Source of the DNA: an uncultured Clostridia bacterium
Lineage (GTDB): Bacteria; Bacillota; Clostridia; Christensenellales; UBA1242
Assembly: GCA_937992055.1 (NCBI GenBank)
Contig: CALKLQ010000041.1
Span: 23,962-87,961, forward strand
DNA length: 64,000 nucleotides
Direction of reading: 5' to 3'
Part shown: positions 1-64,000 of the stretch, one piece after another
Layout: each line of letters opens with the position of its first letter
How positions within the stretch are numbered: position 1 is the first letter of the stretch
Position numbers and translations under genes: made by a program
The notes under the pieces: model-generated
Databases searched by the model: none
What the model was told of the DNA's origin: nothing
Seen by the model: the letters and a program-made list of their open reading frames with translations, nothing else

Positions 1-912
1 TCTTCAACTTTTGTTTTTGGTTCAAATTCTTTTTGAATAGCTGAAACAGCACTTTCAAAATCTTCTTTTTCAATAGCATAATGTTCGGTTGCACATTTTT
101 TTATTTCCTCAGACTTATTGTACTCATCAGTATGCATTTTTCTTTTAGAAGTTTTAATTGCCTTTTTGCCATCTTCACTTCCAAAGTTAAAATCTGCTAG
201 AGAAAAATCAATAGATTCGCCTTTACTTTCCGCTTCTTGCGCAGATACATAAGCTTCTGCTAAGATGTTGGTCAAGCTATTTTTAAAAACAATATCATTA
301 GTACTTCTCAAAAGAGCCATTCTATTTTCACCAGAGAAAACTTCAACTACTCTAGGATAATTTGAATCATCAGATTTTTGTTTTAATGATTCTTTAAAAG
401 CGTTTTGGGCATATTCACTATTACAATATATTGTGTTACTATTGAATTCGACATTATAACCGCCAACTTTTTTTGTTTCAACATAGCTATATTTTGTAGT
501 TTTAACCGGTAAAATATCATCTAACTTATTTTCATATTTAACAACTTTTTCTTGTTTCTCATTAAGTTCAGCCAATTTCATTTTAGCATTGTATTTTTGA
601 CGTTTTCTTTCATTTTTGTTAAGTCTTTTGTTAGAAAAGGTTTTACTATTAATTTCTGTAGATTCAGGTGTCATAAAGCCCATTTTTGCACAATGCAATC
701 TGTTTTTATATAACTTTTTAAGCATTTTTTTTACCGCATTTGGGTTTTGTGATTTTTCTTTAGACATCTTTCTAGCTAATCTTTCTTTTTTTGCGTTTCT
801 TGCTCTTGTTAAAGGATTAACAGCGCCGTATTTTGTAACAACTCCAACAACGGTTCCAACTACAGCAACCGTTCCTAAGCAAACTAAAATAGTTATAATA
901 GGTGTAATCATA
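1..912 (-). CDS. hypothetical membrane-anchored protein, C-terminus cut by window edge
   Basis: Not in the ORF track because it runs off the window. Minus-strand ATG at 912-910 follows GGAGG. It reads MITPIITILVCLGTVAVVGTVVGVV... (N-terminal TM helix) and stays open to position 1. The + ORF 616..1017 is its antisense shadow. Confidence 0.55.
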
Positions 913-1274
913 TTTAAACCTCCAACTCTTATTTATATAAGATTATATCACTTTTGCATTTTTTGTCAATACCTACTATTAGATTTTTTTGTCGTGAAAA
1001 ACAAATTAAATTTATAAAGCCATAGCATTAAATTTTGTTACTTTGAATTTAAGAATAATATTTCAATCATGTAATTAATAAACTAAATTTACATTATCAT
1101 AAGTTTTATTTGAAAGCACTTTTGGCATTTTCAATCAAACCGTTGTTTACTTAAATGTGACGCCTTGTAAAGCAAGAGGTTTTTGAAATAAACAAGATTT
1201 GCGAATAAACAGCAAAGCATCATCACATAGTTTTTTTATTTTTCAGTTCTATCTTAAGCAACAAGTAAAGCTAA

Positions 1275-1604
1275 TTAAAATTTTTTATAATCTTTATAAA
1301 GTCTTTCTAAATTATATTTTTCCCTTTCCTTAGTTATTAAAATATGTAATATTAAGTCTTTTAAATCTATTACAATCCAGCTTCCCTTGTTTAGCCCCTC
1401 TAAATTACAAAGTTGAATATTCAAATCGTTTAGCAAATTCAAAATTTCATTGCAAGCATTTTTGCAATCGTCATGATTTTCGAAAGAAGACAAAACAATA
1501 TATTTAGCTAAATTATTTTTTCCTTGGGTATCAAAAGTGCAAATATTTTTTGCATTTAAGCTATTCAATTTTTCTATTATTTTTTCTAGGCTTTCTTGTA
1601 ACAT
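1275..1604 (-). CDS. rsfS: ribosomal silencing factor RsfS (iojap-like)
   Basis: 109 aa. C-terminal block EGLNKGSWIVIDLKDLILHILITKEREKYNLERLY matches the RsfS signature (W-x-l-l-D-x-g-D-v-v-v-H...R-x-Y-Y-x-L-E-x-L). Confidence 0.8.
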   Translation of the reverse strand: MLQESLEKIIEKLNSLNAKNICTFDTQGKNNLAKYIVLSSFENHDDCKNACNEILNLLNDLNIQLCNLEGLNKGSWIVIDLKDLILHILITKEREKYNLERLYKDYKKF

Positions 1605-1742
1605 ATCCGCTCCTGAGTTATGTATATACTATATTAATATGTGTAAATTGTCAAATTAAATATAATAAACAAAAATACAATTTAATTTATTCATTTGACA
1701 GTTTTGTTTTAAACTTTTACACTTAATTATTAGGAGTGAAAA

Positions 1743-4700
1743 ATGAAAAAATTTATAAATGTCGATGGTAATACGGCAGCAGCTAACATTGCATATTATT
1801 TTAGCGAAGTCGCAGCCATTTATCCTATTACCCCCTCATCTAACATGGCAGAACTATGTGATGAATGGGCAAGCACGGGCAAAAAAAACTATTTTGACAT
1901 GCCAGTTAGAGTTGAACAGATGCAATCGGAAGCCGGAGCTGCTGGAGCGGTGCATGGAAGCTTGACTGCTGGAGCACTAACTACCACTTTTACCGCCAGT
2001 CAAGGATTACTACTCATGATTCCAAACATGTATAAAATTGCGGGTGAACTTTTACCTTGCGTATTCCATGTTTCAGCAAGAGCAATTGCCACACATGCGT
2101 TGTCTATTTTTGGCGACCACTCTGATGTAATGGCTTGTAGAATGACTGGATTTAATATGTTAGCCTCCTCAAGTGTTCAAGAAGCTCAAGATTTAGCCGT
2201 TATTGCTCATATCGCTTCAATAAAAGCTTCTCTACCCTTTATTCATTTTTTTGATGGTTTTAGAACCTCACATGAAATTCAAAAAATTCAAGCAATAGAT
2301 GAAAATATACTAAATGAATTAATGCCTGTCGAAGAGGTTAATAAATTTAAAAGCCACGCCTTGACACCTGTTAATCCATGTCAACGTGGCACTGCTCAAA
2401 ATCCTGATATATTTTTCCAAAATCGTGAAGCCTGCAATAAATTTTATAACAACACCTATGATATTGTTGACTCATCTATGAAACAGTTTGCACAAAAAAC
2501 TGGAAGAGTTTATCATCCTTTTGACTATTACGGACCAAGTTCGCCTAAAAACCTTATTGTTATTATGGGAAGTGGCGCTCAAACTGTTATTGATGTTGTA
2601 AATCATGAAAATGATCTAGGTGTAATTGTCGTAAGGCTATATCGCCCATTTAACTCAAAAGCTTTTGTTAAACTTATCCCTAATTCTGTCAAATGTGTAA
2701 CCGTGCTAGATAGAACAAAAGAAAGTGGCGCTTCCTTTGAACCACTTTGCCAAGATGTCATTTCTGCACTTAGTGAATATAGTTTACAAATTAAAGTTCT
2801 TGGCGGAAGATATGGTCTTGGAAGCAAGGAATTTACCCCTAAATGTGTCAAAGCAGTTTTAAATAACATGCAAAAAGCCTGTAAAAATCATTTTACTGTA
2901 GGAATAAATGATGATGTCACAAACACCTCTCTTGAAATTGAGGAAGATTATGAAATCACACATTCATACAAACAATTGAAATTTTTTGGACTTGGCGGAG
3001 ATGGAACTGTTAGCGCAAATAAAAATGCTATCAAAATTATTGGTGAAAATTCTGACAACTTCACCCAAGGATATTTTGAATATGATTCAAAAAAATCTGG
3101 AAGCTTAACTATTTCACACCTGCGCCTAAGCCCAAATGAAATCAGAGCTCCATATCTTGTTAGCCAAGCAGACTTTATAGCGATACACAATTTTAATTTT
3201 GTTGCAAGATATAGAATTCTTGAAGATTTAAAAAACAATGGTATTGTTTTATTAAACACATCATTAAAAAAAGAGGAACTTTCCTCTCACCTTCCTTTAA
3301 ACTTTAAAAAAGCTCTTCTTGATAAAAATGCAACACTCTATATTATTGACGCACAAGAAAAGGCTCAACAAATAGGCTTAGGTAATAAAATAAACACTAT
3401 AATGCAATCCGCATTTTTTAAAGTTTCAAAGGTTATAGACTATAACCTCGCAAAACAGGCTCTTAAAATGGCGGCGGAAAAGACTTATGGTAAAAAAGGC
3501 GAAAAAGTTGTTAAAATGAATTTTGATGCGATTGAACTTGGAGAGCAAGTTCAATACGTAAGTCTAGATTTAATAAGATTGGAAGAAAATTTAAGCTTCG
3601 ACAAGCAAACTGAAGATGAATATTTTAGAAAATTCATTCAACCAGTAAACAGATTGGAAGGAAATTCTTTAAAAGTGTCAGAATTCTCTCCAGACGGTAC
3701 CGTACCAACCGGAACAACAAAGTTTGAAAAACGTGGAATTGCTGATAAATGCCCTAATTGGCTTAGTGAAAATTGCATTCAATGTGGATTTTGCACTTTG
3801 GTTTGTCCTCATGCAGCACTTAGAAGCAAATTAATTGATAAACAACAATTAAAAGATGCGCCCGAACATTTCCAAAGCGTCAATGCTATTGGAGAAAACA
3901 ATTTGAATTTTTGTTTGCAGCTTAGCCCTCTTGATTGCACTGGATGTGGAGTTTGTGCCCAAGTATGTCCAGCAAAAAATAAAGCATTGGTTATGCAACC
4001 CGCCTCAACTATTTATGAAAAAGAAAAAGATAATTTTAATTACTTTAAAGATTTAACTTCGCAAAATTCAAAATTTAATGCAGAAACGGTAAAAGGTCTA
4101 CAATACAAAAAACCTTACTTTGAGTATAATTATGCTTGTGCTGGTTGTGGTGAAACACCTTATATAAAAATTGCCACCCAACTATTTGGAAATAATATGA
4201 TAATTGCAAATGCAACTGGATGTTCAAGCATATATGGTGGCTCTGCCCCAGCTTGTCCTTACACTAAAGACGAAAATGGCTTTGGTCCAAGTTGGGCAAA
4301 TAGTCTTTTTGAAGATAATGCAGAATTTGGGATGGGTATAAAATTTGCTTTAGAAACTCAAAAAGCAAAGCTCATCAATTTAACAAACGAACTTTTAAAT
4401 AAAAATATCAATAGTGAGTTAAAAGGCCTACTTCTCAAATTTGTCGAGTTCCCAAATAAATTAAATACGAGTGAATGTGAAAAGATTATAAGCTTATTGC
4501 AAAACGAAAATGATTGTGAATTAAAAAATCTAATACTTCAAAGAAAAGATGATTTTTATAAAAAAAGTGTTTGGATTATTGGTGGTGATGGTTGGGCTTA
4601 TGACATTGGATATGGCGGACTAGATCACCTACTCAATTCTAATATCGATGTAAACATTTTAGTTCTTGACAGTGAGGTTTATTCAAATACTGGCGGTCAA

Positions 4701-5195
4701 AGTTCAAAGAGCACACCAAGAGGAAGTTTTGCAAAATTTGCCTTTGGTGGAAAAAAGACTAAGAAAAAAGATTTAGGACTTGTTGCAATTTCAAATAAAA
4801 ATTGCTATGTTGCAAGCATAGGTCTTGGTGCAAATATGCAACAAACAATAACAGCTATGAAAGAAGCTGAAAGTTTTGATGGACCAAGTTTAATAATTGC
4901 TTATTCTCCCTGCGTGAATCATGGATTTAATATGGCGAACTCTCAATTAGAAATAAAAAGAGCTGTTGCAAGTGGATATTGGAATCTTTATAGATTTAAT
5001 CCTATTACAAACAAGTTGACAATAGACAGTCCAAAACCAAGCATGTCATACGAGGAATTTTTAATGGGCGAAACAAGATACTCCGCACTAGCAAAAAAAG
5101 CGCCTGAAAAAGCTAAAGAGCTTTTTGAACAGGCTAATACGGATGCTCAATTGCGTTATCAAACTCTAATAGAGTTGTCAAATAAGCAAGATTAA
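1743..5195 (+). CDS. nifJ: pyruvate:ferredoxin (flavodoxin) oxidoreductase, single-chain PFOR
   Basis: 1150 aa. Two 4Fe-4S ferredoxin motifs (CIQCGFCTLVCPH, CTGCGVCAQVCPA) and a TPP-binding GGDGWAYDIGYGGLDH block. Length and domain order are typical of NifJ-type PFOR. AGGAG RBS upstream. Confidence 0.95.
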   Translation: MKKFINVDGNTAAANIAYYFSEVAAIYPITPSSNMAELCDEWASTGKKNYFDMPVRVEQMQSEAGAAGAVHGSLTAGALTTTFTASQGLLLMIPNMYKIAGELLPCVFHVSARAIATHALSIFGDHSDVMACRMTGFNMLASSSVQEAQDLAVIAHIASIKASLPFIHFFDGFRTSHEIQKIQAIDENILNELMPVEEVNKFKSHALTPVNPCQRGTAQNPDIFFQNREACNKFYNNTYDIVDSSMKQFAQKTGRVYHPFDYYGPSSPKNLIVIMGSGAQTVIDVVNHENDLGVIVVRLYRPFNSKAFVKLIPNSVKCVTVLDRTKESGASFEPLCQDVISALSEYSLQIKVLGGRYGLGSKEFTPKCVKAVLNNMQKACKNHFTVGINDDVTNTSLEIEEDYEITHSYKQLKFFGLGGDGTVSANKNAIKIIGENSDNFTQGYFEYDSKKSGSLTISHLRLSPNEIRAPYLVSQADFIAIHNFNFVARYRILEDLKNNGIVLLNTSLKKEELSSHLPLNFKKALLDKNATLYIIDAQEKAQQIGLGNKINTIMQSAFFKVSKVIDYNLAKQALKMAAEKTYGKKGEKVVKMNFDAIELGEQVQYVSLDLIRLEENLSFDKQTEDEYFRKFIQPVNRLEGNSLKVSEFSPDGTVPTGTTKFEKRGIADKCPNWLSENCIQCGFCTLVCPHAALRSKLIDKQQLKDAPEHFQSVNAIGENNLNFCLQLSPLDCTGCGVCAQVCPAKNKALVMQPASTIYEKEKDNFNYFKDLTSQNSKFNAETVKGLQYKKPYFEYNYACAGCGETPYIKIATQLFGNNMIIANATGCSSIYGGSAPACPYTKDENGFGPSWANSLFEDNAEFGMGIKFALETQKAKLINLTNELLNKNINSELKGLLLKFVEFPNKLNTSECEKIISLLQNENDCELKNLILQRKDDFYKKSVWIIGGDGWAYDIGYGGLDHLLNSNIDVNILVLDSEVYSNTGGQSSKSTPRGSFAKFAFGGKKTKKKDLGLVAISNKNCYVASIGLGANMQQTITAMKEAESFDGPSLIIAYSPCVNHGFNMANSQLEIKRAVASGYWNLYRFNPITNKLTIDSPKPSMSYEEFLMGETRYSALAKKAPEKAKELFEQANTDAQLRYQTLIELSNKQD

Positions 5196-5384
5196 TTTAA
5201 ATTGTTTTTAAATTATAGTAAGGTGCATGAGTTTCACTCACATTCATAATTGCTATTGAAATAAACTCAATAACTCAAGCATCAGTTTGAATTAACTTCT
5301 ATTTTTGCCAAATAGCCTCAAAACCTTCAAACCAACTTTTATAAATATTTTTCTTAAAAAGTTATTTAATTTCCAATTTATTTA

Positions 5385-6254
5385 TTATAAAACGTTTTCA
5401 GATATTTTTTTATTAAATTTTGGATTAATAAATGAAATTAAAGATAAAATTAAAAGCAATGTTGAAAAAATAATATAATAAATATTATATTTAACTAAAA
5501 AACTTGAAAAAAGCATTATACAAGAGGCTAAAAAATAGCCTTTTGTTCTTTTTTTATTTAACGAATAAGCCAATAAATCTTTTATAGAATTTTTTTGTGA
5601 CGTTTTTAATTCTATTATTTTTTCAGGATAAAAATCATAAACTTTTAATAATTTTAAATAAGTTTGCTCACAATTTAAAATCAATATATTCAAGCTTATT
5701 TTATCTGCAAATTTATTTACAGTCCCATCATATTCATTTGTGCAAATTACAAGTTTTGTACAACCTATATTTTTAATTTTATTAATACAAAAAATCAAAT
5801 CATCTATTGCAAATTTTCTATAAGTATAGAATGGAAACAAAACTATTTTCTCGCCATTGTCATGTTCAATTAAAATGTACTCTTTTTTCTTAGTTGCTTC
5901 ATGTTTAGATTTTGCAAGTTTATAGTAAAAATCCAAAGTTTGTTTTTCCTCACCAAACAAAAAAGAATTTCTGCAATCTTCAATTTTCTCAAGTTCTTTT
6001 TTCTTCAAAGATAACGAAGTTTGATGTTTTGTGGAAAGCAACTTAATAAAAATATCTATCATTATAGTGGCAAGAGCTGAAACAAAAATAGCTAGATATA
6101 ACGAATCAATATAATATCTCGCCCAAATAAAACTAATTAAAAAAATTAAAGATATTCTAAACAACATTGAAAAAACAGTTGAAATAGAAAATTTCATAGT
6201 GTCAATTTTACCTCTTTGAAATAAATTATTGACACTATGAATTTTTTTAATCAC
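5385..6254 (-). CDS. hypothetical multi-pass membrane protein
   Basis: 289 aa. Hydrophobic helices at both ends flank a ~150 aa soluble middle domain. No family recognised. The start may be the internal MKFSIST. Confidence 0.45.
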   Translation of the reverse strand: MIKKIHSVNNLFQRGKIDTMKFSISTVFSMLFRISLIFLISFIWARYYIDSLYLAIFVSALATIMIDIFIKLLSTKHQTSLSLKKKELEKIEDCRNSFLFGEEKQTLDFYYKLAKSKHEATKKKEYILIEHDNGEKIVLFPFYTYRKFAIDDLIFCINKIKNIGCTKLVICTNEYDGTVNKFADKISLNILILNCEQTYLKLLKVYDFYPEKIIELKTSQKNSIKDLLAYSLNKKRTKGYFLASCIMLFSSFLVKYNIYYIIFSTLLLILSLISFINPKFNKKISENVL

Positions 6255-6259
6255 TAAAA

Positions 6260-7576
<1,317 letters not shown>

Positions 7577-8302
7577 TTAATTATTTTTTAATTGACTATA
7601 AGTTTCTTTGGTGCCAATATCATAATATTTTTCTTGAGCTATAAAAACCTTTACTTTGCTCCTTTTATATAACCAATTAACAAAATTACCTGGTGCATCC
7701 ATATTATTGTTTTCATTTTTATACTTATAAAACAATGGCAAGGTATCTTTTTTAAAAATATAAGTTGCGTAAACAACAATATCAGACTTTGGCTCCTGAG
7801 GTTTTTCTTCCATATCAATAATAATATTATCTTTATCTAATTGAGCAACACCAAAACGTTTTATTTCTTCTTTATCTAAAAATTTTTGCCCCATGATAAC
7901 ATCTAAATTTACGCCTTTAAACAACTTTATAAAACCATCTAGCTCAAAATTAAAATAACTATCGGTAGCAGTAATTAACAAATCATCATCTATATTAAAG
8001 TTTTCAATAGAAAAAATTATATCTCCAATCGCGCCTAGTCTATTTTCATTACTTGTTGTACCATCACTTTTTATAAAAACATTTAAACGTCCCTTATAGT
8101 TTTGTCGCCATTCGACGAATTTTTTAAAATATTTTTCATTCGTTATCAAATAAATATCTGTTAAATCATTAACCTTTTCTAATTTTTCTATCAAGTAATC
8201 TAATAAAGGCTTATTAGAAATTTCCAAAAGCGCTTTCGGAGTGTCTTTTGCAAGTTCGCCAAGGCGTCTAGCATATCCAGCGGCAAGTAACAATGCTTTC
8301 AT
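7577..8302 (-). CDS. sugar-phosphate nucleotidyltransferase family protein
   Basis: 241 aa. N-terminal MKALLLAAGYARRLGELAKDTPKALLEI resembles the NTP_transferase fold signature. Substrate unknown. Confidence 0.65.
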   Translation of the reverse strand: MKALLLAAGYARRLGELAKDTPKALLEISNKPLLDYLIEKLEKVNDLTDIYLITNEKYFKKFVEWRQNYKGRLNVFIKSDGTTSNENRLGAIGDIIFSIENFNIDDDLLITATDSYFNFELDGFIKLFKGVNLDVIMGQKFLDKEEIKRFGVAQLDKDNIIIDMEEKPQEPKSDIVVYATYIFKKDTLPLFYKYKNENNNMDAPGNFVNWLYKRSKVKVFIAQEKYYDIGTKETYSQLKNN

Positions 8303-8350
8303 ATTTTCTCCTTAAATGTTAAGATTTGTTTTTATTTGTAATTTGTAATT

Positions 8351-9634
8351 TTATTTTGCTTTTGATTGTTTTTTTGACTTTAAAGTTTTATCGTTTTTCT
8401 TAATTTTCTCGTTTTTTTCAATCTGTTTTTTTACTTCTTTTATTCCACGCATTATTTCTCTGTTACTTATTTTTTCTAAAATAGTTAAAATGGAATAATC
8501 TGCATATGAATCTTTTATCATAAAATCGCAAATATCTCTTAAAGCATTTGGTTTTCTTAAATTATCAATATTCTTCTGTTTTTCTTCCAAAAGTTTTGGA
8601 TTTAAAATAATTTCATCAATTATTTTATTTAGCTTATGTTTTGAATCAATTACAAAACAAGCATTTTTATCAGATAAAAATTTTAAGTTTGCGAGTTCTT
8701 GCTCCGCTAATTTACTAATACTTATTAAAGGTAATTTTGCGCATAAGCTCTCAGTTGTAGAGATACCACCGCATTTACCTACCATGCAATCGCTTGCACA
8801 CATGTATTCTTCTATGTTTGTTGTAAAGCCTAAATTGATTATTTTATGTTTTGACTTGGAAAGCTTGATAATATTGGAAATATTTTTCTTGCTATTTTTA
8901 TATTTACCATTAATAACTATAATTTGGATAGGCGTTTTTACTTTTAGAAGTGACTTAAATAAATTTGTGATTCCCCCAAAGCCTCCTCCACCCGTCATTA
9001 ACATTACCGTAAACATATCGTTGTCAAGAGTTAGTTTTTCTCGACATTCATTTTTGTTCCTAACAATCGAAAACTTTTCCTTGACAGGTAAACCAAAACA
9101 AAATATTTGTTCTTTTTTAAAGCCTTTATTTATCAATATGTCCTCAACCTCTTCACAAGGCGTAAAAATATAGTCTATACCAGTGGTAGCCTCCCAAAAT
9201 GGATGAACACAATAATCTGTTAAAATTGCACCAATTTTAACATTAAGCGGATAGAGTTTTCTAATATTAGTTAAAATAATAGCACCATAAAAATGTGTAC
9301 AAACAATTAAATCTGGCTTAAAATCAATAATAGCTTTTAAAATATAAGGGGTTTCTCTTTCAATAGTTTTTTGAGCTGGAACAGTATCTTTTTTTAAAGG
9401 ATCTCTTTTTAATAACATTTTATATATCATGTTATAAATCCCAAGAGCATATTTGCAAGCCGCACGATAACCATCGTCAATAAAAAAAACTTTTGTTTTA
9501 CTGCTGTATTCTTTAAAAATATCTAAAATTTTAACTTTAACATCACCATACGACTCAAACTTTGACTTAAGAGAATTTGCAACTGAATTGTGTCCTTCCC
9601 CAGCTGTAACAGTTAATATTAAAACTTTTTTCAT
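8351..9634 (-). CDS. GT28 diacylglycerol glycosyltransferase (MGDG synthase/UgtP-like), paralog 1
   Basis: 427 aa. N-terminal ILTVTAGEGHNSVANSLK and C-terminal GKCGGISTTESLCAKLPLI are typical of UgtP/MGDG-synthase-type lipid glycosyltransferases. Lys-rich tail. Confidence 0.75.
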   Translation of the reverse strand: MKKVLILTVTAGEGHNSVANSLKSKFESYGDVKVKILDIFKEYSSKTKVFFIDDGYRAACKYALGIYNMIYKMLLKRDPLKKDTVPAQKTIERETPYILKAIIDFKPDLIVCTHFYGAIILTNIRKLYPLNVKIGAILTDYCVHPFWEATTGIDYIFTPCEEVEDILINKGFKKEQIFCFGLPVKEKFSIVRNKNECREKLTLDNDMFTVMLMTGGGGFGGITNLFKSLLKVKTPIQIIVINGKYKNSKKNISNIIKLSKSKHKIINLGFTTNIEEYMCASDCMVGKCGGISTTESLCAKLPLISISKLAEQELANLKFLSDKNACFVIDSKHKLNKIIDEIILNPKLLEEKQKNIDNLRKPNALRDICDFMIKDSYADYSILTILEKISNREIMRGIKEVKKQIEKNEKIKKNDKTLKSKKQSKAK

Positions 9635-9636
9635 AA

Positions 9637-10770
9637 TTACTCTCCAAATGTGTTGTTTTCAATTACAAAATCACAAATTTTTTTACAAGAATCCAAATTT
9701 TTTAATTTTTCACAATTTTGTTTCATTTGTTCCAAAGATTGTCTGTTTTCAAACAAATATTTTATAACGTCTTTTAATTCGTTTAATTTTTTTAATCTTA
9801 TTGCTATCTGTTCTTTTACCAAAATTTCGGCATTTTCAATTTCATTCATTTTAATATTTTCACGTACAATAATTGGAAGATTCATACAAATTGCTTCTGT
9901 AATTGTAACACAACCCGCCCTTCCTACAATTAAATCACTTGCAGTCATTAATTCATCAACATTATTTACAAATCCAAAATTATAAATATTGTCAAGCTTT
10001 TTCTTTTTTATTAAATCATCTATTTTCTTTTTACTCTTCTCATTTCTACCATTTAAGTTAATTATTCCAATATTTAATTTTGTTTTTAGAATTTTTTTAA
10101 CAACTTTGTCATTATTCCCTATTCCATATCCGCCACTTGCAACCATAATAACAAACTCTTGCTTAATATTTAGTTTTTTCTTAATTGCATTTTTTTCTAA
10201 TTTGCAATAGAATTTATCATTGATTGGCAAGCCAGTTTCTATAAGTTGTTCTTTTTTAAAACCCTTTTCAATCAATTGAGGAATTGATTTGTTAGAAGGA
10301 ATAAACACATAGTCTATATCTACGCTAGATTCCCAATAAGGATGAGGATAAAAATCGGTTAAAATTGAATATAAAGAAATGTTTTTATCTATTCTTCCAA
10401 AATGTCTCAATTTTGAAACAATGCCACTAGCATAATTATGGGTACAAATAATAGCATCAGGTTTATAAAATTTTATTTCGCTTTCAATATCATCAATAAC
10501 GTGGTCTATGTCGTTATTAAAAATACCTTTTTCATATCTCAAATTTGGGTCACGCTTTTTTTGTTTACGCCATATCATTTGATAAATATTTGGAATATGT
10601 TTAAGCGCCCAAAGAAATGCATCATTGTTGAATTTTTGACGTTTTTTATCGCTTCTATAAATATCAACAATTTTGCATTCAACATCGCGACTCTCCAAAT
10701 AATTTTTAACAGATTTTGCAATACTATTGTGCCCTTCACCGCAAGTCATAGAAAGTAAAAGAATTTTCAT
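9637..10770 (-). CDS. GT28 diacylglycerol glycosyltransferase (MGDG synthase/UgtP-like), paralog 2
   Basis: 377 aa. LLSMTCGEGHNSIAKSVK and GRAGCVTITEAICMNLPIIV. Tandem paralog of 8351..9634 with a 2-nt gap. Confidence 0.75.
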   Translation of the reverse strand: MKILLLSMTCGEGHNSIAKSVKNYLESRDVECKIVDIYRSDKKRQKFNNDAFLWALKHIPNIYQMIWRKQKKRDPNLRYEKGIFNNDIDHVIDDIESEIKFYKPDAIICTHNYASGIVSKLRHFGRIDKNISLYSILTDFYPHPYWESSVDIDYVFIPSNKSIPQLIEKGFKKEQLIETGLPINDKFYCKLEKNAIKKKLNIKQEFVIMVASGGYGIGNNDKVVKKILKTKLNIGIINLNGRNEKSKKKIDDLIKKKKLDNIYNFGFVNNVDELMTASDLIVGRAGCVTITEAICMNLPIIVRENIKMNEIENAEILVKEQIAIRLKKLNELKDVIKYLFENRQSLEQMKQNCEKLKNLDSCKKICDFVIENNTFGE

Positions 10771-11026
10771 ATTTCCTCATGTATTTAATAATTTTAAAGT
10801 AAGAACCAGTAAATTTTTTTATAATAAAAACTTTGCTAGTTTATTTAAATTTAAAAGTAATTTTACATTTTTTATAATATCATAAAAAGATAAAAATAAC
10901 AAACAAACATTCTACTTTCAAAATTAAAAATGTATATAAAAGTTTTTACGAGTTTTAAAGATAACCTTAAACAATTTACTTGACAAAGTAAACAAGTTAT
11001 AATAAACTATTATAGTTTAAATGTGC

Positions 11027-11065
11027 GGGCTGTTAGCTCAGTTGGTAGAGCAACTGACTCTTAAT
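11027..11065 (+). pseudogene. 5' half of a disrupted chromosomal tRNA-Lys(CUU); attL
   Basis: GGGCTGTTAGCTCAGTTGGTAGAGCAACTGACTCTTAAT ends in the anticodon loop and is followed by unrelated sequence. Joined to 23837..23873 it gives a perfect 76-nt cloverleaf ending in CCA. Confidence 0.9.
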
Positions 11066-11086
11066 AAGATAGCCAGCATTAAATGT

Positions 11087-11162
11087 GGGTCATTAGCTCA
11101 GTTGGCAGAGCACTTGACTCTTAATCAAGGTGTCCGGGGTTCGAGCCCCCGATGACCCACCA
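11087..11162 (+). tRNA. tRNA-Lys (anticodon CUU), element-borne complete copy
   Basis: 76 nt: acceptor GGGTCAT/ATGACCC, D arm TAGCTCAGTTGGCAGAGCA, anticodon arm CTTGA-CTCTTAA-TCAAG, T arm CGGGG-TTCGAGC-CCCCG, encoded CCA. The sequence differs from the disrupted host copy. Confidence 0.92.
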
Positions 11163-11165
11163 CTC

Positions 11166-11192
11166 AAACCCTTATAAAATAAGGGTTTTTTT
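11166..11192 (+). terminator. rho-independent terminator after the element tRNA-Lys
   Basis: AAACCCTTA-TAAAA-TAAGGGTTT followed by a T run. Confidence 0.75.
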
Positions 11193-11224
11193 AATGTGTT
11201 GCATAAAAAATTTTTTTGTTTTTT

Positions 11225-11324
11225 TGACCCTTATTTTACAACTTTTTACTAAAAAAAATTGCTAAAATTTAGACTTTTTTTCGACTACTTTTTTTCGACC
11301 TTTACAAGGGTCAAACAAGGGTCA
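11225..11324 (+). repeat. AAGGGTCA motif cluster (candidate integrase arm-type sites), attL side
   Basis: CAAGGGTCAAACAAGGGTCA at 11305-11324 overlaps the integrase stop codon. An inverted copy TGACCCTT lies at 11225-11232. The same 20-mer recurs at 23770-23789. Confidence 0.55.
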
Positions 11325-12332
11325 ATTTTGCAACTCTATATAATAATCATTATATAGCTTTTTAATTTTTTCTAAAATTTTTGTTTTATCTTCGTAAACA
11401 ACGATATTTGTATATATATCCATAGTGATTCCAATTTCAGAATGTCCCATGTTCATTTGAACTTGTTTTGCCGGAGTTCCTAAATAATATTGATTAGTAG
11501 CATAACTATGTCTAAGACAATGTAACGTTCCTGTAATATTCAACTCCGCAAGATAATCTTTGAACATGTGAGTAACGTAGCTTCCGTTATAGTTAAAAAT
11601 CTTTCCTTCTTTATAAATTAAATTTTTTAAATTTTCTGTTATTCTTATAAATCTATCGGCATTATCTGTTTTGGTTCCCTTTATATGGATAACATTATTG
11701 TTTTTAAAATCTTTGGAAGTCAATGTCAAAGCCTCACTCCTTCTCACTCCTGTTGCTAAATAGAAAAGTATTAGTTTGTAATGTTCATAGTTTGTTTGCT
11801 TTATTTTTGATAATAATTTTTCTTGCTCTTCTATTGTAAAAGCTTTTCTGACATTTTTGATTTTTTTATCTTTAACAACAAGCTTGAACGGGTTCTTTTT
11901 AATAAATTCCAAATCTTCAGCTTTTTGCAAACAGGCATTGAAATATGTAATAATAAGTTCCTTTGTTCTTGTTTTTGGAAGTTTATTTAAATATGGTTGT
12001 AAATTATTTATGGTTATCTCATCAAGATTGTAATTTCCAAAATTTTTAACTATGTAATTTTTTAATAAGCTTTGAATCTCTCTCCCCGTTTGTTCTGCGA
12101 CAAAAGGTTTTTTGTAATTGTCAAACCAAAAGTCCGCCCACGTTTTTAATTTATATATGCAATTCGTTGTTTTGTTCTTTTTTTCCTTCTGCTCTTTTTT
12201 TAGAGCTTTTATTTTTTCATCTCTTTTTTTAACCAGCTTTGACCTATCTTTTGAGTAAACTGAGTATTGTTTAGAATCAAAATAAAATCTAAGTTCAAAT
12301 CTGTTATCTTTTCTATATCTTATTGTAGACAT
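11322..12332 (-). CDS. int: tyrosine recombinase / phage integrase
   Basis: 336 aa. Catalytic blocks ATGVRRSEALTL (Arg), HCLRHSYATNQY (H-x-x-R) and GHSEIGITMDIYTNI (His...Tyr). AGGAGGAGG RBS. Sits beside the split tRNA. Confidence 0.92.
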   Translation of the reverse strand: MSTIRYRKDNRFELRFYFDSKQYSVYSKDRSKLVKKRDEKIKALKKEQKEKKNKTTNCIYKLKTWADFWFDNYKKPFVAEQTGREIQSLLKNYIVKNFGNYNLDEITINNLQPYLNKLPKTRTKELIITYFNACLQKAEDLEFIKKNPFKLVVKDKKIKNVRKAFTIEEQEKLLSKIKQTNYEHYKLILFYLATGVRRSEALTLTSKDFKNNNVIHIKGTKTDNADRFIRITENLKNLIYKEGKIFNYNGSYVTHMFKDYLAELNITGTLHCLRHSYATNQYYLGTPAKQVQMNMGHSEIGITMDIYTNIVVYEDKTKILEKIKKLYNDYYIELQN

Positions 12333-12540
12333 TTCCTCCTCCTTTATTATTTCAGAGTCGGAATTTCCTTTTATAAATGGGTTAGCCTCCCTAATTAACC
12401 TTGTAATTTGTGACCTTTTTCTTTCTTTTACTCCTTGTTTAAAGGCTAAAAATTCATTGCCACTTTTTAAAATATAATTATGAATGTTATTTGCTAATTG
12501 TTGAAAAATTTTTTAATTCTTCCATTATCTCTCTCATTTC

Positions 12541-12885
12541 TTAAATTTTCTTTAGTTTAAATGATTCACTTCTACCGCTTAAGCCTGACAAATAAATTTC
12601 GGCAGTATTTAATAAGTCTTCGTCTAATTGCAATATCATGTCGATACAATTTTTCTGTTGTTCAGTGTACTGCGTTTTAAAAGCTATTTCTTGTTTGACT
12701 TCATTGCCTATTAAATAATCAACAGACACATTAAAATAATTCGCAAGTTTTATAAGAGTTCTTATATCAGGTTCTCTTATGTTATTTTCCCATTTTGATA
12801 TAAGCGTTTGTTTGTATCCAGTAATTTTTGCAATATCTTTTTGTGTTTTTTTATTAATCTTTCGCAATTCTTTAATTTTTAACAT
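12541..12885 (-). CDS. XRE-family HTH regulator (cI-like repressor candidate)
   Basis: 114 aa. N-terminal HTH TQKDIAKITGYKQTLISKWENNIREPDIRTLIKLANYFNVSVDYLIG. Divergent from the + strand early genes. Confidence 0.8.
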   Translation of the reverse strand: MLKIKELRKINKKTQKDIAKITGYKQTLISKWENNIREPDIRTLIKLANYFNVSVDYLIGNEVKQEIAFKTQYTEQQKNCIDMILQLDEDLLNTAEIYLSGLSGRSESFKLKKI

Positions 12886-12951
12886 TTTTTCCTCCTTAAA
12901 ATTAACTTAACACTATTAGTAATAATTTTTTAATATTTTTAATAAAAATAG

Positions 12952-12996
12952 TTGACAAAACGGAATATTTTTCATATATTAATAATAAATATTCCT
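12952..12996 (+). promoter_or_regulatory. sigma-A-type promoter with candidate operator
   Basis: TTGACA (12952-12957), 17-nt spacer, TATATT (12975-12980). The perfect 9-bp inverted repeat GGAATATTT (12962-12970) / AAATATTCC (12988-12996) brackets the -10 box. Confidence 0.5.
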
Positions 12997-13044
12997 ATTA
13001 GGATTATCCTTAAGGTAATCATTAGGAATTTCAAGGAGGTAAAA

Positions 13045-13284
13045 ATGAAAACAACGATAAATAAAGATCAAGTTATTGAAGAGCTAAGAAAAGAAAATCA
13101 AACATTAAAAAATCGACTTGCTTTGATTGAAATAAAAAATGAACTTTCTATCGAAGACAAAATGCAAGCTATTAAGCAATATTTTGAATTTTGTTGTATC
13201 GATTCTACTACTAGCTTAAGAGCAGACGATTATACAAATATCATAACTTTTGAGAAATATTTAAAGGGAGAATTTGAAAAATGA
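13045..13284 (+). CDS. hypothetical protein (79 aa)
   Basis: ATG at 13045 follows AAGGAGG. The track ORF from 12952 begins upstream inside the promoter. Coiled-coil-like N-terminus. Confidence 0.5.
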   Translation: MKTTINKDQVIEELRKENQTLKNRLALIEIKNELSIEDKMQAIKQYFEFCCIDSTTSLRADDYTNIITFEKYLKGEFEK

Positions 13285-13454
13285 AAACAATGTACATTTT
13301 AAAAACAAGCACTTCAAAATTCGTATTTACAGATTTAGAAATGGCTATGAAAAAATTCTATGACTACGAAACTTTGGGACTTCCTGCGAAGGTTATTAAA
13401 TCTGAAGTAGGCTTATTAAATGAAAAACAAACAGTTCTTCACTGTTCTGTATAA
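13281..13454 (+). CDS. hypothetical protein (57 aa)
   Basis: Below the track size cut-off. ATGA start/stop overlap with the previous gene. Reads MKTMYILKTSTSKFVFTDLEMAMKKFYDYETLGLPAKVIKSEVGLLNEKQTVLHCSV. Confidence 0.4.
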   Translation: MKTMYILKTSTSKFVFTDLEMAMKKFYDYETLGLPAKVIKSEVGLLNEKQTVLHCSV

Positions 13455-13463
13455 GAGTAAATG
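13423..13463 (+). repeat. ~41-bp direct repeat, copy A
   Basis: AAAAACAAACAGTTCTTCACTGTTCTGTATAAGAGTAAATG, near-identical to 13845-13886. Contains the hairpin AACAGT/ACTGTT. Confidence 0.8.
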
Positions 13464-13484
13464 AAATTTAAGTAAATCTATAGT

Positions 13485-13724
13485 TTAAATTTTTAAACTC
13501 TTTAAAAGTTCTTTTCTTTTCTCTTCTGTATCTATTTCTAATAGTTCATCGGCGGAAATATCAAAAATAACAGACATTTTTCTAAGATTATCAAAATCTG
13601 GTTTTAACCTTCCCTTTTCCCATAAAGAAACTGTGTCTTGTGAAACATTAAATAGCTTTCCAAATTGAGTTTGATTGAGTTTATTTAAATTTCTATATTC
13701 TTTTATTATTTGATAATATTTCAT
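13485..13724 (-). CDS. XRE-family HTH regulator (small, Cro/cI-type)
   Basis: 79 aa. NQTQFGKLFNVSQDTVSLWEKGRLKPDFDNLRKMSVIFDISADELL is a canonical XRE HTH. Confidence 0.8.
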   Translation of the reverse strand: MKYYQIIKEYRNLNKLNQTQFGKLFNVSQDTVSLWEKGRLKPDFDNLRKMSVIFDISADELLEIDTEEKRKELLKSLKI

Positions 13725-13785
13725 GAATTAATTATATACTAAAGTTTTTGGTATTTAAAAATAACGAAAAATAGTCGTAAAATAA

Positions 13786-13814
13786 TTGACTTACGAATAT
13801 AATTAGTATATAAT
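13786..13814 (+). promoter_or_regulatory. near-consensus sigma-A promoter of the long + strand operon
   Basis: TTGACT (13786-13791), exactly 17 nt, TATAAT (13809-13814). About 300 nt upstream of the first ORF. Confidence 0.65.
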
Positions 13815-13844
13815 ACGAAGAAAGTTAGTAAATAACCACAAATA

Positions 13845-13886
13845 AAAAACAAACAGTGTTGCACTGTTCTGTATAAAGAGCGAATG
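13845..13886 (+). repeat. ~41-bp direct repeat, copy B
   Basis: AAAAACAAACAGTGTTGCACTGTTCTGTATAAAGAGCGAATG. Hairpin AACAGTG/CACTGTT. Lies just downstream of the promoter. Confidence 0.8.
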
Positions 13887-13975
13887 CAATAGGCAAAGGT
13901 ACTTTTCCCTTTCGCTCGTTCCTCCAAAAAAATTAAAGGTGGTGATGCCAGGACAATAAACAACATCAAATTATC

Positions 13976-14042
13976 ACTTTTCGAAACTAGGCTTTGCCTA
14001 GTCAATAGGAATTGACCGCCCTATTCTGATGAGATAGGTCAA
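13976..14042 (+). ncRNA. hammerhead ribozyme, type II topology (candidate)
   Basis: C(11.1)-GAA-A[CTAGGC-TTT-GCCTAG]T-C(17) | [AATAGG-AATTGACCGC-CCTATT]-CTGATGA-G(10.1). All invariant core nucleotides are in the correct order. GUC cleavage triplet with the scissile bond at 14003/14004. Stems I and III are capped and stem II forms from the flanks. Loop I TTGACC is complementary to GGTCAA at 14037-14042. Confidence 0.75.
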
Positions 14043-14118
14043 GCGCGCTTTAAGTTAGCCCACTTTAAAAAGGCAAAAAAAAACAAAAATTAAAATAAAA
14101 AAAAGAAGGTAAAGAAGA

Positions 14119-14415
14119 ATGAATGAATTTATGAGTAAAGGTATAGTCATTGGAAAACAAGAAAGTTATGAGTACGAAGGAAAAACATATTACAAACTTC
14201 CATTATTATTAGGTGTTCCTGATTCGGACGGCCATTTTACTGATAAAGCTGTTGTAGGTTCTGCTAAAGGACAAACTCCAATTTTAAAAGATGAAGAAAT
14301 ATATTTTGGGGCACCAATAATGTGCACAGTGAATGTTAAAACTTTTGATGGCAAAACAACTTATGTTTGCTCTGACGTTCAAATTCTAGAAAAAAAAACA
14401 AAAGTAGAAAAATAG
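14119..14415 (+). CDS. hypothetical protein (98 aa); ssDNA-binding role is only a positional guess
   Basis: First gene of the operon, with an AGAAGG RBS. Small and beta-rich-looking, no TM segment. No motif recognised. Confidence 0.5.
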   Translation: MNEFMSKGIVIGKQESYEYEGKTYYKLPLLLGVPDSDGHFTDKAVVGSAKGQTPILKDEEIYFGAPIMCTVNVKTFDGKTTYVCSDVQILEKKTKVEK

Positions 14416-14462
14416 ATTTGTCAACAATAGACAATCTACCATTTTAAAAAAAAGGAGAAAAA

Positions 14463-14681
14463 ATGGCATATAAAAATTCTAATGGTGATGAACAGTTTAC
14501 ATTAAAAGAGAAAATTGATTATCACAATTCTTGTGCTAACACGGGAAAAACACCTAGCGGTGAAAAACTTTCTTTTAGTGAAAGATATAATCACATGCAA
14601 GCTTCTGCTAGATGTCGTCGCAAATTAGGTACATTTATGAAAACGGTTAATGTTGTAAATTCAACTAATAAGAAAAAATAA
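14463..14681 (+). CDS. hypothetical protein (72 aa)
   Basis: AAGGAG RBS. Basic C-terminus, no TM segment. Confidence 0.5.
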   Translation: MAYKNSNGDEQFTLKEKIDYHNSCANTGKTPSGEKLSFSERYNHMQASARCRRKLGTFMKTVNVVNSTNKKK

Positions 14682-14832
14682 GTTAAAAATAATTTAATAA
14701 GCTGTAAGCCCTAGCCTACTGACTAGGCACAAAAATTGTAGCTTAAGCAATTTTTAAATTTAATAATTAAAATCGAAACTTAAACTAGCTGTGTTGTACT
14801 CATGGCTAGTTTTGTTTCTTAAAAGGAGAAAA

Positions 14833-16932
14833 ATGAAAAAAGTTTTTAAAATTTTGTTATGGATATTATTAATAATTTTTATTCTTTTTTTAATTGCTGA
14901 TTTGCTTTTTGTTATTAAAGAAAAATTAAATTGGAATTTTAGTTTTGGTGAAAATAAAACTTATGAAAAAGAAAAACTCGAAAATGGTTTAACAACGCAA
15001 ATAAATGGTGATTTAACAAAAGAAGAAATTGAAAAGGAAAAAAATGATATTGAAGCACCTTTGCATGATGATATTTTTAAAGATTTTTTAATTTGTGAAA
15101 CTGGCGATTATGTAATAATTTATCGTAAAGTAGAAACAAATGGAAAAATTATTTTTCCAAACTTGTCATTTATTAAAACTGCTAATAATTTACAATTTGA
15201 CGGAACTTTAGGCTTGACTGCTGAAATTGGGACTAATTGGTGGACTGGCGCTCATGATTTCAATAATATAAGGTTTACTTATGATTACTCAGGAAATTTT
15301 AATTATGATAAAAAAATGAGTTGGAATACTGATTGGAAAAATATTTTTGTTTTAGGAATTAAAGGTTTTTTGACTGATATAGGTTCGCAAGACAACTTTG
15401 TTTCATTTCGTAATTTTACTGAAAAATTTTGTAATAACTTTTGGAATATGAATGTTTTTGCTAAAATCGCAATGAATAAACAAAGTGAATTAAATAAACT
15501 ACATGATGTTACAAAAAAATATATCTATCAAAATATTTTGCCTTATTTTCAAAATCTTAATGATAATATTGAGTTTATTATGCCTGATAAAAATTTATCA
15601 ACAGATGTGCGTTTAAGTCAAATAATGAGCTTAACGAATTCATATGCTACATATCTTTGGAAAACAGTTAAAACATCAAATAAGTCAGAAAGTTTTAAAA
15701 ATGTTAATATTTCAAGTTTTTTTGCAAAATTTATTTATGACGAAAATATTTATAAACAATATCCAATACCAGAAAACAAAAAATCTGAATATCCGAATCA
15801 AGAATATTACAAAGTTTATAATTGTCAAATTTTTGCTTCGTGTAGCTATAAATATTTTGATATAGATTTGCCGGGTGAGCCGGTTGTTGATGATGATTAT
15901 GTAGTGGTTTTGCCTCCAGAAGATAATAAAGAATATTGTAAAGTTACAATCAAATTAAAAAATTCTAACTCTTCTGATTTAACTAATTTTATAATTAGTG
16001 AACAACCTGTAAAAATTTCAATTGCTGGTAAAGACCTTGTTTTTGATAGCTTAGAAAAATTAAATTATGGTTGCACTATTGCTTTAGAACAATCTAAGAC
16101 TTATTCCTATTCAATTTTAAGTAATGGTTTGATTTTTGAAAGTTATTCTGGAAATTTTTATATTCAAAATGAAAATTCAACAATTGTAAATTTTAATTAT
16201 ACTTATCAATACGGTTATGCTCTTTGTAAAATTATGCTTCATCCTGTTGGTGAAATTGATTTATCTCAAGTTGATTTGATTAATAACCCTGTAATTATTA
16301 ATTTGAAAAGTAAGGTTAATAACTATAATTATACCTTAACATTTAATTCTTTGGATAAATTTAATAATGGAATTAGCCAATTAATTCATTTAGGTGAATA
16401 TACTTATACGATTTCAAGTCAAGTTTTAAGTTTCTCTCCAGGCAATGGGGATATTAATGTTACAACAGAAAATAGATATTTTAATTTTACTTATACTCAA
16501 ATTACCTCATTTAATTTTTCTTTTAATTGTACAATTGACCAATTTGAGAAGGTACCAGCAGAAACAGATCCAATAAAAGAACATGAGTCTGTGTATTTAA
16601 AGGTTTGTGGACTTGACTTAAATTCTCAGTCTTCGTTTTCATTTTTGGAAAATGTTTTTGGCGAAAGCCTTACAATTTCTTTAATAGTTTTTAAAAACAC
16701 AACTCAAATTGTTTCTTATGGAACTTTTCTATTAGGAACAAACTTAAATGGAAATTGTTTCCGGTCTCTACCAAGTGGCTTTAAAACTTTGGAAAACGGC
16801 GAAACATATACTATTCAATTTATTTTTAATTCTGAAGTAAACACTGGTGTAAGTTATTCAAGTCCTCCAATAGAGTTTACTTATGCAACTTATAAAATTT
16901 CAAGGTTTAATATAACCTTGCAAGAAATTTAA
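14833..16932 (+). CDS. large N-terminally membrane-anchored Asn-rich surface protein
   Basis: The ATG at 14833 follows AAAGGAG, whereas the track start at 14791 is upstream of that RBS. Signal-anchor KILLWILLIIFILFLIADLLFVI, then about 670 aa with no recognised family. Confidence 0.7.
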   Translation: MKKVFKILLWILLIIFILFLIADLLFVIKEKLNWNFSFGENKTYEKEKLENGLTTQINGDLTKEEIEKEKNDIEAPLHDDIFKDFLICETGDYVIIYRKVETNGKIIFPNLSFIKTANNLQFDGTLGLTAEIGTNWWTGAHDFNNIRFTYDYSGNFNYDKKMSWNTDWKNIFVLGIKGFLTDIGSQDNFVSFRNFTEKFCNNFWNMNVFAKIAMNKQSELNKLHDVTKKYIYQNILPYFQNLNDNIEFIMPDKNLSTDVRLSQIMSLTNSYATYLWKTVKTSNKSESFKNVNISSFFAKFIYDENIYKQYPIPENKKSEYPNQEYYKVYNCQIFASCSYKYFDIDLPGEPVVDDDYVVVLPPEDNKEYCKVTIKLKNSNSSDLTNFIISEQPVKISIAGKDLVFDSLEKLNYGCTIALEQSKTYSYSILSNGLIFESYSGNFYIQNENSTIVNFNYTYQYGYALCKIMLHPVGEIDLSQVDLINNPVIINLKSKVNNYNYTLTFNSLDKFNNGISQLIHLGEYTYTISSQVLSFSPGNGDINVTTENRYFNFTYTQITSFNFSFNCTIDQFEKVPAETDPIKEHESVYLKVCGLDLNSQSSFSFLENVFGESLTISLIVFKNTTQIVSYGTFLLGTNLNGNCFRSLPSGFKTLENGETYTIQFIFNSEVNTGVSYSSPPIEFTYATYKISRFNITLQEI

Positions 16933-16956
16933 AAAAAAATAAAAGGAGATAAAAAA

Positions 16957-17190
16957 ATGGATAAAACAAAAATTATATGGACTTCAATATTTGGAGTTGT
17001 TGGAGTAATAGTCGCAACAATATTAATGTGGCTTTGCTTGTATTTAATCGTTCCAAACATAAAGGACGGAACTGATAAACTCTTCAAATGGAATGATTAC
17101 GCTGTGGAGCAAGAGCAAGACGATATCACAGAAACAACTCAAAACTCCCCTAATACTGAAAATATTGAAGTTATAACACCCGCAAATTGA
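16957..17190 (+). CDS. small membrane protein (77 aa)
   Basis: AAGGAG RBS. One long hydrophobic segment IIWTSIFGVVGVIVATILMWLCLYLIV and an acidic C-terminal tail. Confidence 0.6.
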   Translation: MDKTKIIWTSIFGVVGVIVATILMWLCLYLIVPNIKDGTDKLFKWNDYAVEQEQDDITETTQNSPNTENIEVITPAN

Positions 17191-17198
17191 GGTGTTAT

Positions 17199-18770
17199 AT
17201 GAAAAGAAATATTATTTTAATTAGTTGCTCAATTTTAATATTGGCAACAATGGTTTATGGAATTTACATTAAAAATCAAGAAAAAATAAATACTGATTTA
17301 ACAATGCAAAACAACACTTTGATTTTGCAAATAGACTCGACTGTTGATAGATTAAATAAACTACAAGAAGACTATGACCTACTTAAGCAAACTCATGAGA
17401 GCACACTTGCTCAGTTAGATAAAGAACGTAGACAATTTGACTTTGACAGACAAAGATTTACTGAACAAGTGGAAAACTTGAGAGGTCAAGTTTTGGAATT
17501 ATCATTAAACAAAATAGAAAATGAAGAGAGAATAGCAGAACTAGAAGCTGAAATAGAAGACTTAAACCAACAAATAGCAAATTTAGATGCTCAAATTTTA
17601 GCTTTAGAAACTGAAAATGCCGGACTACTTTCAAGTGTTAATAATTATGAAACTCAGATTTCAAACTTGAATGGTCAAATTGACGATATGGTCGCAGAGT
17701 TCAATGCCAAAAATGAACTTTGGCAAAAACTAATTAATGGAACTATTACAGAAATTACCGCAGAAGACCTTGAAGGTGTGACTGAAATTAGACCATATGC
17801 TTTTTACGATTGTCAAACTCTTAGGTCTATAGAATTTTCTAATACAATTACAAAAATTGGTTCGAGTGCATTTTATCAATGTAGTCTTTTGTCTTCAATA
17901 GAAATTCCTGATAATGTAACAACTATTGGGGCTAATGCTTTTTTAAATTGTTTTAATCTTTCCTCAATTAAACTTTCTGATAATCTATCAAATATTCCTA
18001 ATAGTGCTTTCGCAGGTTGTAATAAACTTACTTCAATTGCAATTCCTGATAGTGTTTCAAGTATTAGTTATGAAGCTTTTCAATCTTGTTCGAAATTAAA
18101 CTCTGTTACTTTTGGTGATAATAGCGAACTTACTCAAATTGGTGCTTATGCTTTTCGTTCTTGCGGTAATTTAAATAATGTTATTCTTCCAGTTGCCCTG
18201 ACAAGTATAGGAAACGGTGCTTTTTCGAAATGTTCAAGCTTATCAACAATTAATATTCCAAATAGCGTAACAACTATTGACGCTAATGTTTTTTCTGAAT
18301 GTACCAGTTTGACGTCAATTAAACTTCCTAATAATATAACAAAAATTAGTAGTAATCTTTTTGGAAAGTGTAGTGGTTTGACTTCTATAGAAATTCCTAA
18401 TAATGTGACGATTATTGAAACTGATTCTTTTCAATATTGTACAAATTTATCATCAATAAATATTCCAAATACTGTTACATCTATTGGTCTTCGTGCATTT
18501 TATTATTGTTCTAGCCTTATTTCAATTGAAATTCCTGATAGTGTTGCAAGTATGGATGGACATATATTTTTTGGTTGTTCAAATGAGCTATCAATTATAA
18601 TGAAACGTTCGACTCCTCCTACATGTGCTAATGTTTTATATGGTTTCTATGGAAAAGTCTATGTTCCAGATTCGGCTTTAGAAAGTTATAAAACATCTCC
18701 TGGTTGGTCAGATAAAGCTTCAATAATTTATTCAGTCAGTGAATACGAGGCATTGCAAGAAGTAGCATGA
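17199..18770 (+). CDS. membrane-anchored coiled-coil + BspA-type leucine-rich-repeat protein
   Basis: ATG at 17199 follows GAGG. N-terminal anchor, then a ~150 aa heptad-rich segment (LELSLNKIENEERIAELEAEIEDLNQQIANLDAQILALETEN). About 12 repeats follow of I-x-I-P-x-x-V-T-x-I-G-x-x-A-F-x-x-C-x-x-L-x-S, the LRR_5/BspA type. Confidence 0.8.
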   Translation: MKRNIILISCSILILATMVYGIYIKNQEKINTDLTMQNNTLILQIDSTVDRLNKLQEDYDLLKQTHESTLAQLDKERRQFDFDRQRFTEQVENLRGQVLELSLNKIENEERIAELEAEIEDLNQQIANLDAQILALETENAGLLSSVNNYETQISNLNGQIDDMVAEFNAKNELWQKLINGTITEITAEDLEGVTEIRPYAFYDCQTLRSIEFSNTITKIGSSAFYQCSLLSSIEIPDNVTTIGANAFLNCFNLSSIKLSDNLSNIPNSAFAGCNKLTSIAIPDSVSSISYEAFQSCSKLNSVTFGDNSELTQIGAYAFRSCGNLNNVILPVALTSIGNGAFSKCSSLSTINIPNSVTTIDANVFSECTSLTSIKLPNNITKISSNLFGKCSGLTSIEIPNNVTIIETDSFQYCTNLSSINIPNTVTSIGLRAFYYCSSLISIEIPDSVASMDGHIFFGCSNELSIIMKRSTPPTCANVLYGFYGKVYVPDSALESYKTSPGWSDKASIIYSVSEYEALQEVA

Positions 18771-19612
18771 AAAACAAAGTAACAACTATTACATACTCAG
18801 ATTACGTTAAATATTTAACTGCCAAGCCATATGGAATAAATATTATATTTGGCCAAAAGGGCTCCGGTAAAACGGCATTAAACACTGTCTTTGGACTTTG
18901 GGAAATGGCAATGAGACAACGATACTTACAATGCTTATCTGAGATTGAGCTTTTAAAAGAGGAAAGGGTGCGTGAGTACTCTTCCCCTCCTCAAGCTCAC
19001 TGCGTTTTTACAAGTCCTAACTATTCCATAGTAGACAACTGGAAATTTGGAAGAGGCAAGAAAACATCATATTCATATAACCCCTATCATTTCAATATTC
19101 CAAACATGCGTATTGAGTATGATATTTATCCACCATATTCAACTTTCCATTGCATGGAAGCCCAAGCACCTTTAAATTCCAGGCAATCAAAGAACTTCCC
19201 TTCCGAAACCTCTAGAGCCTATGAAAATGAACGTCATCCAAACTATTTGATTTGGCTAGACTGCCAAAGGTTAGGCTTGGTCGATTTAAACGTTAGAGAA
19301 ATAACGGACTGGTTCATAACTCCAATTGCCCTGGAGCATAAATATAATTCTCTCAATGTAATGACTGGAACAATCTTTCATACCCTTTGCTTTGACAGCC
19401 TTTTAAAAGCAGAAAGATATGTTGAAACTGAGGATATTTTTCTAGGCAAACTTGTAGATTTCGTTTTCGAAGGCGGTTGCGTTTTTAATTGCTACTCCTC
19501 TTTTGGTAATAAAAAAATCTTTTTTGAAACTGATAAAGACTTTGAATACGTTAGCAGTCAAGACCCAAATTCTGCCTCGCTTTTAGCACCAAAAAATTAT
19601 TATAAAGGATAA
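18767..19612 (+). CDS. Zot/pI-like P-loop NTPase (candidate morphogenesis ATPase)
   Basis: 281 aa. Walker A GQKGSGKTA. FHCMEAQ and ERHPNYLIWLDCQ align by eye with the DEAQ and HRHxGxD-hhh-TQ blocks of the Zot family. ATGA overlap with the upstream gene. Confidence 0.6.
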   Translation: MKNKVTTITYSDYVKYLTAKPYGINIIFGQKGSGKTALNTVFGLWEMAMRQRYLQCLSEIELLKEERVREYSSPPQAHCVFTSPNYSIVDNWKFGRGKKTSYSYNPYHFNIPNMRIEYDIYPPYSTFHCMEAQAPLNSRQSKNFPSETSRAYENERHPNYLIWLDCQRLGLVDLNVREITDWFITPIALEHKYNSLNVMTGTIFHTLCFDSLLKAERYVETEDIFLGKLVDFVFEGGCVFNCYSSFGNKKIFFETDKDFEYVSSQDPNSASLLAPKNYYKG

Positions 19613-19617
19613 GAACT

Positions 19618-20085
19618 ATGATACTTAAATTTGAAAGTTTAGAAGAATTAAATAACTACTATTATGACCAACTTAACACCCTCGCCTTTAATTCTCAAAA
19701 TTTTAATAATGCTATCACTTCAATGTTCGAGAAAAACATTTTAAAAGCTTACAAGGCTTCATTTTTGGAACTGACCGCAGACGATAACTTTATCTCAAAA
19801 TATAATTTGAAAAAAGTTAAATACCTACGCAAGCAATTCATTTTAAAATACAAGCTCGAAAAGAAAAAGTTTAAAGCAATATTAAAATTAAGCTCCAAGA
19901 AAGAAAAACGTAAATTAAGAGCATTTATTAAACAGTCTAAAAAACAGGCAAAACAAAAACTTAAAGTAGAGCGAAAAGAAAAACGTCAAATCTTCTTTTC
20001 AAACCTCAAACAAAAACGCAAAGCTCGTTGGGCTAAGTTTATTCAAATCTTTAAAAGGAAAAAACATGAGAAAAAAACAAAATAA
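19618..20085 (+). CDS. hypothetical Lys/Arg-rich protein (155 aa)
   Basis: The C-terminal 90 aa are mostly K/R (KKKFKAILKLSSKKEKRKLRAFIKQSKKQAKQKLKVERKEKRQ...). Confidence 0.55.
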   Translation: MILKFESLEELNNYYYDQLNTLAFNSQNFNNAITSMFEKNILKAYKASFLELTADDNFISKYNLKKVKYLRKQFILKYKLEKKKFKAILKLSSKKEKRKLRAFIKQSKKQAKQKLKVERKEKRQIFFSNLKQKRKARWAKFIQIFKRKKHEKKTK

Positions 20086-20413
20086 AAAACGATTTGCTAA
20101 AAATGAATTTCGTTATAATTATTATACTAAACATGAAAATTTTATTTTTGAAGAAGATGGTGATAATTTTCATTCTTTGGGGTTGACCCATAATAAGCAA
20201 ACAAAAGATAAAAATAAAAAATGGCATAAGAATATGCCATTAAATAAAAACCCTCAAAAGAATAAAACTGAAACATCTTATTTAAGATATGGAGTTATAA
20301 CTCAAAATAAAAAAACTTTTTCAAATAAACCTGATAAGCGCTTTGTTTTTGATGATAGTGATAAAGCAAGTGTAAAGTCAAAAATTAGAAATTATAAAAA
20401 AAAGAGAAAATAA
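20066..20413 (+). CDS. hypothetical Lys-rich protein (115 aa)
   Basis: Overlaps the previous gene by 20 nt. Basic at both termini. Confidence 0.5.
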   Translation: MRKKQNKKRFAKNEFRYNYYTKHENFIFEEDGDNFHSLGLTHNKQTKDKNKKWHKNMPLNKNPQKNKTETSYLRYGVITQNKKTFSNKPDKRFVFDDSDKASVKSKIRNYKKKRK

Positions 20414-20417
20414 AAAA

Positions 20418-20474
20418 ACAAATACTTTTCTGCTTGGGTTACCCCATAGAAGCATAGCTTCTTTAAGTATTTGT
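20418..20474 (+). other. two-tier stem-loop between the structural block and rep
   Basis: ACAAATACTT (20418-20427) pairs with AAGTATTTGT (20465-20474) and encloses the hairpin AGAAGC-ATA-GCTTCT (20448-20462). Confidence 0.5.
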
Positions 20475-20538
20475 TGTAATTATTATATTCTATTTAACTA
20501 AAATTTGTCAACATTTTTTTATAAAAAAAGGAAAAGTG

Positions 20539-21507
20539 ATGAAATACATAGATTTTCTTTTAAAAAAGAGATATTCAAGAAACGTTGTTATTCCTGCTTT
20601 AAAGAAGTTGGGTTTTGAAAATAAAGCCCAAAAACTTGAAGAATGTGGGAATTTTAAACGTTTAGCTGTTTGTAAAAAATGCGGTTGTATTCATTATAAC
20701 GGTGCAAATTCATGCAAAGACCGCTTTTGTCCTGTCTGCCAAAAGAAAAGAGCTTTACTTTGGATATTAAAAGTCTACCCTATTTTTGAAGATTTAATAA
20801 GCCGGGGGTATATAGTCAATTTCATAACTTTGACAGTTCCAGACGGTGACAATTTAAAAGAACGCTTGAATATTTTAAATAATTCTTTTAGATACATGCT
20901 TCATGAAAATTCAAAATCAAGATATTCTTTTAACAATATATATTTGGGTGGAATTCGTTCGCTAGAAGTTAAAAAAGGCAGATTCTCTAATCTTTGGCAT
21001 CCCCACCTTCATATGCTTGTCGTAAAAAAAATAAAGACAGATTTTAGAGAAGATAGAAAACTTTTAACTGAAGCTTGGGCAAATGCCTTAACAAAAACAA
21101 CTGGTATTTATCATTCACCGCAAAAGGTAATTATAGACATTAAAAGTTTGTATCTTGTAGACAAAATAACGGGTCAAAAAAAATACTCTAAATTTGCTAT
21201 TCTAAAGGCTTGTTTGGAAGTCTTTAAATATTTAGTGAAATCAAATTTTGAAGAACTAGCATGTAAAGAACTTATAAAAACCATGTCTAGTATTCGCGGA
21301 ATTAACCCTTGGGGAAACGTCCGCTATCTTCTCCACGACAAAAATATTGAATTAACTATTGAACATGAATTAGACATGTCAGAAAATGAACTAAGTGATA
21401 AAGTCTGTGCAATATGCGGAAACGATGATTTTATTCAAATTAAAAATGTTGGCGTGTATGGTCAAAAAATTTATGATTTAAAAAATAAAAAAACGGAGGT
21501 AAACTGA
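20539..21507 (+). CDS. rep: rolling-circle replication initiator, pC194/Rep_1 (HUH) family
   Basis: Cys cluster CKKCGCIHYNGANSCKDRFCPVCQKKRALLW, HUH motif WHPHLHMLVV and catalytic Tyr motif LEVFKYLVKS. The ATG at 20539 lies one codon inside the track GTG start. Confidence 0.88.
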   Translation: MKYIDFLLKKRYSRNVVIPALKKLGFENKAQKLEECGNFKRLAVCKKCGCIHYNGANSCKDRFCPVCQKKRALLWILKVYPIFEDLISRGYIVNFITLTVPDGDNLKERLNILNNSFRYMLHENSKSRYSFNNIYLGGIRSLEVKKGRFSNLWHPHLHMLVVKKIKTDFREDRKLLTEAWANALTKTTGIYHSPQKVIIDIKSLYLVDKITGQKKYSKFAILKACLEVFKYLVKSNFEELACKELIKTMSSIRGINPWGNVRYLLHDKNIELTIEHELDMSENELSDKVCAICGNDDFIQIKNVGVYGQKIYDLKNKKTEVN

Positions 21508-21508
21508 A

Positions 21509-21874
21509 ATGGCAAAATATATTGAACAATATAAAGCGGAAATTCAAGCATATGAGAGTGCTAAAATAAAAGCTGAAAATGCGGTTTTTAAATATGCGGT
21601 AATTACCCGCATGCTTTTTAATCGTTTGAAATTTATGGTGTCAAAAATCGATGATTGCAAATCTACCCTATTTTTAAAAATTAAAGAAAGTGGTTTGTAT
21701 GAAAACTTTGATGATGAAATAAATGATGTAATTTTTAGAATAGATTATTTGAGAGAAACTTTAAAAGGTGTAATTGATTCGGAAATAGGAAAAGACATAA
21801 TAAAATTAATAGATACTCCTGCCTTTAATCATAAGATAAATAAATTAAAGGAGATTATAGATAATGAAGTCTGA
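21509..21874 (+). CDS. hypothetical protein (121 aa)
   Basis: Starts 1 nt after the rep stop. Helical-looking, no family recognised. Confidence 0.5.
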   Translation: MAKYIEQYKAEIQAYESAKIKAENAVFKYAVITRMLFNRLKFMVSKIDDCKSTLFLKIKESGLYENFDDEINDVIFRIDYLRETLKGVIDSEIGKDIIKLIDTPAFNHKINKLKEIIDNEV

Positions 21875-22718
21875 ACAAGATTCTATAACTAGAAACACCC
21901 TTATAACTTTATTTAATTCTTTTGATGAGGATATCTCTTCAGAAGAAACAATTTCTTCTTTTGAAGAAGAGAAAAAACGTGTACAAGGTTGTCTTCGAAT
22001 GATACAATCAAATTTTGTTCGTCTTGGTTGGCATTTGAAGAAACTAAAAGAGGAATTTAAAGATAATATAACAAAAACATATTTTGAAGCTAGAGGTCAT
22101 TATTGTCGTAACATCTACGATTTTGCCCAACAAGAATTTAATTTGAGCAAATCTTCTGTTAAGAGATTAATTGCAATTGTAGATAAATTTTGTTTAAAAA
22201 ATGATATTGAACTAGTAGAATTAAAAGAAGAATTTAAGCCTTATTCATATTCTCAACTTTCTGAGATGTTGCCACTAAATAATGAACAGCTTTCAAAGGT
22301 TAATTCTGCTATGTCAAAAAGAGAAATAAGAGCTTTAGGGAAAAGTGGCCCGCCGGCGGGCCAAAAAATACAAAGTGAGGAAAATAGCGGTATTCAGCGA
22401 TTTTACAAGTTAAAAAATAAGGATATTCGCTTAAATTTTTTAAAAAACTATCGCAAATGGACCTTAAAAGCAAAGGTTGAAAATCTAAGCTTATACATCT
22501 ATTCTTGCCCACTTTCAAATGGAGATTTAATGTTAATGTTTGAAACAAGATATTTTAATTCAAGTTATGGTAAGGAAGCAGTTTCAAAACTTTTAACTTT
22601 CCAGCGAAAGCAAGATAACTGTATATGCTTGTTTGACACATCTCAAAGTGATTTTTTGCAAAAAATGATAAATCTAGACGTAGGCATTGACCCTGACGTT
22701 GTTTTATCTGATGACTAA
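21864..22718 (+). CDS. hypothetical protein (284 aa)
   Basis: Overlaps the upstream gene by 11 nt. Contains the GC palindrome at 22347-22362. No family recognised. Confidence 0.55.
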   Translation: MKSEQDSITRNTLITLFNSFDEDISSEETISSFEEEKKRVQGCLRMIQSNFVRLGWHLKKLKEEFKDNITKTYFEARGHYCRNIYDFAQQEFNLSKSSVKRLIAIVDKFCLKNDIELVELKEEFKPYSYSQLSEMLPLNNEQLSKVNSAMSKREIRALGKSGPPAGQKIQSEENSGIQRFYKLKNKDIRLNFLKNYRKWTLKAKVENLSLYIYSCPLSNGDLMLMFETRYFNSSYGKEAVSKLLTFQRKQDNCICLFDTSQSDFLQKMINLDVGIDPDVVLSDD

Positions 22719-22727
22719 TAATAAAAA

Positions 22728-22758
22728 CTCATGCAAAAACTTGTATGAGGCTTTTTTT
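22728..22758 (+). terminator. rho-independent terminator of the long operon
   Basis: CTCATGCAA-AAAC-TTGTATGAG (9-bp stem with one G.U) followed by GCTTTTTTT. Confidence 0.75.
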
Positions 22759-22874
22759 AATCGCATAACCTCTCCCCTGGGGTTTCGCAAATATTTTTCT
22801 TTATTAGCCCAAAAAGCATGCAAACAAATGAGAACACAGTCAAATGGACTTCGAAGGCGTGTTCGGGCTTATCT

Positions 22875-23105
22875 CGGCAAACATTAAAAAGCGCGGAGTT
22901 TGAGGTGCGAAACCTCAAGAGGGAATAAGTTTTTCTCGGTAAAACTACTCAAAGCTAAAATGAGCAAATTTGCTTATTCGTGAATGTTTGCCGCTGATTA
23001 ATTAATAACGGCGCTAGCCTATTTAGAAAAAAAAGAAAAGCAGGAGAAACGGGAAAGCTTTGCGCCGTTTCCCTGCTTTTCTCCTATTGGGTTTGCTTGC
23101 AAACC
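22875..23105 (+). other. G+C-enriched multi-hairpin non-coding region (single-strand-origin-like)
   Basis: 11-bp long-range pairing CGGCAAACATT (22875-22885) / AATGTTTGCCG (22983-22993) encloses the hairpin TTGAGGT/ACCTCAA. An ~18-bp hairpin spans 23034-23052 / 23065-23082. A GGGTTTGC/GCAAACCC hairpin spans 23088-23105. Confidence 0.4.
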
Positions 23106-23510
23106 CTTTTAACTTGATACTATAGAAACAAATGGGGCAAAAATATTGAAAATTGACCATTTTTTAAAACCTGCAAATCGCTACAACCCGCAAAAAATAA
23201 GGCATTGAGGCACTTTTAAAGAAAATCAAAAAATGAAATTTTTACATCAGTGTAGTGCAAACCCGCTGAAAATAAGGGATTGAGGCCCCTCAAACCTCAA
23301 AAAAATCACTCGTCACGAGATAAAATCACTCGCCTCAAGTGATTTTTTGGTCTATTTTTACCTATCCCAAAATGGCTGAAAGCCTTATATTTTCTAGCAA
23401 AAACGCACTTCCGCAATTCTCAAAATCACAAAAATTCAATTTTTGTTGATTTTTGTTAATTTTCTGTAAAAACCAACCTTTTGATAGTTTATGTTTAAAT
23501 TTGACTATAA

Positions 23511-23562
23511 AAATACAATATATGGTATAACTTGATATATATAAATACTATATATTGTATTT
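23511..23562 (+). promoter_or_regulatory. candidate double-strand origin (dso): hairpin with CTTGATA nick motif in the loop
   Basis: 17-bp stem 23511-23527 / 23546-23562 (one G.T). The 18-nt loop TAACTTGATATATATAAA carries AACTTGATA, the pC194/phiX174-type nick sequence. A second AACTTGATA lies at 23111-23119. Confidence 0.6.
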
Positions 23563-23769
23563 ATTAAGCTTTTATACCAAGTTTAAAACTATTTTCCATA
23601 ATATTAATAAAATAAAAAGGCTAAGTCATTGACCTAGCCTTTAAAGTATCAATAGCCTAATGACGATGCTAACACATAGCATTTACCTAGATAATGGCGT
23701 TTATATTAGGACTTACTTTGATACTCAATATTATCATATGCAAAAATCTTTGTCAATATAATTATATTT

Positions 23770-23789
23770 CAAGGGTCAAACAAGGGTCA
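23770..23789 (+). repeat. AAGGGTCA tandem motif (candidate integrase arm-type site), attR side
   Basis: CAAGGGTCAAACAAGGGTCA, identical to 11305-11324. Confidence 0.55.
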
Positions 23790-23826
23790 GGACTCTCAAT
23801 GCCTTATAAATAAAGGTATAAATTTC

Positions 23827-23873
23827 GACTCTTAATCAGTGGGTCCGGGGTTCGAGTCCCCGACAGCCCACCA
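23827..23873 (+). pseudogene. 3' half of tRNA-Lys(CUU), copy 1; attR of the 12.8 kb element
   Basis: GACTCTTAATCAGTGGGTCCGGGGTTCGAGTCCCCGACAGCCCACCA. Completes the 5' half at 11027-11065. Confidence 0.9.
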
Positions 23874-23876
23874 CTC

Positions 23877-23902
23877 AAACCCTTATTTTATAAGGGTTTT
23901 TT
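23877..23902 (+). terminator. terminator after tRNA 3' half copy 1
   Basis: AAACCCTTA-TTTTA-TAAGGGTTT plus a T run. Same stem as the terminator at 11166-11192, with the loop inverted. Confidence 0.7.
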
Positions 23903-24135
23903 ATAACATAAAACTGAACATATAAAATGCCCAGCATGTTAAATATAATTTTTTCTTCTTTTAAATAGTTTTAATACAACTAAATAGATTGTTTATTAAC
24001 GGGAATTAAATTTTTCCCTCTACTTATATAGGGAGTAGTAATACACTAAACCTAGTTTTAGTTAGATATTTAAGGGAGTGTAGAGATTTGTAAGAACAAA
24101 TTTTTATTTGAAATTTAATAGTTTTATAATTTTAT

Positions 24136-24162
24136 ATAAAAAAACCTGCAATTTTGCAGGTT
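24136..24162 (-). terminator. rho-independent terminator for 24192..24716
   Basis: Minus strand reads AACCTGCA-AAAT-TGCAGGTT followed by TTTTTTT. Confidence 0.7.
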
Positions 24163-24191
24163 AATTTTTATTAAATTGAAGGTTCATCATC

Positions 24192-24716
24192 TTATCTTGA
24201 CATTCCATCTAAAATTTCGTCTTCTTTTTGTTTTTGAGTTATGTAGCTTTTATCATTAAAAATTTTTTCAAAATCTTTTAACTGTTTTATTGATACTTTA
24301 TTTTTGTCACCAATTAGTTTTTTTACAATATTATTTTTTATAATAAGATTATCAATAAACCAAAAACCCGAAATAAATTCTTCTAAAGTTTTCGCTTCAT
24401 AATTATCTATTCTAGTTTTTGCGAGTGCATAATCGTAGTAACCGTTCCAACCATTAGCGTCATAGCTATAATCATTTTTAGCAAGTTCTTCTTCTTCATC
24501 TTCTTTTGTTACTGCATTAGTAGTTATAGTGTTATTAGAAACATAATATGCTTTTCTTGGTTTATTAGGACTTACAATTGCAATATTATATTGTAATATG
24601 TCCATCATTTCCTCATCACCATCTCTATCAATGACAGGTTCTTCTCCAACTTTTGTTAGAACAACATAAACATTATCTAAATTTACTAATGTTTCATCAT
24701 TAAATTTATTTACCAT
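24192..24716 (-). CDS. hypothetical acidic protein (174 aa)
   Basis: The ATG at 24716 follows AAGGAG, whereas the track start at 24737 is upstream of that RBS. No family recognised. Confidence 0.55.
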   Translation of the reverse strand: MVNKFNDETLVNLDNVYVVLTKVGEEPVIDRDGDEEMMDILQYNIAIVSPNKPRKAYYVSNNTITTNAVTKEDEEEELAKNDYSYDANGWNGYYDYALAKTRIDNYEAKTLEEFISGFWFIDNLIIKNNIVKKLIGDKNKVSIKQLKDFEKIFNDKSYITQKQKEDEILDGMSR

Positions 24717-24950
24717 ATTAATACTCCTTATTAACAATAATATAACATTTAAACTTCGTCATGTCAATAGGGGTGAAAGATTAATTTTATTATATGCACT
24801 TAATCTTTCCTAATAAAAACAAAATTTTCTAATAATACTAAGAAAACTTGAACGATTTTTATACTATATAACACGAGTTTTGTGAGTGATATAAGAGGTT
24901 TTAAGGGCTTTGATAACACGAAAAACACTATCAAAAACTTTTATTTTGCT

Positions 24951-24995
24951 TCTCTTAATCAGTGGGTCCGGGGTTCGAGTCCCCGACAGCCCACC
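24951..24995 (+). pseudogene. 3' half of tRNA-Lys(CUU), copy 2 (orphan)
   Basis: CTCTTAATCAGTGGGTCCGGGGTTCGAGTCCCCGACAGCCCACCA, identical to 23829-23873. Followed by its own terminator AAACTAGG-TAAT-CCTAGTTTTTTT. Confidence 0.9.
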
Positions 24996-25079
24996 ACAAA
25001 ACTAGGTAATCCTAGTTTTTTTAATATAAAAAAAGCCCATAAGAGCTTTTTATTTAATTTATGTTTTAAAAATTTAATG

Positions 25080-26384
25080 TTACTTTAAAATATTTAGCAT
25101 TTCTTCAAATGTAACTTGGCTTTGTTTGAAAGCATTTAAATCTTTTAAAGTGAAATAACTATTTTTCACCTCATCTTCACCTATTATCACTGCATAATCA
25201 GCATTTGCTTTTGTTGCATATAAAATTTTGTTTTTAAATTTGGTATCTTCAAAATAAACAACGTTGTTGATATTGTTATTTCTAAGCTTATTACTAAGAG
25301 AAATACACTCGTTGATTGTATCACCCATAGGAAGAATAACCACTTTTGCAATGGCACCCTTTTCCTGCTTTAAAAGATTATTTTCTTTCAATTGATAGAA
25401 AAGCCTTGTAAGACCTATAGACATTCCAACACCTGGTAATTTTTCTTTAGTGTAATAACCAGCTAAATTTTCAAATCTTCCTCCGCTACAAACACTACCC
25501 AAATTTTCATAACCAGTAATAAATGTTTCATAAACTGTACCAGTGTAATAGTCAAGTCCGCGAGCAATTGAAAGGTTGATATTAAAATAATCTTCTTCAA
25601 CACCAAATGCACGCATATTTTTTACAACATGCTCCAGTTCTTCAACACCTTCAATAAAATCACTATTTTCTATATTGAAATTTTTAAGCTTTTCAAGTTG
25701 TTGATCTGCACTGCCTTCAATTTTAATAAACTTAAGTAATTTATCTATGATATCATCCTCAATTTTATAATCCAATTTCAATGTCAGAACAAAATTTTCC
25801 TCGCCTATTTTAGCAAATTTATCTATCAATCTTAAAATATCAACAGAGATTTCTTTTAGTCCCAAATTTTCAATTAGACCTAACAAAATCTTTCTATTAC
25901 TAACAAAAATAGTGAATTTTCCAAGATTTAATTCTTTGAATATTCTATACATAATACTTGGGATTTCAGCATCATAATAAAGGCTAAGCGAGTTTTTGCC
26001 TATGACATCTATATCACATTGATAAAATTCTCTGAATCTTCCCTTTTGAGGCTTTTCTCCACGATAAACTTTTCCAATTTGATATCTTGCAAAAGGGAAA
26101 TTGAGTGAATCAAAATTTGCAGCAACAAACTTTGCTAGTGGCACTGTAAGATCAAAGCGCATGCAAATGTTACTGTCGCCCTTAGTAAAATTATATATTT
26201 GTTTTTCGGTTTCTCCACCAGCTTTTGCAAGAAGCACCTCACTACTTTCAAGAACTGGAGTATCCAAAGGCAAAAATCCGTAGCTTTCATAATTTTTTCT
26301 AATTATATCTTTGATTTTATTAAACAAAATTTGGTCTTCTGGCAAAAGTTCCATAAAGCCTGGAAGAGTTTTAGGTTCTATCAT
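25080..26384 (-). CDS. hisS: histidine--tRNA ligase
   Basis: 434 aa. Class II motifs: KQIYNFTKGDSNICMRFDLTVPLAKF, YQIGKVYRGEKPQKGRFREFYQCDIDVIG and GGRFENL. Confidence 0.85.
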   Translation of the reverse strand: MIEPKTLPGFMELLPEDQILFNKIKDIIRKNYESYGFLPLDTPVLESSEVLLAKAGGETEKQIYNFTKGDSNICMRFDLTVPLAKFVAANFDSLNFPFARYQIGKVYRGEKPQKGRFREFYQCDIDVIGKNSLSLYYDAEIPSIMYRIFKELNLGKFTIFVSNRKILLGLIENLGLKEISVDILRLIDKFAKIGEENFVLTLKLDYKIEDDIIDKLLKFIKIEGSADQQLEKLKNFNIENSDFIEGVEELEHVVKNMRAFGVEEDYFNINLSIARGLDYYTGTVYETFITGYENLGSVCSGGRFENLAGYYTKEKLPGVGMSIGLTRLFYQLKENNLLKQEKGAIAKVVILPMGDTINECISLSNKLRNNNINNVVYFEDTKFKNKILYATKANADYAVIIGEDEVKNSYFTLKDLNAFKQSQVTFEEMLNILK

Positions 26385-26444
26385 TTTTATACAATCTCCT
26401 ATTATTTATTTTAAATATATTTTATTATTTTGTCAAACTTACAA

Positions 26445-27554
26445 TCAACAACAGATATCTTTTATGAAAGATAATAACAAGTCACAATATCTGATATAAT
26501 CTTCAATAACAATTTTTTCATTGGCGGAATGCGCATCTTTGATATCCCCGCATCCAAAGATAATAGAGTCAATTCCAAGTTCTTGGTAAAATCCAGCCTC
26601 TGTTGCAGCATCATATGGTTTTTCTTCTAAATTATATTTTTTCATAAGCTTGTTTGTAATTTTAACATTTCTATCTTCAAAAACCGGTATTTTAAAAACA
26701 ATTTCATTTGAATATGAGGAAGAAGGATATTCCTTGCAAAGTTTATCCAAAAAGTAATTTATCTTGTTATTTATCTCAATTAAAGCTTGTCTTGAAAACG
26801 TTCTAATATCCCATCGAATGGAACATTTGTCAGGCACAATATTACACATCCTCCCACCATTGATTATGCCTACATTTATTGTTGTTCCTTTATTCAAATA
26901 TTTTAAAGCAAGCTCCTCAATATAACTTACAAGCTTACCCATAATGTATATGGCATTCACACCATTTTGAGGTTTACTAGAGTGACTGGCCTTACCATTA
27001 ATTATGGTTTCAAACTCGTAAAACCCTTTGTTTGAATTTGAAAACATCATATTGCTAGGTTCACCAATTATTGCATAATTTGGCTTTATATTATTTTCTT
27101 TAAAATACTTTGCTATTTTGTTAATGCCATACATCACTGTTTCTTCATCATTAGAAAGCGCAAATATAATAGGCCTTTTTAAATTTAACTTTTTTATATT
27201 TTCTAGGCTATTTAATATAGAGCCGGTAAAAGATTTCATATCCGCTATTCCCAAGCCAAATAATTTTCCATCGTTTTCTTTTACCATCAAAGGATTAAAG
27301 TCCCAATTTTCAATATTTGCAGTCACAGTGTCAATATGTCCAGCAAGTAATAGCCCTTCGTTTATGTTATTTAAATTTCCATTGAAAACGGCTATAAGAT
27401 TATTTTTATTATTTTCTTCATTTTTTAAAATAATTGTTTGCCAACCACTTTGTTTTAATTTCTTTTCTATAAAACTCAAACATTTGTTTATTCCCTTTTC
27501 GTCATCATCTGTTTTAAAGCCAACAAGCTTACTCAAAATTTCAATGCTATTCAT
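26445..27554 (-). CDS. M20-family metallohydrolase (ArgE/DapE-like deacylase)
   Basis: 369 aa. LLLAGHIDTV, GLGIADMKSF and SNDEETVMYG metal-ligand blocks. Confidence 0.75.
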   Translation of the reverse strand: MNSIEILSKLVGFKTDDDEKGINKCLSFIEKKLKQSGWQTIILKNEENNKNNLIAVFNGNLNNINEGLLLAGHIDTVTANIENWDFNPLMVKENDGKLFGLGIADMKSFTGSILNSLENIKKLNLKRPIIFALSNDEETVMYGINKIAKYFKENNIKPNYAIIGEPSNMMFSNSNKGFYEFETIINGKASHSSKPQNGVNAIYIMGKLVSYIEELALKYLNKGTTINVGIINGGRMCNIVPDKCSIRWDIRTFSRQALIEINNKINYFLDKLCKEYPSSSYSNEIVFKIPVFEDRNVKITNKLMKKYNLEEKPYDAATEAGFYQELGIDSIIFGCGDIKDAHSANEKIVIEDYIRYCDLLLSFIKDICC

Positions 27555-27566
27555 TTTAAACTCCTT

Positions 27567-27601
27567 GTAAAAAAATCACACTTGATGTTACAAGTGTGAT
27601 T
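27567..27601 (-). terminator. rho-independent terminator
   Basis: 11-bp stem AATCACACTTG/CAAGTGTGATT followed by a T run on the minus strand. Downstream of the GNAT gene. Confidence 0.7.
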
Positions 27602-27712
27602 TATTAAAAAATTCAACTCGCAACACAGCAAAAATAGTGTTGCTTTCACAACACTTTTTAACTATGATGATGAATTGAATTTAATTTTATCATATATATA
27701 TGTTATTCCTTT

Positions 27713-28525
27713 TTAATTTAAATTGTCAAGGCTTTTATCCCTATTTTTTAAATTATTAGATTTTATTGGGTCTGCCATTTTTATATTTGTAAAATGAAAA
27801 CTATATGGGCAATCAAAGCACTTAATGGTGTTATATCCTCCACCATATTCAACCTTAGTTTCGCTATTTGGTCCTACAAGATTCATCACATGGTCTAATT
27901 CTTTTAGTGCCAAATCTGCATTATTATCAAGATTAATAACTAATGAACCGGTTTTAGTTTCAGATAAAAAAGATTTAAAAAAAGTTGTGTAAATTGTGGT
28001 CTCATCCAAGGCACCTTTCCTTCCATCTGTATAACCAAAAAAATTATAAAATTTTGATATAACCTTCATACTGGCTATATTTCTATAATCAAAATCAGCA
28101 TAAACCCCAGCTGCACCACTCATTTTTGCCAAAATAGTTGAAGCTTTTATTAAAATATTAGCAAGCTTTTTACCTCGAAAATCTTTATGAATATAAAGAC
28201 CACTAACACCCCAATAATCTTTGCTTTTGTCCATAGATTTTGGCGGAGTAAAAAAGGGATGTGGGAGGTCTAACCTAGAAGCTTTAACAATTCCAGCCAC
28301 CTTTTTTCCATAAATCACACATAAATAAATTGCTCCGTTTGAAATATTATGCTTTATTTCCTCTTGAGATGGAATGTATAAAAACTCTTTAATTCCATCA
28401 TATGTAGAATAGAATTTTACCAGCATATCATAATTTTTACAAATTTTTAACTTTATATCTCTTTTATTATTATTAAATTTGTTACAAAGCCTTAATGCAT
28501 TTTTTAAAACTTCTTTATTCGTCAA
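27713..28525 (-). CDS. GNAT-family N-acetyltransferase with an extra C-terminal domain
   Basis: 270 aa. Acetyl-CoA motif A-like GLYIHKDFRGKKLANILIKA. The ~90 aa C-terminal extension is unassigned. Confidence 0.6.
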   Translation of the reverse strand: MTNKEVLKNALRLCNKFNNNKRDIKLKICKNYDMLVKFYSTYDGIKEFLYIPSQEEIKHNISNGAIYLCVIYGKKVAGIVKASRLDLPHPFFTPPKSMDKSKDYWGVSGLYIHKDFRGKKLANILIKASTILAKMSGAAGVYADFDYRNIASMKVISKFYNFFGYTDGRKGALDETTIYTTFFKSFLSETKTGSLVINLDNNADLALKELDHVMNLVGPNSETKVEYGGGYNTIKCFDCPYSFHFTNIKMADPIKSNNLKNRDKSLDNLN

Positions 28526-29063
28526 CTTTTAATATTTCCTCCTCTAAATATGTTTTTTCTTTATTAAGCTTTTTACTAAAAATTAAAGAAAACAATGCAG
28601 TTCCGCCATATAATAACTCACTTATAACATATACATAAGCTCCAATAAAAACATCGTACAAAACTAAGAATATCGTGCATATAACCACACCAATTTTAAG
28701 TAATTTTACATTATCCTGCCATGATGTATAGGTATTTATTAAAGAATTAATTAAAATAAAAATATCTACCCAAGACTGCCATAAAATTATACTAACCACC
28801 AAAATTACAATCTCAAAGCAAATTAGTATAAATAGATTTGGCTTAAGCTTTTTTAGTGAATAAATATAATAAACAATGTTTTTTAAGGTTAAAATTACTA
28901 ACAAAATGCAACCCAAGTATTTTCCCAAAAGCAGATATGATATTAAGGTTAAAACATTATAAATTATACCAAATAAGATGACATATTTTTTTGCATTAAA
29001 CAACATTGATAATACTGAAATAATTATTGCAATAATACCTAAAATTTGAGCGGTTATTTCCAA
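28515..29063 (-). CDS. multi-pass membrane protein (possibly YgjV-like)
   Basis: 182 aa with about 6 hydrophobic helices. Overlaps the GNAT gene by 11 nt. Confidence 0.45.
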   Translation of the reverse strand: MEITAQILGIIAIIISVLSMLFNAKKYVILFGIIYNVLTLISYLLLGKYLGCILLVILTLKNIVYYIYSLKKLKPNLFILICFEIVILVVSIILWQSWVDIFILINSLINTYTSWQDNVKLLKIGVVICTIFLVLYDVFIGAYVYVISELLYGGTALFSLIFSKKLNKEKTYLEEEILKVDE

Positions 29064-29174
29064 AAAAAACTCCTTTTAAGTTCAAATATCATATACTTTC
29101 TTATTAAATACTTTTGAAAAGTTTTATTAATATAATCTTTATTACATCATTTTTAAAACAAAACATTTTTATTT

Positions 29175-30605
29175 TTAATCATTTAAATACTTTTCAAAAT
29201 ATTTTATTAAAACCTTTTTTGCAAGTTCAGTATTAACATATGCAAGCCACTTTAATTTTGCATTTATTATCGGCTCGCCATTTGTTTTTTTATCAGTTAT
29301 AATTTCTACCCTGTCATCCTCATTTAGTTTAGTATAAGGCGGAAGCTTTGTTTTACTTCCATTGACGATAGCATACTTAAAAGTTAAACCAATATCTTTA
29401 TGAATTTTGAACGCAAAGTCTAAAACCGTACTGTCTTTTGCTATGTACTTCACCTCTCCAGATCGAGTTTTAACACGAATTAAATCTCTTTCTAAATCAT
29501 TAATGTTATCTTCATCAATTTTTTCAAGATTTTGCCCATCAAGCGTGCCTACTTTAGAAAGCAAATATTCTTTTTCAGTTAAAAGATAAATATCATATTT
29601 GTTTTTTAATTTGTCAACAGCAGTGAAAAACATTTTATCAAAAAGACTATCTTTATCGCATTCTATAATTTTTAGGTTTTTGTAAATATTTAATTTATTT
29701 ATGACCTCACCTATCAAATTTTTAAACATGCCCTCTTTATAAATAAAAAAGATGTTATAGTTAGAAAATTGAATAATATGCCCTTTAGAAATTTTAGAAT
29801 TAATTTTCCTATTTTTTTTAAGCAAGCTCTCATAAATACAGCATTCATCTATATCCTCTATTTCAATTGACTTCACGTCTGTATTTGTAAACTGAGCTTT
29901 TAATTCTAATAAAATTTTATTAATATTTCTTTCATTACATTTATGATAGTCCAAATAATCTTCAAAAAAATCCTTTAATTTTATATTATTGACAATCTTA
30001 AAACACTCATTTTTTATCTGTTTATAAAAATAGCCACTTTTAAGCGCTTTAGCTATTGGCAATACCCATTTTTCTGTTTCTCTAACTTTTTCTAGTTGTT
30101 TTGGATATTCAAAAATAGAAATTGTACTTAAGTTATGCAACCTATCGGCAAATTTAATTGCAAAACCACAAGGATTTTCCTTACCTAATTTTATTAACTT
30201 TTTAAAAGTTTGCTCCTCTACTGAAGATTTAACAAAGTCTACATCTTCATAAATATTTTCTTCATCAAACACATATTTTGTTTTATCTATAGCACTAACA
30301 CAATCTACCAAATTAAAAACAGTTTCATTAAACTCGTTTTTCATTTGCTCAGGAGTGTAACTACAATCTTCGATTGTATCATGAAGTAATGCAGCAGCAA
30401 CAACATTTTCATCAAAGTTTAATTTAGCCAAAATCAAAGCGACTTCAACTGGATGACTAATATATGGAGCACCATCTTTACGCTTTTGACCTTGATGCAA
30501 CTGCTTTGCCTTTTGAAAAGCTTTATTTATCATATCTAAGTCTAGTTCATTTGTCCGGGCAATTTCTAAAATTTCTTCAAATCTATGTTCTACATCTTCA
30601 GGCAT
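29175..30605 (-). CDS. RelA/SpoT-homolog-like protein: HD hydrolase domain + degenerate middle region + TGS domain
   Basis: 476 aa. Hydrolase-type HD blocks HQGQKRKDGAPYISHPVEVA, LLHDTIED and FADRLHNL. TGS-like IRVKTRSGEVKYIAKDSTVLDFAFKIH...VNGSKTKLPPYTKLNEDDRVEIITD. No synthetase signature motifs seen between them. Confidence 0.7.
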   Translation of the reverse strand: MPEDVEHRFEEILEIARTNELDLDMINKAFQKAKQLHQGQKRKDGAPYISHPVEVALILAKLNFDENVVAAALLHDTIEDCSYTPEQMKNEFNETVFNLVDCVSAIDKTKYVFDEENIYEDVDFVKSSVEEQTFKKLIKLGKENPCGFAIKFADRLHNLSTISIFEYPKQLEKVRETEKWVLPIAKALKSGYFYKQIKNECFKIVNNIKLKDFFEDYLDYHKCNERNINKILLELKAQFTNTDVKSIEIEDIDECCIYESLLKKNRKINSKISKGHIIQFSNYNIFFIYKEGMFKNLIGEVINKLNIYKNLKIIECDKDSLFDKMFFTAVDKLKNKYDIYLLTEKEYLLSKVGTLDGQNLEKIDEDNINDLERDLIRVKTRSGEVKYIAKDSTVLDFAFKIHKDIGLTFKYAIVNGSKTKLPPYTKLNEDDRVEIITDKKTNGEPIINAKLKWLAYVNTELAKKVLIKYFEKYLND

Positions 30606-31554
30606 CTATTCCCTCCCTTATGAGCTTATAGATGGAGTCATCTTCTCTATTAGATACTTTAGCAAATCTAAAAAGGTTGGCTTCTAATATTTCATTGAAA
30701 TAATATTCTAGTTTGTTTTTAACAATAGCTTGTTTTTGAGTTTCCGAAAGATTCATGGAAAGTTCATTTTTATCTATATATACACGTTTAAAAAGTTCAA
30801 TGATATCTTTTATTGCCAAATCAAGGTTTATATTTAATTTATCAAAAGCCAAAATATTATACAATTCACCTTCAGGTACATCCAATATTTTTTTTGTAAG
30901 AATAATGAATTGAACACAAGGGTTGTGTTCTCTACCCCTTGCAATAGAATTAACAGTACCCACACCACCAATATACTTATTTATTGTTGGAGGATTATTA
31001 AGGATAATAAAGCATTTATCTCTATTATCTTTATTTTCTAAATCTAAAAACAAGCTTTGCTCACTTCTAGATATACTTCCATTATATACATTACCTATTT
31101 CTTGATACAATTCCTGAATATTCTCATTACATGAGTTAAGACGTTTTAATAACTTAGTCGCAATAGTTTGATTTTTTGTAAAAGTAGCAACAACATTTAC
31201 ATCTTTATCCAACTCTTTATTTTTAAAGATACTTAACACTCCATAATTTAAAGTATTTTTTAAACTCAGATGTATTTCACCCTTGTATGAGTCATTATTG
31301 TAATAGTAAATCAAATAATTTCCAATGAATTGTTCGTACGAAACTTGCTCTTTTGCATCAAAACTTGAAAATAAAAAATCATCTACACTAATTCCAAATG
31401 CTTCTTTTAACGCAATTAGAAATTGTATAGATGGTTCACTTGATTTTGATAGATAATTATTAATACTGGACTGAGAAAAACCAGTTCTATGGGCAATATA
31501 TTTTTGAGAATATTGACCGGCTAATTTTTTCAAATTTTCTTGAAACATTGACAT
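30598..31554 (-). CDS. XRE-type HTH protein with an uncharacterised ~250 aa C-terminal domain
   Basis: The ATG at 31554 (MSMFQENLKK...) is preferred over the track TTG at 31608. HTH: QKYIAHRTGFSQSSINNYLSKSSEPSIQFLIALKEAFGISVDDFL. The stop overlaps the downstream HD/TGS gene start by 8 nt. Confidence 0.65.
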   Translation of the reverse strand: MSMFQENLKKLAGQYSQKYIAHRTGFSQSSINNYLSKSSEPSIQFLIALKEAFGISVDDFLFSSFDAKEQVSYEQFIGNYLIYYYNNDSYKGEIHLSLKNTLNYGVLSIFKNKELDKDVNVVATFTKNQTIATKLLKRLNSCNENIQELYQEIGNVYNGSISRSEQSLFLDLENKDNRDKCFIILNNPPTINKYIGGVGTVNSIARGREHNPCVQFIILTKKILDVPEGELYNILAFDKLNINLDLAIKDIIELFKRVYIDKNELSMNLSETQKQAIVKNKLEYYFNEILEANLFRFAKVSNREDDSIYKLIREGIDA

Positions 31555-31903
31555 AACATTCAAATCCTTTATGTTTATATAATTATCATATTTTAATTTG
31601 CAAGTCAATATTTATTATAAAAAACTTATTAAATTATATCATAAAAATAAATATAAAAGACCATAAAAGTAAATCAATATTCAATATTATAATTTTTTTG
31701 AAAAAAGGTTTTTTAGTTATCAGTCATAGATAATACATCTACTTTGATTAAAAAATAAGAAAGTTAAATGTAAATTTTCATTAACTTTCCTATTATTTTC
31801 TAAGTTTCAAATAATATTTATAACTCATTTCCTAATCTAACAACAAATAATTAGTTTTTTAAGATATCTTATAATTCAAATTTTTTATAAAAGATTTAAA
31901 ATT

Positions 31904-32500
31904 TTAAAAATTATTTAAATCTAATGATTCTTTTAAAACATATTTACTTACATCTACTTGATTAAAATCGTAAACTTTAGCATTTATATCATCTTTAATA
32001 CTTTCGTAACGAGTAAATCTTCCATCATTTTTATATATAATGTCTGTTCCAAAATTAAATTTGTTAAAAGGGCTCATTTCCAAATATGAACGCGAATAAC
32101 CTGTCCGGCCACTCCATCTTTTACCACATTTATGAAAAACTTGCCTTAACAATTTATCATTCTTTTCTGTGGTAACACGTATGCCTAAAACTTCCTTACT
32201 GCTCCAAAATTCGTCTAAAGTAATTTTATAATTATTTAACATAACCTGCTCAAATTCAAAAATTTCACAAACAATATTATCTAACTCTTCAATATTAGCA
32301 AATTTCATTATATTAAGATAGCAAGTTTTATCTTTAAAAAACTTAAATTTATAATTATTTAAAAAACTTTCACCATTACTCCATTGTTTCCCCAACATAT
32401 GGAATGTTTCACATAATGTTTTTGCCTCTTGTTCGGTTAAAACATGAATCGCTTTAATACTTTTACTTTTAAGGAATTCTTCAATTTTAATTTTTTTCAT
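31904..32500 (-). CDS. hypothetical protein with internal two-fold repeat
   Basis: 198 aa. Residues about 6-44 and 95-133 share the pattern [ED]EF..SK..[IG]..V.TE...L...FH..GK.WS. Confidence 0.5.
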   Translation of the reverse strand: MKKIKIEEFLKSKSIKAIHVLTEQEAKTLCETFHMLGKQWSNGESFLNNYKFKFFKDKTCYLNIMKFANIEELDNIVCEIFEFEQVMLNNYKITLDEFWSSKEVLGIRVTTEKNDKLLRQVFHKCGKRWSGRTGYSRSYLEMSPFNKFNFGTDIIYKNDGRFTRYESIKDDINAKVYDFNQVDVSKYVLKESLDLNNF

Positions 32501-32559
32501 AATTATCCTGATTTTAATTCAATCTCTTATTCTTGTCAATAGCCTTAATTAATTAAAAA

Positions 32560-33063
32560 TTAAAGTGTTTGTGTATTTTGTTTTTCATTTATTCTTTTTC
32601 TAATGATTCTACAAACATAATCTACCTCATCAAAATTAACAATAGGACATTGTTTTAAAAAATTATATTGTTTAGCTGTAATAGGCAAATTATTTATAAA
32701 ATGATAACTTAATAAAGCAATTAAATTTTCTTTCCTCGTGTCGTAAGTTATCTTTATAAAACCATGTTCCTCCATTTCTCTTTCTGTCAGTTTTTGAACG
32801 AATTTTGCATGTTCATTGTGATGCTTATAATCACAACCATAGAAGGCCCCGTTGGGAGCAAGCCATCCTGTAGAATAACTATTGCCATAAACAGTTGTAC
32901 CATACCAATTCAACTCGGAAAAATCTTTTGCTTCAACAATTTCTTTGTCTGTTATATCAATTCCAGAATTACAGCCAAGTCCAGTGTTCCATAATCTGGC
33001 ATTATTTAAAGGCGTTGATTCATCATATTCATACCAGTAATTACCTAATTTAACAAACTTCAT
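32560..33063 (-). CDS. hypothetical protein (167 aa)
   Basis: GGAGG RBS. No family recognised. Confidence 0.5.
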   Translation of the reverse strand: MKFVKLGNYWYEYDESTPLNNARLWNTGLGCNSGIDITDKEIVEAKDFSELNWYGTTVYGNSYSTGWLAPNGAFYGCDYKHHNEHAKFVQKLTEREMEEHGFIKITYDTRKENLIALLSYHFINNLPITAKQYNFLKQCPIVNFDEVDYVCRIIRKRINEKQNTQTL

Positions 33064-33150
33064 GCTACCTCCAATGTTTATTTAACAACTATAAAAATTA
33101 AATATTTTAATCAAAAAGCTACTAAATAAATATAAGTTCATTCAATATCT

Positions 33151-34905
33151 TTACATCTTATCCAAACTTTTAATTGCAAGAAGATTTAAACATTTTTCAA
33201 TAACTTCCAAGGTCAACTTGGTCAGTTCAATTTTAGAATGCTTGATTTTAATATCTTGCTCGTAAATTATGCTTGATTTTGCATAAAAAGAATTAAATGC
33301 ATTTGCCAGCTTATACACATAATCACAGATTAGGTTTGGGGATAGGCTTTTATAAGCTGAAATTATTTCTTTGTGAAACTGAATCAAAATTAAAGCAAGC
33401 TTTCTATCTTCTCCAAACAACTCAAAATCAACATTAGAAGAAAAGTCTTTCACCTTATTCAAAATTGATTTTGCTCTTGTAACTGTGTATAAAATATATG
33501 GTCCGGTTTTGCCTTCAAATGAGGTAAATTTGTCAACATCAAAAACATAATCTTTTGTTCTATAAATTGACAAGTCTGCAAATTTCAATGCTGCAAGGGC
33601 AATAACACTTGAAATGTTTTCCATTTCTTCATCTGAGCAATCATCTTGTTTAGATTGTTTTAATTTTTCTAAAGCTTTTGTTTTCACGTCTTCAATCAAA
33701 ACGCTAAGTTGCATCACTCCACCATCTCTAGTTTTATAAGGTTTTCCATCTTTTCCATTCATGGTTCCAAACCCAACAAAGCAAAGTTCAATAGGCTTTT
33801 TTAAAATTTTTATTTTATTAACACATCTAAACACCTGAGTAAAATGCATTTCCTGTCTATTATCGACAACGTAAATTATTTTATCTGCATTATTTTCCCT
33901 TTCTCTTTGGACGATAGTTGCTAAATCTGTGGTGCTATATAGCACGGAACCATCTGATTTTAAAAGAATAAATGGTGGGACCTCTTTTTTATCATTTTCC
34001 TCACTAACATCAACTATCCAAGCTCCTTGACTAAGCTTAGCATATCCGCTATTTTTTGTGTATTCAACCACCTCTTCGTAATACTTTCTAGAGTCACTTT
34101 CACCAAGCCAAAGATCAAAGCTGACATTTAAATTATCATAATTTTTTTTCAAATCACGCTTTGAAAGCTCCAAAATATTTTTCCATAGCGCAAGATAACC
34201 ACGTCTTCCATGCTGAAGTTCAAAAGTTGCTTGTTTTGCTTCCTCCATGGCATTCTCATCACTTTTTGCCCTAGAACTTGCTTTTGGATATAAAATTGAA
34301 AGTTCATCTAAAGTTACTGGAGAATAATCTGGATAATTTCCCAAGTAATTTTCATCAAAATAAACAAGGTCTGGTTGCATTCTCTTGATTTCGCAAATAA
34401 CCATACCCATTTGAAGGCCCCAATCACCCAAGTGAACATCACCCAAAGTATTATCACCTAAATAAGAACATAGTCTTTTAATACTTTCACCAATGATAGC
34501 GGTTCTCAAATGTCCAACATGAAGAGGCTTTGCAACATTTGCACCACCATAATCAACAACAACATTTTTTTTCTCACCATGTTCTTTTATAATTTCATCA
34601 ACATGATTTAAATAATCAACCAAGTACTTAGCAAGCGCATCGTCATTTAAAAATATATTTATGTAACCAGGTGCGGCAACACTAACATTTCCTATCAAAT
34701 TTAATTTTTCCAAATTTGAAACAACCTCATTTGCTATTTGCAAAGGGGACTTATGATATTTCTTCGCTAACATTAGCGGTTCGCAACACTGGAAATCGCC
34801 CAAATTTTCCAAACTGCAAATTTGAACATTAACTTCCTCGTTATAACCGCTCTTTTTAAATGCATTAGAAAGCTCTTTAGCTAAAATTTTCTCAACTAAT
34901 TCCAT
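33151..34905 (-). CDS. argS: arginine--tRNA ligase
   Basis: 584 aa. Class I HIGH-type ANVAKPLHVGHLRTAIIGES. C-terminal DALR-type anticodon-binding helices. Confidence 0.88.
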   Translation of the reverse strand: MELVEKILAKELSNAFKKSGYNEEVNVQICSLENLGDFQCCEPLMLAKKYHKSPLQIANEVVSNLEKLNLIGNVSVAAPGYINIFLNDDALAKYLVDYLNHVDEIIKEHGEKKNVVVDYGGANVAKPLHVGHLRTAIIGESIKRLCSYLGDNTLGDVHLGDWGLQMGMVICEIKRMQPDLVYFDENYLGNYPDYSPVTLDELSILYPKASSRAKSDENAMEEAKQATFELQHGRRGYLALWKNILELSKRDLKKNYDNLNVSFDLWLGESDSRKYYEEVVEYTKNSGYAKLSQGAWIVDVSEENDKKEVPPFILLKSDGSVLYSTTDLATIVQRERENNADKIIYVVDNRQEMHFTQVFRCVNKIKILKKPIELCFVGFGTMNGKDGKPYKTRDGGVMQLSVLIEDVKTKALEKLKQSKQDDCSDEEMENISSVIALAALKFADLSIYRTKDYVFDVDKFTSFEGKTGPYILYTVTRAKSILNKVKDFSSNVDFELFGEDRKLALILIQFHKEIISAYKSLSPNLICDYVYKLANAFNSFYAKSSIIYEQDIKIKHSKIELTKLTLEVIEKCLNLLAIKSLDKM

Positions 34906-35084
34906 ATCAATTCCTTATAAACACATAATATAATATATAATAAATTTTGTCAATTAAAGACTTTTTGTAATAAGTTAGTTTTTTACAATTATTAAGATTA
35001 TTAGAGTTCAAAAAAAATTTATTTAAATCAATTATACTAATTTAACAAATAAAAAATAAATATTTAAACAGTTTTTTCATGTAA

Positions 35085-35124
35085 ATAGAAATAGCTCAAA
35101 GTAAAACAATCTACTTTGAGCTAT
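35085..35124 (-). terminator. stem-loop terminator after 35142..36389
   Basis: 13-bp stem ATAGCTCAAAGTA/TACTTTGAGCTAT with a T-rich tail on the minus strand. Confidence 0.6.
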
Positions 35125-35141
35125 TATTGAAAAATTTATGT

Positions 35142-36389
35142 TTATCTTCCGACTGTGGTATTATCTTGATCTCTTTTTTGTAATTCTTTAACTGGATTCA
35201 ATGTTGTTTCAAATCTGTAATCTTGTTTGTTATTTTTAAGATACATATCAATTACTTTATGACTAGGAACTTGAACAACATTTTTATTTATGATATTTTG
35301 AATTTTGAAAAATTCATAGTCTTGCGGCAAAGATGAAACTTTAACATAATCCTCTTTTTTTGCCGTGTTAAAGACGGTATTTTTTAAAACTTTTCTAATA
35401 TAGTCAATGTTGGAATTGCCAAATGACAAAAGTTCTGGGAAATTTCCGCCATTTCTATAAACACTGGCAAAATCCCTATTTTCATATTTTTTTAACAATT
35501 CATTAGCCTTGTGCAAATGTGCTATCTCTTGTTCTAAGCAAACCTCCCAAATACGTTTGATTTGTTCATCTGTTTCATCGTTAATCATGGAATAATATAA
35601 ATAGCATTCTGTATATTCATGTTCTAACAAGCTAACTAACCAGGTACAAGTTGGGTCCATTAAACTTTCATATTGGGATACATGTTGTTCCTCAATCATA
35701 CCTATTTCTGAAAAGAGTTTGCGACCCATTTCACTTTTATACAAGTTAGCAACATTCATATAAAAATTCATGGTCTGTTGTTCTGCTGCGGTGATAATTG
35801 CAACATTGAGTCTGGTAATGGGGTCTGCAACCTTGTTATCTCCAGCAAATCTCACATCATCATAAGGATGTCTGTGCTCCGATATTGTAGGCCTTCCTGG
35901 AGTGATTTCAGTAAATCCTCCAACCAAATTCTTAGCGTCGATTCCCTGTTCCATCATTAAAAGATTTGAAAATCTGTATAAATGGTCAAAGTCCTCCAAA
36001 AGAGCAAAATCCAGAGCTTTTTTTACCCTCATGTCACTTTCTCTTTGAGCAAGATTAGCGGTTAATTCTATTGCAAGTTGTTCATAGGAAATAGTGGTTT
36101 CCAAAATGTCTTCATCAATAGGTTTTAATGATGAAATCTTTTTTTGTTGCTGTTGTTCCACCCTTCTAATAAGTGCAATTTCTCTTCTTAAATCATTGCT
36201 TAGGCAGTGTCTTGCAAATTGATGTGAATGCCAATTCATTTCAAATTCAGTACCATTCATCAATATAATTCTAACTTTTGTAAAAGGGTCAACAGTGTTT
36301 TTATCATAAGGCTTTACAAAAATCTTATTCCAGCCCTCTATAGTTTTTTCAATTTTTTTAGGTTTTTCCTCAAATGGATTAAAACTCAT
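35142..36389 (-). CDS. ferritin-like di-iron carboxylate protein (function unknown)
   Basis: The ATG at 36389 follows GGAGG, whereas the track start is a TTG upstream. Paired E...ExxH-type motifs (TAAEQQ, IEEQHVSQYE, EHEYTE, EQEIAHLH) suggest a four-helix-bundle di-iron site. Confidence 0.5.
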   Translation of the reverse strand: MSFNPFEEKPKKIEKTIEGWNKIFVKPYDKNTVDPFTKVRIILMNGTEFEMNWHSHQFARHCLSNDLRREIALIRRVEQQQQKKISSLKPIDEDILETTISYEQLAIELTANLAQRESDMRVKKALDFALLEDFDHLYRFSNLLMMEQGIDAKNLVGGFTEITPGRPTISEHRHPYDDVRFAGDNKVADPITRLNVAIITAAEQQTMNFYMNVANLYKSEMGRKLFSEIGMIEEQHVSQYESLMDPTCTWLVSLLEHEYTECYLYYSMINDETDEQIKRIWEVCLEQEIAHLHKANELLKKYENRDFASVYRNGGNFPELLSFGNSNIDYIRKVLKNTVFNTAKKEDYVKVSSLPQDYEFFKIQNIINKNVVQVPSHKVIDMYLKNNKQDYRFETTLNPVKELQKRDQDNTTVGR

Positions 36390-36581
36390 AATATTATCCT
36401 CCAAAGATATTTTGTTAAATATAACTTTATTTATTCCTTAATATATTGAAAATTTTAAAATGTTTAGAAAAATAAATTAAAATTGAATTATTTAATTAAA
36501 TTAAAAATCATAAATTATTTAAATTAATTATAATAATTATATTAAAAAAATAACTGACAAATAAATGTCAATTATTTTTTA

Positions 36582-37850
36582 TTAATCAAAATATTCAAAG
36601 GTAATATCTTTAATGTGAACAACGTCACCATTTTTCAAACCTTTTTCTTTTAATTTTTCTATTACACCATCTTCCTTTAAACGCTTTTGAAAATAAGAAA
36701 AGGAAATATAATCGGAAAGCACTACCCCTCTAGACAGGTTGTCAATATATCCTCCGCTAACTTCAAATTCATTTGATGAAATTTTGACAATTTCCAGACT
36801 AGTTTTGTCTTTTATATCAAAATCAAATAGTTCCACGTCAAGAGGCTTAGGTTTTTCAATTTGTTTAAGTTGTTCCCAAATTCGAGCTTTTAAAGTGTCT
36901 ATATTTAAATTTGTAACTGAGGAAATTTGTAAAACTTTTGTGTTAGTTTTCTTTTCAAATTCTGTTGTTTTTTTAGTTAATTCTTCTTTAGACAAAGAAT
37001 CGCATTTTGACAAAACTACAATCTGTTTTACCTTTGCCAATTTTGAACTATATTTTTCCAACTCTTTGTTGATTGTAAAGTAATCGTTTATAGCACTCCT
37101 TCCTTCACATTCAGAAATATCAATCAAATGCACAAGAAGTCGAACTCTTTCAACATGTTTTAAAAAATAATGCCCCAATCCAGCACCTTCACTTGCGCCC
37201 TCAATAAGTCCTGGAATATCTGCCACTACAAAGGAATGTTCATAAAAATTCACAACGCCTAAGTTTGGATAAAGCGTGGTGAACTGATAATTTGCAATTT
37301 TTGGCCTTGCGTTTGAAATAACCGAAAGAAGGGTAGATTTGCCAGCATTAGGATATCCAATTAAACCTACATCTGCAATCGTTTTAAGTTCTAAAATTAC
37401 CTGTCTTTCCTTTGTAACTTCACCTGTTTGACAAAATTTTGGAGCCTGTCTTGTTGGCGTTGCAAAATGAGTATTGCCTCTTCCACCTGCGCCCCCTCTA
37501 AGTGCTATAAAGGTTTGATTTTCTTCGGTTAAATCTGCAATAACTTTTTCGCTTTCAGCATCATAAATTACGGTACCTAGAGGAACATCAATTATTAAGT
37601 TTTGACCATCTGCACCGCATTTGAACTTTTTCATGCCATTGCCACCGTTTCCGGCAACAAACTTCTTTTTAAACTGAAAAGATTGCAATGTGCTTGAATG
37701 TGGAGATGCCATAAAAATTATATCCCCACCTTTTCCGCCGTCACCACCGTCTGGGCCACCATTCATCGTCATTTTGCTACGATGAAATGATGCACAACCA
37801 CTTCCGCCATCACCAGCCTTAATTGTAATTTTAACTCTATCTAAATACAA
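36582..37850 (-). CDS. obg: GTPase Obg/CgtA
   Basis: 422 aa. Gly-rich Obg fold (GDGGSGCASFHR, GGPDGGDGGKGGDI). G domain GYPNAGKST and DIPGLIEGA. C-terminal OCT domain. Confidence 0.93.
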   Translation of the reverse strand: MYLDRVKITIKAGDGGSGCASFHRSKMTMNGGPDGGDGGKGGDIIFMASPHSSTLQSFQFKKKFVAGNGGNGMKKFKCGADGQNLIIDVPLGTVIYDAESEKVIADLTEENQTFIALRGGAGGRGNTHFATPTRQAPKFCQTGEVTKERQVILELKTIADVGLIGYPNAGKSTLLSVISNARPKIANYQFTTLYPNLGVVNFYEHSFVVADIPGLIEGASEGAGLGHYFLKHVERVRLLVHLIDISECEGRSAINDYFTINKELEKYSSKLAKVKQIVVLSKCDSLSKEELTKKTTEFEKKTNTKVLQISSVTNLNIDTLKARIWEQLKQIEKPKPLDVELFDFDIKDKTSLEIVKISSNEFEVSGGYIDNLSRGVVLSDYISFSYFQKRLKEDGVIEKLKEKGLKNGDVVHIKDITFEYFD

Positions 37851-37865
37851 TTTTCTTCTCCTAAA

Positions 37866-38501
37866 CTAATTTTTGTTTTTATAATAATTGCAAACATTTT
37901 TTAATTTGCAAACCTCGCATTTTGGCTTGATAGCTTTACAATGATATCTTCCAAATAAAACAAGTAGATAATGCATTTGCGACCAATCGCTCTCATCAAA
38001 ATATTCCATTAAATCTTTTTCACACTTAGTAACATTTGTAGATGACGAAATCCCAAGCCTGTTTGACACTCTAAAAACATGGGTATCTACTGCGATTGCA
38101 GGAAAATCGGTCAACTCTGAAAGGACAACGTTTGCCGTTTTTCGCCCAACCCCTCTCAAGGTCATAAGTTCTTCTCTATTCATAGGCACTTGACCGTCAA
38201 ACTTTTGAATTATGTCTAAACTTGTTTGTTTTATAGCTTTTGCCTTGTTTTTATAAAATCCACATGGTTTTATAAGTTGTTCTAAAAGTTCAATCTCCAT
38301 CTCTGCAAAATCGCTGGGCTTATTATATTTTTTATATATTTCTTTTGTAACCAAATTTACACGCTTGTCTGTGCATTGAGCGGACAATATGACTGCTACT
38401 AAAAGTTCAAATGGACTATTATATTTTAATTCGCAACTAGAGTTTGGGAACATTCCCTTTAAATAATTCATTATCTCATTTCTTTTTTCGCTTTTATTCA
38501 T
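37866..38501 (-). CDS. nth: endonuclease III
   Basis: 211 aa. HhH LRGVGRKTANVVL and the C-terminal 4Fe-4S cluster C-x6-C-x2-C-x5-C (CKAIKPKCEVCKLKNVC). Confidence 0.9.
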   Translation of the reverse strand: MNKSEKRNEIMNYLKGMFPNSSCELKYNSPFELLVAVILSAQCTDKRVNLVTKEIYKKYNKPSDFAEMEIELLEQLIKPCGFYKNKAKAIKQTSLDIIQKFDGQVPMNREELMTLRGVGRKTANVVLSELTDFPAIAVDTHVFRVSNRLGISSSTNVTKCEKDLMEYFDESDWSQMHYLLVLFGRYHCKAIKPKCEVCKLKNVCNYYKNKN

Positions 38502-38511
38502 AATTTTACCT

Positions 38512-41223
38512 TTAGTTCAAATAGGTATAAACCTGAAAAAGTTTACCTTTAAAAATTTGTTTTCCTTTGGAAACACGACTGTCATAACCAATTGCTCTCG
38601 AACCTGTTAAAATATATTTATCATCTTTAACCAAAACAATTGCTTCTGGATTTTCGCTGTATCTTGCATATGCTAGTGTTTTTCCACTTTCAACATAACT
38701 TATAATCCTTAGACCTTTTCTATAACGAGCCATTGTGGAATATTCGCTTATAGGAACCTTTTTTGCAAAGCCATTATCTGTAACTACCGTAATTGCGCCA
38801 CGCGTTGTAACGATGGAAGCAAAAATCACCTCATCATTATCATCTAGATTAATACCCATAACACCACCTGCACCTCTGGTTTGGGTAGGAATCTCGCCTG
38901 TTTCAAAATTTAAAGCCATACCATTCTTGCTGACCATTAAAACACCATCATGACTAGCCTCAACCTGAACAGACAAAAGCTCATCACCATCTTTTAAGTT
39001 TATAACATTATAAAATGATTTGACTAAAATGCAATCGACTGAAGCAGTTCGTTTTACATATCCCTTTCGGGTGTAGAAAAGAAGATTTTTGCTTTCTATG
39101 TTTTCATTTTCAATTATGCTAACAACAAATTCTTCATCATCACAAAATTTACAGAACGAGGAAAGTTTTTCACCTTTATCTCTCCATTTTGCTTCAGGTA
39201 TTTTTTCCGCCATAATTTTAAAGCAATTACCTTTATTGGTAAAAAGTAAAAGTTCTTTACTAGAGATAGTTTTTAAAATTATAGTATGAACATCACTTAA
39301 AGAGGAAACAACATCTTTTTGAGCTAATGAGTAGTTTTTAATAGGAATTTGCTTCAAACAACCATTAGCGTTAAGTGCAATAACTACCTCTCTTTCAAAC
39401 GCAATATGTTGAGGAACCACTTCTTCAACTGTAACATCTTCAATAGAGGTAATTTTAGTTCTTCTAGGATTTTTGTATTGTTTTTTAATGGCAAGCAACC
39501 TATCCTTAACCTCATTGTATTGAAGTTTTTTAGAATTTAAAATATTTGTCAGCTTTTCTATAAGTTCTTTTAATGCTTTAAGTTCCTCTTCCAACTTCAT
39601 TATTTCTAGATTAACCAATCTTGCCAGACGCATATCTAAAATAGCTTGAGCTTGTCTTTCTGACAAATAAAACTTTTCACGTAAAGCTTGTTTCGCAGCT
39701 ATAACAGTTGGAGATTTTTTAATTATCTTTATTACTTCATCAATGTTTTTAATGGCAATCAAAAGACCTTCTATAATATGTGCTCTATCTTTTGCAACAT
39801 CAAGGTCATATTTAGTTTTTCTAACAACAATCTCTCTTTGATATTCAACCCAATAATCTATTATCTCCAAAAGTGAAAGTTGTTTAGGTTTTCCGCCTGC
39901 AATGGCAACCATATTAATTCCAACCGTGGTCTGAAGACCGGTTGCTTTGTAAAGATAGTCCAAAATTGCCTTTGCATTTGCCTCTTTTTTAAGTTTAATT
40001 ACAGCTCTTAATCCCTTCCTATCTGACTCATCACGAATTTCAGAAATAACCGCAAGCTTGTCTTTATTTTGTTCTTTAAGTTCCACAATTTTTTGAAGAA
40101 GAGCCGCCTTATTGGTTTGATAAGGAACTTCAGAGATTACCAACTGCTGTTTATCTCCGTCATTTTCTATATCCACTTTTGCCCTTAAGGTAACCTTTCC
40201 TTTTCCAGTTTTATAGGCATTTAATAGTTCGTCACCAACAAGCATAACTCCACCCGTTGGAAAATCGGGTCCTTTTATTATTTTCATCATTTCTTCAAGA
40301 GTTATTTTTTTATTAGCAATAAAAGCAAGGGTCCCATCAATAACTTCGCCTAGGTTGTGTGGAGGAATGTTGGTAGCAACACCAACTGCAATTCCAGATG
40401 TACCATTAATTAAAAGATTAGGAAATCCACCAGGAAGCATGTCTGGTTCTTTTAAAGTGTCATCAAAGTTGAAGGACCAATGCACTGTATTTTTTTCTAA
40501 ATCTTTTAATAGTTCCATTGCAAGTGGTGTCAATTTAGCTTCGGTATATCTCATAGCTGCGGCGCTATCACCATCAATAGACCCAAAATTTCCATGCCCT
40601 AATACTAAAGGTTCTCTTAAAGAAAAGTCTTGTGCCATTCTAACCATAGCATCATAAACAGAAGAATCACCATGAGGGTGATATTTACCCATACAATCAC
40701 CAACAATTCTTGCAGACTTACGAAATTGTTTGTCAGGTGTAACGCCTAATTCTAACATGGAATATAAAATTCTTCTTTGAACCGGTTTAAGACCATCTTC
40801 AACCCTTGGAAGTGCTCTGTCCATAACAACATGTTCGGTGTAAGGAATCATGGATTCGTGCAAAACCTCGTCCAAAGATTTATAAATCGTTTGGTCCTCA
40901 GTTAAATCCATTTTTTCTTGTTTGATTTGTTTTTTCACTTTTTTCTCTCTCAAATTTTGATTTTGTTTTGGTATGTGTTTTTCCAAAGAAGCTTCTAATT
41001 GTTCAAATTCTTCTTGCATTGAAGTTTTAGCTTCAATTCTTCTTTGTTTAACCACCTGTTCAATAGACGAGAAGTCCATTTGTCCATTTAAAATAACATT
41101 TTTTGGAGTTTCCTCTTGTGTTACTTTATTTGCATTCATTTCTGCCAGCATCTCATCATAAGCAATTTGACCAGCAATAACTTCATCATCTCTTTCTAAA
41201 TTTTCTTTTTCATCTCCTTCCAC
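38512..41223 (-). CDS. parC: type IIA topoisomerase subunit A, ParC-like, with ~104 aa N-terminal extension
   Basis: 903 aa. [22 protein letters not shown], active-site [23 protein letters not shown]. No GyrA-box (QxRGGxG) at the first C-terminal blade, hence ParC-like. The gyrA alternative is not excluded. Confidence 0.6.
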
Positions 41224-41237
41224 TTTATCCTCGCAGT

Positions 41238-43187
41238 TTAACCTTTTAATTCATCAAATAAAGATTCATCTTTATTAAAGTTGGCATGTTCAGAAATATA
41301 CGCCTTTCTTGCCTCAATATTATCTCCCATAAGGGTTGTAATCATTTTCTCCGCTTCTGCCGCATCATCAATGCCAACCCTTACCAAGGTTCGTTTGTCG
41401 GGATTCATGGTTGTATCCCAAAGTTGTTCTGGATTCATCTCACCCAGACCTTTATATCTCTGAATTTGATAACCCTTACCCACCCGTTTTATTGCTTCTG
41501 GCAACTCAGCATCTGAATAAACATACTCTTCAACATCTCTTTTAAAAACTTTATAAAGTGGAGGCAACCCAATATAAACATGACCATCTGTGATAAGTTT
41601 TTTCATGTATCTAAAGAAAAATGTTAATAAAATTGCCCTAATATGCGCACCATCTTGGTCAGCATCTGACAAAATTATAACCTTGTGATATCTCAAACTT
41701 GAAATGTCAAAGTCCTCGCCTAAGCCTGTTTCAAGTGCACTAATTATTGTCCTGATTTCTTCATTTGCAAGAACCTGGTCAATTCGTTTCTTTTCCGCAT
41801 TAAGAGGTTTTCCTTTTAATGGCAAAATTGCCTGAATGCTTCTGTCTCTGCCCATTTTAGCACTTCCACCCGCGCTATCACCCTCTACTATAAAAAGTTC
41901 ACACTGTTCCTTTTTTCTGCTGGTACATGCGGACAATTTTCCAACCAAATTGTAATTGTCAACAGAATTTTTTGCTCTAGCAAGTTCTTTTGCCTTTCTT
42001 GCACTCTCTCTAACCTTGGCAGCAGCTTTAGCTTTATTAATGATTATTTCAGCAATTTTTTCATTTTCTTGAGATTTTAAAAATTTTGTGAGCTCTTTTG
42101 TTACAATTGCTTCAACCTCTACTCTCGCCTCGGGGTTTCCTAATTTGGTTTTTGTTTGGCCTTCAAATTGAACGTTACGCATTTTAATTGCCAAAACAAC
42201 GGTAATTCCCTCACGAAAATCTTCACCCATAAAGTTTTGTTCTTTTTCTTTTAACAAAGAGTTGGAACGAGCATATTCATTAAAAACCTTTGTCCATGCA
42301 GTTCTAAATCCCGTTTCATGCGTTCCACCTTCGGTTGTTGGAATATTATTTACATATGAAAAACTATTTTCGGTATACGAATCAGTATACTGAATGGATG
42401 CTTCTAATTTAACTAGATTGCTCTCACCTTCTAAATGGATAGGAGGATTAAAGAGCTTGTTTTTTCCCTCGTTTAAATATAACGTGAAATCTTTTAAACC
42501 ACCTTCATAACAAAAAGTATCATTTTGTTTTGAGCGTTTATCACAAAGCTCAATCATGATACCTTTATTTAAAAAAGCTAATTCTCTTGCACGTTTAGCG
42601 ATAATATCGTAATTAAAAGTAAGGTCTTTAAAAACCCTTATGTCAGGCATAAAGGTTACAGAAGTACCCGTTTTATTACTTTCTCCAACTAATGTCAAAG
42701 GCTTTAAGGCAACCCCGGAATGCATTTTGCCATTTTCATCTGCAAAAGAAGCAAAATCCATACTATATTTTTTTCCGTTTTTACAAACTGTAACTTGAAG
42801 CCATTCTGAAAGTGCATTAGTAACAGAGGCTCCCACTCCATGAAGTCCTCCAGAGTAACCATAATTGTCATTATTAAATTTTCCACCAGCATGAAGCTGG
42901 GTAAAAACCACCTCCACACCACTCTTTTTAAGCGTTGGATGTAAATCAACTGGAATTCCTCTACCATTATCTTCAACTGTTGCACTTCCGTCAGCATTAA
43001 TAGTAATACTTATTTTATTTCCAAAACCATTAGACACCTCATCGATTGAGTTATCAACAATTTCCCACAAAAGATGGTGAAGACCTTTAGAACCAGTTGT
43101 TCCAATATACATTCCAGGTCTAAGTCTAACAGCATCTAAACCTTCTAAAACAACAATATCTTTACTTTCGTAACTATTTCCTGACAT
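41238..43187 (-). CDS. parE: type IIA topoisomerase subunit B (ParE/GyrB)
   Basis: 649 aa. GHKL ATPase [17 protein letters not shown] and [14 protein letters not shown]. Toprim [23 protein letters not shown]. Called parE only because of its ParC-like partner. Confidence 0.55.
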
Positions 43188-43233
43188 TTTTCTCTCCGTA
43201 AATTAAATTATACCACAAAAAACTATTTAAAAA

Positions 43234-43914
43234 TCAATAATTTTCTCCCTTCAGATTTAAGCATGCAACTTTTTTATCATCGCTATTATAAACGTAACTT
43301 CCGCTCACAACAATATCCGCTCCTTTATCAAACAACTTTTCCGCGATTTCTGGAACAATCCCACCATCTATTTCTATTAAAAATTTTAAATTATTTTGTA
43401 TCCTAAAATTATTTAGTTTTTCAACCTTTTCATAAGTTTCAGATAAAAAGTTCTGACCGCTTTTCCCAGGCTTAACACTCATTATTAAAATCAAATCAAA
43501 ATACCTAGCCAATTCAAGTATTTTTTCAAAAGGTGTTTCAGGCTTAAAACTAAGACCAGCCAAAGCCCCTTTTTCTTGAATTTGTTTTACAACTTTTAAT
43601 AATCGTCTTTCACTTTTGAAACTTTCATAATGAATTGTTAAAATATTTGCTCCAGCTTCCACATAATCTGAATATTTATTTTTTAAATCCATAGTCATCA
43701 AATGTACATCCAACATTAAAAGTGAATGAGCGTTTATTTTTTTTATAGTTTCAAGCGAAAGTAAGTCCCTTCCTACAAACTTTTCATCCATAACATCGCA
43801 ATGTAAAAAGTCACAAGTATCACTTAAAAGGTTGGCATATTCCAAAAGCTCCCCAAAGTTTTTAATTGGTTCAGTAGAAACTGAAATCATTTTTTTAGCC
43901 ATGATTTTTAACAA
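43234..43914 (-). CDS. rpe: ribulose-phosphate 3-epimerase
   Basis: 226 aa. FLHCDVMDEKFV, LDVHLM, MSVKPGKSGQNF and EIDGGI blocks. The true start may be an internal Met (MAKK or MISV). Confidence 0.8.
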   Translation of the reverse strand: MLKIMAKKMISVSTEPIKNFGELLEYANLLSDTCDFLHCDVMDEKFVGRDLLSLETIKKINAHSLLMLDVHLMTMDLKNKYSDYVEAGANILTIHYESFKSERRLLKVVKQIQEKGALAGLSFKPETPFEKILELARYFDLILIMSVKPGKSGQNFLSETYEKVEKLNNFRIQNNLKFLIEIDGGIVPEIAEKLFDKGADIVVSGSYVYNSDDKKVACLNLKGENY

Positions 43915-44764
43915 ATTCCTCCTTCAAAGTTTCAAAGATTTCCAAATAGCGTTCATATCTATTTTGGTCTATTTCACCAAGATTAACACTTTTTTTAACA
44001 CCACATTCTTCAACACTTTCTTTTGTGTGGGTGCAAGATTTATATTTGCATCCAACATGCGAAGCTAAAAAGTCGGGATAATAGTAACATAATTCAAAAT
44101 AATTAACTGGTAAAAACTTTTCGCTAAGACTTGAAAATCCTGCGGTATCTGCAATAAAAGTATTTTTTTCTAACTTGTAAAGTTTGGCACTTCTTGTAGT
44201 GTTTTTGCCTCTCTGAATTTTTTTAGATAGTTCGCCTTCAAGAGTAATATTAGAATTATAAATTTTGTTGATCAAAGCTGATTTTCCCACTGCAGATTGC
44301 CCTGCAAAAGCGCATATATGCCCCTTCATTTGATTGTGTAAATTTTCTAGATTATCACTTGTTTTGGCTGACAAAAATAAAAGTGGACAAACATTCTTAT
44401 AAATTTTTTCAACATTTTTCAAAAAAGCATTGTCCGAGATGTCGATTTTATTGATACATAAAACAGGCTTCACTCCGTAAGCCAAAGAAAACAAAATTAA
44501 CTTGTCCACTATTTTAAAATCTGGCTTAGGTGTTTGTGCGATAACAATAAAAAGTTTTTCTAAGTTTGCAATTGATGGGCGCAAAAACAAGTTTTTTCTT
44601 GGATAAATCTTTTCTATAATTTTCAAATTTTCATCATACTCAACAAAATCACCAACGTAAATGCCCTGCTCTTTTAAATTTTTACGTGCTAAAGAGGCTT
44701 GTTTATTGCCATTGCATTCAAGCTCAAACATATTAGATTTTTTTTCAACTACTAAAGCTTTCAT
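43895..44764 (-). CDS. rsgA: ribosome small-subunit-dependent GTPase A
   Basis: 289 aa. Circularly permuted GTPase order (NKIDI...GQSAVGKSALIN...DTAGF) with a C-terminal Zn knuckle C-x-C-x-H...C. Confidence 0.85.
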   Translation of the reverse strand: MKALVVEKKSNMFELECNGNKQASLARKNLKEQGIYVGDFVEYDENLKIIEKIYPRKNLFLRPSIANLEKLFIVIAQTPKPDFKIVDKLILFSLAYGVKPVLCINKIDISDNAFLKNVEKIYKNVCPLLFLSAKTSDNLENLHNQMKGHICAFAGQSAVGKSALINKIYNSNITLEGELSKKIQRGKNTTRSAKLYKLEKNTFIADTAGFSSLSEKFLPVNYFELCYYYPDFLASHVGCKYKSCTHTKESVEECGVKKSVNLGEIDQNRYERYLEIFETLKEEFVKNHG

Positions 44765-45696
44765 TCAACAAACTTTCCTATTTCAAGTTTTTTACCATTC
44801 AAAAATGCCTTAGCGGTCATTATTTTTTTATTTTCTGGTTTAAGCTCCAAAATTTCAACAAAACCATCTTCGCAAGAAAAAACAAGACCTTGTTTTGGGT
44901 TAGCAACAACAAGTTGTCCACAACCTTGATGAGGTATTTCAGCCTCTACTTTTTTTGCTTTATAAACCAAATATTTTTCGCCATCAAACTTAAAATAACA
45001 GGCAGGATTAGGAGAATATGCTCTTATTTTATTACAAATTTTATTAGCTGGCTTTTCAAAATTAATTTTTGAATTTTCCTTTTTAAACATTTTAGTTTTT
45101 GTAGCTAAATCTTCGTTTTGTTTAATATATACCGCCCTGCCACTTTCAATTAAATCAAGAGCTTCAATCAAAAGCTTCCCACCTATGTTAGCACATCTAT
45201 TCATAAGGGTTTCACAATTATCATCTTCTAAAATTTCAAATTCTTGTTGCAATAAAATGTCACCTGTATCAACTCCAGCATCTGTTCGCATGATGGTAAC
45301 TCCAGTCGTTTTTTCTCCACGCAAGAGCGCAGTTTGTATGGGAGATGCTCCTCTGTATTTAGGAAGAAGTGAACCATGTACATTAATAATATTATATTTA
45401 GGAATATCAATAATTTCTTGAGATAAAATCTGTCCAAAACTAGCTGTTACAAAAATATCAGCATTCAAACTTTTTAAAATTTCTACGCCTTCAAATCTTA
45501 TCTTTTCAAATTGATAAACTGGGATACCTTTCTCTATTGCAAAAACTTTAACTTCTGGCATGCATAGTTTATTTCCACGACCACTTGGCTTGTCTGTCGC
45601 ACAAACAACCGCAACAACTTCATGTCGCGAATTTACAAGATGTTCAAGACAAATTTTTCCAAAATGAGGAGTGCCCATAAAAACAATTTTCATCAA
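44761..45696 (-). CDS. fmt: methionyl-tRNA formyltransferase
   Basis: 311 aa. IVFMGTPHF, NVHGSLLPKYRGASPIQ. Confidence 0.9.
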   Translation of the reverse strand: MMKIVFMGTPHFGKICLEHLVNSRHEVVAVVCATDKPSGRGNKLCMPEVKVFAIEKGIPVYQFEKIRFEGVEILKSLNADIFVTASFGQILSQEIIDIPKYNIINVHGSLLPKYRGASPIQTALLRGEKTTGVTIMRTDAGVDTGDILLQQEFEILEDDNCETLMNRCANIGGKLLIEALDLIESGRAVYIKQNEDLATKTKMFKKENSKINFEKPANKICNKIRAYSPNPACYFKFDGEKYLVYKAKKVEAEIPHQGCGQLVVANPKQGLVFSCEDGFVEILELKPENKKIMTAKAFLNGKKLEIGKFVE

Positions 45697-46137
45697 TTAT
45701 TCCTCCGCTTTGTCAATGAATAATATCCCATTTAAATGGTCAACTTCATGACAAATACATCTGGCCAAAAATTTTTCTCCAGTAACCATAAATTCATAGC
45801 CATATCTGTCCTGTGCCTTAACCGTCACTTTATATGGTCTTTTCACTTTTTTGTGCTCGCTACCAACTGAGAGGCAACCCTCTTTTTCAATATCTTCACC
45901 CTCTTCATGAACTATCACAGGATTAACAAGTTCAAGACGCATGTTGTTGACGTGAACAACAACAACCCTTCTTAAAACTCCAACTTGTGGAGCTGCCAGC
46001 CCCATGCCATCATTTGCGAACATGGTTTCCCACATGTCGTCTAATAAATCTTCTAATCCCTCATCAAATTTAACAACAGGCTTAGAAATTTTTCTTAGTG
46101 TTTCATCTCCAACTTTTACTATTCTTCTCAATGCCAT
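45697..46137 (-). CDS. def: peptide deformylase
   Basis: 146 aa. GMGLAAPQVG, EGCLSV, HEVDHLNG. Confidence 0.93.
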   Translation of the reverse strand: MALRRIVKVGDETLRKISKPVVKFDEGLEDLLDDMWETMFANDGMGLAAPQVGVLRRVVVVHVNNMRLELVNPVIVHEEGEDIEKEGCLSVGSEHKKVKRPYKVTVKAQDRYGYEFMVTGEKFLARCICHEVDHLNGILFIDKAEE

Positions 46138-46148
46138 AAAATTACCTC

Positions 46149-48359
46149 TTAACTTAAATTTTGAGGGTTAACCTCAACAAAAATGCTCACATTTGCATGT
46201 GCTGATTCATCACAAATTTTATAAAGTTTAGATAAAATTTGGGACTCACGATTTTTTGAAATTCGCATTAAAATTTGATATCTGTGCTTATTTTTTATTT
46301 TAGAAATAGGAGATTTCATAACAGAAAGATAAATAAAATCTTTTTTAAAATCTTCCTCATTTGAAAGTGCAGAAACTTTGGAATAAGCACTTTTAACAAC
46401 ATCTAACAGAATTTTATCATTTTCAGATGAAAAAAGCAAGCGCACTATTGTTGAAAAAGGCGGAAAATGTGTGGTTTGGCGAAGGTTAATTTCCTTATTA
46501 TAAAAGCCCTCATAATCATAGTTCGCTGAAAATCTATATACATAATGTTTAGGGCAATAAGTTTGAAGCACAACACTGCCCTCACTCTTTTCCCGTCCAG
46601 CCCTACCACTAACCTGTGTAACTAATTGAAAAGTTCTTTCCGCACTCTTATAATCTGAATGAAAAAGACTTTGGTCTGCATCAATTATTCCCACAAAAGT
46701 GACATCTTTAAAATCATGACCTTTGGCAATCATTTGAGTGCCAACCAAAATGGCAGGTTTTGATTTTGAAAACTCACTTAAAATCTTCAGATGACCATTT
46801 TTATTTTTTGTTGTGTCATTATCCATTCTCAAAATTTTTACATCAGGAAAAATTTGATTTAGTCGATCGACAACTTGCTCGGTTCCTACAGCACCTTGTT
46901 TAATAGATTCACTATGACATTGAGGACATACAGTAAGTGCTTTATAATTCTTGCCACAATAGTGACATTTTAATTTATCTTCGTGTTTGTGATATACCAA
47001 AGACACATCACAATCACTACACTTTGCAATATATCCGCACTCTCTACATATCATAAAAGAAGAAAATCCCCTTCTATTAATAAAAAGCATAGCTTGTTTA
47101 TTAGCCTTTATTGTCTTTTGCAACTTACCAAGCAAAGCATTTGAAAAAATGCTAGTATTACCTTGCTGCAATTCCCCTAACATGTCCACTATATTAATTT
47201 CAGGCAATGGTCGATTATTTACCCTTGTAGGAAGTGATACAAGTTCATATTCACCTTTTTTTGCCAAATAAAAATGCTCTATACTAGGAGTTGCACTTGC
47301 TAAAACTAAAGGGCATTTATTAAATTGGCAACGAAATTTGGCAATATCATGAGTTAAATATCTTGGATTTGAGTCACTTTGATAACTTGAATCATGCTCT
47401 TCGTCAATAATTACTATTCCAATATTCTCTATGGGTGCAAAAATAGCCGATCTTGCTCCTATTACAACTTTTGCATTTCCATTTAAAATTCTTGACCACT
47501 CATCAAACTTTTCGCCTGCGGAAAGACCACTATGAAGAATGGCTACATTGTTATCAAATCTGCTTTTCAAGGCAGAAAGCACCACTGGAGTTAAAGAAAT
47601 TTCTGGCACAAGCAAAATAGCAGTTTTTCCATTTTTTAGTACATTTTCAATACATGAAAGATAAACCTCTGTTTTTCCACTGCCAGTCACTCCATGAAGA
47701 AGTATTGTCTTATCTTCAAATAAGCAAATTTTTTCTATTGCCGCCTTTTGATATTTTGTATGTTCCACATTTTTTAATTTTTGTGGCAATACATCTGGAA
47801 TTCTTTCAACTTTTACTTTTTCTTCTAGCAAAATATTATCTTTTTTTAACTTATCTAATGCGCTATGTGTGTACAGCTTCGACAAAACGCTCGTCTTTTC
47901 CCTTTTATTTTCTTTTAAGTATAATATTAAAGAAAAGATATTTTTTGAATTTTTACGAAGCTTGTTTGCATACTCATCAATATCAATGTTTTCATTTAAA
48001 GAAAGATAGGTTGAAAAAAGTTCACCCACCTTATTTGTTCTAAGTTCACTTGGCAAAAACAACCTTAAAATATCAATATATTTCAAATGATATTTTTCCC
48101 GCATGAATTCAACTAATGCCAATCTTTCTTGATTTAGAATCGCAAAATTATCAATTTTTTTTATTATTTTTTTAATATTCCCAGAAAATTTTGCTTCTTC
48201 ATCAATTTTTAAAACATACCCTTCAATCACTCTTGAACCAAAAGGCACCAAAACACGACAACCCAAAACATCATCAGTTTCGGTCTGATATACAAATATT
48301 TTATCAACAGCACTTGATAAAACGTCTACAATCACATGAGCATATAACATTTTTACCAT
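46149..48359 (-). CDS. priA: primosomal replication restart helicase PriA
   Basis: 736 aa. Walker A GVTGSGKTEVY, DEEH box, Cys-rich Zn-binding insert (CRECGYIAKCSDCDVSLVYH...CHYCG...CPQCHS). Confidence 0.92.
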   Translation of the reverse strand: MVKMLYAHVIVDVLSSAVDKIFVYQTETDDVLGCRVLVPFGSRVIEGYVLKIDEEAKFSGNIKKIIKKIDNFAILNQERLALVEFMREKYHLKYIDILRLFLPSELRTNKVGELFSTYLSLNENIDIDEYANKLRKNSKNIFSLILYLKENKREKTSVLSKLYTHSALDKLKKDNILLEEKVKVERIPDVLPQKLKNVEHTKYQKAAIEKICLFEDKTILLHGVTGSGKTEVYLSCIENVLKNGKTAILLVPEISLTPVVLSALKSRFDNNVAILHSGLSAGEKFDEWSRILNGNAKVVIGARSAIFAPIENIGIVIIDEEHDSSYQSDSNPRYLTHDIAKFRCQFNKCPLVLASATPSIEHFYLAKKGEYELVSLPTRVNNRPLPEINIVDMLGELQQGNTSIFSNALLGKLQKTIKANKQAMLFINRRGFSSFMICRECGYIAKCSDCDVSLVYHKHEDKLKCHYCGKNYKALTVCPQCHSESIKQGAVGTEQVVDRLNQIFPDVKILRMDNDTTKNKNGHLKILSEFSKSKPAILVGTQMIAKGHDFKDVTFVGIIDADQSLFHSDYKSAERTFQLVTQVSGRAGREKSEGSVVLQTYCPKHYVYRFSANYDYEGFYNKEINLRQTTHFPPFSTIVRLLFSSENDKILLDVVKSAYSKVSALSNEEDFKKDFIYLSVMKSPISKIKNKHRYQILMRISKNRESQILSKLYKICDESAHANVSIFVEVNPQNLS

Positions 48360-48436
48360 TGTATCCTAATAATTTTAATAAAAAATAACCTGTCAAATAT
48401 GACAGATTATAACATAACTGAAACTAAAAAACAAAA

Positions 48437-48637
48437 TTAAACTTGGTCACTAGAAGTTATTTTTCCTTCATAGATTTCTTCAGCAGCCCAGCTTACAGAC
48501 TTAATATCACTTTTTTCAAGTTCAGCAGGAATTCTTTTCTCCAATTCTTTTGCTCTTTTAGCCATAACACAAACAAGTTTATATTTATTTCCATCCATTT
48601 TTTTTGCCAAATCATCAATTGGCGGTTCTATCATCAT
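48437..48637 (-). CDS. rpoZ: DNA-directed RNA polymerase subunit omega
   Basis: 66 aa. PPIDDLAKKMDGNKYKLVCVMAKRAKEL matches the omega N-terminal helix pattern. Position upstream of priA matches Bacillus-type synteny. Confidence 0.8.
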   Translation of the reverse strand: MMIEPPIDDLAKKMDGNKYKLVCVMAKRAKELEKRIPAELEKSDIKSVSWAAEEIYEGKITSSDQV

Positions 48638-48798
48638 ATTATCACCTCAAAAATTAATCAAATTAGTTGAATGATTTCAACCTTAAAAAATCAAGAAGTT
48701 ATGAGAATAAAAGTTATCATAAACGATATTTTAAATTTCCATAAACTCATTAAACTTTTGTATTATAGCATAAAAAAAACAATTTGAAAAGGATTTTA

Positions 48799-48981
48799 CT
48801 AATTTTTCTTATTTTTTTCGTTTAATGATTCAAGCGCAACTCTTGTAGCTTCTATAACAAAGGCGCTAAATGTACAGTTAGTACCTTTTATTTCTTTTTC
48901 AACTCCTTCAATAATGTCATTTGGAAATCTGATTCCTTTATTTGTAGTTGGTGGAACAGAAGGTATTTTAAATTCTCTCAT
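48799..48981 (-). CDS. small hypothetical protein, possibly ribbon-helix-helix DNA-binding
   Basis: 60 aa. KGIRFPNDIIEGVEKEIKGTNCTFSAFVIEATRVALE has a beta-strand then two-helix pattern. Confidence 0.3.
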   Translation of the reverse strand: MREFKIPSVPPTTNKGIRFPNDIIEGVEKEIKGTNCTFSAFVIEATRVALESLNEKNKKN

Positions 48982-49129
48982 GTGGTTCTCCCTTGTAATT
49001 ATTTTAATTTGTCACTCTTTAATTTAAAATCAAATCAACTCATAACAAATTTCTATTTTAATTTTAAATCATTAGAAGTGTAATGTCAGTTCTACATTTG
49101 TTGTGTTTTTGTAATACATATTGCTTTAC

Positions 49130-49930
49130 TTATAACTTTTCAACATTTTTAAACTTAACCCTATTATCAAAAATTTTCATAATAAGAGAAAGTTTTTCAT
49201 TATCACATCTTTCCCCATAAAGCACAATTTGTCTTGGACAAAGACCAATTAAAGATGTCACAAGATTTTCCTCATCACAAATCTCAATTGATTTATCTAA
49301 TTCATCAAAAATTTTAAAATTTTCGCCTTCCAAATAAACATTTAATGTATCGTGTGAAATTTCCAAATTATCAACCAAAAATTTAAGTAAATCTATAAAA
49401 TTATCATTACAAATCAAGAAACAGCCATTATCATTGGCAATTGAAGCAAGCTCCTCCCATTTTTCTCTTATCGACTTTAATTTAAAATAATAAAACGATT
49501 CTAAAGAGATATCTTTATTATTTTCAATCACTAGTTGCTTAGAAATTAAAAAAGCATCAGTTTCTTTATCAAAACTAATAAGTGCTTTTTTAAGTGCATC
49601 AAAGTAAAGACCTTCTTTAATAGGTAAATTTAAAGACTTTGTCAAAAATTCTTCTTTAAAGTAGGTGCATATTGTTTCAATAATAGAATTGGTTAAAAAA
49701 ACAGTGGCTCTGTCCTTGTCATATTCTTCACAGGCAAGCATAACTTTAATCTGATGATTTTCCTCAAACTTTTTAACATATGCACCTAATTCTTCCATTT
49801 GTTTTTTTAAATAGTTAAATAAAAAATTTGCCGCTTTAAGATGTTTAGGTTCAAGACATACGCATATTTCCCACATAAGTTGCTCCTTGCTCATTGTATT
49901 GTATGCAAAGAAAAAAGCTCTATACACCAT
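49130..49930 (-). CDS. hypothetical protein (possibly YtxC-like)
   Basis: 266 aa. Assignment rests on size and general resemblance only. The start codon is uncertain because of internal Met at residues 13 and 19. Confidence 0.3.
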   Translation of the reverse strand: MVYRAFFFAYNTMSKEQLMWEICVCLEPKHLKAANFLFNYLKKQMEELGAYVKKFEENHQIKVMLACEEYDKDRATVFLTNSIIETICTYFKEEFLTKSLNLPIKEGLYFDALKKALISFDKETDAFLISKQLVIENNKDISLESFYYFKLKSIREKWEELASIANDNGCFLICNDNFIDLLKFLVDNLEISHDTLNVYLEGENFKIFDELDKSIEICDEENLVTSLIGLCPRQIVLYGERCDNEKLSLIMKIFDNRVKFKNVEKL

Positions 49931-50074
49931 TTTTTTTGACTAATTTAAAAGAAAGCTAAGAAGTTGAATTAAAGAATAATTAACACATTTATTTGACAAA
50001 TGATACCCTAGCTATAAAGAAATATGCTATTATTTGCACTTGTTTTATCGCATAATTGAGATATTGAGGTAGTT

Positions 50075-50758
50075 ATGAAAAAAAAAATTGCTATATTTAT
50101 TTTAAGTCTTCTATTTTGCATTCCAATTTTTTCGGGATGTAATGAAACTATTTATGACCATCAAATATTTGTAACATCGTCAGATATTCGCCTAGGCAGT
50201 GTAAATGGAGATGGCATTTACAAAACAAACCAAATTGTTAAATTGACTGCGACACAAAAAAGTGATGAAAATAAATTTGTTTGCTGGATAAAAGACAATG
50301 AAGTTGTTTCAAATGAAATTACATATGAATTTACAGCTACAAAACAAACTGAAGGCAAATATACCGCAGTTTTTTATTCACCTAACTCAAATTTTTTATA
50401 TCTTGAAAAAATAATTTTAATTCCCAACTCAGTTGAAACTTCTTATGAGTTAAATGAACTCATAATTACGCTTTCAAATAAAGAAATTTTTAATAACAAT
50501 TCACTCAACATACTTTTATCAAATAATTCCTCCCCAGAAGAATTTGAAATAGAATCAAAAAATGTTTACAACAAAAACAATGAAATTGGGCTAACCGTCA
50601 CAACAAGGATAAACAATTCAGTGGTAATAAACAATGCTATCTTTACTATAACTGATGAAAGTTTGATACAAGTAGATTTTAATTTAAATGTTAATATCAA
50701 TAACGTATCATTAAAACTTTCCTTAGTCTTTAAACCTTTAGGATTTAATGAAGGATGA
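50075..50758 (+). CDS. lipoprotein, function unknown
   Basis: 227 aa. Signal peptide with lipobox IPIFSGC. Confidence 0.65.
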   Translation: MKKKIAIFILSLLFCIPIFSGCNETIYDHQIFVTSSDIRLGSVNGDGIYKTNQIVKLTATQKSDENKFVCWIKDNEVVSNEITYEFTATKQTEGKYTAVFYSPNSNFLYLEKIILIPNSVETSYELNELIITLSNKEIFNNNSLNILLSNNSSPEEFEIESKNVYNKNNEIGLTVTTRINNSVVINNAIFTITDESLIQVDFNLNVNINNVSLKLSLVFKPLGFNEG

Positions 50759-51365
50759 AATTACCCAATTTTTAGGAATAGAAATGCTCTCCGTGTGTAG
50801 ACATATTAATAAGATTGAAGATAAGCGAAATAAGCCTTGAAACATGACTTAAAGCAGGAGTTTACTAAAGTAAATGATTGTTTTAGGTCTTTTTTTAGCT
50901 ACGAACAAAGTAAAATTTTTTATTATTTTACCTTATTGACGTTGTTCAGCCTGATAATAAAAGTGCTCTTTTTTAATTATCAATAAATATTGTAAAACGA
51001 TTTAAGAAGTTTAACCAGAGCCTCATTATTAAAAGCTCTAGTAAAACTTGATTTTAAAAATATGGAAAAACTCTATTTATAATTAATAAGATATTTCGCA
51101 AAACATGTGTAACTTGACAGTCCACCTGTAACAAAAGTATTGTTTGGTTTATTTGTAAAGTTCGGTAGTTGTTGTTAAATATAAAACTCAAGTTATTAAA
51201 ATTTTTAATGAATAAAATTAATACCTAACAACTCATATTTATTTTTATTCATTAAGATGTATATTTATTCATTCTATATATAGCTTTATATTTATGCAAT
51301 ATTATGAATATTTATAAATATCAAGACATAAACATAAGATTTTAAAACTTACATATAATAGCATT

Positions 51366-52406
51366 ATGAAAACAATAGTATTGACAGGTGGAGGAAGCGC
51401 TGGACACGTAACACCAAATCTTGCACTTATCCCACAGCTACAAAAACATTTTGATAATATTTGTTACATAGGTACAAATGGCATTGAAAAAACATTAGTT
51501 GAATCTGCCCATCTTCCATTTTATGAAATAGAAGCATTTAAGCTTGAGCGAAAACTCACATTTAAAAATCTACTTTTGCCTTTTAAGCTTTTTAAAACAA
51601 TCAAACAAGCAAAGAACCAATTAAGAAAAATTTCTCCCGATGTAGTATTTTCAAAAGGAGGATATGTTTCTCTGCCTGTAGTTATTGCCGCAAAAAAATT
51701 AAAAATACCAGTAATTTCGCATGAAAGCGATATTTCTATGGGACTTGCTAACAAAATTATTTTGAGATATGCAAATTGTGTTTGCACCAGTTTCTCCTCA
51801 ACTGCTGAAAAAAATAAAAAGTGTATCTATACTGGCTCTCCTGTAAGACCTCAAATAAAACAAGGCAAGTCATATATAGCACGAAAAATAACTGGCATAG
51901 ACAATCAAAGGAAAACAATAATGTTCTTTGGAGGCAGTTTAGGCGCCGAGGCAATCAATAATTTTGTATTTAGCTGTTTAGATGAATTGTTGCTGGAATA
52001 TAATGTCATTCACATTACAGGTAAAAATTGCCAAACCCAAATTCATAAACCAAATTATTATTCTTGTAAATATACCAATCAAATAGAGCATTTTTTTGCA
52101 TTATCAGATGTTGTAATTTGCCGTGCAGGTTCAAACTCGATTTTTGAATTATTATGCATAAAAAAACCAATGATACTTATACCTTTGCCTAAAAAGGCAT
52201 CTAGAGGAGACCAAATTGATAATGCAAAATATTTCGAAAAGCATGGATATGCAAAAGTTATTTGGCAAGAAGATTTAAATAAAAGCAACTTTTTAAAAAC
52301 TTTAAATTCAATGAATTTAGAAAACATAAGCCAAAAACTTTCATCATCTAATTTGACCAATGGCAATGAAAATATTGTTAAACAAATTTTAAAATATATC
52401 AAATAG
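51366..52406 (+). CDS. murG: undecaprenyldiphospho-muramoylpentapeptide beta-N-acetylglucosaminyltransferase (MurG)
   Basis: 346 aa. TGGGSAGHVTPNLALIP, SHESDISMGLANKI and ASRGDQIDNAKYF closely resemble streptococcal-type MurG blocks. Confidence 0.8.
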   Translation: MKTIVLTGGGSAGHVTPNLALIPQLQKHFDNICYIGTNGIEKTLVESAHLPFYEIEAFKLERKLTFKNLLLPFKLFKTIKQAKNQLRKISPDVVFSKGGYVSLPVVIAAKKLKIPVISHESDISMGLANKIILRYANCVCTSFSSTAEKNKKCIYTGSPVRPQIKQGKSYIARKITGIDNQRKTIMFFGGSLGAEAINNFVFSCLDELLLEYNVIHITGKNCQTQIHKPNYYSCKYTNQIEHFFALSDVVICRAGSNSIFELLCIKKPMILIPLPKKASRGDQIDNAKYFEKHGYAKVIWQEDLNKSNFLKTLNSMNLENISQKLSSSNLTNGNENIVKQILKYIK

Positions 52407-52530
52407 TTTATTAAAAAACACTTAAGGCATTTTATGTTAAAAAAATATAATTAGTAACTGTAACAATAAATAAACATATTTTTTACATAAAAAAAATCTC
52501 ACTTTTTTAGTGAGATTTTATTTATTATTT

Positions 52531-53976
52531 TTAGTTTTCTTCTGAAGTTGTTTCATTAGTATCAGTATCATTAGTTTCACTTTCTTTTAACTTTGAAATT
52601 GCTGCTTCAACATCTTCAATATCTTGTTTGATTTGAGCAACAGTTGTAGTTAAAATTCTGTAAGAAGTTTCCAAAACTGGATATCTTTCTTCACTATTTT
52701 TAATTACCTCTTCGCAATGAGCAACTGACATTCTAAGTCCATCAAGAAGGTCAAGATCTTCCTCAAGTTTATGAGCTTTTTCCTCATCAATGTCAACAAT
52801 ATTGTTAACACCATACAAAAGAACTTTTTGTTTTGCAACAAGGGCTTCCCTTCTTCTAAGTTTTTTCTTATCACTTTCCAAGTTCTTTCTAACTCTCATT
52901 AGTGGAAGATATTCTTTTTTAATGCCTCTAAGTTCTTTTTCGTTATTTTTAAGTCTTTCTTTCAAAGTTTCAAGACGTTCTTCGTATTCTTCCAAAGACA
53001 TAGCTGGCTTAGTTTCTTCCATAGTGCTATCTTTAGCTTTATCAAGAAGTTGTTCAAGTTCAAGTTTTTCGCGTTCCAATCTCTCTTTTTCTTCCTGAGA
53101 TTGTCTTTCAACAACAACAAGTTGTTCACGATTTTTTTCGCTTTCCTCTTTCAATTTCTCAAATTCAGCAATCTTAGCTTCAAGTTCTTTTCTAAGTCTT
53201 TCATTTTCTGCTGTTTTTTCTTCAATCTCTTTTTGAACGTCATCTAAAGTTTCAATTTCAGTTTCTTCAGCAACAGTTTCTTCAGTGCTATCTTCAATAT
53301 TCTCATCATTTTGAGAATCTTCAGTTTCAACAACTTCTTCTGATTTTTCTTCTATTTCTTCTTCATCTAAATCAAGATCATCTAAGTCAAAATCATCGTT
53401 GAAGAAGACATCATCGAAATCAAATTCATCTTCATCTTTAGTTGTAACATCTGCAAATACATTTTGCTTTTCTGTTGCAGCTTTAAGTTTTTCTTGTTTA
53501 AATCTTTCCTCTTCCTCTCTGAGTTTTGCAAAAGGATCTTCCTCTTCAACGTTTTCAGGTTCTTTTTGTTCCTCAACAACAGGCTCTTCTTTAACAGGCT
53601 GTTCATTAACCTGTTCCTGTTCACTTTTCAAAAGTTTTTCTTCTTCAAGTGCACGGTCGTAATCAACCTGGGCATATTCTTCCTCTTTTTTATCTTCAAC
53701 TGGAGCATATGTAAGAGCTTCCCTCTTTGTCATTTCAAGTTTTTCTTTTTCATATTCTCTAATTGTTTGCTTGATTTTTTCTTTTTCATCTTCTTCTTTA
53801 ACTTCAACGTCTTTATTTTTAGATTTTTTTCTTAACGCACTATTTTCAGGGTCAAGAACAGAGATGAGAAGGTCCCCTAAAAAGAAAATAAGAAATCCAC
53901 CTGCCACAATAATTCCAATAATGGCAAGCACATTCAAAAGAACTTCTCCAAAATTTACTGCAAGTAAGGTGTTCAT
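52531..53976 (-). CDS. membrane-anchored Glu/Lys-rich coiled-coil protein
   Basis: The ATG at 53976 follows AGGAG. The track start at 54030 would overlap the tmRNA 3' end. One N-terminal TM helix, then ~440 aa of low-complexity E/K/D coiled coil. Confidence 0.65.
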   Translation of the reverse strand: MNTLLAVNFGEVLLNVLAIIGIIVAGGFLIFFLGDLLISVLDPENSALRKKSKNKDVEVKEEDEKEKIKQTIREYEKEKLEMTKREALTYAPVEDKKEEEYAQVDYDRALEEEKLLKSEQEQVNEQPVKEEPVVEEQKEPENVEEEDPFAKLREEEERFKQEKLKAATEKQNVFADVTTKDEDEFDFDDVFFNDDFDLDDLDLDEEEIEEKSEEVVETEDSQNDENIEDSTEETVAEETEIETLDDVQKEIEEKTAENERLRKELEAKIAEFEKLKEESEKNREQLVVVERQSQEEKERLEREKLELEQLLDKAKDSTMEETKPAMSLEEYEERLETLKERLKNNEKELRGIKKEYLPLMRVRKNLESDKKKLRRREALVAKQKVLLYGVNNIVDIDEEKAHKLEEDLDLLDGLRMSVAHCEEVIKNSEERYPVLETSYRILTTTVAQIKQDIEDVEAAISKLKESETNDTDTNETTSEEN

Positions 53977-54002
53977 AAAATAATTCTCCTTTAATTTTTG
54001 TT

Positions 54003-54354
54003 TGGTGGAAACGGTGGGATTTGAACCCACGTCCGAATAGGCTGTGTTTTGCCTTTCTCCGTGTGCAGTTTATGATTTAATTTCATTCAAGATTCTTCCA
54101 TAAACAAAATAAACTTGAACAAGTCACAAATTAAATTTCAAAAACCCGTGACAAAATTTTTGAAACTTCCTACTCAAATTGATGCCAATTAAATTTTTAA
54201 TAGGAGAAAAATTTATTGACAAGTTGCGTTAGGCTGCAACTGCGCCGTAATTGTTATTTGCGTTTATTTTTTGACCAAGTTTTAAGGTAGGCTCAGCCAA
54301 CTACCACACGCTTTATACAAAATCAAGTCCCAATCGTCGAAACCTATCGTCCCC
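54003..54354 (-). ncRNA. ssrA: tmRNA (transfer-messenger RNA, SsrA)
   Basis: 5' GGGGACGATAGGTTTCGACG. 3' tRNA-like end GGGTTCAAATCCCACCGTTTCCACCA. Acceptor stem with G3.U. Tag reading frame GCA AAT AAC AAT TAC GGC GCA GTT GCA GCC TAA (54261-54229) gives ANNNYGAVAA. Directly downstream of smpB. Confidence 0.92.
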
Positions 54355-54799
54355 TCAAATCGCTTTTCAAACTTCTGTCAATTTCTCTTTTGACAACTTC
54401 ATTTGCCTTTGTTTGCCGTTTATCATAAAGTTTTTTACCTTTAGCAAGAGCAATTTCAACCTTAACAAAGCCGTCTTTAATATAAACTTTGGTAGGAACA
54501 ATTGTCATGCCTTTAATGGTCTTTTCTTTAAGTAGTTTAGCAATTTCGCTTTTGTGAAGAAGCAGTTTGCGATTACGTTTTGTGTCAGGGCAAAAGTTTT
54601 TTGCTTTCTCATATGGTTTAATATATGCATTTTTCAAAAAAATTTCATCATTTTCTAAACTAACAAAACTTTCTGCAATGCTAATTCCACCATCTCGAAT
54701 TGATTTAACCTCACTCCCGACTAAAACAATTCCGGCTTCAAATGTTTGTGAAATAAAGTAGTTAAAATATGCCTTTTTATTTGTTGCTACAACCTTCAT
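54344..54799 (-). CDS. smpB: SsrA-binding protein SmpB
   Basis: 151 aa. NKKAYFNYFI, GIVLVGSEVKSIR, KRNRKLLLHKSEI. Confidence 0.93.
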   Translation of the reverse strand: MKVVATNKKAYFNYFISQTFEAGIVLVGSEVKSIRDGGISIAESFVSLENDEIFLKNAYIKPYEKAKNFCPDTKRNRKLLLHKSEIAKLLKEKTIKGMTIVPTKVYIKDGFVKVEIALAKGKKLYDKRQTKANEVVKREIDRSLKSDLRGR

Positions 54800-54875
54800 T
54801 TCTTCTCCAATTATATCACTAGTTATTTAATATTTCAATACCAAATTTAAATTTTTTTGAAAAAAAGCGTTAATT

Positions 54876-56930
54876 TTATACTTTTTTTAGTGTAAATTCA
54901 ATTTTTCTGTCAAAAACATTGCAATTTGCAACAATAACAGTCACCTTATCGCCTATGCTAAAACAATGTTTTTGCCCCTTTAATTTTAATGACTTTTCAA
55001 AGAATAAATAAGAATCATCATCCAATGTTTCTAATTTTACAAGTCCTTCAACAGTGTTTTCCAACTCAACAAAAAAACCAAAGCTAGTTACACTACTAAT
55101 TATTCCTTCAAATTCTTTTCCAACAAATTTTTTCATATACTGAACTTTTTTTAAATCGTCAGCATCTCTTTCAGCCTCATCCGCGCTGCGCTCTTTTTGA
55201 CTAGACTGTTCACAAGCCTCAAAAACAAATTCTTTTAAATCTTTAGAAAAGTTTTTACCAGCAAGTTTTTGCTTTATTATTCTATGAATTAAAAGGTCTG
55301 GATATCTCCTTATAGGAGAGGTAAAATGACAGTAGTATTGTAACGCCAAGCCAAAATGTCCTAAACACTCATTAGAATATCTAGCTTTCTGCAATGACCT
55401 TAAAATCATTTTGTTTAAAGATTCTTTCAAAGGATTGTTTTCAATCAATCTTAATATTTGTTTATAATAACTTGGAGTTATAACACTTGGAGCTGGAGGA
55501 CAAGTTATTCCAATTCCAGCTAAAAAATCAATTAAATTTTTTAATTTTTCATTTGTAGGAGATTCATGAATTCTATATGCAAAAGGAATTTTTAAATTTG
55601 CAAATTCTTTTGCCACAGTTTCATTACATATAATCATAAAGCTCTCTATAAGTTTATGTGCATCATTTCTTTCCCGCTTGGAAATTGATAAAACTTCGCC
55701 ATTTTCGTTTACTTCAAAATATGGTTCAGCAATATCAAAGTCTAGCTCTCCACATTCTACGCGTTTTTTCTTTAAAAGTTTCGCAAGCTGGTTCATTTTA
55801 ATTAAAGTATCTTTTAAGTTTTTAGTCTTAGCGTTCACTTTTCCAAGAAGGGCGTCATAAACCTCGTCATAGGTCAATCTTGCCACACTTTTGATATAGC
55901 TCTCACATATTCTGTGATTAACAACTTCTCCCTCTTTATTTATTTCCATAAAAACAGATAATGTTAACCTAATTTCGTTTTCAAAAAGAGAACAAATACC
56001 GTTAGAGATGCTCTTTGGAAGCATAGGAAAAGTCATTGTAGGAAAGTAAACGCTTGTTCCCCTCAAAAATGCTTCTTTGTCTAGAACACTATCTTTTTTA
56101 ACGTATTCACCTACATCGGCAATATGAACACCAAGTTCATAGTTGCCATTTGGCAAAATAGAAAGAGATACAGCGTCATCCAAATCTTTTGCATCAGCGC
56201 CATCTATTGTGAAAATTGTTCGTTTAGTGAGATCCATTCTTTTTTCTAAATCTTTTTTAGAAATGCCTTTTTTTGAAATTTTTTCCGCATTCAAGGCAAC
56301 CTCTTCTGGGAACTTTTCATAGATGTGATGAGCTCTTAAAATGGCAAGTTCCAAGGTTTGTTCGCTTTCACTTTCGCCCAAGATTTCAATTACTTGACCT
56401 AAAAATCTATCTTTTTCATTTTCTGGTTGATATGTTAATCTGCAAACAACTTTATCCTCAATTTTTGCGCCAAATAAGTGGCGTTTTTCAACCTTAATAT
56501 ATCTTGTTATTTTATTATTGTCTGGAACCACAAAAAAATCTTTTTTTATTTTTATAAGATTTCCAACCAATTCGTTGTTGCTTCTTTTGGTAATTTTAAA
56601 AACAACGCCTTCTTTTTTATTACCCTCACCCTGTTTTACTTTTACCATGACCCTGTCGCCATCTATAGCACCTTTAGCTTTTTTTGGAGGAATAAAAACA
56701 TCTTCGTTCAAATCACTGCAAAAACAAAAGTTATAATTTTTGCCAGTTCCTATAAAAACACCTTCATACACTTTTTCTTTTGAAGAAGAATTTTGAGTCT
56801 TTTTTTTGCCATTTGAATTTTTTTGATTTTGTTTAGATTTTTTGTTTTTGCCACCAATTAAAAAAACTCCGTCAGATGCGGAGGATGAAAAATCAACTAG
56901 ATTTTTTTTATTTTTTTTCATATTAATCAA
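54876..56930 (-). CDS. rnr: ribonuclease R
   Basis: 684 aa. RNB domain (FTIDGADAKDLDDAVS, HFGLALQYYCHFTSPIRRYPDL) and a C-terminal S1 domain. The start may be Met4. Confidence 0.9.
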   Translation of the reverse strand: MINMKKNKKNLVDFSSSASDGVFLIGGKNKKSKQNQKNSNGKKKTQNSSSKEKVYEGVFIGTGKNYNFCFCSDLNEDVFIPPKKAKGAIDGDRVMVKVKQGEGNKKEGVVFKITKRSNNELVGNLIKIKKDFFVVPDNNKITRYIKVEKRHLFGAKIEDKVVCRLTYQPENEKDRFLGQVIEILGESESEQTLELAILRAHHIYEKFPEEVALNAEKISKKGISKKDLEKRMDLTKRTIFTIDGADAKDLDDAVSLSILPNGNYELGVHIADVGEYVKKDSVLDKEAFLRGTSVYFPTMTFPMLPKSISNGICSLFENEIRLTLSVFMEINKEGEVVNHRICESYIKSVARLTYDEVYDALLGKVNAKTKNLKDTLIKMNQLAKLLKKKRVECGELDFDIAEPYFEVNENGEVLSISKRERNDAHKLIESFMIICNETVAKEFANLKIPFAYRIHESPTNEKLKNLIDFLAGIGITCPPAPSVITPSYYKQILRLIENNPLKESLNKMILRSLQKARYSNECLGHFGLALQYYCHFTSPIRRYPDLLIHRIIKQKLAGKNFSKDLKEFVFEACEQSSQKERSADEAERDADDLKKVQYMKKFVGKEFEGIISSVTSFGFFVELENTVEGLVKLETLDDDSYLFFEKSLKLKGQKHCFSIGDKVTVIVANCNVFDRKIEFTLKKV

Positions 56931-57238
56931 CTCTTGTTAATGAACAAAGAAACAAAGTATAAAACAATACAAACAGCAATTATGCTAACCATAATAATTG
57001 TTGTTTTTTTGAGTTTACCGTCCCTTGTTTCACCTTTATTTTGTGAGTAATAACTTTCTTGCACACCTGAAATGACATTTGTTCCATTAGATGAATTTTC
57101 AGATTGCAAAAGTACAGTAACAGTCATAATGATTGCGCAAACAAAAATAATTCCAATTAAAACATATCTTATAATAGGAAAAGATTTTGTAATCCAATCA
57201 GCTTGAGTAGCAGCTAAAACAAAATTAGTCAAATTCAT
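56927..57238 (-). CDS. secG: preprotein translocase subunit SecG (probable)
   Basis: 103 aa with two TM helices around VLLQSENSSNG. secG-rnr-smpB-ssrA order matches Bacillus synteny. Confidence 0.6.
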   Translation of the reverse strand: MNLTNFVLAATQADWITKSFPIIRYVLIGIIFVCAIIMTVTVLLQSENSSNGTNVISGVQESYYSQNKGETRDGKLKKTTIIMVSIIAVCIVLYFVSLFINKS

Positions 57239-57251
57239 TTTTTCACATCCT

Positions 57252-57500
57252 TTAAATAGTACAAAGTAAAATTAAAATTGCGGTTGACAAAATTGCAATA
57301 ATAATTGGGAAAACATAATTTTTTTTAATGGCATTAACATTGAATACTCTTTTAACAACAATTCGCATGCTCAATAAAATTAAAATACTTAAAAGAACAA
57401 TAATTGTTATAAAAAGTATGTTATTACTTGTTCGCAAATTATGAACAGATGTTTTTATCGCCAAAAACCAGTCTTGAATAAAAGAGGCAAGTAAATTCAT
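57252..57500 (-). CDS. small membrane protein (82 aa)
   Basis: Two to three hydrophobic helices and a GGAG RBS. Confidence 0.45.
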   Translation of the reverse strand: MNLLASFIQDWFLAIKTSVHNLRTSNNILFITIIVLLSILILLSMRIVVKRVFNVNAIKKNYVFPIIIAILSTAILILLCTI

Positions 57501-57573
57501 GTTTTCTCCTTTTGTTAGAATATCATTTTCTAAATTAGTTTGTCAACGATAATGCGTTTTATATAGATTAAAA

Positions 57574-58158
57574 TCAAAATTTTCTTTTTAAAATATCAGA
57601 TAGCAACAAAATTTTAATTTGCCTTGGCAAGCCTTTAAGAACTTTTCCCAATTCCTCTCCTGTCAAATCATCATCATAACCATAATTGCCCAGAGCGCTT
57701 TTGCCATAGGAATTCATATCATAATCATCAAACGATTGCTCAAGAAATGAATCAAGTTCTGACATGCTCATATCATCAAAGTTAGGATATTGAGTTTCAT
57801 CAAATATATTTTCATCAACTTGTTTTCGCCTTAAATCTTCAAACATTTTATCAATGTCAATTTCTTCTTGTTCTTGAAGATTTTCCACAAAAAGTTTTTC
57901 ACTAGGTTGCTCTTCCTCTTCATTAAAGGACTGTACTTCTGGCAATTTACCATACTCTACATTTTCCTCTTTGATTTTAGTATCATAATCTTCTTTAGCA
58001 TGAGAGGATTCACTTTCAATTTTATTTTTTTTAGATGTCTTTTCCTTTTTTATTTTTGGCGTCTTATTTTTTTTAAAAAAGTTTTTTCCTTTATCTAGAA
58101 AAACGAAAATTAAAAGTACTAAAAGTGCAATTCCAGCAATAATAAGGAACTCTTTCAC
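57574..58158 (-). CDS. membrane-anchored acidic protein
   Basis: 194 aa. N-terminal TM helix, Lys-rich linker, acidic C-terminal region. Lies 2 nt downstream of floA. Confidence 0.5.
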   Translation of the reverse strand: MKEFLIIAGIALLVLLIFVFLDKGKNFFKKNKTPKIKKEKTSKKNKIESESSHAKEDYDTKIKEENVEYGKLPEVQSFNEEEEQPSEKLFVENLQEQEEIDIDKMFEDLRRKQVDENIFDETQYPNFDDMSMSELDSFLEQSFDDYDMNSYGKSALGNYGYDDDLTGEELGKVLKGLPRQIKILLLSDILKRKF

Positions 58159-58160
58159 CT

Positions 58161-59162
58161 TTATTTTCTTCCTTTCTTTTCATCACTATTTCCAGCCAAA
58201 GAATTTCTCATAGCTGTATCAGAGTTGAGATTTTGGATTTTATAGTAGTCCATTACTCCCATTTGCCCCTTCTTAATAGCTTCTGCCATTGCCTTAGGAA
58301 CTTCTGCCTCTGCGGACAAAACCATTGCTTTCATTTCTTGGGTTCTGGCACGCATCTCTTGTTCTGCGGCAGTAGCCATAGCTCTTCTTTCCTCAGCTTT
58401 TGCCTGAGCAACCGTTTTATCTGCCTCTGCTTGGTCCATCATAAGTCTAGCACCAATATTTTTACCAACATCAATATCGGCCATGTCAATAGAAATAATT
58501 TCATAAGATGTACCTGAATCTAATCCCTTTGCAAGCACGGTTTTAGAAATCAAATCTGGATTTTCAAGCACAACAGTGTGAGTTTCTGCAGAACCTACAG
58601 TGGTTACAATTCCCTCACCAACACGGGCAAGTATGGTTTCCTCTCCAGCACCACCAACAAGTCTGGCGATGTTGGCTCTAACTGTAATTCTTGCCTTAAC
58701 TTTAAGTTCTATACCATTTTTAGCAATAGCAGAAATCCAATCTGTTTCTATTACTTTTGGTGTTACACTTTGTCTTACAGCAAGAGAAATATCACGACCA
58801 GCTAGGTCGATAGCTTTAGCCAAATCAAGAGACAATGCAAATTTTGCACTGTGTGCAGAAATAAGAGAATTGACAACTTTTTGAACATCACCACCAGCCA
58901 TATAATGGGTTTCTAAATCAACTATCTCAATATTTAAACCTGCTTTTTTTGCCTGAATATAAGCATCAATTATGTATGAAACTTTAATTCTACGCATTTT
59001 CATACCAACAAGTCTTGTCATAGAAACGTGTGCACCTGAAACAAGTGCAACAAACCAAGTTTTAATAGGAACAACTGCAAGCACAACGGCAAGCATAACA
59101 ACTAAAAGCCCTAAAACAACATATAGAACAATTTCCCATGTTGCAACTAATAATAAACTCAT
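58161..59162 (-). CDS. floA: flotillin-like protein FloA (UPF0365/YqfA family)
   Basis: 333 aa. N-terminal TM helix, [25 protein letters not shown]..., Ala/Glu-rich C-terminal helix. Paired with an NfeD gene. Confidence 0.8.
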
Positions 59163-59689
59163 TTTATACCTCCATCTAGAGCAATATATATTACATTATT
59201 TTCCACACCAGTAACTACCACATTATTTCCGGCTTCTATAACCTCATTTGATAAGACATCGAAAATTTTATCGTCTATTCGCATTTTCCCTACTGGTTTA
59301 CATTCAGTAATCAATATTCCATGCTTTCCTATAAGATCAACGTTTTCATTTTTACTTACATCAGAATAATCAATTGGAATAGCGGTTTTGTTTTCAACTA
59401 AGGCAGACTTGCCAATCAATCCATATTTGGCGGAACGAATGAATATTAAAAACAAAAGAGTGAAAATTAATGCTAAAATCATTACAATAATAAAAACTTG
59501 AATAATTGAGCCAGAAAAAACGGCGTGAAGAACTATTCCACCAATTTCGCAAATGATGCCAAAAATACCAAAAAATCCAAAGCCAGGAACAATTGCTTCA
59601 ACAAAGCAAGAAATGATTCCAACTACTAACAAAATTATTACTATCCAAGATGTTTGAGTTGTAAGTTTTACAAGCTCTTCCCAGAACAT
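59159..59689 (-). CDS. NfeD-family membrane protein
   Basis: 176 aa. Three to four TM helices plus a C-terminal OB-like soluble domain ([27 protein letters not shown]). ATGA overlap with floA. Confidence 0.7.
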
Positions 59690-59797
59690 ATAATCGCTCC
59701 TTTTTCAAGATAATAATAACATATTAATTTAACTTTGTGAAGATGTAATTTTAAAAAAATTTTTACTAAGATTAGCATTAGTTTACTAAGCTAAATT

Positions 59798-60625
59798 TTA
59801 ATCTGTAAATCTCTTATAAAAAAAGAAAAGTTGTTGAACGTAGGCAGACAAATCTTTAAACCTATCCACCAATTTTTCTCGCATTATCTTTCTATTTGTT
59901 TCTTCTTTATCAAAATATTGTTGATAAACTTTTTCTATCCAAGTATCAACAGGAAAAACATCCTTTTTCCCATAAACAGACATCAAAATACAATCTGCAA
60001 CCTTGCTTCCTATCCCACAAAACTTTAGTAATTCCTCTTTTAAAATAGAGGTCTCGAGTGAAGCATAATCTGTCAGCATTTGAAAATCCATTGCGTGTAT
60101 CAATCTTACAAGTTGACTTGCTCTATATCCGCAACCCGCTTCAACAAAAAATTTTTCATCAAGTTGTTTTAGTTTTTCTAAGGTTGGAAAGGCAAAGTAT
60201 TCGCCCATACTTTCGCCAGAATATTCTCTAATATATTTTACAGAGTTTTTAATACGCTTTATATTATTATTAGCAGAAATCACCCAACTGACAAACATTT
60301 CGATCATGTCTTGATTGAGCATTCTAATTCCATGTCCGTATTCTATAATTTGACTAAATTGAGGAAATTTTTTTAATATCTCATTTTTGTAAATATTATA
60401 ATTTGTATTTAAATCAAAATAATTGATAAAATAATTAATTGACTTGGTATATATTCTATATTTATTATCTTCTTTTATTACTTTTGCACATTTATCTGCG
60501 CTTAAAATCAAATAATAATCATCAATTTTTTCGTATGAAAAAATTTGCCCACTTTCAACAATTTGTTCAATATCAAACTGAGTTAAATCTTCTATTTCAA
60601 TAAAATCTTTTGTTACATTATACAT
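59798..60625 (-). CDS. ogg: 8-oxoguanine DNA glycosylase / HhH-GPD family
   Basis: 275 aa. HhH-GPD element LLKFCGIGSKVADCILMSVYGKKDVFPVDTWI. Confidence 0.7.
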   Translation of the reverse strand: MYNVTKDFIEIEDLTQFDIEQIVESGQIFSYEKIDDYYLILSADKCAKVIKEDNKYRIYTKSINYFINYFDLNTNYNIYKNEILKKFPQFSQIIEYGHGIRMLNQDMIEMFVSWVISANNNIKRIKNSVKYIREYSGESMGEYFAFPTLEKLKQLDEKFFVEAGCGYRASQLVRLIHAMDFQMLTDYASLETSILKEELLKFCGIGSKVADCILMSVYGKKDVFPVDTWIEKVYQQYFDKEETNRKIMREKLVDRFKDLSAYVQQLFFFYKRFTD

Positions 60626-60763
60626 ATGTTAATTGTATCACTTTTTTAATTTAAATAAAAGATATTTTATAGACATCAAAAATTTATAAAAAACTTTCTT
60701 CCATAAAATACTTTTGGAGTCACCCAATCTAAAACTTTAAACGTTAACTTTAATCATAATTTT

Positions 60764-60794
60764 TAAAAAAATCTTAAACATTGTGTTTAAGATT
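60764..60794 (-). terminator. rho-independent terminator of the rplU-prp-rpmA operon
   Basis: ATCTTAAACA-(4 nt)-TGTTTAAGAT followed by TTTTTTT on the minus strand. Confidence 0.75.
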
Positions 60795-60815
60795 TCTTTC
60801 AGATTAATAAATAAA

Positions 60816-61085
60816 TTAAATAATATTGACATATTTTTTGTCGCCACTTTGTGAAAAATTAACTTTTCCATCAACAAGGGCATAAATTGTGTAATCTTTT
60901 CCAAGTCCAACATTTTTTCCTGGATAAAATTTTGTTCCTCTTTGTCTTACAATTATGCTTCCTGCTGTGACAGTTTGTCCATCACCACGTTTAACTCCCA
61001 ATCTTTTAGCTTGTGAGTCTCTTCCGTTCTTTGTGCTACCGCCACCTTTCTTGTGGGCAAAAAGTTGCAGATTAATAAACTTCAT
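60816..61085 (-). CDS. rpmA: 50S ribosomal protein L27 (with cleavable N-terminal extension)
   Basis: 89 aa. [24 protein letters not shown]: the LQLFA|HKKG propeptide is typical of Prp-processed Firmicutes L27. Confidence 0.95.
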
Positions 61086-61407
61086 TACAGACCTCCACTT
61101 TCATAAATTTTTCATTTCCAATTTCAATATCCTTTAAACTTACATATAAAGTTTCCATTAATAAACTTGCTTTTTGGGCTTGTTCTTTTGAAAGTTCAAA
61201 AGAGAACTCACCTTTATGCTCATTTCGCTTAAAGTCAACGTTAAAATTTAAAACTTTGGTAAGCCCCAAATATGTTGATTGAACAAGTGATGAAATCGCA
61301 CTACAAAGCACGTCTTCTCCACTAAAAGCTTTTCCAGTGTGACCTTTACAAGAAAGAGAATAAAGAAATTGATTTTTTTTAAAAGTAATTTTCGTCATAT
61401 TAAACAA
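61072..61407 (-). CDS. prp: ribosomal-processing cysteine protease Prp
   Basis: 111 aa. GHTG...[10 protein letters not shown] motif. Located between rplU and rpmA. Confidence 0.85.
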
Positions 61408-61705
61408 TCTCAGTAATTTTTACTTTTGTGTAAGGTTGACGATGACCTTGCTTGCTACGAACATTTTTCTTTGCTTTGTATTTGTAAACAACTATTTTGT
61501 CACCTTTGCCATGTTCCACAACTTCTGCTTTAATTTTTACATTTTTAACAAAAGGTGTTCCAGCGGTAACCTTTCCGTCCTTTTCAAGCATCAAAGCATT
61601 AAATTCCAAAGTTGAGCCAACTTCATTTTCAAGTTTTTCAACGCATACCAAGTCGCCAACTTGAACTTTATACTGCTTTCCACCTGTTTCAATGATTGCA
61701 AACAT
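61400..61705 (-). CDS. rplU: 50S ribosomal protein L21
   Basis: 101 aa. MFAIIETGGKQYKV...GHRQPYTKVKI. Confidence 0.95.
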   Translation of the reverse strand: MFAIIETGGKQYKVQVGDLVCVEKLENEVGSTLEFNALMLEKDGKVTAGTPFVKNVKIKAEVVEHGKGDKIVVYKYKAKKNVRSKQGHRQPYTKVKITEIV

Positions 61706-61790
61706 AATTTTCCTCCCTTAAAAATCTCGCTGACATGAGGTGGCACCAGCACTTAAACCCCATTCATGCGGAAAACTTTAAAAGTTATAT
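61706..61790 (-). promoter_or_regulatory. structured leader upstream of rplU (possible L21 ribosomal-protein leader)
   Basis: A locally G+C-rich segment (minus strand ...CCGCATGAATGGGGTTTAAGTGCTGGTGCCACCTCATGTCAGCGAG...) forms a CATGA...TCATG helix just 5' of the RBS. Position fits the Firmicutes L21 leader. Not verified against a model. Confidence 0.4.
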
Positions 61791-61985
61791 CACAAACGAT
61801 ATTTAATGTCAAGAATTTTTAGTCAACCATATATTAATATATTAATTAAACATAATCATTTCTAATTAAGTGCTTTTCTGAATTAAGCTAAAAACATAAC
61901 ATACAAAAGATTACACAAGCAAAGAAATAAAATTTCAAAACATAGATTATAAGCAGAAATAACAAATTAACACTGTTTAAGCAAC

Positions 61986-62423
61986 CTACTCAACAATAAC
62001 ACTATCATCACAAACCGAAACTATATCTCCGCTTTCTATCTTTGAAAGTAATTCGTCGCCAAGTTTGTCAACTACTACAATTTCAGACTTATAAAAATTT
62101 TTTGCTAAAACTAATCCAGCCAAAACAGAATTAGGCAATTGTTTTGAAGCTAATATGCAAATGGGTGAGCAATTGTTCTCAAGAATGGAAAGAGTGAATA
62201 ACACATCGACATTAGTATCTTCAAAGTTTTCAACACACAAAACTTTTGAGCTTATGCTTTTTAAATAAATATCGCTTTTTTTATCTTCAACAACAAGATT
62301 ATTATTTTTTTTAAAAAGCCCTTTTTGAAAACTATTTTTTAAATTTAAAACTCCATGACTTACAACCGCCTGCCCTCTTATAACACCAGGAAGTACACTG
62401 CGCCCCTTTAAAGATAATTTCAT
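61986..62423 (-). CDS. aconitase X swivel-domain subunit (DUF126-like)
   Basis: The ATG at 62423 (MKLSLKGRSVLPGVIRGQAVVS...) makes an ATGA overlap with the upstream gene. The track start at 62441 is upstream of this. Confidence 0.55.
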   Translation of the reverse strand: MKLSLKGRSVLPGVIRGQAVVSHGVLNLKNSFQKGLFKKNNNLVVEDKKSDIYLKSISSKVLCVENFEDTNVDVLFTLSILENNCSPICILASKQLPNSVLAGLVLAKNFYKSEIVVVDKLGDELLSKIESGDIVSVCDDSVIVE

Positions 62424-63688
62424 CTTATCCTCCCGCCACAAATTTGTTTTATAATTTGTTCCTCTTCAAAAAATCTTGCTGTTGAAAAGCATCTTAGTTT
62501 ATTTGAATTTGTAATTATATTTGTCTTTGAAATTCTTTTCAAATTCATTCCCATTAGCGGACAAAAGCTAGAGATAATTCCACCATATTTAATAAGTTCT
62601 TTAAATTCAGGCAATTCTTTGAATTTTTCCATAGTTTTTGAAGATGTTAAAAAATATGTTTTTATTTTAAGCTTATTTTTTTTGTTTTGTCTAAGTTCCC
62701 ACCCTATTTCATTTGTTAAATTTACAAGTTGATAGAGAGAAAGATGAGGACAACCTAAAATGCACAATTTTGCTTTTGAGTCAGGATTTTTCCACATAAT
62801 TTCATAGTCTTGTTTATTCTTTTCAAGGTCCTGTTCGTCAATGACAATAGTTTTAATTTTTGATTTGATGATTTGCTTTTTTAACAGTTTTACTTCAGGC
62901 GTAATTCCATTAATATGAAACAGTCTAACTTTTCCACCACAAGAAAATCCTGCTGAAAAATCTTTTAAAAAAGCCAAAGTTGGTTGATCTAAGTTCGCTT
63001 TTAAAATTTTTTCAAGACCAAATATAATTGGAACTTTGCCCTCACACTTTTTAGCTATTGTTTCACCAAGAAGTTGTGGGTCAATCTCTTTACCAACCTC
63101 TAATTTAATTGCAATTCCAGCCCTTCTATTTTCATCAAGCAAAAGTCCATAATTTAATGTTTTTTTCATAATATTGCAAAACAAATCAATAATAGGAGGA
63201 TTTTCATTGCTTTTTGCGCCCAAAACAGAATTGATATATGTAATAGCTACCGATTCAGACCATGCACAAACATCACCATAATCAATTTTATCTTGTTGTT
63301 CAAAGCAACCACAAGAATAAGAATTTACATTTAATTTTTTTAATTCTTGTTCCAAAACATCTTGCCGATTAAAATAAATTTTTTTATAGCTCAATTTTGC
63401 GTTTAAAAATTTATGTTTACCAAAAGTATTAGCAAATGGTTTAGGATTTGAAACCAAGTCAATTTTTGATTTTAATCCATGAGATGATAGTTTATTTAAT
63501 ATTAAAATAGCATTGTCAAAAGCTTTAGTGCCATAACTAAAGTGAACCTGCCCTATTGAGGAAGTAATAGGCACTAAATTTTTTGCGCCCACTAAATTTC
63601 CATAATCAATTAAAGTTTGTAAAACATTTTTCGTTGTTTCACCCTGTTCACCTTTAAGAATTTGCCTTTCTTCTAAACTTAACCTCAT
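62420..63688 (-). CDS. aconitase X catalytic-domain subunit (DUF521-like)
   Basis: 422 aa. Size, Cys/His-containing blocks and coupling to a ~145 aa partner fit the two-subunit AcnX family. Confidence 0.55.
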   Translation of the reverse strand: MRLSLEERQILKGEQGETTKNVLQTLIDYGNLVGAKNLVPITSSIGQVHFSYGTKAFDNAILILNKLSSHGLKSKIDLVSNPKPFANTFGKHKFLNAKLSYKKIYFNRQDVLEQELKKLNVNSYSCGCFEQQDKIDYGDVCAWSESVAITYINSVLGAKSNENPPIIDLFCNIMKKTLNYGLLLDENRRAGIAIKLEVGKEIDPQLLGETIAKKCEGKVPIIFGLEKILKANLDQPTLAFLKDFSAGFSCGGKVRLFHINGITPEVKLLKKQIIKSKIKTIVIDEQDLEKNKQDYEIMWKNPDSKAKLCILGCPHLSLYQLVNLTNEIGWELRQNKKNKLKIKTYFLTSSKTMEKFKELPEFKELIKYGGIISSFCPLMGMNLKRISKTNIITNSNKLRCFSTARFFEEEQIIKQICGGRIR

Positions 63689-64000
63689 CTTATTTACAAC
63701 CCTTTTGATATTTTAGCATCAAATTAAATAATCTTTAACATATTTTTGTTCTTAACTTATAAATGCACGCAAAAATTAATCACTAACTAAAAAACTTTGA
63801 AATAATAACAAATTATTATAACTACTATATCACAACCTAATTATATTTCAAAATATTTTACTCCACCTCAAAATAAAGTTCAACGCACATTAAAGATTAC
63901 CTCAAAAATTTTAAATGTGCAATATATATATGCCAACATTTTTTATATTCAATAATTTTACTCTTGAAAATTAAGCGGCATTATGATATAATTTATTATA

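Follow-up and report, generated by a model that had tools for sequence, protein, structure and literature searches.

The split tRNA-Lys(CUU) gene and the inserted element

Within the window (the whole 64-kb stretch of DNA analysed here), a chromosomal tRNA-Lys(CUU) gene, designated tRNA A, is interrupted in its anticodon loop by an integrated mobile element of approximately 12.8 kb (11066–23836; 12,771 bp), whose features are collected in Table 1. The 5' half of the host gene (GGGCTGTTAGCTCAGTTGGTAGAGCAACTGACTCTTAAT) ends at 11065, where non-tRNA sequence (AAGATAGCC) begins, whilst the displaced 3' half lies at the far end of the element: joining 11027–11065 to 23837–23873 yields a 76-nt tRNA-Lys(CUU) in which all stem pairs are Watson-Crick. 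The identity between the two junctions amounts to exactly 10 bp, and this core (GACTCTTAAT) runs from the final two bases on the 5' side of the anticodon stem through the 7-nt loop (CTCTTAA) to one further base. Searching the window revealed three copies of the core (11056, 11116 and 23827) compared to approximately 0.19 expected, three copies being reached in 0 of 100 shuffles, with the copies confined to the two junctions and the interior of a second tRNA gene. The attP junction deduced for the element is GGTATAAATTTCGACTCTTAATAAGATAGCC, and the attB junction of the rejoined host gene is GCAACTGACTCTTAATCAGTGGG. Upstream of the split gene, the pairing TTGACA-17-TATAAT was also considered as a promoter and rejected, as these two hexamers are spaced by 12 nt. 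The hairpin that follows the host 3' half (23877–23902) is nearly identical to that found after the second tRNA; it was not called by the terminator scan, and its T-run looks one T short of the rule of the scan.

Table 1. Features of the split tRNA-Lys(CUU) locus, the integrated element and the older fragment (window coordinates).
Feature	Position	Strand	Remarks
Promoter-like hexamers upstream of split host gene, two overlapping candidates	10975–11008	+	TTTACT-17-TATAAT and TTGACA-17-TAAACT; each 10/12 (consensus scan)
Host tRNA-Lys(CUU) A, 5' half	11027–11065	+	acceptor 5' strand, D arm, anticodon-stem 5' strand, anticodon loop
attL core copy	11056–11065	+	GACTCTTAAT; last 10 nt of host 5' half
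Spacer between crossover core and element tRNA	11066–11086	+	21 nt; AAGATAGCCAGCATTAAATGT
Complete element tRNA-Lys(CUU) B	11087–11162	+	ARAGORN; Rfam 68.9 bits (threshold 29 bits)
Second core copy, inside tRNA B	11116–11125	+	GACTCTTAAT
Intrinsic-terminator-like hairpin and T-run	11166–11195	+	after tRNA B; hairpin/T-run scan 11166–11188
Candidate P'-arm integrase sites, int side of attP	11225–11324		AAGGGTCA 11225–11232 (-); direct pair AAGGGTCAAACAAGGGTCA 11306–11324 (+)
Tyrosine integrase	11322–12332	-	336 aa; PF00589 3.9e-14, PF14659, phrog_1 2.6e-48
HTH_3 (cI/Cro-type) regulators (2)	12541–12885; 13485–13724	-	PF01381 1.3e-17, 1.9e-12
Rightward gene block	14119–22718	+	
Unknown proteins in rightward block		+	98, 72, 713 and 77 aa
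BspA-type LRR protein	17187–18770	+	PF13306 8.8e-83
P-loop protein	18767–19612	+	281 aa; Walker A motif GQKGSGKT
Rep_1 rolling-circle initiator	20536–21507	+	PF01446 8.8e-23
Further proteins in rightward block		+	121 and 284 aa
Candidate P-arm integrase sites, far side of attP	23771–23789	+	AAGGGTCAAACAAGGGTCA
attR core copy	23827–23836	+	GACTCTTAAT, then CAGTGGGTCCGGGGTTCGAGTCCCCGACAGCCCACCA
Right element end	23836		set by convention (last base of attR core)
Host tRNA A, displaced 3' half	23837–23873	+	
Segment of ~1.1 kb between 3' half and older fragment	23874–24951		also in the empty-site genome
ORF in ~1.1-kb segment	24192–24737	-	181 aa; no family match
Older displaced fragment	24952–24996	+	exact second copy of CTCTTAAT and 3' half of tRNA A
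Terminator of older fragment	~25001–25022		

The second gene, designated tRNA B, is the sole tRNA called by ARAGORN in the 64-kb window, where neither the 5' half nor the 3' half of tRNA A was called. It differs from tRNA A at 13 of 76 positions: ten of these belong to five pairs with compensatory changes, three in the acceptor stem and two in the anticodon stem (4–6/67–69 and 27–28/42–43), the remainder being located in the D loop (20), the variable loop (45) and the T loop (60), and the anticodon loops of both tRNAs are identical. In a hybrid of the host 5' half with the 3' half of tRNA B, the acceptor stem would have two G-U pairs and a mismatch, and the anticodon stem two mismatches. The consensus scan found no promoter-like sites in the 21-nt spacer, and the predicted fold of a read-through RNA (11012–11195) retains the tRNA B cloverleaf. 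Repeats that may serve as arm sites lie at both ends of the element: the 19-mer is present in only two copies in the window (0 expected) and the 8-mer in six (1.4 expected), five of the six being at the element ends. These candidate sites are kept at the same positions in relatives, and the integrase probably binds there.

Much of this architecture had been proposed in a sequence-only reading of the locus, and the unrestored host 5' half ending at 11065, the full 76-nt tRNA-Lys with CUU anticodon 21 nt further on, its own terminator (a hairpin and then a T-run) and the core of only 10 bp all proved correct. The same reading had the acceptor, D and T stems differing between the two tRNAs: this holds for the acceptor stem, whilst the D and T stems are identical and the anticodon stem, which it did not mention, does differ.

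We read the insertion as a small rolling-circle-replicating element, possibly a filamentous-phage-like virus. A rolling-circle initiator is shared with inovirus/plectrovirus-like (filamentous) phages, although this trait is common to many plasmids and is not diagnostic, and in the phage collection the Rep protein has no relatives other than replication proteins of metagenomic 'Inovirus sp.' records, a weak likeness of 26–28% identity. With respect to the Zot/pI-type ATPase of such phages, the 281-aa protein of the element has a Walker A motif and no family match: neither this protein nor the small proteins matched a Pfam or PHROG family even at relaxed thresholds, the homologue set of the P-loop protein is very small, and its AlphaFold model has a mean pLDDT of 34.5, which is too low for use. 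No capsid, terminase or tail families were found in the element using Pfam and PHROGs; with respect to a temperate phage, cI/Cro-type regulators, an integrase and circular relatives of 14.5 kb are present, and no virion genes were recognised. The integrase has 16 full-length homologues of 56–74% identity, none of its relatives being found in IMG/VR; the exact attP junction of this element gave no match in IMG/VR either, and the attP layout was seen directly in relatives only.

The empty site, an older event and related elements

Exact-protein look-ups of the flanking genes returned lysogens only, and an empty-site genome (L172; GCA_964308545.1) was reached via a 90%-cluster member of the flanking glycosyltransferase. 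In this near-identical, element-free genome, an intact tRNA-Lys(CUU) lies between the same flanking genes with 11065 joined directly to 23837, and alignment with the window from which 11066–23836 had been removed gave 1314 identical positions of 1330 across the junction. The candidate promoter sequence also precedes the intact gene there, and its 21-kb locus contains neither tRNA B nor the spacer nor the arm repeats: tRNA B belongs to the element. The sequence-only reading had proposed a disrupt-and-replace mode of integration and had named beforehand, as decisive, the form of attB in an element-free relative and the presence or absence of the second tRNA in such a genome; both observations fell in its favour. 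A GTDB scan with the D-arm-to-anticodon-loop sequence returned at least 120 loci from many phyla, and among the matches listed, which include locus L061, none was syntenic with the host genes of the window. The one named homologue of HisRS, at 66% identity, is from a 'Clostridia bacterium'.

The ~1.1-kb segment that follows the 3' half probably descends from an older element that has since decayed. The 'host' tRNA A is itself the product of an older, classical integration: CTCTTAAT and the 3' half recur in a second exact copy at 24952–24996, a 45-nt repeat without mismatches where chance predicts 0. In a sister species, the orthologous locus has an intact tRNA and, behind it, the arm repeats and truncated integrase of a second element family.

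The same attL or attR was recovered in assemblies from ERZ918380, ERZ28657146 and JGI 3300029620, which derive from different samples and different assemblers. Three relatives with integrases 74%, 67% and 71% identical to that of the window (L128, L132 and L167) display the deduced attP layout directly: an arm repeat, a naked GACTCTTAAT, a spacer, a complete tRNA-Lys(CUU), a hairpin/terminator, an arm repeat and int follow one another in this order. L128 and L132 are circular contigs of 14.5 kb with terminal overlaps of 127 nt and 119 nt, and in the L167 contig element genes flank attP on both sides. A four-way alignment revealed that core, tRNA and hairpin are kept, whereas the spacer varies in length (20–30 nt) and sequence; the conserved core and tRNA against a diverged spacer suggest selection on the naked core. 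The family is nevertheless mixed, since the layouts of two other relatives differ: L131 (integrase 69% identical) has a single tRNA without a 5' remnant, and L169 (59% identical) has a classical attP with only a 3' tRNA segment. The layout of the window was also found with the second integrase family, which is only ~25% identical, and at least two unrelated integrase families use it; the tRNA carried by this second family is identical to tRNA A. One Logan contig holds an element copy of 98.6–99.6% identity whose right end abuts a 3' half with another acceptor strand (AAGGTGC) and then the start of a 5S rRNA; on this one contig, a copy seems to reside in a different host gene as well.

Several further observations may hint at a second usable core: the junction of L131 looks classical, the Logan contig breaks off precisely one base beyond the core inside tRNA B, and two 5' halves follow one another in L153. 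The sister-species locus, with its remains of the second family beside an intact tRNA, and the identity of tRNA A with the tRNA of that family were noted in the same connection.

Proposed integration mechanism and competing readings

Given the structure and boundaries of the locus, the empty site, the element origin of tRNA B and the layout conserved in relatives, we consider it highly probable that the element integrates via the anticodon-loop core, splits the host gene and supplies its own complete tRNA-Lys(CUU). In this model, the tyrosine integrase would recombine the 10-bp GACTCTTAAT of attP with the same 10 bp in the host tRNA-Lys(CUU) gene. The homology ends at the core and therefore the tRNA is rebuilt at neither junction; attP would instead bring a complete, self-consistent tRNA-Lys(CUU) with its terminator, 21 nt downstream of the core and in the orientation of the host gene. 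Integration would thereby place the substitute gene directly behind the host promoter, from which tRNA B would be transcribed, with the host 5' half and the spacer forming a 5' leader to be removed by RNase P, and tRNA B would functionally complement the lost isoacceptor. The likely benefit is that only the anticodon loop, common to all tRNA-Lys(CUU) genes, would have to match: the element could then enter hosts whose acceptor and anticodon stems are unable to pair with a 3' half supplied by it, with the isoacceptor being retained. The suggestion of the sequence-only reading that the host would become dependent on the element in an addiction-like manner is unsupported: exact excision at the 10-bp core would make the host gene whole again.

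The alternative that survives best, although we regard it as unlikely, accepts the integration as described and holds that tRNA B is no needed replacement, with AAG read by tRNA-Lys(UUU) or another CUU copy existing; in that case tRNA B would have remained from host DNA captured earlier, or be cargo kept for other purposes such as codon supply or the countering of tRNA-cleaving defences. In Bacillus subtilis, AAG is decoded by tRNA-Lys(UUU) alone, and our count of one tRNA covers the 64-kb window. One contig (L164) appears to hold a non-functional tRNA-Lys(CUU) beside an intact tRNA-Lys(UUU), but this may be an assembly artefact, given a shared repeat of at least 59 nt and a coverage of 2.7x. 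Defence evasion has been named as a possible selective force (PMC10865867); however, the identical anticodon loops of tRNAs A and B mean that tRNA B offers no sequence escape from an anticodon-loop nuclease. Furthermore, tRNA B and its place beside the core are kept where spacers and other flanks have diverged, and the recurrence of the layout with the ~25%-identical integrase family argues for selection on the tRNA at this exact place.

A classical integration, in which tRNA B would be the rebuilt host gene and the 39-nt 5' half the debris of an earlier event, is very improbable. It would account for an intact tRNA beside int with a 3' fragment at the far end, and older debris is indeed present at 24952–24996, yet the 3' fragment carries an acceptor strand (ACAGCCC) complementary to that of the 5' half (GGGCTGT) and not to that of tRNA B (GGGTCAT), the circular relatives carry the whole tRNA together with a naked core, and the reading is refuted by the empty-site genome, which has tRNA A, not tRNA B, and in which the two host halves are contiguous. 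A mis-joining of tRNA-like repeats is conceivable in metagenome-type data, where such repeats break or mis-join assemblies (as at the Logan contig ends and in L164), but we reject it as practically negligible in view of identical junctions in separate assemblies, the cleanly assembled element-free allele and the same layout in related elements.

As an extension of the preferred reading, in which the element splits the host gene and replaces its product, attP might possess two usable cores. Since tRNA B lies inside attP, the core is duplicated there: the naked copy could serve a 'replace' mode in any tRNA-Lys(CUU) gene, and the internal copy a classical 'rebuild' mode in hosts with compatible stems. 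Repeated rounds would leave arrays of 5' halves, element decay would permanently swap the resident tRNA, and mobile elements would regularly drive the turnover of tRNA genes in gut Bacillota. We put this forward tentatively and regard it as somewhat doubtful.

Relation to known systems and implications

The strategy of the element is not new in kind: it matches tRNA-dependent lysogeny, which has been shown experimentally in actinobacteriophages such as Fionnbharth (subcluster K4), cluster L phages and Gaia (Guerrero-Bustamante & Hatfull 2024, PMC10865867). The sequence-only reading had presented this strategy as a departure from the norm. So far, tRNA-dependent lysogeny has been demonstrated only in actinobacteriophages, its prevalence elsewhere having been left open by the authors (PMC10865867). 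The published mechanism further involves an essential host tRNA, integrants that depend on the element tRNA to survive and a temperate phage as the carrier. The two systems share a lambda-like tyrosine integrase with arm-type sites flanking the attP core (candidate sites here), an attB inside a host tRNA gene (the intact gene of the empty-site genome here), a common core of ~8–17 bp (10 bp both in Fionnbharth and here), a tRNA that is rebuilt at neither attL nor attR, a tRNA gene carried inside the element (11087–11162 here) and close relatives in the classical rebuilding mode (integrases 59–78% identical). In Fionnbharth, the tRNA is encoded elsewhere in the genome, overlapping gene 37 on the other strand, and a promoter of its own has been demonstrated (PMC10865867), whereas here attP itself contains the tRNA, which is read in the direction of the host gene with 21 nt separating it from the crossover. 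The target here is tRNA-Lys(CUU), not UUU, the host a low-GC uncultured gut bacterium of the Bacillota and not of the Actinobacteria, and the carrier a 12.8-kb Rep_1 element without recognisable tailed-phage genes. What is distinct is therefore the tRNA inside attP, the small rolling-circle carrier in uncultured gut Bacillota and the occurrence of the layout with more than one integrase family.

Closer in host is the Lactobacillus johnsonii prophage Lj965 (Ventura et al. 2003–2004), a prophage of a Bacillota host whose junction tRNA is reportedly not rebuilt and which encodes a cognate tRNA, as cited in PMC10865867. It is a 40-kb tailed prophage, however, and the four tRNA genes annotated in its record (Ser, Glu, Tyr and Phe, at 12.8–13.4 kb) lie outside attP, ~11.5 kb from the end with int and att. 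With the classical integrative elements of the anticodon loop (sublocation scheme of Williams 2002; Islander database, PMC4383910), the locus shares the crossover position, int beside an intact tRNA and a displaced 3' fragment at the far end, and both the attP of L169 and the older event at this locus are classical. In classical elements, attP contains the 3' tRNA part contiguous with the core and a hybrid gene is rebuilt; here, in contrast, the core used is followed by a non-tRNA spacer and the host gene is left in two parts. In Sinorhizobium meliloti, integration of phage-related sequences reportedly also inactivates a host tRNA gene, for which they supply a similar foreign isoacceptor (PMC11476347), although these are different elements with hosts from the Alphaproteobacteria.

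Taken with the circular relatives and ~28 further metagenome loci, the locus indicates that integration of this kind at tRNA-Lys(CUU) is common among gut and environmental bacteria, and that it has arisen in unrelated integrase families or passed between them. With the tRNA inside attP, the ~1.3 kb that hold attP, tRNA and int form a minimal integration module that is self-contained and does not depend on host stem sequences, which points to its use as a broad-host-range integration cassette in gut Bacillota that are hard to engineer. Island-mapping tools that expect an intact tRNA plus a 3' fragment would misplace the left boundary of such an element by ~60 nt and take the foreign tRNA for the host gene. 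The layout offers a concrete route for the horizontal replacement of conserved tRNA genes.

The split host gene and its element-free counterpart

A single tRNA gene was found by ARAGORN across the 64 kb of the window, namely the complete tRNA-Lys(CUU) carried by the integrated element (tRNA B; 68.9 bits with the Rfam tRNA model against a threshold of 29). Beginning 60 bases upstream of it is the 5' half of the host tRNA-Lys(CUU) (tRNA A), which covers the 5' strand of the acceptor stem, the D arm, the 5' strand of the anticodon stem and the anticodon loop before running on into AAGATAGCC, which is not tRNA sequence. The 10-bp core at this breakpoint is present in only three copies in the 64 kb (around 0.19 expected; three were reached in none of 100 shuffles), the third being followed by CAGTGGGTCCGGGGTTCGAGTCCCCGACAGCCCACCA: joined together, the two host halves form a 76-nt tRNA-Lys(CUU) in which all stems are Watson-Crick paired. 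Between tRNA A and tRNA B, 13 of these 76 positions vary: ten form five compensatory pairs, located in the acceptor stem and the anticodon stem, and the remaining three are found in the D loop, variable loop and T loop. The sequence-only reading was therefore wrong in stating that the D and T stems differ, as stem differences are confined to the acceptor and anticodon stems; the other features that it described, including the 21-nt spacer and the hairpin with T-run after tRNA B, were correct. The 10-bp core, in which the crossover took place, covers all 7 nt of the anticodon loop. No tRNA is present at either junction, and the complete cognate gene starts 21 nt past the left junction (attL), co-oriented with the host gene. 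Mis-assembly is ruled out, since identical attL or right (attR) junctions are present in the assemblies of three further samples, where the element is 100% identical.

Exact look-ups of the flanking host proteins returned lysogens only and no element-free locus; the empty site was reached through a 90%-identity cluster member of the flanking glycosyltransferase. This site lies on contig CAYBFS010000017.1 (GCA_964308545.1), on which HisRS, the 181-aa ORF, a tRNA and the glycosyltransferase follow one another with no element. The one tRNA-Lys(CUU) that ARAGORN reports there is intact tRNA A, its sequence being the exact join of both window halves, and once the element is removed the window matches this locus across the junction, at 1314 of 1330 aligned positions. 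The 21-kb locus contains neither tRNA B nor the spacer, and the arm repeat (a candidate arm-type integrase site) and the right end of the element are missing as well. The anticodon loop of tRNA A serves as the host attachment site (attB), and tRNA B belongs to the element and not to the chromosome: the proposal that the host tRNA is disrupted and an element tRNA supplied is hence supported by the empty site and by the absence of tRNA B from it, comparison with an element-free relative being the check that the sequence-only reading had put forward as decisive.

Features of the window and of compared loci
Sequence	Position	Strand	Feature	Particulars
Window	10975-11008		Promoter-like sites	
Window	11012-11195		RNA used for fold prediction	
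Window	11027-11065		tRNA A, 5' half	GGGCTGTTAGCTCAGTTGGTAGAGCAACTGACTCTTAAT
Window	11027-11086		Predicted pairing, host 5' half with spacer	GGCUGUUAG with AGAUAGCC region
Window	11056; 11116; 23827		Core	GACTCTTAAT
Window	11066-23836		Element	12,771 bp; GC 0.29, same as flanks
Window	11087-11162	+	tRNA B	tRNA-Lys(CUU)
Window	11306; 23771		19-mer	AAGGGTCAAACAAGGGTCA
Window	13468-13844		Segment missing from Logan copy	holds 79-aa HTH gene
Window	17187-18770		BspA-type leucine-rich-repeat protein	527 aa; coiled-coil N-terminal part; PF13306, 8.8e-83
Window	23800-23826		Block just upstream of naked core	CCYTTWWAAATAAAG
Window	23837-23873		tRNA A, 3' half	
Window	23874-24951		1.1 kb between tRNA A and second 3'-half copy	181-aa ORF, no family match
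Window	24952-24996		Second exact 45-nt copy	CTCTTAAT + tRNA A 3' half; own terminator
Window	54003-54354	-	tmRNA gene	tag peptide ANNNYGAVAA
L005	11960-12063		Logan copy of element	
L003	11207-11237		Logan copy of element	
L061	502-2438		Second-family GTDB locus	
L153	1355-1550		Two successive tRNA-Lys 5' halves	
L164	200-360		Scar-like arrangement	
L170	11125-11201		Integrase relative at tRNA-Val(UAC)	
L173	15663-16431		Sister-species tRNA locus (also L175)	
L173	~11724-12089		Further core + 3'-half copy	4.3 kb off

The attachment site of the element and its proposed use

Sixteen full-length homologues of the window integrase were found (56-74% identity), on contigs mostly of 10-17 kb. Three of the related elements, L128 (integrase 74% identical, 127-nt terminal overlap, with L129 from a different sample being its circular permutation), L132 (67%, 119-nt terminal overlap) and L167 (71%, element genes flanking int on both sides), share the arm repeat CAAGGGTCAAA[CT]AAGGGTCA and exhibit the same order toward int: arm repeat, ~40 nt, a core copy outside a tRNA gene (naked core), a 20-30-nt spacer, a complete B-type tRNA-Lys(CUU), a hairpin, an arm repeat and int. 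In the window, a 19-mer present in exactly two copies flanks the joined element ends (attP). Four-way alignment reveals conservation of the arm repeats, naked core and tRNA but not of the spacer; the naked core is therefore under selection, and the tRNA lies inside attP. Two relatives are classical-looking: L169 (integrase 59%) has just a 3' tRNA segment between arm repeats, and L131 (69%) adjoins a lone tRNA that has its own promoter and lacks any 5' remnant. The block just upstream of the naked core is also conserved in L128, L132 and L167. It is similar to the terminator hairpin that follows the tRNA genes, and could either be left over from a tRNA-terminator module or still act within attP, as a terminator or as a bending site. 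A 42%-identical integrase relative, whose element also has a Rep_1 gene, adjoins tRNA-Val(UAC) with promoter-like sequence upstream (L170), and the integrase family therefore targets more than one tRNA.

The integrase would bind the arm repeats and catalyse a lambda-type exchange, after which the promoter of the host gene would drive transcription of tRNA B: promoter-like sites are found ahead of the host 5' half and none in the spacer. The host 5' half and spacer would then form a leader to be cut off by RNase P, and the cloverleaf of tRNA B is kept in the predicted fold of this RNA. In the predicted read-through fold the host 5' half pairs with the spacer, leaving tRNA B free; this pairing may be due to chance, as the spacer is not conserved. 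In a hybrid of host 5' half and element 3' half, the acceptor stem would have one mismatch plus two G-U pairs and the anticodon stem two mismatches; with a whole tRNA gene carried, the anticodon loop alone would need to match the host. The addiction-like consequence proposed from the sequence is not supported: tRNA A would be regained in exact form on excision within the core, and ordinary loss of the element would thus not leave the cell without the gene.

The element encodes, in addition to the integrase, two cI/Cro-type HTH proteins, a P-loop protein, a Rep_1 rolling-circle initiator, the leucine-rich-repeat protein and several proteins without a family; no capsid, terminase, portal or tail families were detected among its proteins. 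Within the phage collection, the Rep protein is related only to metagenomic 'Inovirus sp.' replication proteins (26-28% identity), and the model of the P-loop protein, built to look for a Zot-like fold, was too low in confidence for use (pLDDT 34.5). A small filamentous-phage-like virus is possible, with 'integrative rolling-circle element' being the safe description. Leucine-rich-repeat proteins occupy the same position in L128 and L169, and that of the element is a candidate surface or host-interaction protein.

The same layout in other integrase families and at a possible second target

Scanning for the core followed within 15-44 nt by a tRNA-Lys 5' half returned one locus from IMG/VR and 30 from the JGI metagenome collection, of which two are plain tandem tRNA genes; in the other 28, a complete tRNA-Lys(CUU) comes directly after a truncated or naked core. 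The layout is widespread and recurs in unrelated integrase families. The largest group (second family: L141, L143, L144, L146, L149, L151, L155, L156, L158, L161, L164 and L166, together with GTDB locus L061) displays a host 5' half, the core, a conserved 34-nt spacer (CATACGCTCCG...), a complete tRNA-Lys(CUU) of one of two types, TGTCTAAAA arm repeats and a 437-aa integrase, which is 68-80% identical within the group and only ~25% identical, over the catalytic domain, to that of the window. One of the two tRNA types is identical to tRNA A. The 5' halves preceding these tRNAs show about ten different acceptor sequences, as expected for halves that belong to different hosts and a tRNA that moves along with its element. 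A third group (L136, L147, L153 and L163) has yet another integrase: in L153, the complete tRNA and this third integrase type come after two successive 5' halves, each of which ends in the core and a 23-nt spacer, a pattern that would be expected from serial integrations into a previously supplied tRNA.

Truncated tRNA-Lys(CUU) copies that continue beyond the anticodon stem and break off in the variable loop are found in L137, L139, L150, L160 and L162 (soil) as well as L140 and L154, with the complete tRNA 13-34 nt after them; the crossover may have been placed differently here, or the copies may have decayed earlier. L164 also contains, inside a tRNA cluster and directly after an intact tRNA-Lys(UUU), the order host 5' half (CCGCCTT), core, spacer, element 5' half (GGGCTGT), core and host 3' half (AAGGCGG): with no element between the halves, this looks like a scar leaving a non-functional gene. 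It could stem from excision through the internal core or from assembly collapse, and we give it little weight because coverage is 2.7x and the shared repeat of at least 59 nt is long enough for an assembler to collapse.

The Logan contig ERR13612460_2874 holds a copy of the window element (98.6-99.6% identical). The right end of this copy is joined, in this one contig, to a 3' half whose acceptor strand differs (AAGGTGC), and behind that half a 5S rRNA begins (truncated Rfam match, 24.6 bits, E = 0.004). This suggests a different tRNA-Lys(CUU) target, and the single junction is consistent with the anticodon loop being the sole match needed. The other end of the contig falls exactly one base past the core inside tRNA B, which implies, given the k=31 graph, a branch at that core.

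Known systems and the history of the locus

This strategy was described and genetically tested in 2024 as tRNA-dependent lysogeny (PMC10865867), in which a tyrosine integrase uses a ~10-bp common core in a host tRNA gene that is not rebuilt, and the phage-encoded cognate tRNA is needed for lysogen survival; closely related phages use the classical mode (PMC10865867). By sequence, the window element shares three of its defining features: a tyrosine integrase with a tRNA attB, no rebuilt tRNA and a cognate tRNA. The authors also cite the Lactobacillus johnsonii prophage Lj965 as a possible case outside Actinobacteria, and tRNA replacement has been reported for phage-related sequences of Sinorhizobium meliloti (2024; PMC11476347). 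However, the tRNA of Fionnbharth lies elsewhere in its genome with its own promoter, and Lj965 has four tRNA genes ~11.5 kb from int, whereas in the window element and the other families found here the tRNA is part of attP, directly behind the crossover. The mechanism itself has thus been known since 2024, and what is new is its compact form, embedded in attP, along with the carrier and the host group, represented by an uncultured low-GC gut bacterium.

The second 3'-half copy downstream of tRNA A indicates that the 1.1 kb between them was probably left by an earlier integration of the classical kind; the copy and the 1.1 kb occur in the element-free genome as well. If so, the 3' half and terminator of tRNA A would also be element-derived, which would account for the near-identity of the hairpins that follow the two tRNAs. 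At the orthologous locus of a sister species (HisRS 91% identical), an intact A-type tRNA is followed by second-family arm repeats and a truncated integrase (residues 301-387, 77% identical), with a further core and 3'-half copy nearby: this is a decayed element, and its tRNA now appears to be the resident gene. The host locus has evidently been a repeated target of elements, and the tRNAs that they bring in may turn into resident genes.

Follow-up and report, generated by a model that had tools for sequence, protein, structure and literature searches.

Introduction

When a hammerhead ribozyme cuts itself, the upstream RNA ends in a 2',3'-cyclic phosphate and the downstream one begins with a 5'-OH. 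The closest described relatives of the locus analysed here are the type II hammerheads, whose stem II often consists of only two base pairs (PMC3088659). In their consensus, loop I forms a pseudoknot with the stretch of 3' tail that directly follows stem II, with a length of at least 4 bp in most members; many bacterial hammerheads are found near integrases in prophages, sometimes flanking genes (PMC3088659). The role suggested in the field is the cutting of polycistronic phage-type transcripts into parts that differ in stability or translation (PMC3088659, PMC6765202).

Two further comparisons come from other ribozyme folds. The glmS ribozyme also lies in a Gram-positive 5' untranslated region, where it cleaves in cis; the cut gives the coding part a 5'-OH and thereby alters its fate; in Bacillus, RNase J1 reportedly degrades the 5'-OH product. 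It has a different fold, however, and depends on a ligand, whereas no ligand or switch is evident at our locus. Twister, pistol, hatchet and twister-sister ribozymes are said to occupy gene neighbourhoods common with bacterial hammerheads. Their phage-like intercistronic context is that encountered here, and their suggested role is again the processing of polycistronic transcripts.

In the window, by which we mean the whole 64,000-nucleotide stretch of DNA that was analysed, a motif on the + strand shares with the RF02276 type II hammerheads an identical core (CUGAUGA, GAA, A15.1-U16.1, C17 and G10.1-C11.1), capped stems I and III, an open and short stem II, a pseudoknot, and a position near an integrase in a prophage-like element. 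It departs from the RF02276 consensus in its AT-rich stems, in a shorter stem I with a larger loop, and in a U/U opposition at the third position of stem II. Judging from its sequence and its relatives, we consider 13979-14043 (+ strand) to be quite probably a genuine, self-cleaving type II hammerhead of the phage-associated subfamily in which the pseudoknot comes right after a short stem II.

Results

Sequence and parts of the motif

Read directly, positions 13976-14042 of the + strand are ACTTTTC GAA ACTAGGC-TTT-GCCTAGT C AATAGG-AATTGACCGC-CCTATT CTGATGA GATAGGT-CAA. The parts are as follows, R1 being the family covariance model described below.

13979-14043, + strand: predicted type II hammerhead, whole, as matched by RF02276 (the R1 match is 13978-14045)
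13979-13982, + strand: stem II, 5' strand (11.4-11.1), from the sequence
13983-13985, + strand: core G12-A13-A14, aligned to the GAA of RF02276 and R1
13986-14002, + strand: stem III hairpin ACUAGGC-UUU-GCCUAGU (A15.1 to U16.1) with 7 Watson-Crick pairs, from the sequence; strands 13986-13992 and 13996-14002, loop III (UUU) 13993-13995
14003, + strand: C17, with the predicted scissile bond C14003/A14004, from the core alignments to RF02276 and R1
14004-14025, + strand: stem I hairpin AAUAGG-(AAUUGACCGC)-CCUAUU with 6 bp and a 10-nt loop, from the sequence; strands 14004-14009 and 14020-14025
14012-14017, + strand: pseudoknot strand UUGACC in loop I, the exact complement of 14037-14042
14026-14032, + strand: core C3-U4-G5-A6-U7-G8-A9 (CUGAUGA), from the sequence and the RF02276 and R1 alignments
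14033-14036, + strand: stem II, 3' strand (G10.1, A, U, A), from the sequence
14037-14042, + strand: pseudoknot strand GGUCAA in the 3' tail, starting 3 nt after G10.1

All invariant hammerhead core bases (C3 U4 G5 A6 N7 G8 A9, G12 A13 A14 and H17) are there and in order. The succession 11.x, GAA, hairpin III, C17, hairpin I, CUGAUGA, 10.x, with stems I and III capped and stem II open, is the type II topology. Stem II begins with the pairs C13982-G14033 and U13981-A14034, continues through the mismatch U13980/U14035 and pairs again at U13979-A14036; it could be extended to 13976 when the pseudoknot, which comprises 6 Watson-Crick pairs, is not formed.

Perreault et al. 2011 accept a hammerhead when the pairs at 10.1-11.1, 1.1-2.1 and 15.1-16.1 are standard (PMC3088659). 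Here the core-adjacent pairs of all three stems are standard (G14033-C13982, A14004-U14025 and A13986-U14002). The initial annotation had placed the core, stems, loops, C17 and pseudoknot base by base, and a reading of the sequence found every one of these coordinates correct. Altogether, the motif has each of the sequence and structure features of a type II hammerhead, the one exception being an Rfam score above the threshold.

Curated models and chance expectation

The Rfam model RF02276 (Hammerhead_II), run on 13966-14052 (87 nt), aligns with the motif from end to end (model positions 1-66 of 66) at 28.4 bits and E 1.8e-4. The second allele of the ribozyme, taken from L053, reaches 31.1 bits (E 3.4e-5); neither comes up to the gathering score of 37 bits in these narrow searches. 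The covariance check that the initial annotation had proposed thus returned a full-length match, but one scoring below the threshold. Bits are lost at stem I, which in the consensus is longer and closed by a small loop, at G10.1, which is aligned as an insertion, and at the U13980/U14035 mismatch. Narrow Rfam searches on neighbouring non-hammerhead RNA of sister elements gave noise of 6-17 bits, and for the search space used the score of the motif lies far above noise.

The hammerhead was not reported by Rfam over the whole window at gathering level, nor over 301 nt at E up to 10, because the speed filters and the threshold remove it from such wider searches. A module of the leader, 13851-13913, was also compared with the HTH-XRE RNA (RF02923) and the assignment rejected as noise (13.6 bits, E 6.8, against a gathering score of 49.8).

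We then asked how readily such a motif arises by chance, using a type II descriptor of our own and, as the null, 3000 shuffles of the AT-rich 64-kb window. With both strands considered, the motif is the sole compact match in the window and in about 180 kb of other DNA. It might nevertheless be a look-alike in which the bases next to two ordinary hairpins of the leader happen to read as a hammerhead core, with neither ribozyme ancestry nor activity. For such a reading speak the loosest form of the descriptor (stems of at least 3, 3 and 3 bp), which expects 0.29 matches per AT-rich window, the very many windows that were possibly screened before this one, and the sub-threshold Rfam score. Once stems of at least 5, 5 and 4 bp are required, however, the expectation is down to 0.005 per window, and the observed stems measure 7, 6 and 6. 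We also re-implemented the RNAMotif descriptor published for type II (Perreault et al. 2011, Text S1; PMC3088659). It accepts the motif with a score of 13 at a limit of 13; on shuffled sequence it gave 1 match in 2000 windows (0.0005 per window), and none with a 6-bp pseudoknot.

Comparison with viral type II hammerheads

A pattern derived from the candidate core, CGAAAC-N(12-16)-GTCA-N(18-24)-TCTGATGAG, was scanned against the IMG/VR viral contigs and matched more than 120 viral loci. Among the matches listed (n = 129), stems I and III both reach 4 bp or more in 123; a further 4 are hammerheads whose stems are shorter, and 2 have no fold. The dimensions found among the matches listed are given here with those of the window.

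Stem I: 6 bp in 39 and 8 bp in 41 of the 123; window, 6 bp
Loop I: most often 10 nt, in 28; window, 10 nt
Stem III: 7 bp in 52, the commonest length; window, 7 bp
Loop III: 4 nt in 85 and 3 nt in 19; window, 3 nt (second allele, 4 nt)
Stem II: 3 bp in 68 and 2 bp in 34; window, 2 bp followed by U/U
Pseudoknot length: 4 bp or more in 94 of the 123; window, 6 bp
Start of the pseudoknot: most often 3 nt after G10.1, in 46; window, identical

R1, a covariance model of stems I-III, was built from 95 distinct viral sequences, with the window left out of training. Over the whole window with filters off it places the motif at 13978-14045 with 52.5 bits and E 4.6e-12 (runner-up, 10.7 bits), a score that is partly circular because the training set was picked by a pattern that came from the candidate, 19 positions matching by construction. 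Two pattern matches without the stems served as controls and scored 27.4 and 15.3 bits; therefore about 25-37 bits are owed to the helices and to the family-typical loops and tail. In the viral loci, R1 detected about 80 more hammerheads outside the pattern, at 27-61 bits, and the score of the window falls inside this family range. The claim of a complete type II hammerhead is in this way sustained by the full-length RF02276 match, the published descriptor and R1 alike.

Covariation was assessed in an alignment of 147 distinct sequences, including the window and L053. Across the stems and the columns of the window's pseudoknot, 86.6% of cells hold a standard pair, compared with 56.6% after shuffling. 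The covariation score is 0.71; it is 0.18 in shuffles and does not exceed 0.14 once the partners are displaced by 1-3 columns. In this alignment all 6 of the 6 pseudoknot pairs have changed on both sides, the columns of the loop I strand covarying with those of the tail (helix 5 of the alignment). Since the pseudoknot is no part of the covariance model, its covariation does not depend on how the sequences were aligned. The window itself forms 15 of the 17 model pairs and all 6 pseudoknot pairs. The loop I/tail pseudoknot, first proposed from exact complementarity, now also has the covariation of its columns in the family behind it.

Individual viral loci come very close to the motif. Stem I of L102:11285-11351 (AAUAGG/CCUAUU) is identical to that of the window, and its pseudoknot is UUGGC:GCCAA where the window has UUGACC:GGUCAA; stem III of L137:3718-3787 (ACUAGGC/GCCUAGU) is identical as well. 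These two, together with L069:7545-7613 and L078:3464-3530, share the geometry of the window (stem I of 6 bp, loop I of 10 nt, stem III of 7 bp), and all four have GA(U/C)A followed by the pseudoknot, as in the window.

These comparisons bear directly on whether the motif is a chance look-alike, which we consider very improbable. Its 6-bp pseudoknot stands in the exact register of the family, R1 places it 25-37 bits over the pattern-only controls, and its stems I and III recur in two viral loci with pseudoknots that differ compensatorily. It is also non-coding and on the sense strand, with co-directional ORFs on both sides, in an integrase-bearing element.

The closest viral relatives likewise lie between co-directional genes, the hammerhead of L102 just before a gene for a Gp2.5-like SSB. 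Viral contigs with hammerheads often carry several (6-10 in some), situated 10-30 nt before the next start codon, whereas the window has one copy, 115 nt ahead of the ORF and inside a longer structured leader. The carriers differ too: here it is a small element with Rep_1 and an integrase that cannot be recognised as a tailed phage.

Host element, promoter and operon

The host is an uncultured low-GC Clostridia of the human gut; among MAGs the nearest shares 90% protein identity with it, and other relatives bear the labels Christensenella or Catabacter. In the window, the motif is part of an integrated element with these features.

11116-23902, no strand assigned: host element of 12.7 kb, integrated at tRNA-Lys, delimited by att-like repeats at both ends
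11116-11191, with a copy at 23827-23902: att-like repeat, the 3' part of tRNA-Lys
11322-12332, - strand: tyrosine integrase
12541-12885, - strand: XRE regulator
13485-13724, - strand: small XRE regulator gene
13786-13814, + strand: sigma-70-type promoter-like site TTGACT-17-TATAAT, agreeing with the consensus at 11 of 12 positions
14119-14415, + strand: first ORF of the operon, 98 aa, of no known family, 115 nt past the predicted cleavage site
18767-19612: conserved P-loop protein of 281 aa with a GQKGSGKT motif
20536-21507: Rep_1 rolling-circle replication protein

The long + strand operon runs from 14119 to about 22718. It encodes mostly proteins without known families and includes a BspA-type LRR protein; the recognisable proteins of the element are the integrase, the XRE regulators, the LRR protein, the P-loop protein and Rep_1. 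Lenient Pfam searches on the element proteins added nothing to this list; 'morphogenesis', in the name that the initial annotation gave to the operon, is a putative label. For the 281-aa P-loop protein, an AlphaFold model reached a pLDDT of 33 with no usable fold and a PDB profile search returned Walker-A noise. The integrase agrees with the mobile-element setting described in the initial annotation, and the published association of bacterial hammerheads with integrases and prophages (PMC3088659) with the prophage-like contexts that it had given for type II.

The promoter and the first start codon were found where they had been reported, at 13786-13814 and at 14119. A leader initiated at this site would begin about 180 nt before the cleavage site. 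The palindrome AAGCGCGCTT adjoins the motif, and the leader is hairpin-rich overall.

The promoter and the XRE gene at 13485-13724 form a 422-bp cassette between 37-nt direct repeats. One strain variant, L027, is without the cassette, and the ribozyme slot is intercistronic there because the internal promoter is missing with it. In the sister elements the slot is likewise intercistronic, within a longer transcript. The description of the motif as part of a 5' leader therefore holds for the strain of the window and fails for L027.

An element of this kind could use the hairpins as DNA, for instance as a single-strand origin, a packaging signal or a protein-binding site, in which case the RNA fold would be irrelevant. 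The rolling-circle protein Rep_1, the many hairpins of the leader and the abutting palindrome lend this some colour. The right end of the element, however, holds a non-coding region of 1.1 kb (22720-23830) with CTTGATA motifs at 23113 and 23531, the Rep_1-type nick motif, and a GC-rich hairpin beside one of them; the replication origin is probably located there. A role at the DNA level would moreover leave unexplained 13 conserved single-stranded core bases in hammerhead order and a pseudoknot in the family register. We regard it as extremely improbable.

The element's own lineage and its sister elements

The element family is rare: the only assemblies found to contain it are a few from Logan and ENA, made from human gut and from samples of other kinds. 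Phage GenBank records, the GTDB representative genomes and JGI metagenomes yielded no relatives, and a search of IMG/VR with two proteins and two leader patterns gave chance matches only. A motif flanking the ribozyme is AAGCGCGCTnnAAGTTAG.

Six copies in the lineage carry the hammerhead, as two alleles. It is identical in the window, L026, L027 and L028; in L008 and L053 loop III is AAAA in place of UUU, the sole difference, and the flanking 154 nt of leader contain about 8 differences. The core bases are intact in all six copies, and the confinement of variation to loop III is consistent with a constraint acting on the fold. No compensatory changes were found among these six copies and two alleles because the alleles are near-identical; no pairs are broken.

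The initial annotation had named a sub-threshold covariance score together with a lack of covariation among homologous elements as the outcome that would speak against a hammerhead. Taken literally, both are found in the element's own lineage, but the wider family covaries in the same columns. We judge this standard over-strict for a motif that scores above noise, whose own alleles are near-identical and whose wider family covaries.

R1 found no hammerhead anywhere in the sister elements L001-L007, L009 and L023-L025; the ribozyme is therefore not essential to the element family. Its slot is occupied in L001 and L006 by an unrelated module of two hairpins (about 95 nt), and in L004, L023 and L024 by a region of about 230 nt that contains a pseudoknot and shows compensatory changes. 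Rfam searches for twister, pistol, hatchet and twister-sister gave no match in the window or in the alternative modules of the sister elements, and narrow Rfam searches of the L001/L006 module and of the type B region of L004 for a known ribozyme (pistol, twister, hatchet or other) returned noise. Situated after the early genes and before the main operon, the slot might conceivably receive interchangeable structured RNA modules that all do one job, the cutting of the transcript, though we think this quite unlikely. If it were true, at least one non-hammerhead module would be an undescribed class of self-cleaving ribozyme or an RNase-recruiting processing element.

Folding of the leader

Nearest-neighbour folding without pseudoknots favours other helices over part of the hammerhead. 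In the leader ensemble the pair probability of stem III is 0.6-0.9 and that of stems I and II is near 0, the minimum free energy (MFE) structure containing the competing helices GUCAAU/AUUGAC and CCUAU/AUAGG. One more helix is predicted next to the motif.

13935-13981, + strand: predicted long-range helix of AAAGGUGGUGAU with AUCACUUUU, directly 5' of the ribozyme, from the MFE folds

This helix, of 13935-13946 with 13970-13981, would overlap the 5' strand of stem II in its outer part. With the hammerhead enforced, the leader lies 9.2 kcal/mol over the MFE, before about -6.4 kcal/mol is credited for the pseudoknot. Across the family, the gap between hammerhead and MFE in the window (6.4 kcal/mol) is the 15th largest of 147. 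We considered a purpose-built bistable switch made of the competing helices and rejected it: a gap of this rank is not special, and no switch is claimed because such a gap is usual for the family.

These folds raise the question of whether the motif descends from a real hammerhead but has become catalytically weak or trapped, with most transcripts staying uncut, a relic or a structure with another use. Its stem II has two Watson-Crick pairs before the U/U, its stems are AT-rich, and stems I and II give way to competing helices in the model. The Rfam score under the cut-off and the sister elements that manage without a ribozyme point the same way. Set against this, type II hammerheads with a stem II of 1-2 bp and a 6-bp pseudoknot cleave fast (PMC3088659), and neither the pseudoknot nor tertiary contacts enter the folding model. 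In many family members the hammerhead fold lies as far above the MFE or farther, and the core has stayed intact in 6 of 6 copies with variation in loop III only. A weakened descendant is in our estimation unlikely, and an active type II hammerhead is the reading that we carry forward.

Discussion

We infer cleavage and its effect on expression from the motif and from knowledge of the class, and on this footing propose the following course of events. Transcription would start at 13786-13814, or further upstream in strains without the cassette. Stems III and I would fold as hairpins and C13982-G14033 and U13981-A14034 would close stem II, while UUGACC (14012-14017) pairing with GGUCAA (14037-14042) would hold stems I and II parallel. 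The 2'-OH of C14003 would then attack the adjacent phosphate, and the RNA would be cut between C14003 and A14004.

The upstream product would be about 180 nt long when made from the cassette promoter, or else the whole early transcript; it would carry the structured leader or the early cistrons and end in a 2',3'-cyclic phosphate. The downstream product would be the operon mRNA, with a 5'-hydroxyl on A14004. Its 5' end would be buried in the stem I hairpin and lie 115 nt ahead of the first start codon. Provided that the ribozyme is active, we give slightly less than even chances to a role in processing, by which the cut would uncouple the operon mRNA from the upstream RNA and permit the two a different stability or translation.

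Type II hammerheads are already known to be common in phage-like DNA, and the window provides a well-supported, ordinary new example; knowledge of the ribozyme class itself is unchanged by it. What it adds is a confident hammerhead overlooked by automated Rfam annotation, because the motif scores under the gathering cut-off and the speed filters discard it when long sequences are searched. It also puts a single type II hammerhead at a defined boundary, where the regulatory genes meet the main operon, in a small, tRNA-integrated Rep_1 element of uncultured gut Clostridia. The internal promoter is present in some strain variants and absent from others, and the ribozyme occurs in some sister elements and not in others. 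The family therefore offers a compact natural system for testing what bacterial hammerheads do, in which the processing of polycistronic RNA may be weighed against the control of stability or translation.

Structured RNAs in the slot of the hammerhead

Sister elements, relatives of the host element that lack the type II hammerhead (window 13979-14043, + strand), carry other structured RNA in its position, in two unlike forms:

L004:2525-2745, L023:2107-2345 and L024:3775-4035, structured non-coding region, about 220-260 nt long, at the position equivalent to that of the window's hammerhead
L001:3703-3790 and L006:1810-1900, two-hairpin module of about 95 nt, in the hammerhead's place

The longer region contains several hairpins with the conserved loops UUUCUnGGGGAAnCUU and GUGCGCAA, and its GGGGA and GUCCCC segments may form a pseudoknot. 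RNAalifold predicted 39 pairs from the three sequences, 8 of them with compensatory changes, and the region matched no Rfam family. The shorter module lies between conserved flanks, AAAAACAAACAGTG... on the 5' side and AAGCGCGCTnnAAGTTAG on the 3' side; its search against Rfam gave no match, and model R1, a covariance model built from viral type II hammerheads, found no hammerhead in it. Its TAGGG.../...CCCTA hairpin aligns with stem I of the window's hammerhead.

Further features of the leader

Upstream of the hammerhead, the following features were recognized:

13418-13454 and 13840-13876, 37-nt direct repeat (89% identical) flanking a 422-bp cassette
about 13425-13450 and 13851-13869, minus strand, terminator-like hairpin followed by a T-run, one in each repeat copy
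13878-13925, conserved leader hairpin with an (A/G)AUAG loop motif, followed by CCUCC

The cassette comprises a minus-strand gene for a 79-aa XRE protein and a TTGACT-17-TATAAT promoter. Since L027, a strain variant of the element, keeps one repeat copy and lacks the cassette, this regulator plus promoter constitutes a presence/absence polymorphism. The minus-strand hairpin and T-run in each repeat copy look like a terminator; that of the first copy would end transcription of the XRE gene. The one in the second copy faces the leader.

The leader hairpin has equivalents in L001, L006, L004, L023 and L024, and its outer stem shows a compensatory change between lineages (GAGCGA/UCGCUC versus GGGGAC/GUCCCC). 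In Rfam it returned HTH-XRE RNA at 13.6 bits, which is noise level, and nothing else.

L053, which carries a second hammerhead allele, has the same hammerhead-bearing leader (L053:430-500), but a 109-aa gene follows in place of the one for the 98-aa protein. Its divergence begins directly after the hairpin GCCCACTTTAAAAAGGC and the A-run of that hairpin, which places a recombination breakpoint within the leader.

Integration site and right end of the element

11024-11065, tRNA 5' half
11087-11162, intact tRNA-Lys(CUU)
22720-23830, GC-richer, hairpin-dense non-coding region of 1.1 kb
23827-23902 and 24950-25025, repeated tRNA 3' halves

The acceptor strand GGGCTGT of the 5' half matches ACAGCCC of both 3' halves. 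This arrangement around the element points to more than one round of integration at this tRNA and to a 1.1-kb remnant at window 23903-25025. In the non-coding region, CTTGATA occurs twice: at 23113, where the hairpin GGGTTTGC/GCAAACCC lies just before it, and at 23531; the region is likely to hold the Rep_1 double-strand and single-strand origins of the element.

Search sensitivity and hammerheads on viral contigs

Two adjoining features elsewhere in the window are ordinary host genes:

54003-54354, minus strand, tmRNA gene (163.6 bits, tag peptide ANNNYGAVAA)
54344-54799, minus strand, 151-aa ORF immediately upstream of the tmRNA gene

The 28-bit hammerhead was missed by Rfam scans of 301 nt (window 13850-14150) and of the full 64 kb and recovered with 87 nt, so negatives from the longer searches are unreliable for short ribozymes. 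With model R1, five IMG/VR viral contigs (L067, L058, L162, L141 and L132) each yielded 6-10 type II hammerheads, in agreement with the published picture of phage genes flanked by hammerheads.

Follow-up and report, generated by a model that had tools for sequence, protein, structure and literature searches.

The window, a 64,000-nucleotide stretch of DNA from an uncultured Clostridia bacterium, carries a 12.7-kb element integrated at a tRNA-Lys gene of its host, a low-GC, gut-type bacterium, with genes for an integrase, for repressors, and for a rolling-circle initiator of the Rep_1 type. The integration site on the attL side is a tRNA-Lys(CTT) gene (11087..11162, + strand; ARAGORN and Rfam; direct-repeat family D2), the 3' part of which recurs, with the hairpin downstream of it, as a copy of 87% identity on the same strand at 23827-23902, the attR. 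A tyrosine integrase with the Pfam domains Phage_integrase and Phage_int_SAM_3 (11322..12332) and a cI-like HTH repressor (12541..12885), an open reading frame whose syntenic homologues match HTH_3, are encoded on the - strand, and the features of the element described below lie on the + strand. The rightward operon opens with the gene for a conserved 98-aa soluble protein (14119..14415; 65-72% conserved in the related contigs L002 and L006), possibly an ssDNA-binding protein, for which Pfam, PHROG, and PDB all gave no match. It is followed by a gene for a soluble 72-aa protein of Lys-rich composition (14463..14681), and small basic proteins are encoded at the same place in L002, L005, and L006. 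A terminator scan located a 12-bp hairpin and T-run (14782..14812) just 5' of the next gene, a putative terminator- or attenuator-like structure that is found at the equivalent place in the same three contigs with different stem sequences.

Downstream of this hairpin, at exactly the predicted positions, lie the genes for a type-II anchored protein of 699 aa (14833..16932), a single-pass membrane protein of 77 aa (16957..17190), and a type-II anchored LRR protein of 523 aa (17199..18770). They precede the gene for a 281-aa stand-alone Zot/pI-like P-loop ATPase (18767..19612). The original prediction held all three genes to be upstream of this ATPase gene and translationally coupled to it; the position is right, and the coupling is borne out for the LRR and Zot genes, which share an ATGA overlap (18767-18770), but not for the other junctions, where gaps of 24 nt (699/77) and 8 nt (77/LRR) are each accompanied by a separate Shine-Dalgarno sequence. 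Always next after Zot comes a 155-aa protein whose N-domain is conserved and whose tail is Lys-rich (46 K/R; 19618..20085); at its N-terminus this protein is weakly similar to the post-Zot protein of the distant locus L009. A 115-aa protein, Lys-rich in composition (20066..20413), the rolling-circle initiator with its N-terminal zinc ribbon (20536..21507; Pfam Rep_1, E 8.8e-23; Zn_Tnp_IS91), and two conserved open reading frames of 121 and 284 aa (21509..22718; PHROG 15077; syntenic in L002, L006, L008, and L019) complete the element at its right end. The Pfam matches, the att repeats, and the Zot profile place the three genes in the morphogenesis block of an integrated element that encodes Zot and Rep, in support of the original prediction.

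The 281-aa protein has a Walker A motif (GQKGSGKT, residues 29-36) that is invariant across the family alignment, and the Asp of its Walker B motif is replaced (MEAQ). Searched alone against Pfam, it gave no match at E <= 10. The family profile, in contrast, retrieves 125 proteins, most of them annotated with PF05707 (Pfam Zot), a family matched by 36 of 40 relatives, and it matches PDB 2R2A with E 4.6e-10, the match running over the (D)EAQ...HRH.G.D...Q region. Because its relatives carry PF05707 and the profile matches 2R2A, the protein is, on these grounds of transitive sequence homology, a divergent stand-alone Zot, and the earlier label "Zot-like", which needed proof, is borne out. It does not have the Ff-type pI architecture (a transmembrane segment and an extracytoplasmic C-terminal domain), since there is no hydrophobic segment in its 281 residues. 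Such a stand-alone Zot domain has been reported as typical of Firmicute gut inoviruses (PMC8530359), and a relative of the ATPase is encoded in a circular 9.8-kb genome from rodent faeces that was deposited as Inoviridae. With a pI-like ATPase, a rolling-circle replication (RCR) initiator, a size below 15 kb, and the optional integrase, the element has the make-up of a Tubulavirales-like genome.

The 699-aa protein has a single N-terminal transmembrane helix (aa 2-32; hydrophobic segment near residues 7-25), as had been predicted, and no C-terminal hydrophobic segment. The Asn richness noted earlier amounts to a mild enrichment (10.6%, against 6.4% in nine host genes). The statement that it has no recognisable domain holds at the level of sequence: Pfam, PHROG, and a PDB sequence search gave no match, none of the 60 family members searched has a domain match, and the family, of about 120 unannotated clusters, is very uniform in length (660-740 aa). 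It does not hold at the level of structure. A confident AlphaFold model (pLDDT 86.5), built on 60 sequences, consists of an unmatched alpha/beta domain (aa ~75-345) followed by tandem Ig-like beta-sandwiches (aa ~368-698), an array that the original prediction overlooked. In Foldseek, the C-terminal half matches Cna-B, pilin, and FN3 arrays and phage tail/fibre proteins, including 1D2P (Cna B repeats), 4OQ1 (ancillary pilin), 6FWV (TIE), and phage baseplate/fibre proteins; the TM-scores are low (0.1-0.3), so the likeness to adhesin stalks is one of domain type only. The Cna-B/pilin/FN3 stalks of Gram-positive adhesins and the decorations of phage tails and fibres are likewise tandem beta-sandwiches, predicted here for the ~330 C-terminal residues, whereas the 699-aa protein has neither an LPXTG signal nor a sequence-level family, and its array is distal to an unmatched domain of 270 residues. 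L001, L009, and L011, all distant loci, have no member of this family.

The 77-aa protein has one transmembrane segment (residues 14-32) and, in line with the claim of a hydrophobic segment followed by an acidic rather than basic tail, 11 D/E against 5 K/R, the acidic residues lying in the C-tail; the N-terminus is weakly basic (K3 and K5 only). Its family shows a conserved motif after the transmembrane segment, P33..D37.T39.K41.FKW.DYA.E51 (aa 33-51), which had not been noted before, and then a variable acidic tail. Its length and single transmembrane segment lie within the operational limits that Roux et al. 2019 (PMC6813254) set for inovirus major coat proteins (1-2 TM domains in 30-90 aa), and it is the sole conserved small transmembrane protein of the element and therefore the sole candidate coat subunit. 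Its polarity is not that of a coat protein with a basic C-terminus towards the DNA and an acidic N-terminus outward, it matches no coat family in Pfam or PHROG, and the location of its gene 3' of the putative attenuator counts against very high expression.

The 523-aa protein consists of a transmembrane helix (aa 5-23), a coiled coil (~26-185), LRRs (201-~470), and a C-terminal cap, with no C-terminal anchor. The original description (an anchor, about 150 aa of heptads, and about 12 BspA-type repeats, arranged as a stalk plus a binding domain) proved accurate: the heptad a/d enrichment of residues 26-185 reaches 0.57, where shuffles give 0.27 (z = 7), residues 201-455 consist of eleven clean AFxxCxxLxSIxIP repeats of 23 residues, with one degenerate repeat in addition, and the protein belongs to Pfam LRR_5 (PF13306; 275 bits, cutoff 27.7, E 8.4e-83). 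At the standard rise of 0.15 nm per residue, the ~160-residue coiled coil would be ~22 nm long. The same architecture is found in all positional homologues, with indels in the number of repeats. The variability among related elements, proposed earlier as a point of comparison, shows that these parts have had separate histories: between the window and L006, the anchor-plus-stalk is 72% identical and the LRR head 45%. The display of a host-like adhesin, which was also suggested, would rest on the shared domain family. BspA-type LRR surface proteins share with the 523-aa protein the eleven to twelve repeats and the C-terminal TPP...YVP...Y...GW cap; in contrast to them, its LRRs are fused to an N-terminal anchor and a long coiled coil, and its gene is a fixed part of a Zot/Rep element. 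Other LRR_5 matches in the phage collection are tailed gut phages or unverified faecal contigs, and Zot was absent from the four of these contigs that were examined.

The window and seven related contigs (L002, L004, L005, L006, L008, L019, and L020) all have the invariant order 699 / 77 / LRR / Zot / basic ~150-aa protein, and the first four genes occur together in all eight contexts with enough flank (8/8), down to ~30% identity. Around this cassette, the integrase targets and the Rep type differ; in L005, REP_ORF2-G2P replaces Rep_1. No other genes of the element evolve as fast as those of the two large proteins, whose identities are 28-40% and 33-56%; for Zot the range is 57-68%. In two copies that are 99% identical, the LRR gene shows 7 nonsynonymous and 2 synonymous codon changes, and the Zot gene 11 and 59. 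Outside Zot/Rep elements, no family member was found in 72,556 plasmid records or in 185,579 species-representative genomes, the latter scanned for Zot relatives only, with exact peptide patterns from the Zot alignment that may miss divergent ones.

We give a probability of roughly one half to the reading that the three proteins form the core surface module of a filamentous-phage-like (Tubulavirales-type) element that is integrated, targets tRNA genes, replicates by rolling circle, and uses a stand-alone Zot/pI-like ATPase, and most likely they are its particle-surface and host-binding proteins. The anatomy of the proteins, their Zot and Rep context, and the conservation and relative divergence of the cassette are the observations at hand; from them we infer a presence in particles, a role in adsorption, and a coat role for the 77-aa protein. 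Each of the three proteins would sit in the cell membrane with its C-terminus exposed and its N-terminus on the inner side, and during assembly at the membrane, driven by the Zot ATPase, the particle would acquire their N-terminal helices. The 77-aa protein, its acidic tail pointing outward, may serve as a membrane-helix subunit that either repeats or is associated with the tip. The 699-aa protein (globular domain and Ig-like array) and the 523-aa protein (stalk and LRR head) would be exposed minor components that bind the surface of the next host and extend across its wall, with the Ig-like array and the LRR head as the putative fast-evolving specificity determinants. Also in favour are the Foldseek matches of the C-terminal half of the 699-aa protein, the codon changes in the LRR gene, and the conserved hairpin and T-run ahead of the cassette in the window, L002, L005, and L006. 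In Ff, a terminator divides the high- from the low-expression genes, and the cassette hairpin resembles it. Against the particle reading count the lack of any canonical major coat protein in the element (Pfam, PHROG), together with the acidic C-tail of the 77-aa protein; the three Lys-rich soluble proteins, which suggest a different way of neutralising the DNA; the large proteins, which, unlike pIII-like proteins, have no signal peptide and C-terminal anchor; and the absence of the family from IMG/VR.

It is also conceivable, although unlikely, that the three proteins remain behind in the producer cell as egress machinery. Anchored in the membrane and spanning the wall, they would form a scaffold or conduit that links the Zot protein to the membrane and leads the particle out across the thick Gram-positive wall, functionally replacing the C-terminal domain of pI and the secretin. 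A Zot without a transmembrane segment needs some membrane partner, the host appears, from a MurG-like GT28 protein encoded at 51366-52406 in the window, to be walled, and the coiled coil and Ig-like array have wall-spanning dimensions; the strict conservation of the cassette, its junction with Zot, and the uniform length of the 699-aa family would fit as well. However, the cytoplasmic parts of the three proteins are only 3-13 residues long and offer little for ATPase binding, parts of a machinery are usually conserved whereas these genes are the most divergent, and an LRR binding head with a variable number of repeats is unexpected in a conduit.

The simple N-anchored ectodomain form of all three proteins, the missing coat protein, and the conservation of three soluble Lys-rich proteins in the family might suggest, in place of a filament, a plasmavirus- or pleolipovirus-like particle that is pleomorphic and bounded by a membrane; DNA condensed by the Lys-rich proteins would bud or leave in a vesicle studded with the three proteins as envelope proteins. 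Plasmavirus L2 (Plasmaviridae) is comparable in genome size, low GC, and site-specific integration at attP, and its block ORF13-ORF14-ORF1-ORF2-ORF3-ORF4 (envelope proteins of 738 aa, with Ig-like domains, and 238 aa, followed by proteins of 591 aa, 81 aa with 2 TM, 312 aa with a P-loop, and 161 aa) is similar in order to the cassette; related Acholeplasma prophages occupy tRNA genes (PMC12662186). We consider this reading improbable: homology to L2 proteins is not detectable, L2 ORF3 has no Pfam Zot match, Zot-family ATPases are otherwise bound to filamentous assembly, and the peptidoglycan that the host seems to have would hinder budding. Membership in the Plasmaviridae is not supported, the HMM matches being E 0.04 or worse against only 14 L2 ORFs and the hhalign probability 4.9%, for the P-loop only. 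L2 also differs in having dsDNA with DnaA-box origins and no RCR Rep (PMC12662186).

Lysogenic conversion, the alternative raised originally, would have the LRR and Ig-like proteins change the adhesion of the lysogen or exclude superinfection, outside particles and their assembly. Adhesins of the cell surface typically contain modules such as BspA-type LRR_5 and Ig-like arrays (Pfam description; Foldseek matches to Cna, pilins, and TIE), and an N-terminal anchor suits display on the cell. Yet such cargo is sporadic and lies outside the core operon, whereas the cassette keeps its fixed place in the morphogenesis operon and its overlap with Zot in every context, and the element would be left with no candidate adsorption or coat protein. 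Since invariant gene order and the fastest divergence of the two large proteins favour core exposed particle or adsorption proteins over cargo, we regard this role as very unlikely, and the proposed virion or host-recognition role of the original prediction has gained. A non-viral, integrative mobilisable or conjugative plasmid-like element, in which Rep_1 would serve as relaxase, the P-loop protein would pump the DNA, and the two surface proteins would act as adhesins in mating, could account for the plasmid-type initiator, the lack of a recognisable coat protein, and the absence from IMG/VR, but it is hardly credible given the Zot membership of the ATPase, the phage-type G2P Rep of L005 in the same cassette context, the lack of any match in the 72,556 plasmid records, and the failure to find T4SS or coupling-protein genes in the element (Pfam, PHROG).

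The filamentous-phage-like reading is best judged against known systems. In Ff/M13 (pIII, pVI, pVIII) and Propionibacterium phage B5 (Orf5-Orf7, Paulinoviridae), the genes of membrane-inserted structural proteins lie directly 5' of pI/Zot, their products include a long protein and at least one short hydrophobic one, and a terminator-like hairpin precedes the low-expression block, all as in the window; there is no sequence similarity to the window proteins. As for pIII, a long gene beside pI in the structural block is present in the window and the seven related contigs, but the 699-aa and 523-aa proteins do not combine a cleavable N-terminal signal with a C-terminal anchor. All three proteins are anchored the opposite way round from the pIII- and pVIII-type proteins of known filamentous phages, a polarity that the original prediction had passed over. 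B5 Orf6 combines an N-terminal signal with a C-terminal TM, and a C-terminal TM is also present in the large proteins of the distant stand-alone-Zot loci L009 and L011, whereas the large window proteins have an N-terminal anchor only; the C-terminus of B5 Orf5 is basic, whereas the C-tail of the 77-aa protein is acidic. Compared with the Firmicute gut inoviruses (Clade-1, Sugimoto et al. 2021, PMC8530359; Enterocloster, PMC10061712; bajarodino virus 12, PQ006185), the element, at 12.7 kb, exceeds their 5.6-9.4 kb, has two long genes, an LRR_5 protein, and N-terminal instead of C-terminal anchors, and has no HMM-recognisable major coat protein. Zot-bearing Enterocloster prophages form DNase-protected filaments as seen by TEM (PMC10061712), which, like the circular genome deposited as Inoviridae, speaks only indirectly for a filamentous particle here. 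In common with these inoviruses, the element has a low-GC Firmicute host, a tRNA-targeting tyrosine integrase, an RCR Rep, a short TM-less Zot (~260-290 aa), and, beside this Zot, long genes in the place of their "minor coat" gene(s) together with a small TM gene.

The order of the genes around the three surface proteins is shared, at 30-99% identity, by contigs from other samples that carry related elements (L002, L004, L005, L006, L008, L019, and L020). In this common order, an integrase and an HTH repressor, small soluble proteins, and a hairpin precede a protein of ~690 aa, which is followed by a TM protein of 74-108 aa, a TM/coiled-coil/LRR protein of 463-610 aa, Zot, a basic protein of ~135-158 aa, and then Rep. 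The cassette is constant among these contigs, although the integration targets (different tRNA 3' ends) differ. In L005, a phage-type REP_ORF2-G2P initiator (positions 11891-12997 of that contig) replaces Rep_1 within an otherwise identical cassette context, which shows that the replication module has been exchanged. Terminal overlaps of 28 and 24 nt in L002 and L006 were rejected as proof of circular episomes, because the overlaps are tRNA 3' ends, i.e., att cores. Pattern-based scans of genome contigs and IMG/VR found no relatives (one P-loop match, from an Atopobiaceae MAG, was judged spurious), a plasmid collection had nothing that matched Zot or the 699-aa protein, and in the phage collection only the distant Zot of bajarodino virus 12 is related. 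Because the family was missed in the IMG/VR scans and the plasmids and has a single distant phage relative, such elements are likely undercounted.

In the window, the element is an island of ~12.7 kb that extends from tRNA-Lys(CTT) (11087-11162) to an 87% copy of the 3' part of this tRNA (23827-23902). It encodes an integrase of the tyrosine type, two HTH repressors, and a rolling-circle initiator (Rep_1) that has a zinc ribbon. The flanks are the ordinary chromosome of an anaerobic, low-GC, Gram-positive-type bacterium, with genes for PFOR, GyrA/GyrB, PriA, RNase R, FloA, and a MurG-like GT28 protein. The second HTH gene (13485-13724) lies in a segment (13468-13844) that is bordered by 37-nt direct repeats (13418-13454 and 13840-13876) and is missing from L008, which carries a 99%-identical copy of the element. 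Beyond attR, an additional stretch of ~1.1 kb (23903-25025) reaches a third, weaker copy of the tRNA 3' part (24950-25025); its single ORF of 181 aa (24192-24737, minus strand) has no family match, and the stretch may be what is left of an earlier insertion, or else a small satellite. A truncated tRNA-like copy (11024-11065), 83% identical to the 5' part of tRNA-Lys and called by neither ARAGORN nor Rfam, directly precedes the intact tRNA gene.

The original prediction had placed the three proteins beside a Zot-like ATPase, and this context is borne out. Direct Pfam and PHROG scans of the 281-aa ATPase, like those of the 699-aa and 77-aa proteins, gave no match; Pfam Zot is matched by 36 of 40 relatives of the ATPase. 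A profile of its family recovers 125 proteins of 250-310 aa, most of them with PF05707, and matches the solved Zot N-domain 2R2A (E 4.6e-10) over the Walker B and HRH.G.D...Q region. When 50,697 phage records were searched with tblastn, the 281-aa protein had one match, annotated as Zot, in bajarodino virus 12, whose circular genome of 9.8 kb was deposited as Inoviridae, and the 699-aa protein had none. The ATPase has no TM segment, which agrees with the stand-alone Zot domain previously noted for Firmicute gut inoviruses (PMC8530359). Together, these findings support the Zot context. The Walker B aspartate is replaced (19151-19165, residues 129-133): the site reads hhhMEAQ in the close family, LSEVQ in distant stand-alone Zots, and DEAQ in canonical Zot, with the glutamate and glutamine invariant. 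Three soluble, very Lys/Arg-rich proteins are also conserved in the family, with 72 aa (14463-14681; K+R 19%), 155 aa (19618-20085; 30%), and 115 aa (20066-20413; 29%), and each related element has counterparts of them. The 155-aa protein always follows Zot, and its N-domain is weakly similar to the post-Zot protein of L009, a more distant stand-alone-Zot locus. A 98-aa protein, a tentative SSB candidate, had no match in PDB.

The ORFs of the three surface proteins lie exactly where they were originally placed. The 699-aa protein (14833-16932) has one strongly hydrophobic N-terminal segment and no second, and its Asn content is 10.6%, versus 6.4% in nine host genes. Its family comprises ~120 clusters at 50% identity, with nearly all members between 660 and 740 aa. 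The remark that it has no recognisable domain stands as far as Pfam is concerned (none among 60 members scanned), and the family profile had a single insignificant match among PDB sequences. However, this remark needs amending for the distal half. An AlphaFold run with five sequences (pLDDT 44) was set aside, and the model from 60 family members (pLDDT 86.5, pTM 0.74) begins with an N-terminal helix of 31 residues and a linker, which are followed by a mixed alpha/beta domain (~75-345) and beta-sandwich domains (~368 to 698). Foldseek matched the model to tandem Ig-like arrays only, with low TM-scores: Cna B repeats, a streptococcal ancillary pilin, B. anthracis TIE, and FN3 arrays, as well as phage baseplate, tail-collar, and fibre proteins; no match was reported for the N-domain. 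According to the model, the distal half forms a stalk or array of the Ig-like type.

The 77-aa protein (16957-17190) has one TM segment (residues 14-32), a 13-residue N-terminus with two lysines, and an acidic C-tail. Its family shares an extracytoplasmic motif, P..D.T.K.FKW.DYA.E, before a variable acidic tail. The 523-aa protein (17199-18770) starts at an ATG that is preceded by a GAGGTG Shine-Dalgarno sequence and is therefore a better start than the TTG at 17187. A TM segment (residues 5-23) is followed by heptad periodicity over residues 26-185 (7 SD above shuffles), then by eleven clean 23-residue BspA-type repeats (201 to 455) and one degenerate repeat. Cell-surface adhesins are the main setting in which BspA-type LRRs are known. 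The anchor-plus-stalk differs in its history from the head; the head alone matches unrelated gut-phage records, and whole-repeat indels change the repeat number between elements. An 'Rz-like spanin' PHROG match (residues 12-81) was attributed to the generic TM-plus-coiled-coil make-up. Four ~11-kb faecal contigs with LRR_5 matches in the phage collection were examined and rejected as relatives, because none had Zot or the 699-aa family.

The three genes had been described as translationally coupled to the Zot-like gene. This holds for the LRR gene, which overlaps the next gene (ATGA), but the other two junctions are gaps of 24 and 8 nt, each with a ribosome-binding site. A 12-bp hairpin with a T-run (14782-14812) lies immediately upstream of the 699-aa gene and recurs at the equivalent position in L002, L005, and L006, with stem sequences that differ among the four elements. 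A further stem-loop (14699-14734) with the conserved flanks CTGTAAG.CCT...AGGCACAAAA is present in the window, L002, and L006. One possible role of these structures is that of an attenuator, another that of an origin or packaging signal. The Ff terminator separates highly expressed genes from the minor-coat and assembly genes; the hairpin with its T-run resembles it, and by this likeness the 77-aa protein would fall in the low-expression block.

Between elements, the 699-aa protein shows 28-40% pairwise identity and the LRR protein 33-56%, compared with 57-68% for Zot and about 64% for Rep_1. In the comparison with the otherwise nearly identical L008, codon differences are concentrated in the genes for Zot (18767-19612 versus 7249-8094; 59 synonymous, 11 nonsynonymous), the 77-aa protein (versus 5439-5672; 12 and 4), and the 155-aa protein (14 and 2), and this cluster looks like a recombination patch. 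The integrase, Rep, and right-end genes are identical. The LRR gene has seven nonsynonymous and two synonymous changes, which are small numbers.

The most likely reading, to which we give roughly even odds (about 0.5), is that a filamentous-phage-like element uses the three proteins at its particle surface and for adsorption; the sole candidate for a membrane-helix subunit would then be the 77-aa protein. Exposed, host-interacting proteins are favoured by their highest divergence, the modular exchange of the head, and the adhesin- or fibre-like folds. A wall-spanning egress scaffold is rather unlikely: it would agree with the TM-less Zot and the stalk lengths, but it is at odds with the rapid divergence and the tiny cytoplasmic parts. 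That the proteins belong to the envelope of a pleomorphic particle is decidedly unlikely, although type-II anchors and basic proteins would suit it. The envelope-protein block of plasmavirus L2 (L023, L13696; 9146-3715 across the origin) is strikingly like the stand-alone-Zot elements in gene order, with ORF13 (a 738-aa envelope protein that has Bact_surface_Ig-like domains), a small protein with two TM segments, and proteins of 312 aa (P-loop) and 161 aa. The motifs DEF...RHQG...SQ were seen by eye in its ORF3, without statistical support; the homology to L2 that these likenesses prompted was rejected, as sequence comparisons did not support it. Lysogenic-conversion cargo is very unlikely, given the conservation of the cassette and its links to Zot and G2P, the fixed membership in a morphogenesis operon, the overlap with Zot, and the lack of other candidate structural proteins. 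A non-viral adhesin-plus-pump element is scarcely credible for the same cassette conservation and Zot and G2P links.

To our knowledge, filamentous phages of Gram-positive bacteria are almost unstudied, including their host recognition and their passage through a thick wall in the absence of a secretin. The cassette offers candidates, all beside a TM-less Zot: an unannotated 699-aa family, a small acidic-tailed membrane protein, and an LRR-on-stalk protein. Should these belong to the particle, the LRR head would act as an exchangeable specificity module that could be used to predict or re-target host range, and the occurrence of BspA-type LRRs would extend beyond adhesins of the cell surface to an element of the filamentous-phage-like kind.

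Inovirus-like prophages with a stand-alone Zot have already been described from Firmicutes; in the literature and collections searched, we found no description of this cassette, its inverted anchoring, the 699-aa family, or a BspA-type LRR fixed in a Zot element. It is quite unlikely that the particle architecture is truly different. The family would then be either a lineage of filamentous phages whose structural polarity is inverted or one that connects Tubulavirales with membrane-bounded plasmavirus-like viruses. In such a particle, all membrane-inserted proteins would be type II (N-in, C-out, with no C-terminal anchor), and the coat-like subunit would turn its acidic C-tail outward and its short basic N-terminus inward. 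Soluble Lys-rich proteins would aid DNA neutralisation, and receptors would be bound by a BspA-type LRR head carried on a coiled-coil stalk. The large protein upstream of Zot (4169-5518) in L011/L012, a distant stand-alone-Zot prophage, carries Flg_new (Listeria-Bacteroides repeat), another cell-surface binding repeat at the equivalent position. Under the most likely reading, too, the anatomy is unusual. In Propionibacterium phage B5, the C-terminus of the major coat protein is basic and the large protein has a signal peptide and a C-terminal anchor, and the large proteins of the distant loci L009 and L011 are hydrophobic at both their N- and C-terminal segments. In the window family, in contrast, each of the three proteins has its sole anchor at the N-terminus, and the C-tail of the small one is acidic; their anchoring is opposite in polarity to that of pIII and pVIII.

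Follow-up and report, generated by a model that had tools for sequence, protein, structure and literature searches.

The non-coding region at positions 22719-23826 of the window (the whole 64-kb stretch of DNA that was analysed) forms the right arm of a 12.77-kb integrated element, and on balance it appears to be a combined replication and integration control region, an ordinary, previously unsampled example of the pC194 type. Comparison with related elements points to the first of its two nick cores (copy 1, at 23111-23119), and not to the second (copy 2, at 23529-23537), as the conserved origin. No ORF longer than 66 aa and no gene called in the public record were found in this region, which bears out the original prediction of a 1.1-kb non-coding stretch. 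The prediction that it is more G+C-rich than its surroundings was also correct, with values of 0.38-0.41 over 22700-23100 versus 0.25-0.32 in the flanks. All the features described in that prediction are present, with coordinates accurate within 1 nt, and taken together they exceed chance expectation. A blastn search of the region against PLSDB plasmids and GenBank phages gave no match.

Table 1. Position of the features identified in the element and in its non-coding right arm.
Feature	Position	Strand	Evidence or remarks
attL core GACTCTTAAT	11056-11065	+	Within anticodon loop; split tRNA-Lys 5' half at 11027-11065
Intact tRNA-Lys(CTT) inside the element	11087-11162	+	Identical sequence flanks the same element in L002, in another host context
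Tyrosine integrase (int)	11322-12332	-	Pfam Phage_integrase, E 3.9e-14
Zot/pI-like P-loop ATPase	18767-19612	+	Walker A GQKGSGKT; Pfam Zot; PDB 2r2a_A profile match
pC194-family rolling-circle Rep (Rep_1)	20539-21507	+	Pfam Rep_1, E 8.8e-23
Intrinsic terminator of the rep operon	22728-22758	+	Stem-loop followed by T-run
G+C-rich multi-hairpin domain, nested helices	22760-23030	+	z -4.6 and -5.2
Two stable hairpins directly 5' of the nick motif	23034-23106	+	-24.7 kcal/mol, z -4.8
Predicted double-strand origin core, TAACTTG/ATACTATAGAAACAAATGGGGCAAA	23110-23142	+	Predicted nick G23116/A23117
Two 27-nt direct repeats	23185-23211, 23260-23286	+	89% identical, 75 nt apart
Inverted repeat made of AAAATCACTCG repeats	23300-23348	+	z -4.7
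A+T-only hairpin with 18-nt arms, TAACTTGATA (23528-23537) in the loop	23511-23562	+	Partial duplicate of the nick core
Terminator-like site, palindrome (23616-23642) then T-run	23606-23642	-	Sequence
Tandem CAAGGGTCAA repeats (23770-23789) and inverted 13-mer CTCAATGCCTTAT (23795-23807)	23770-23807	+	Putative integrase arm-type sites
attR core GACTCTTAAT	23827-23836	+	Followed by host tRNA-Lys 3' half at 23837-23874

The integrated element and its Rep protein

The insertion site of the element, which encodes its own integrase, is the anticodon loop of a host tRNA-Lys gene. Joining the sequences 11027-11065 and 23837-23874 restores a perfect 76-nt tRNA-Lys(CTT), and the att core that interrupts this gene is repeated at both ends of the element. 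The intact tRNA-Lys(CTT) carried by the element likely replaces the disrupted host gene. An att site at the 3' end of the tRNA was ruled out by the junction found in L002 and by the tRNA reconstruction. L002 is 100% identical to the window over the region under study and all its differences are clustered at 17000-19900, so that this pair carries no selection signal for the region. Another copy (L141), 95% identical, ends at 22844. Metagenomes that contain the element include ERR13612460 and SRR31464221.

The element is probably filamentous-phage-like (inovirus-like) and would replicate by a rolling-circle mode. It shares with the integrative inoviruses and inovirus-like prophages (PMC6813254) a Zot/pI-like ATPase, a rolling-circle Rep, an integrase with a tRNA att site, small and large membrane-anchored proteins, and a main gene block on a single strand. 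The strand predicted to be nicked carries the genes for Rep, the ATPase and the rest of the main block, and int and two HTH genes lie opposite. Three N-terminally membrane-anchored proteins are encoded next to the ATPase gene, and the gene block is conserved in relatives. Inovirus-like (Tubulavirales) elements are expected to have a small hydrophobic major coat protein and filamentous particles; a 77-aa protein with one transmembrane segment, for which no family match was found, is conserved in L003 and L007.

Four of the 11 members of the ATPase family matched Pfam Zot (best E 2.1e-8), and the family profile matched PDB entry 2r2a_A at E 2.5e-11; this entry bears the database title 'Uncharacterized protein' and is presumably the N-terminal domain of a Neisseria Zot protein. 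No transmembrane segment was recognized in the 281-aa ATPase, in which every 19-residue window has a hydrophobicity score below 1.6. Genuine inovirus pI proteins are recognized by one or two such segments (PMC6813254), and this difference counts against the inovirus-like reading. The element also departs from the prophages described there in its Rep family, which is nearly missing from IMG/VR, in a BspA-type LRR protein and in its own tRNA-Lys gene. No further family matches were obtained for the remaining proteins of the element.

The Rep protein has a Cys-rich N-terminus, E143, a HUH motif (HPHLH, residues 154-158) and the pair E227-x3-Y231, the last three elements being invariant or nearly so in a 12-sequence alignment. 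The residues E143, E227 and Y231 are the counterparts of E142, E210 and Y214, which are essential in the pC194 RepA protein (PMC5703833), and the two proteins are 28% identical (E 5e-16). Close homologues are scarce, with only about 13 among 5.8 billion proteins searched. IMG/VR gave two distant matches, and the matches in the phage database were restricted to five 'Inovirus sp.' records and one unclassified phage. A genome scan with the single Rep sequence found nothing, and one with a profile was successful. A metagenome scan yielded mainly distant Rep_1 plasmids.

The predicted double-strand origin and the hairpin domain

The sequence AACTTGATA is present exactly twice in the 64 kb, at the two predicted positions and on the + strand in both cases. 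It includes the nick core CTTGATA (23113-23119 and 23531-23537) on the rep-coding strand. The proposal that CTTG/ATA is the type of nick core was right, since pC194 itself has CTTGATA on its Rep strand (...TTCTTATCTTGATAATAAGGG... upstream of repA). Copy 1 is embedded in CTTGATACTATAGAAACAAATGGGG. Each of the 10 relatives examined (L006, L007, L009-L015 and L061) has this block 40-70 bp ahead of rep, with ATAGAAAC(N3)TGGGGTAA preceding the gene. L006 is identical to the window at 19 of 20 positions (ATAC.ATAGAAACAAATGGGG), and a 17-mer, CTTGATACAATAGAAAC, from which copy 1 differs by one mismatch, was located 55-65 bp upstream of rep in L009, L012 and L014 with 0-2 mismatches.

The core CTTGATAC.ATAGAAAC (CTTGATA(C/A)..TAGAAA) was found in 33 distinct Rep_1 plasmid-like contigs, and it also stands directly before rep in two small Rep_1-encoding contigs of IMG/VR. 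Pattern scans of the IMG/VR DNA returned 31 and 85 matches, but only 2 of these 116 loci encode a Rep_1 homologue, so the remaining matches look like chance occurrences. Copy 1 is predicted to be unpaired in single-stranded DNA, and it lacks the short flanking inverted repeat GTTTCT/AGAAAC found in the plasmid-like contigs. The tetranucleotide that precedes ATAC varies among the relatives (CTTG, CTAG, CTCG, GTTC, TTTA and others), which makes the exact nick position in this clade uncertain. The motif is located just upstream of rep in all relatives examined and 1.6 kb downstream of rep in the window; in the relatives it may have an additional role as the promoter or operator of rep, or have that role alone.

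The general assignment of this region to the replication origin of a pC194-family Rep element is thus supported by the Rep_1 protein and by the conserved copy-1 block. The more specific proposal, in which the hairpin at 23511-23562 was the double-strand origin and copy 1 a possible terminator, is not: the block conserved beside rep in 10 of 10 relatives is that of copy 1, and the comparative evidence therefore points in the opposite direction, to copy 1 as the origin motif.

In common with the double-strand origins of pC194-family (Rep_1) plasmids, the region is associated with a Rep_1 initiator with the E, HUH and E-x3-Y residues, has CTTG/ATA on the rep-coding strand after a T-rich stretch and a G+C-rich sequence, and carries the extended CTTGATAC.ATAGAAAC motif common to many Rep_1 contigs. 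It differs in belonging to a 12.8-kb integrated element instead of a small plasmid, in being placed downstream of rep and not just upstream, in an extra conserved TGGGG(T/C)AA block and in the second, partial nick core, which lies in a hairpin 418 nt downstream.

The G+C-rich domain that precedes copy 1 (22760-23106) is strongly structured. The predicted nested helices were all recovered, including an 11/11-bp helix (22875-22885/22983-22993), TTGAGGT/ACCTCAA, an 18-bp hairpin (stem at 23034-23082) with 23034-23044/23072-23082 as its outer part, and the GGGTTTGC/GCAAACCC hairpin at 23089-23106, displaced by 1 nt. Folded as single-stranded DNA, 22760-23135 reaches -61.8 kcal/mol (z -4.6), and z values for the domain range from -4.6 to -5.6 versus +2.0 to -2.6 for coding control windows of the same element. 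The 350 nt that precede the motif in eight relatives gave z values of -4.2 to -9.7 versus shuffled sequences, so that a structured domain lies before the nick motif in 9 of 9 elements tested (z -4 to -10), which makes a role as single-strand origin or packaging signal plausible. When both orientations were folded, as the original prediction had proposed, the opposite strand proved to be almost as strongly structured as the + strand, so that the folding does not discriminate in favour of the orientation-dependent priming of lagging-strand synthesis that an ssoA-type origin would require.

G+C-rich hairpins hold the same position, 5' of the motif, in all relatives examined, and no sequence conservation of the domain was found among them. 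In the relatives examined, the expected conservation in homologous elements thus holds for the copy-1 block and for the hairpin position, but not for the hairpin sequence or for copy 2. In L003 and L005, whose Rep proteins are the nearest (64-67% identical), the non-coding regions are incomplete and their hairpins unrelated. The domain resembles the ssoA-type single-strand origins in being long, strongly folded, near and upstream of the double-strand origin, and on the displaced strand. Those origins are characterized by the RSB and CS-6 (TAGCGT/TAGCGA) motifs (PMC4598088). The region contains no RSB match at up to 3 mismatches, TAGCG does not occur on the + strand of 22719-23866, and the domain has no match to any PLSDB plasmid; the single-strand origin proposal thus stands in position and structure but not in the ssoA signature motifs. 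In the main reading, the domain would most likely correspond to a minus-strand (single-strand) origin and/or a packaging signal.

That the domain encodes a structured non-coding RNA instead of acting as folded single-stranded DNA is most improbable: its strong structure and the terminator-like + strand hairpins at both ends (22728-22749 and 23089-23106) would suit an RNA, but Rfam gave no family for the region at the gathering threshold and nothing but noise when E was relaxed to 10, the + strand shows no promoter-like site ahead of the domain, the domain start is variable in the 95%-identical copy, and the unrelated sequences that keep the same position relative to the nick motif in relatives fit a hairpin function at the DNA level.

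The second nick core and the integration arm

Copy 2 was predicted in a hairpin loop and it does lie there, in a 16-nt loop between 18-nt arms (23511-23528/23545-23562, 94% complementary, -10.2 kcal/mol, z -4.1), in one of only three hairpins of this quality in the whole window. The number of AACTTGATA copies is not above chance (1.5 expected per window). The two copies, however, have a 10-nt word in common (TAACTTGATA) and align at 17 of 19 positions with one gap; of 500 shuffles, 7 gave as high a score. This non-random second nick core counts against the main model, which leaves copy 2 unexplained. Beyond the nick core, copy 2 lacks the conserved GAAAC..TGGGG block, and no counterpart of it was found in the relatives examined (the non-coding regions of L003 and L005 being partial).

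There is a substantial possibility, somewhat under an even chance, that site 2 has nothing to do with Rep, and neither has the hairpin around it. The two could be the vestige of a duplication, serve in packaging or in the binding of a host factor, or belong to a promoter within the attP arm. The sequence consists of A and T only and has low complexity, the hairpin overlaps a promoter-like match on the minus strand, CTTGATA alone is common in the loci of the relatives, and from about 23350 onward the G+C content falls below that of the origin part, which suggests a separate module. The 10-mer identity, the 17/19 alignment and the rare hairpin loop are, however, jointly improbable by chance.

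We consider it rather unlikely that Rep uses site 2 as a secondary site, a partial origin for termination only, beside the origin at site 1. Replication started at site 1 and stopped at site 2 would release a 418-nt single-stranded circle, which could be a fail-safe that keeps replication of the integrated copy out of the chromosome or a means of Rep titration. Site 2 is in direct orientation, has the nick core in common with site 1 and, after strand displacement, would lie open in a loop. There is also a precedent in pC194: according to PMC7072734 (citing Gros 1989), a truncated origin downstream, in direct orientation, is an efficient terminator that hardly initiates at all, and it frees the interval as a circle. 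The terminator used there was nevertheless 36 bp, and only 10 contiguous nt are common to the two sites here; termination at site 2 would also cut short the productive replication of the circle formed on excision, and neither comparative support nor a sign of minicircles was found. If this arrangement existed, a minicircle junction ...GGTATAACTTG/ATACTATAGAAAC... and a reciprocal deletion junction ...CCCTTTTAACTTG/ATATATATAAATAC... would be expected.

The placement of the double-strand origin itself at 23511-23562, with a nick at G23534/A23535 in the extruded loop and copy 1 used only for termination, is unlikely. The position of the nick core in the loop of one of three such hairpins in 64 kb and the improbable similarity to site 1 agree with it, and many rolling-circle initiators do cut in hairpin loops, but pC194-family origins often lack hairpins (PMC5037232). 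Site 2 is devoid of the ATAGAAAC..TGGGG block found in all relatives examined, and none of them has a comparable hairpin. Replication started at site 2 and ended at site 1 would moreover produce a circle without 23117-23534, in which the upstream side of site 1 is joined to the downstream side of site 2 and the conserved block is lost. A loop of 16 nt also disfavours cruciform extrusion.

Very unlikely, finally, is a programmed, terminator-only Rep site at 23511-23562 that stops replication after 418 nt and frees a single-stranded DNA circle. Such a terminator could halt replication into the chromosome or consume Rep as a copy-number control. To our knowledge, a natural origin-plus-decoy-terminator arrangement has not been described for any phage or plasmid. 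Direct nick cores, one full and one partial, are likewise present in the engineered pC194 origin-plus-terminator cassettes (PMC7072734) and in the ori/ter ends of IS91, where the interval is freed as a single-stranded circle; here the arrangement is natural, the interval is only 418 nt and non-coding, and its use in replication is hypothetical.

Apart from copy 2, the stretch 23143-23826 would mainly constitute the P arm of attP, with the 27-nt repeats, the tandem GGGTCA repeats and the inverted 13-mer. The direct repeats (23185 and 23260), the AAAATCACTCG repeats and the palindrome at 23616-23642 had all been described correctly. The motif AAATAAGGSATTGAG has four copies in the window, all within 23195-23888, and CAAGGGTCAAACAAGGGTCA is found both next to int (11305-11324) and at 23770-23789; in L006, analogous tandem repeats abut int. 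The 27-nt repeats resemble, in inverted orientation, sequences beside the att core (13/13 match at 23795-23807), and for this reason they may be recombination-arm sites.

Their interpretation as Rep-binding iterons of the origin, comparable to the distant 'bind' locus of pMV158, seems doubtful to us. The repeats follow the nick at 70 and 145 nt, distances that recall the 84 bp between the bind locus and nic in pMV158 (PMC1851628), and they contain ATAAGGG, which in pC194 is found right behind the nick site. However, the relatives have rep right after the motif without such repeats, inverted copies of the repeat motif are found next to the att core and in the tRNA-proximal flank, and the interval 23185-23286 is unstructured (z +0.3). 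These sequence data tentatively favour recombination-arm sites over iterons.

Proposed replication cycle and implications

In the proposed cycle, the integrase would excise the element by recombining the two GACTCTTAAT cores, with a predicted attP junction ...AAATTTCGACTCTTAATAAGATAGCC... after excision. The pC194-family Rep would then bind the conserved block ATAGAAACAAATGGGG and nick the + strand at CTTG/ATA, between G23116 and A23117, and the 3'-OH would be extended with displacement of the old + strand. Once the site is regenerated, Rep (Y231/E227) would close the displaced strand into a single-stranded circle. The hairpin domain, just 5' of the nick, would be displaced last and would fold in the single strand, most likely to serve in minus-strand synthesis and/or packaging.

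The proximity of single-strand and double-strand origins that is proposed here is usual in rolling-circle plasmids. The Ff phages (f1/M13/fd) also have a gene-free region after the last gene in which hairpins come before the plus-strand nick site, on the coding, packaged strand. The intergenic hairpins of these phages provide both the packaging signal and the minus-strand origin. The two regions are not similar in sequence, the initiator is a Rep_1 protein and not gpII, which belongs to another HUH family, and the region described here includes attP and hairpins whose roles are putative.

The current understanding of rolling-circle replication is unchanged by these results, and the second nick core in a hairpin loop is the only feature possibly beyond the routine. 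The pC194-type nick region extends into phage-like elements of this kind, and the Rep-associated block ATAGAAAC..TGGGGTAA can be used for finding origins in related prophages. The element represents a rare, phage-like family of uncultured low-G+C gut Clostridia, for which a predicted origin has now been mapped.

Integration site and gene content of the element

The sequences at 11027-11065 and 23837-23874, when joined, make a perfect 76-nt tRNA-Lys(CTT), so that 12.77 kb (11066-23836) sit in the anticodon loop of a host tRNA-Lys gene, and the region analyzed here is the right-hand non-coding arm of this integrated element. The core GACTCTTAAT was found at the left and right junctions alike. 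A complete tRNA-Lys(CTT) is located within the element (11087-11162), 21 nt from its left end, and is apparently a replacement gene; usual integrated elements supply only the 3' part of the tRNA, whereas this one carries the whole tRNA. The same element was found in another sample (L002, 98.6-99.6% identical), where at 12290-12408 it adjoins a different tRNA acceptor end (..CCCCGAAGGTGCACCA) and, after this, a 5S-rRNA-like sequence, indicating that tRNA-Lys genes in differing genomic contexts are used. Of the 146 differences between the two copies, 126 fall within four 500-bp bins (17000-17500, 18500-19000, 19000-19500 and 19500-20000), where they affect chiefly the genes for the LRR protein, the ATPase and the basic proteins; 19893-23863 has none. 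This pattern suggests that recombination has introduced patches into the module of surface-protein and ATPase genes. The tRNA-Lys 3' half occurs a third time at 24950-24997 (46 nt, 100% identical to 23829-23874), where it bounds a segment of about 1.1 kb after attR (within 23837-24997), with one 181-aa ORF (24192-24737, minus strand) that has no family match. An earlier insertion into this site seems to have left the segment as a remnant or satellite.

Genes of the integrated element
Feature	Position	Strand	Remark
Tyrosine integrase (int)	11322-12332	minus	
HTH regulator	12541-12885	minus	
N-terminally anchored protein	14833-16932		699 aa
N-terminally anchored protein	16957-17190		77 aa
N-terminally anchored protein	17199-18770		523 aa, coiled coil and BspA-type LRRs
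P-loop ATPase	18767-19612		281 aa, Zot-like
Two very basic proteins	19618-20085 and 20066-20413		
Rep	20539-21507		
Two further proteins	21509-21874 and 21864-22718		

The ATPase family matches Pfam Zot in 4 of its 11 members (best E 2.1e-8) and also PDB 2r2a_A (E 2.5e-11), and its copy in one distant relative is labelled Zot by precomputed annotation. The gene block was found again in relatives from uncultured gut Clostridia MAGs, and the comparison of Rep with the GenBank phage set revealed matches to five 'Inovirus sp.' records and one unclassified phage only. The element is therefore read as inovirus-like, with the caveat that its ATPase has no transmembrane segment, a segment that genuine pI proteins must have according to the criterion of Roux et al. 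(PMC6813254). The genes after that of the ATPase encode two extremely basic proteins, one with 46 K+R in 155 aa and the other with 33 in 115 aa; their combination with an ATPase lacking a transmembrane segment (18767-20413) is unusual among described inoviruses.

The Rep initiator and the nick motif

Rep matches Pfam Rep_1 (E 8.8e-23) and pC194 RepA (28% identity, E 5e-16). An alignment of 12 homologues revealed that E143, H154-P-H156, E227 and Y231 are conserved in all or almost all sequences, and E143, E227 and Y231 correspond to Glu142, Glu210 and Tyr214, the essential residues of pC194 RepA (PMC5703833). Both proteins have in common a Cys-rich N-terminus (...ANSCKDRFCPVC...), which in Rep also gave a weak score against IS91 transposase models.

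No gene is annotated in the public record in 22719-23826, where the longest ORF detected in a scan was of at most 66 codons. The G+C content is 0.38-0.41 across 22700-23100 versus 0.25-0.32 in the surroundings, and the helices, repeats and motifs described in the original prediction were all found, displaced by 1 nt at most. As single-stranded DNA, 22760-23135 folds with -61.8 kcal/mol (z -4.6; 0 of 100 shuffles equally stable), and its complementary strand is almost equally stable (z -4.25). Coding controls of the same element (10 windows of 350 nt) ranged from z +2.0 to -2.6, and three non-coding windows of this size gave -5.2, -3.8 and -3.6.

Only two copies of AACTTGATA are present in the 64 kb, both within this non-coding region, a count that alone is not above chance because 1.5 copies are expected. 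Copy 1 (23111-23119) and copy 2 (23529-23537) have the word TAACTTGATA in common and align at 17 of 19 positions with one gap; 7 of 500 shuffles scored as high. Copy 1 is part of a longer stretch, CTTGATACTATAGAAACAAATGGGGCAAA (23113-23141). Three relatives whose Reps are 33-36% identical (L009, L012 and L014) carry the 17-mer CTTGATACAATAGAAAC (0-2 mismatches) 55-65 bp before the rep start. The block ATAGAAAC-N3-TGGGGTAA lies directly upstream of rep in all ten of the more distant relatives examined (L006, L007, L009-L015 and L061), and in L006 19 of the 20 positions of ATAC.ATAGAAACAAATGGGG are the same as in the window. The motif CTTGATA[C/A]..TAGAAA was found on the rep strand in 33 distinct Rep_1-encoding plasmid-like contigs, as well as in two small IMG/VR contigs with Rep_1 genes. 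Plasmid pC194 has ...TTCTTATCTTGATAATAAGGG... upstream of repA, and its published nick is after CTTG (PMC5037232).

Copy 2 (GGTATAACTTGATATATATAAATAC) has only the nick core in common with copy 1, and the GAAAC..TGGGG block is absent from it. It has no counterpart in the relatives, a comparison in which the loci with the closest Reps (L003 and L005, 64-67%) provide only partial non-coding regions, L002 is identical and the 95% identical L141 ends at 22844. Conservation of the block at copy 1, with neither block nor counterpart at copy 2, argues that the conserved origin is at copy 1, where Rep is predicted to nick between G23116 and A23117, and not in the copy 2 hairpin (23511-23562) that had originally been proposed as the dso. 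This assignment carries two caveats: the four bases preceding ATAC differ among relatives (CTTG, CTAG, CTCG, GTTC and TTTA), and the block of the relatives is at a position that a rep promoter or operator could share. The window has kept the block at a site 1.6 kb beyond rep that no gene follows, and this favors a role that does not depend on transcription of rep.

In the window the block follows two genes downstream of rep and is not found in 20414-20535, and it is also missing upstream of rep in the closest relatives, L003 and L005; the origin module has apparently changed its place in the element. The GenBank record MT135314.1 ('UNVERIFIED Inovirus sp.', circular, 7970 bp) includes two direct copies of a pC194-type origin, at 1104 and 5623, and two Rep matches; two related small replicons seem to be joined in it, as a cointegrate or dimer.

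The hairpin domain and the second nick core

The 350 nt directly 5' of the motif gave z -4.2 to -9.7 against shuffles on the plus strand in nine of nine elements tested, and in most elements 10-60 nt separate the motif from the end of a long, G+C-rich hairpin upstream. Those of the window are at 23034-23082 and 23089-23106, with the nick motif at copy 1 predicted to be unpaired. The sequences of these domains are unrelated from element to element. Ff phages have their packaging signal and minus-strand origin at the same position, just upstream of the nick, and the region in the window would work like the Ff intergenic region, with no sequence in common. On the displaced strand the hairpin domain directly precedes the nick and would be the last part to turn single-stranded, and rolling-circle plasmids usually hold their sso at such a position (PMC5037232; PMC5703833). 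From its conserved position and structure we infer that the domain is an sso or packaging signal, as first suggested; an ssoA was ruled out, since the motifs RSB and CS-6 were not found in the region and no similarity to PLSDB plasmids was detected. Hairpins upstream of the origin region in L003 (11410-11600), L005 (5390-5540), L007 (9690-9790) and L015 (7350-7470) have arms composed of tandem GTG(G/T)GTAA(A)GT / ACTT(A/T)TCCAC repeats, and no hairpin of this kind is present in the window.

Only three hairpins in the window have arms that reach 17 nt and are at least 90% complementary; the 16-nt loop of one of them contains copy 2, a placement unlikely to have arisen by chance. In pC194 (PMC7072734, citing Gros 1989), a truncated origin placed downstream of the full one, in direct orientation, brings about efficient termination without initiation, and the interval is released as a single-stranded circle. 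If copy 2 were a terminator of this type, Rep would release a 418-nt circle; the chromosome could thus be shielded from replication of the integrated copy, but productive replication of the excised element would be aborted. Alternatively, copy 2 could be the vestige of a duplication, could belong to a minus-strand promoter, or could form a hairpin for packaging or for a host factor.

Signals of the putative attachment arm and comparison with known origins

We read 23143-23826 as mainly the P arm of attP. Its 27-nt repeats are not structured (z +0.3). All four copies of their core AAATAAGG[C/G]ATTGAG in the window, two direct and two inverted, lie in 23195-23888, and one of the inverted copies is a 13/13 match (23795-23807), 20 nt ahead of the attR core. 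Directly after the host tRNA 3' half at attR is a sequence to which the repeats are 80-81% complementary, and a near-identical counterpart of this sequence follows the element's own tRNA. Tandem CAAGGGTCAA repeats are found at 23770-23789 and, next to the end of int, at 11305-11324; L006 has analogous tandem repeats at the same place, beside int. For the 27-nt repeats, a Rep-binding role is a less likely alternative.

On the minus strand, a palindrome (23616-23642) followed by a T-run constitutes a terminator-like site, and a good promoter-like site is located at 23756-23728. The transcript between them would be about 115 nt long and, as an antisense RNA, would cover the beginning of a 39-aa hydrophobic ORF (23694-23813, plus strand); it may be a small RNA, or the two may form a type-I toxin-antitoxin-like pair.

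The origin in the window has the testable defining features of a pC194-family dso: a cognate Rep_1 with the catalytic residues, CTTG/ATA on the rep strand and extended sequence similarity to other Rep_1 origins. It differs in its location downstream of rep and next to attP, in its host, a 12.8-kb integrated phage-like element, and in the presence of a partial second core. This hairpin-borne core would matter only if it proved to be a functional terminator; the region as a whole provides a useful origin map for a rare family of elements.
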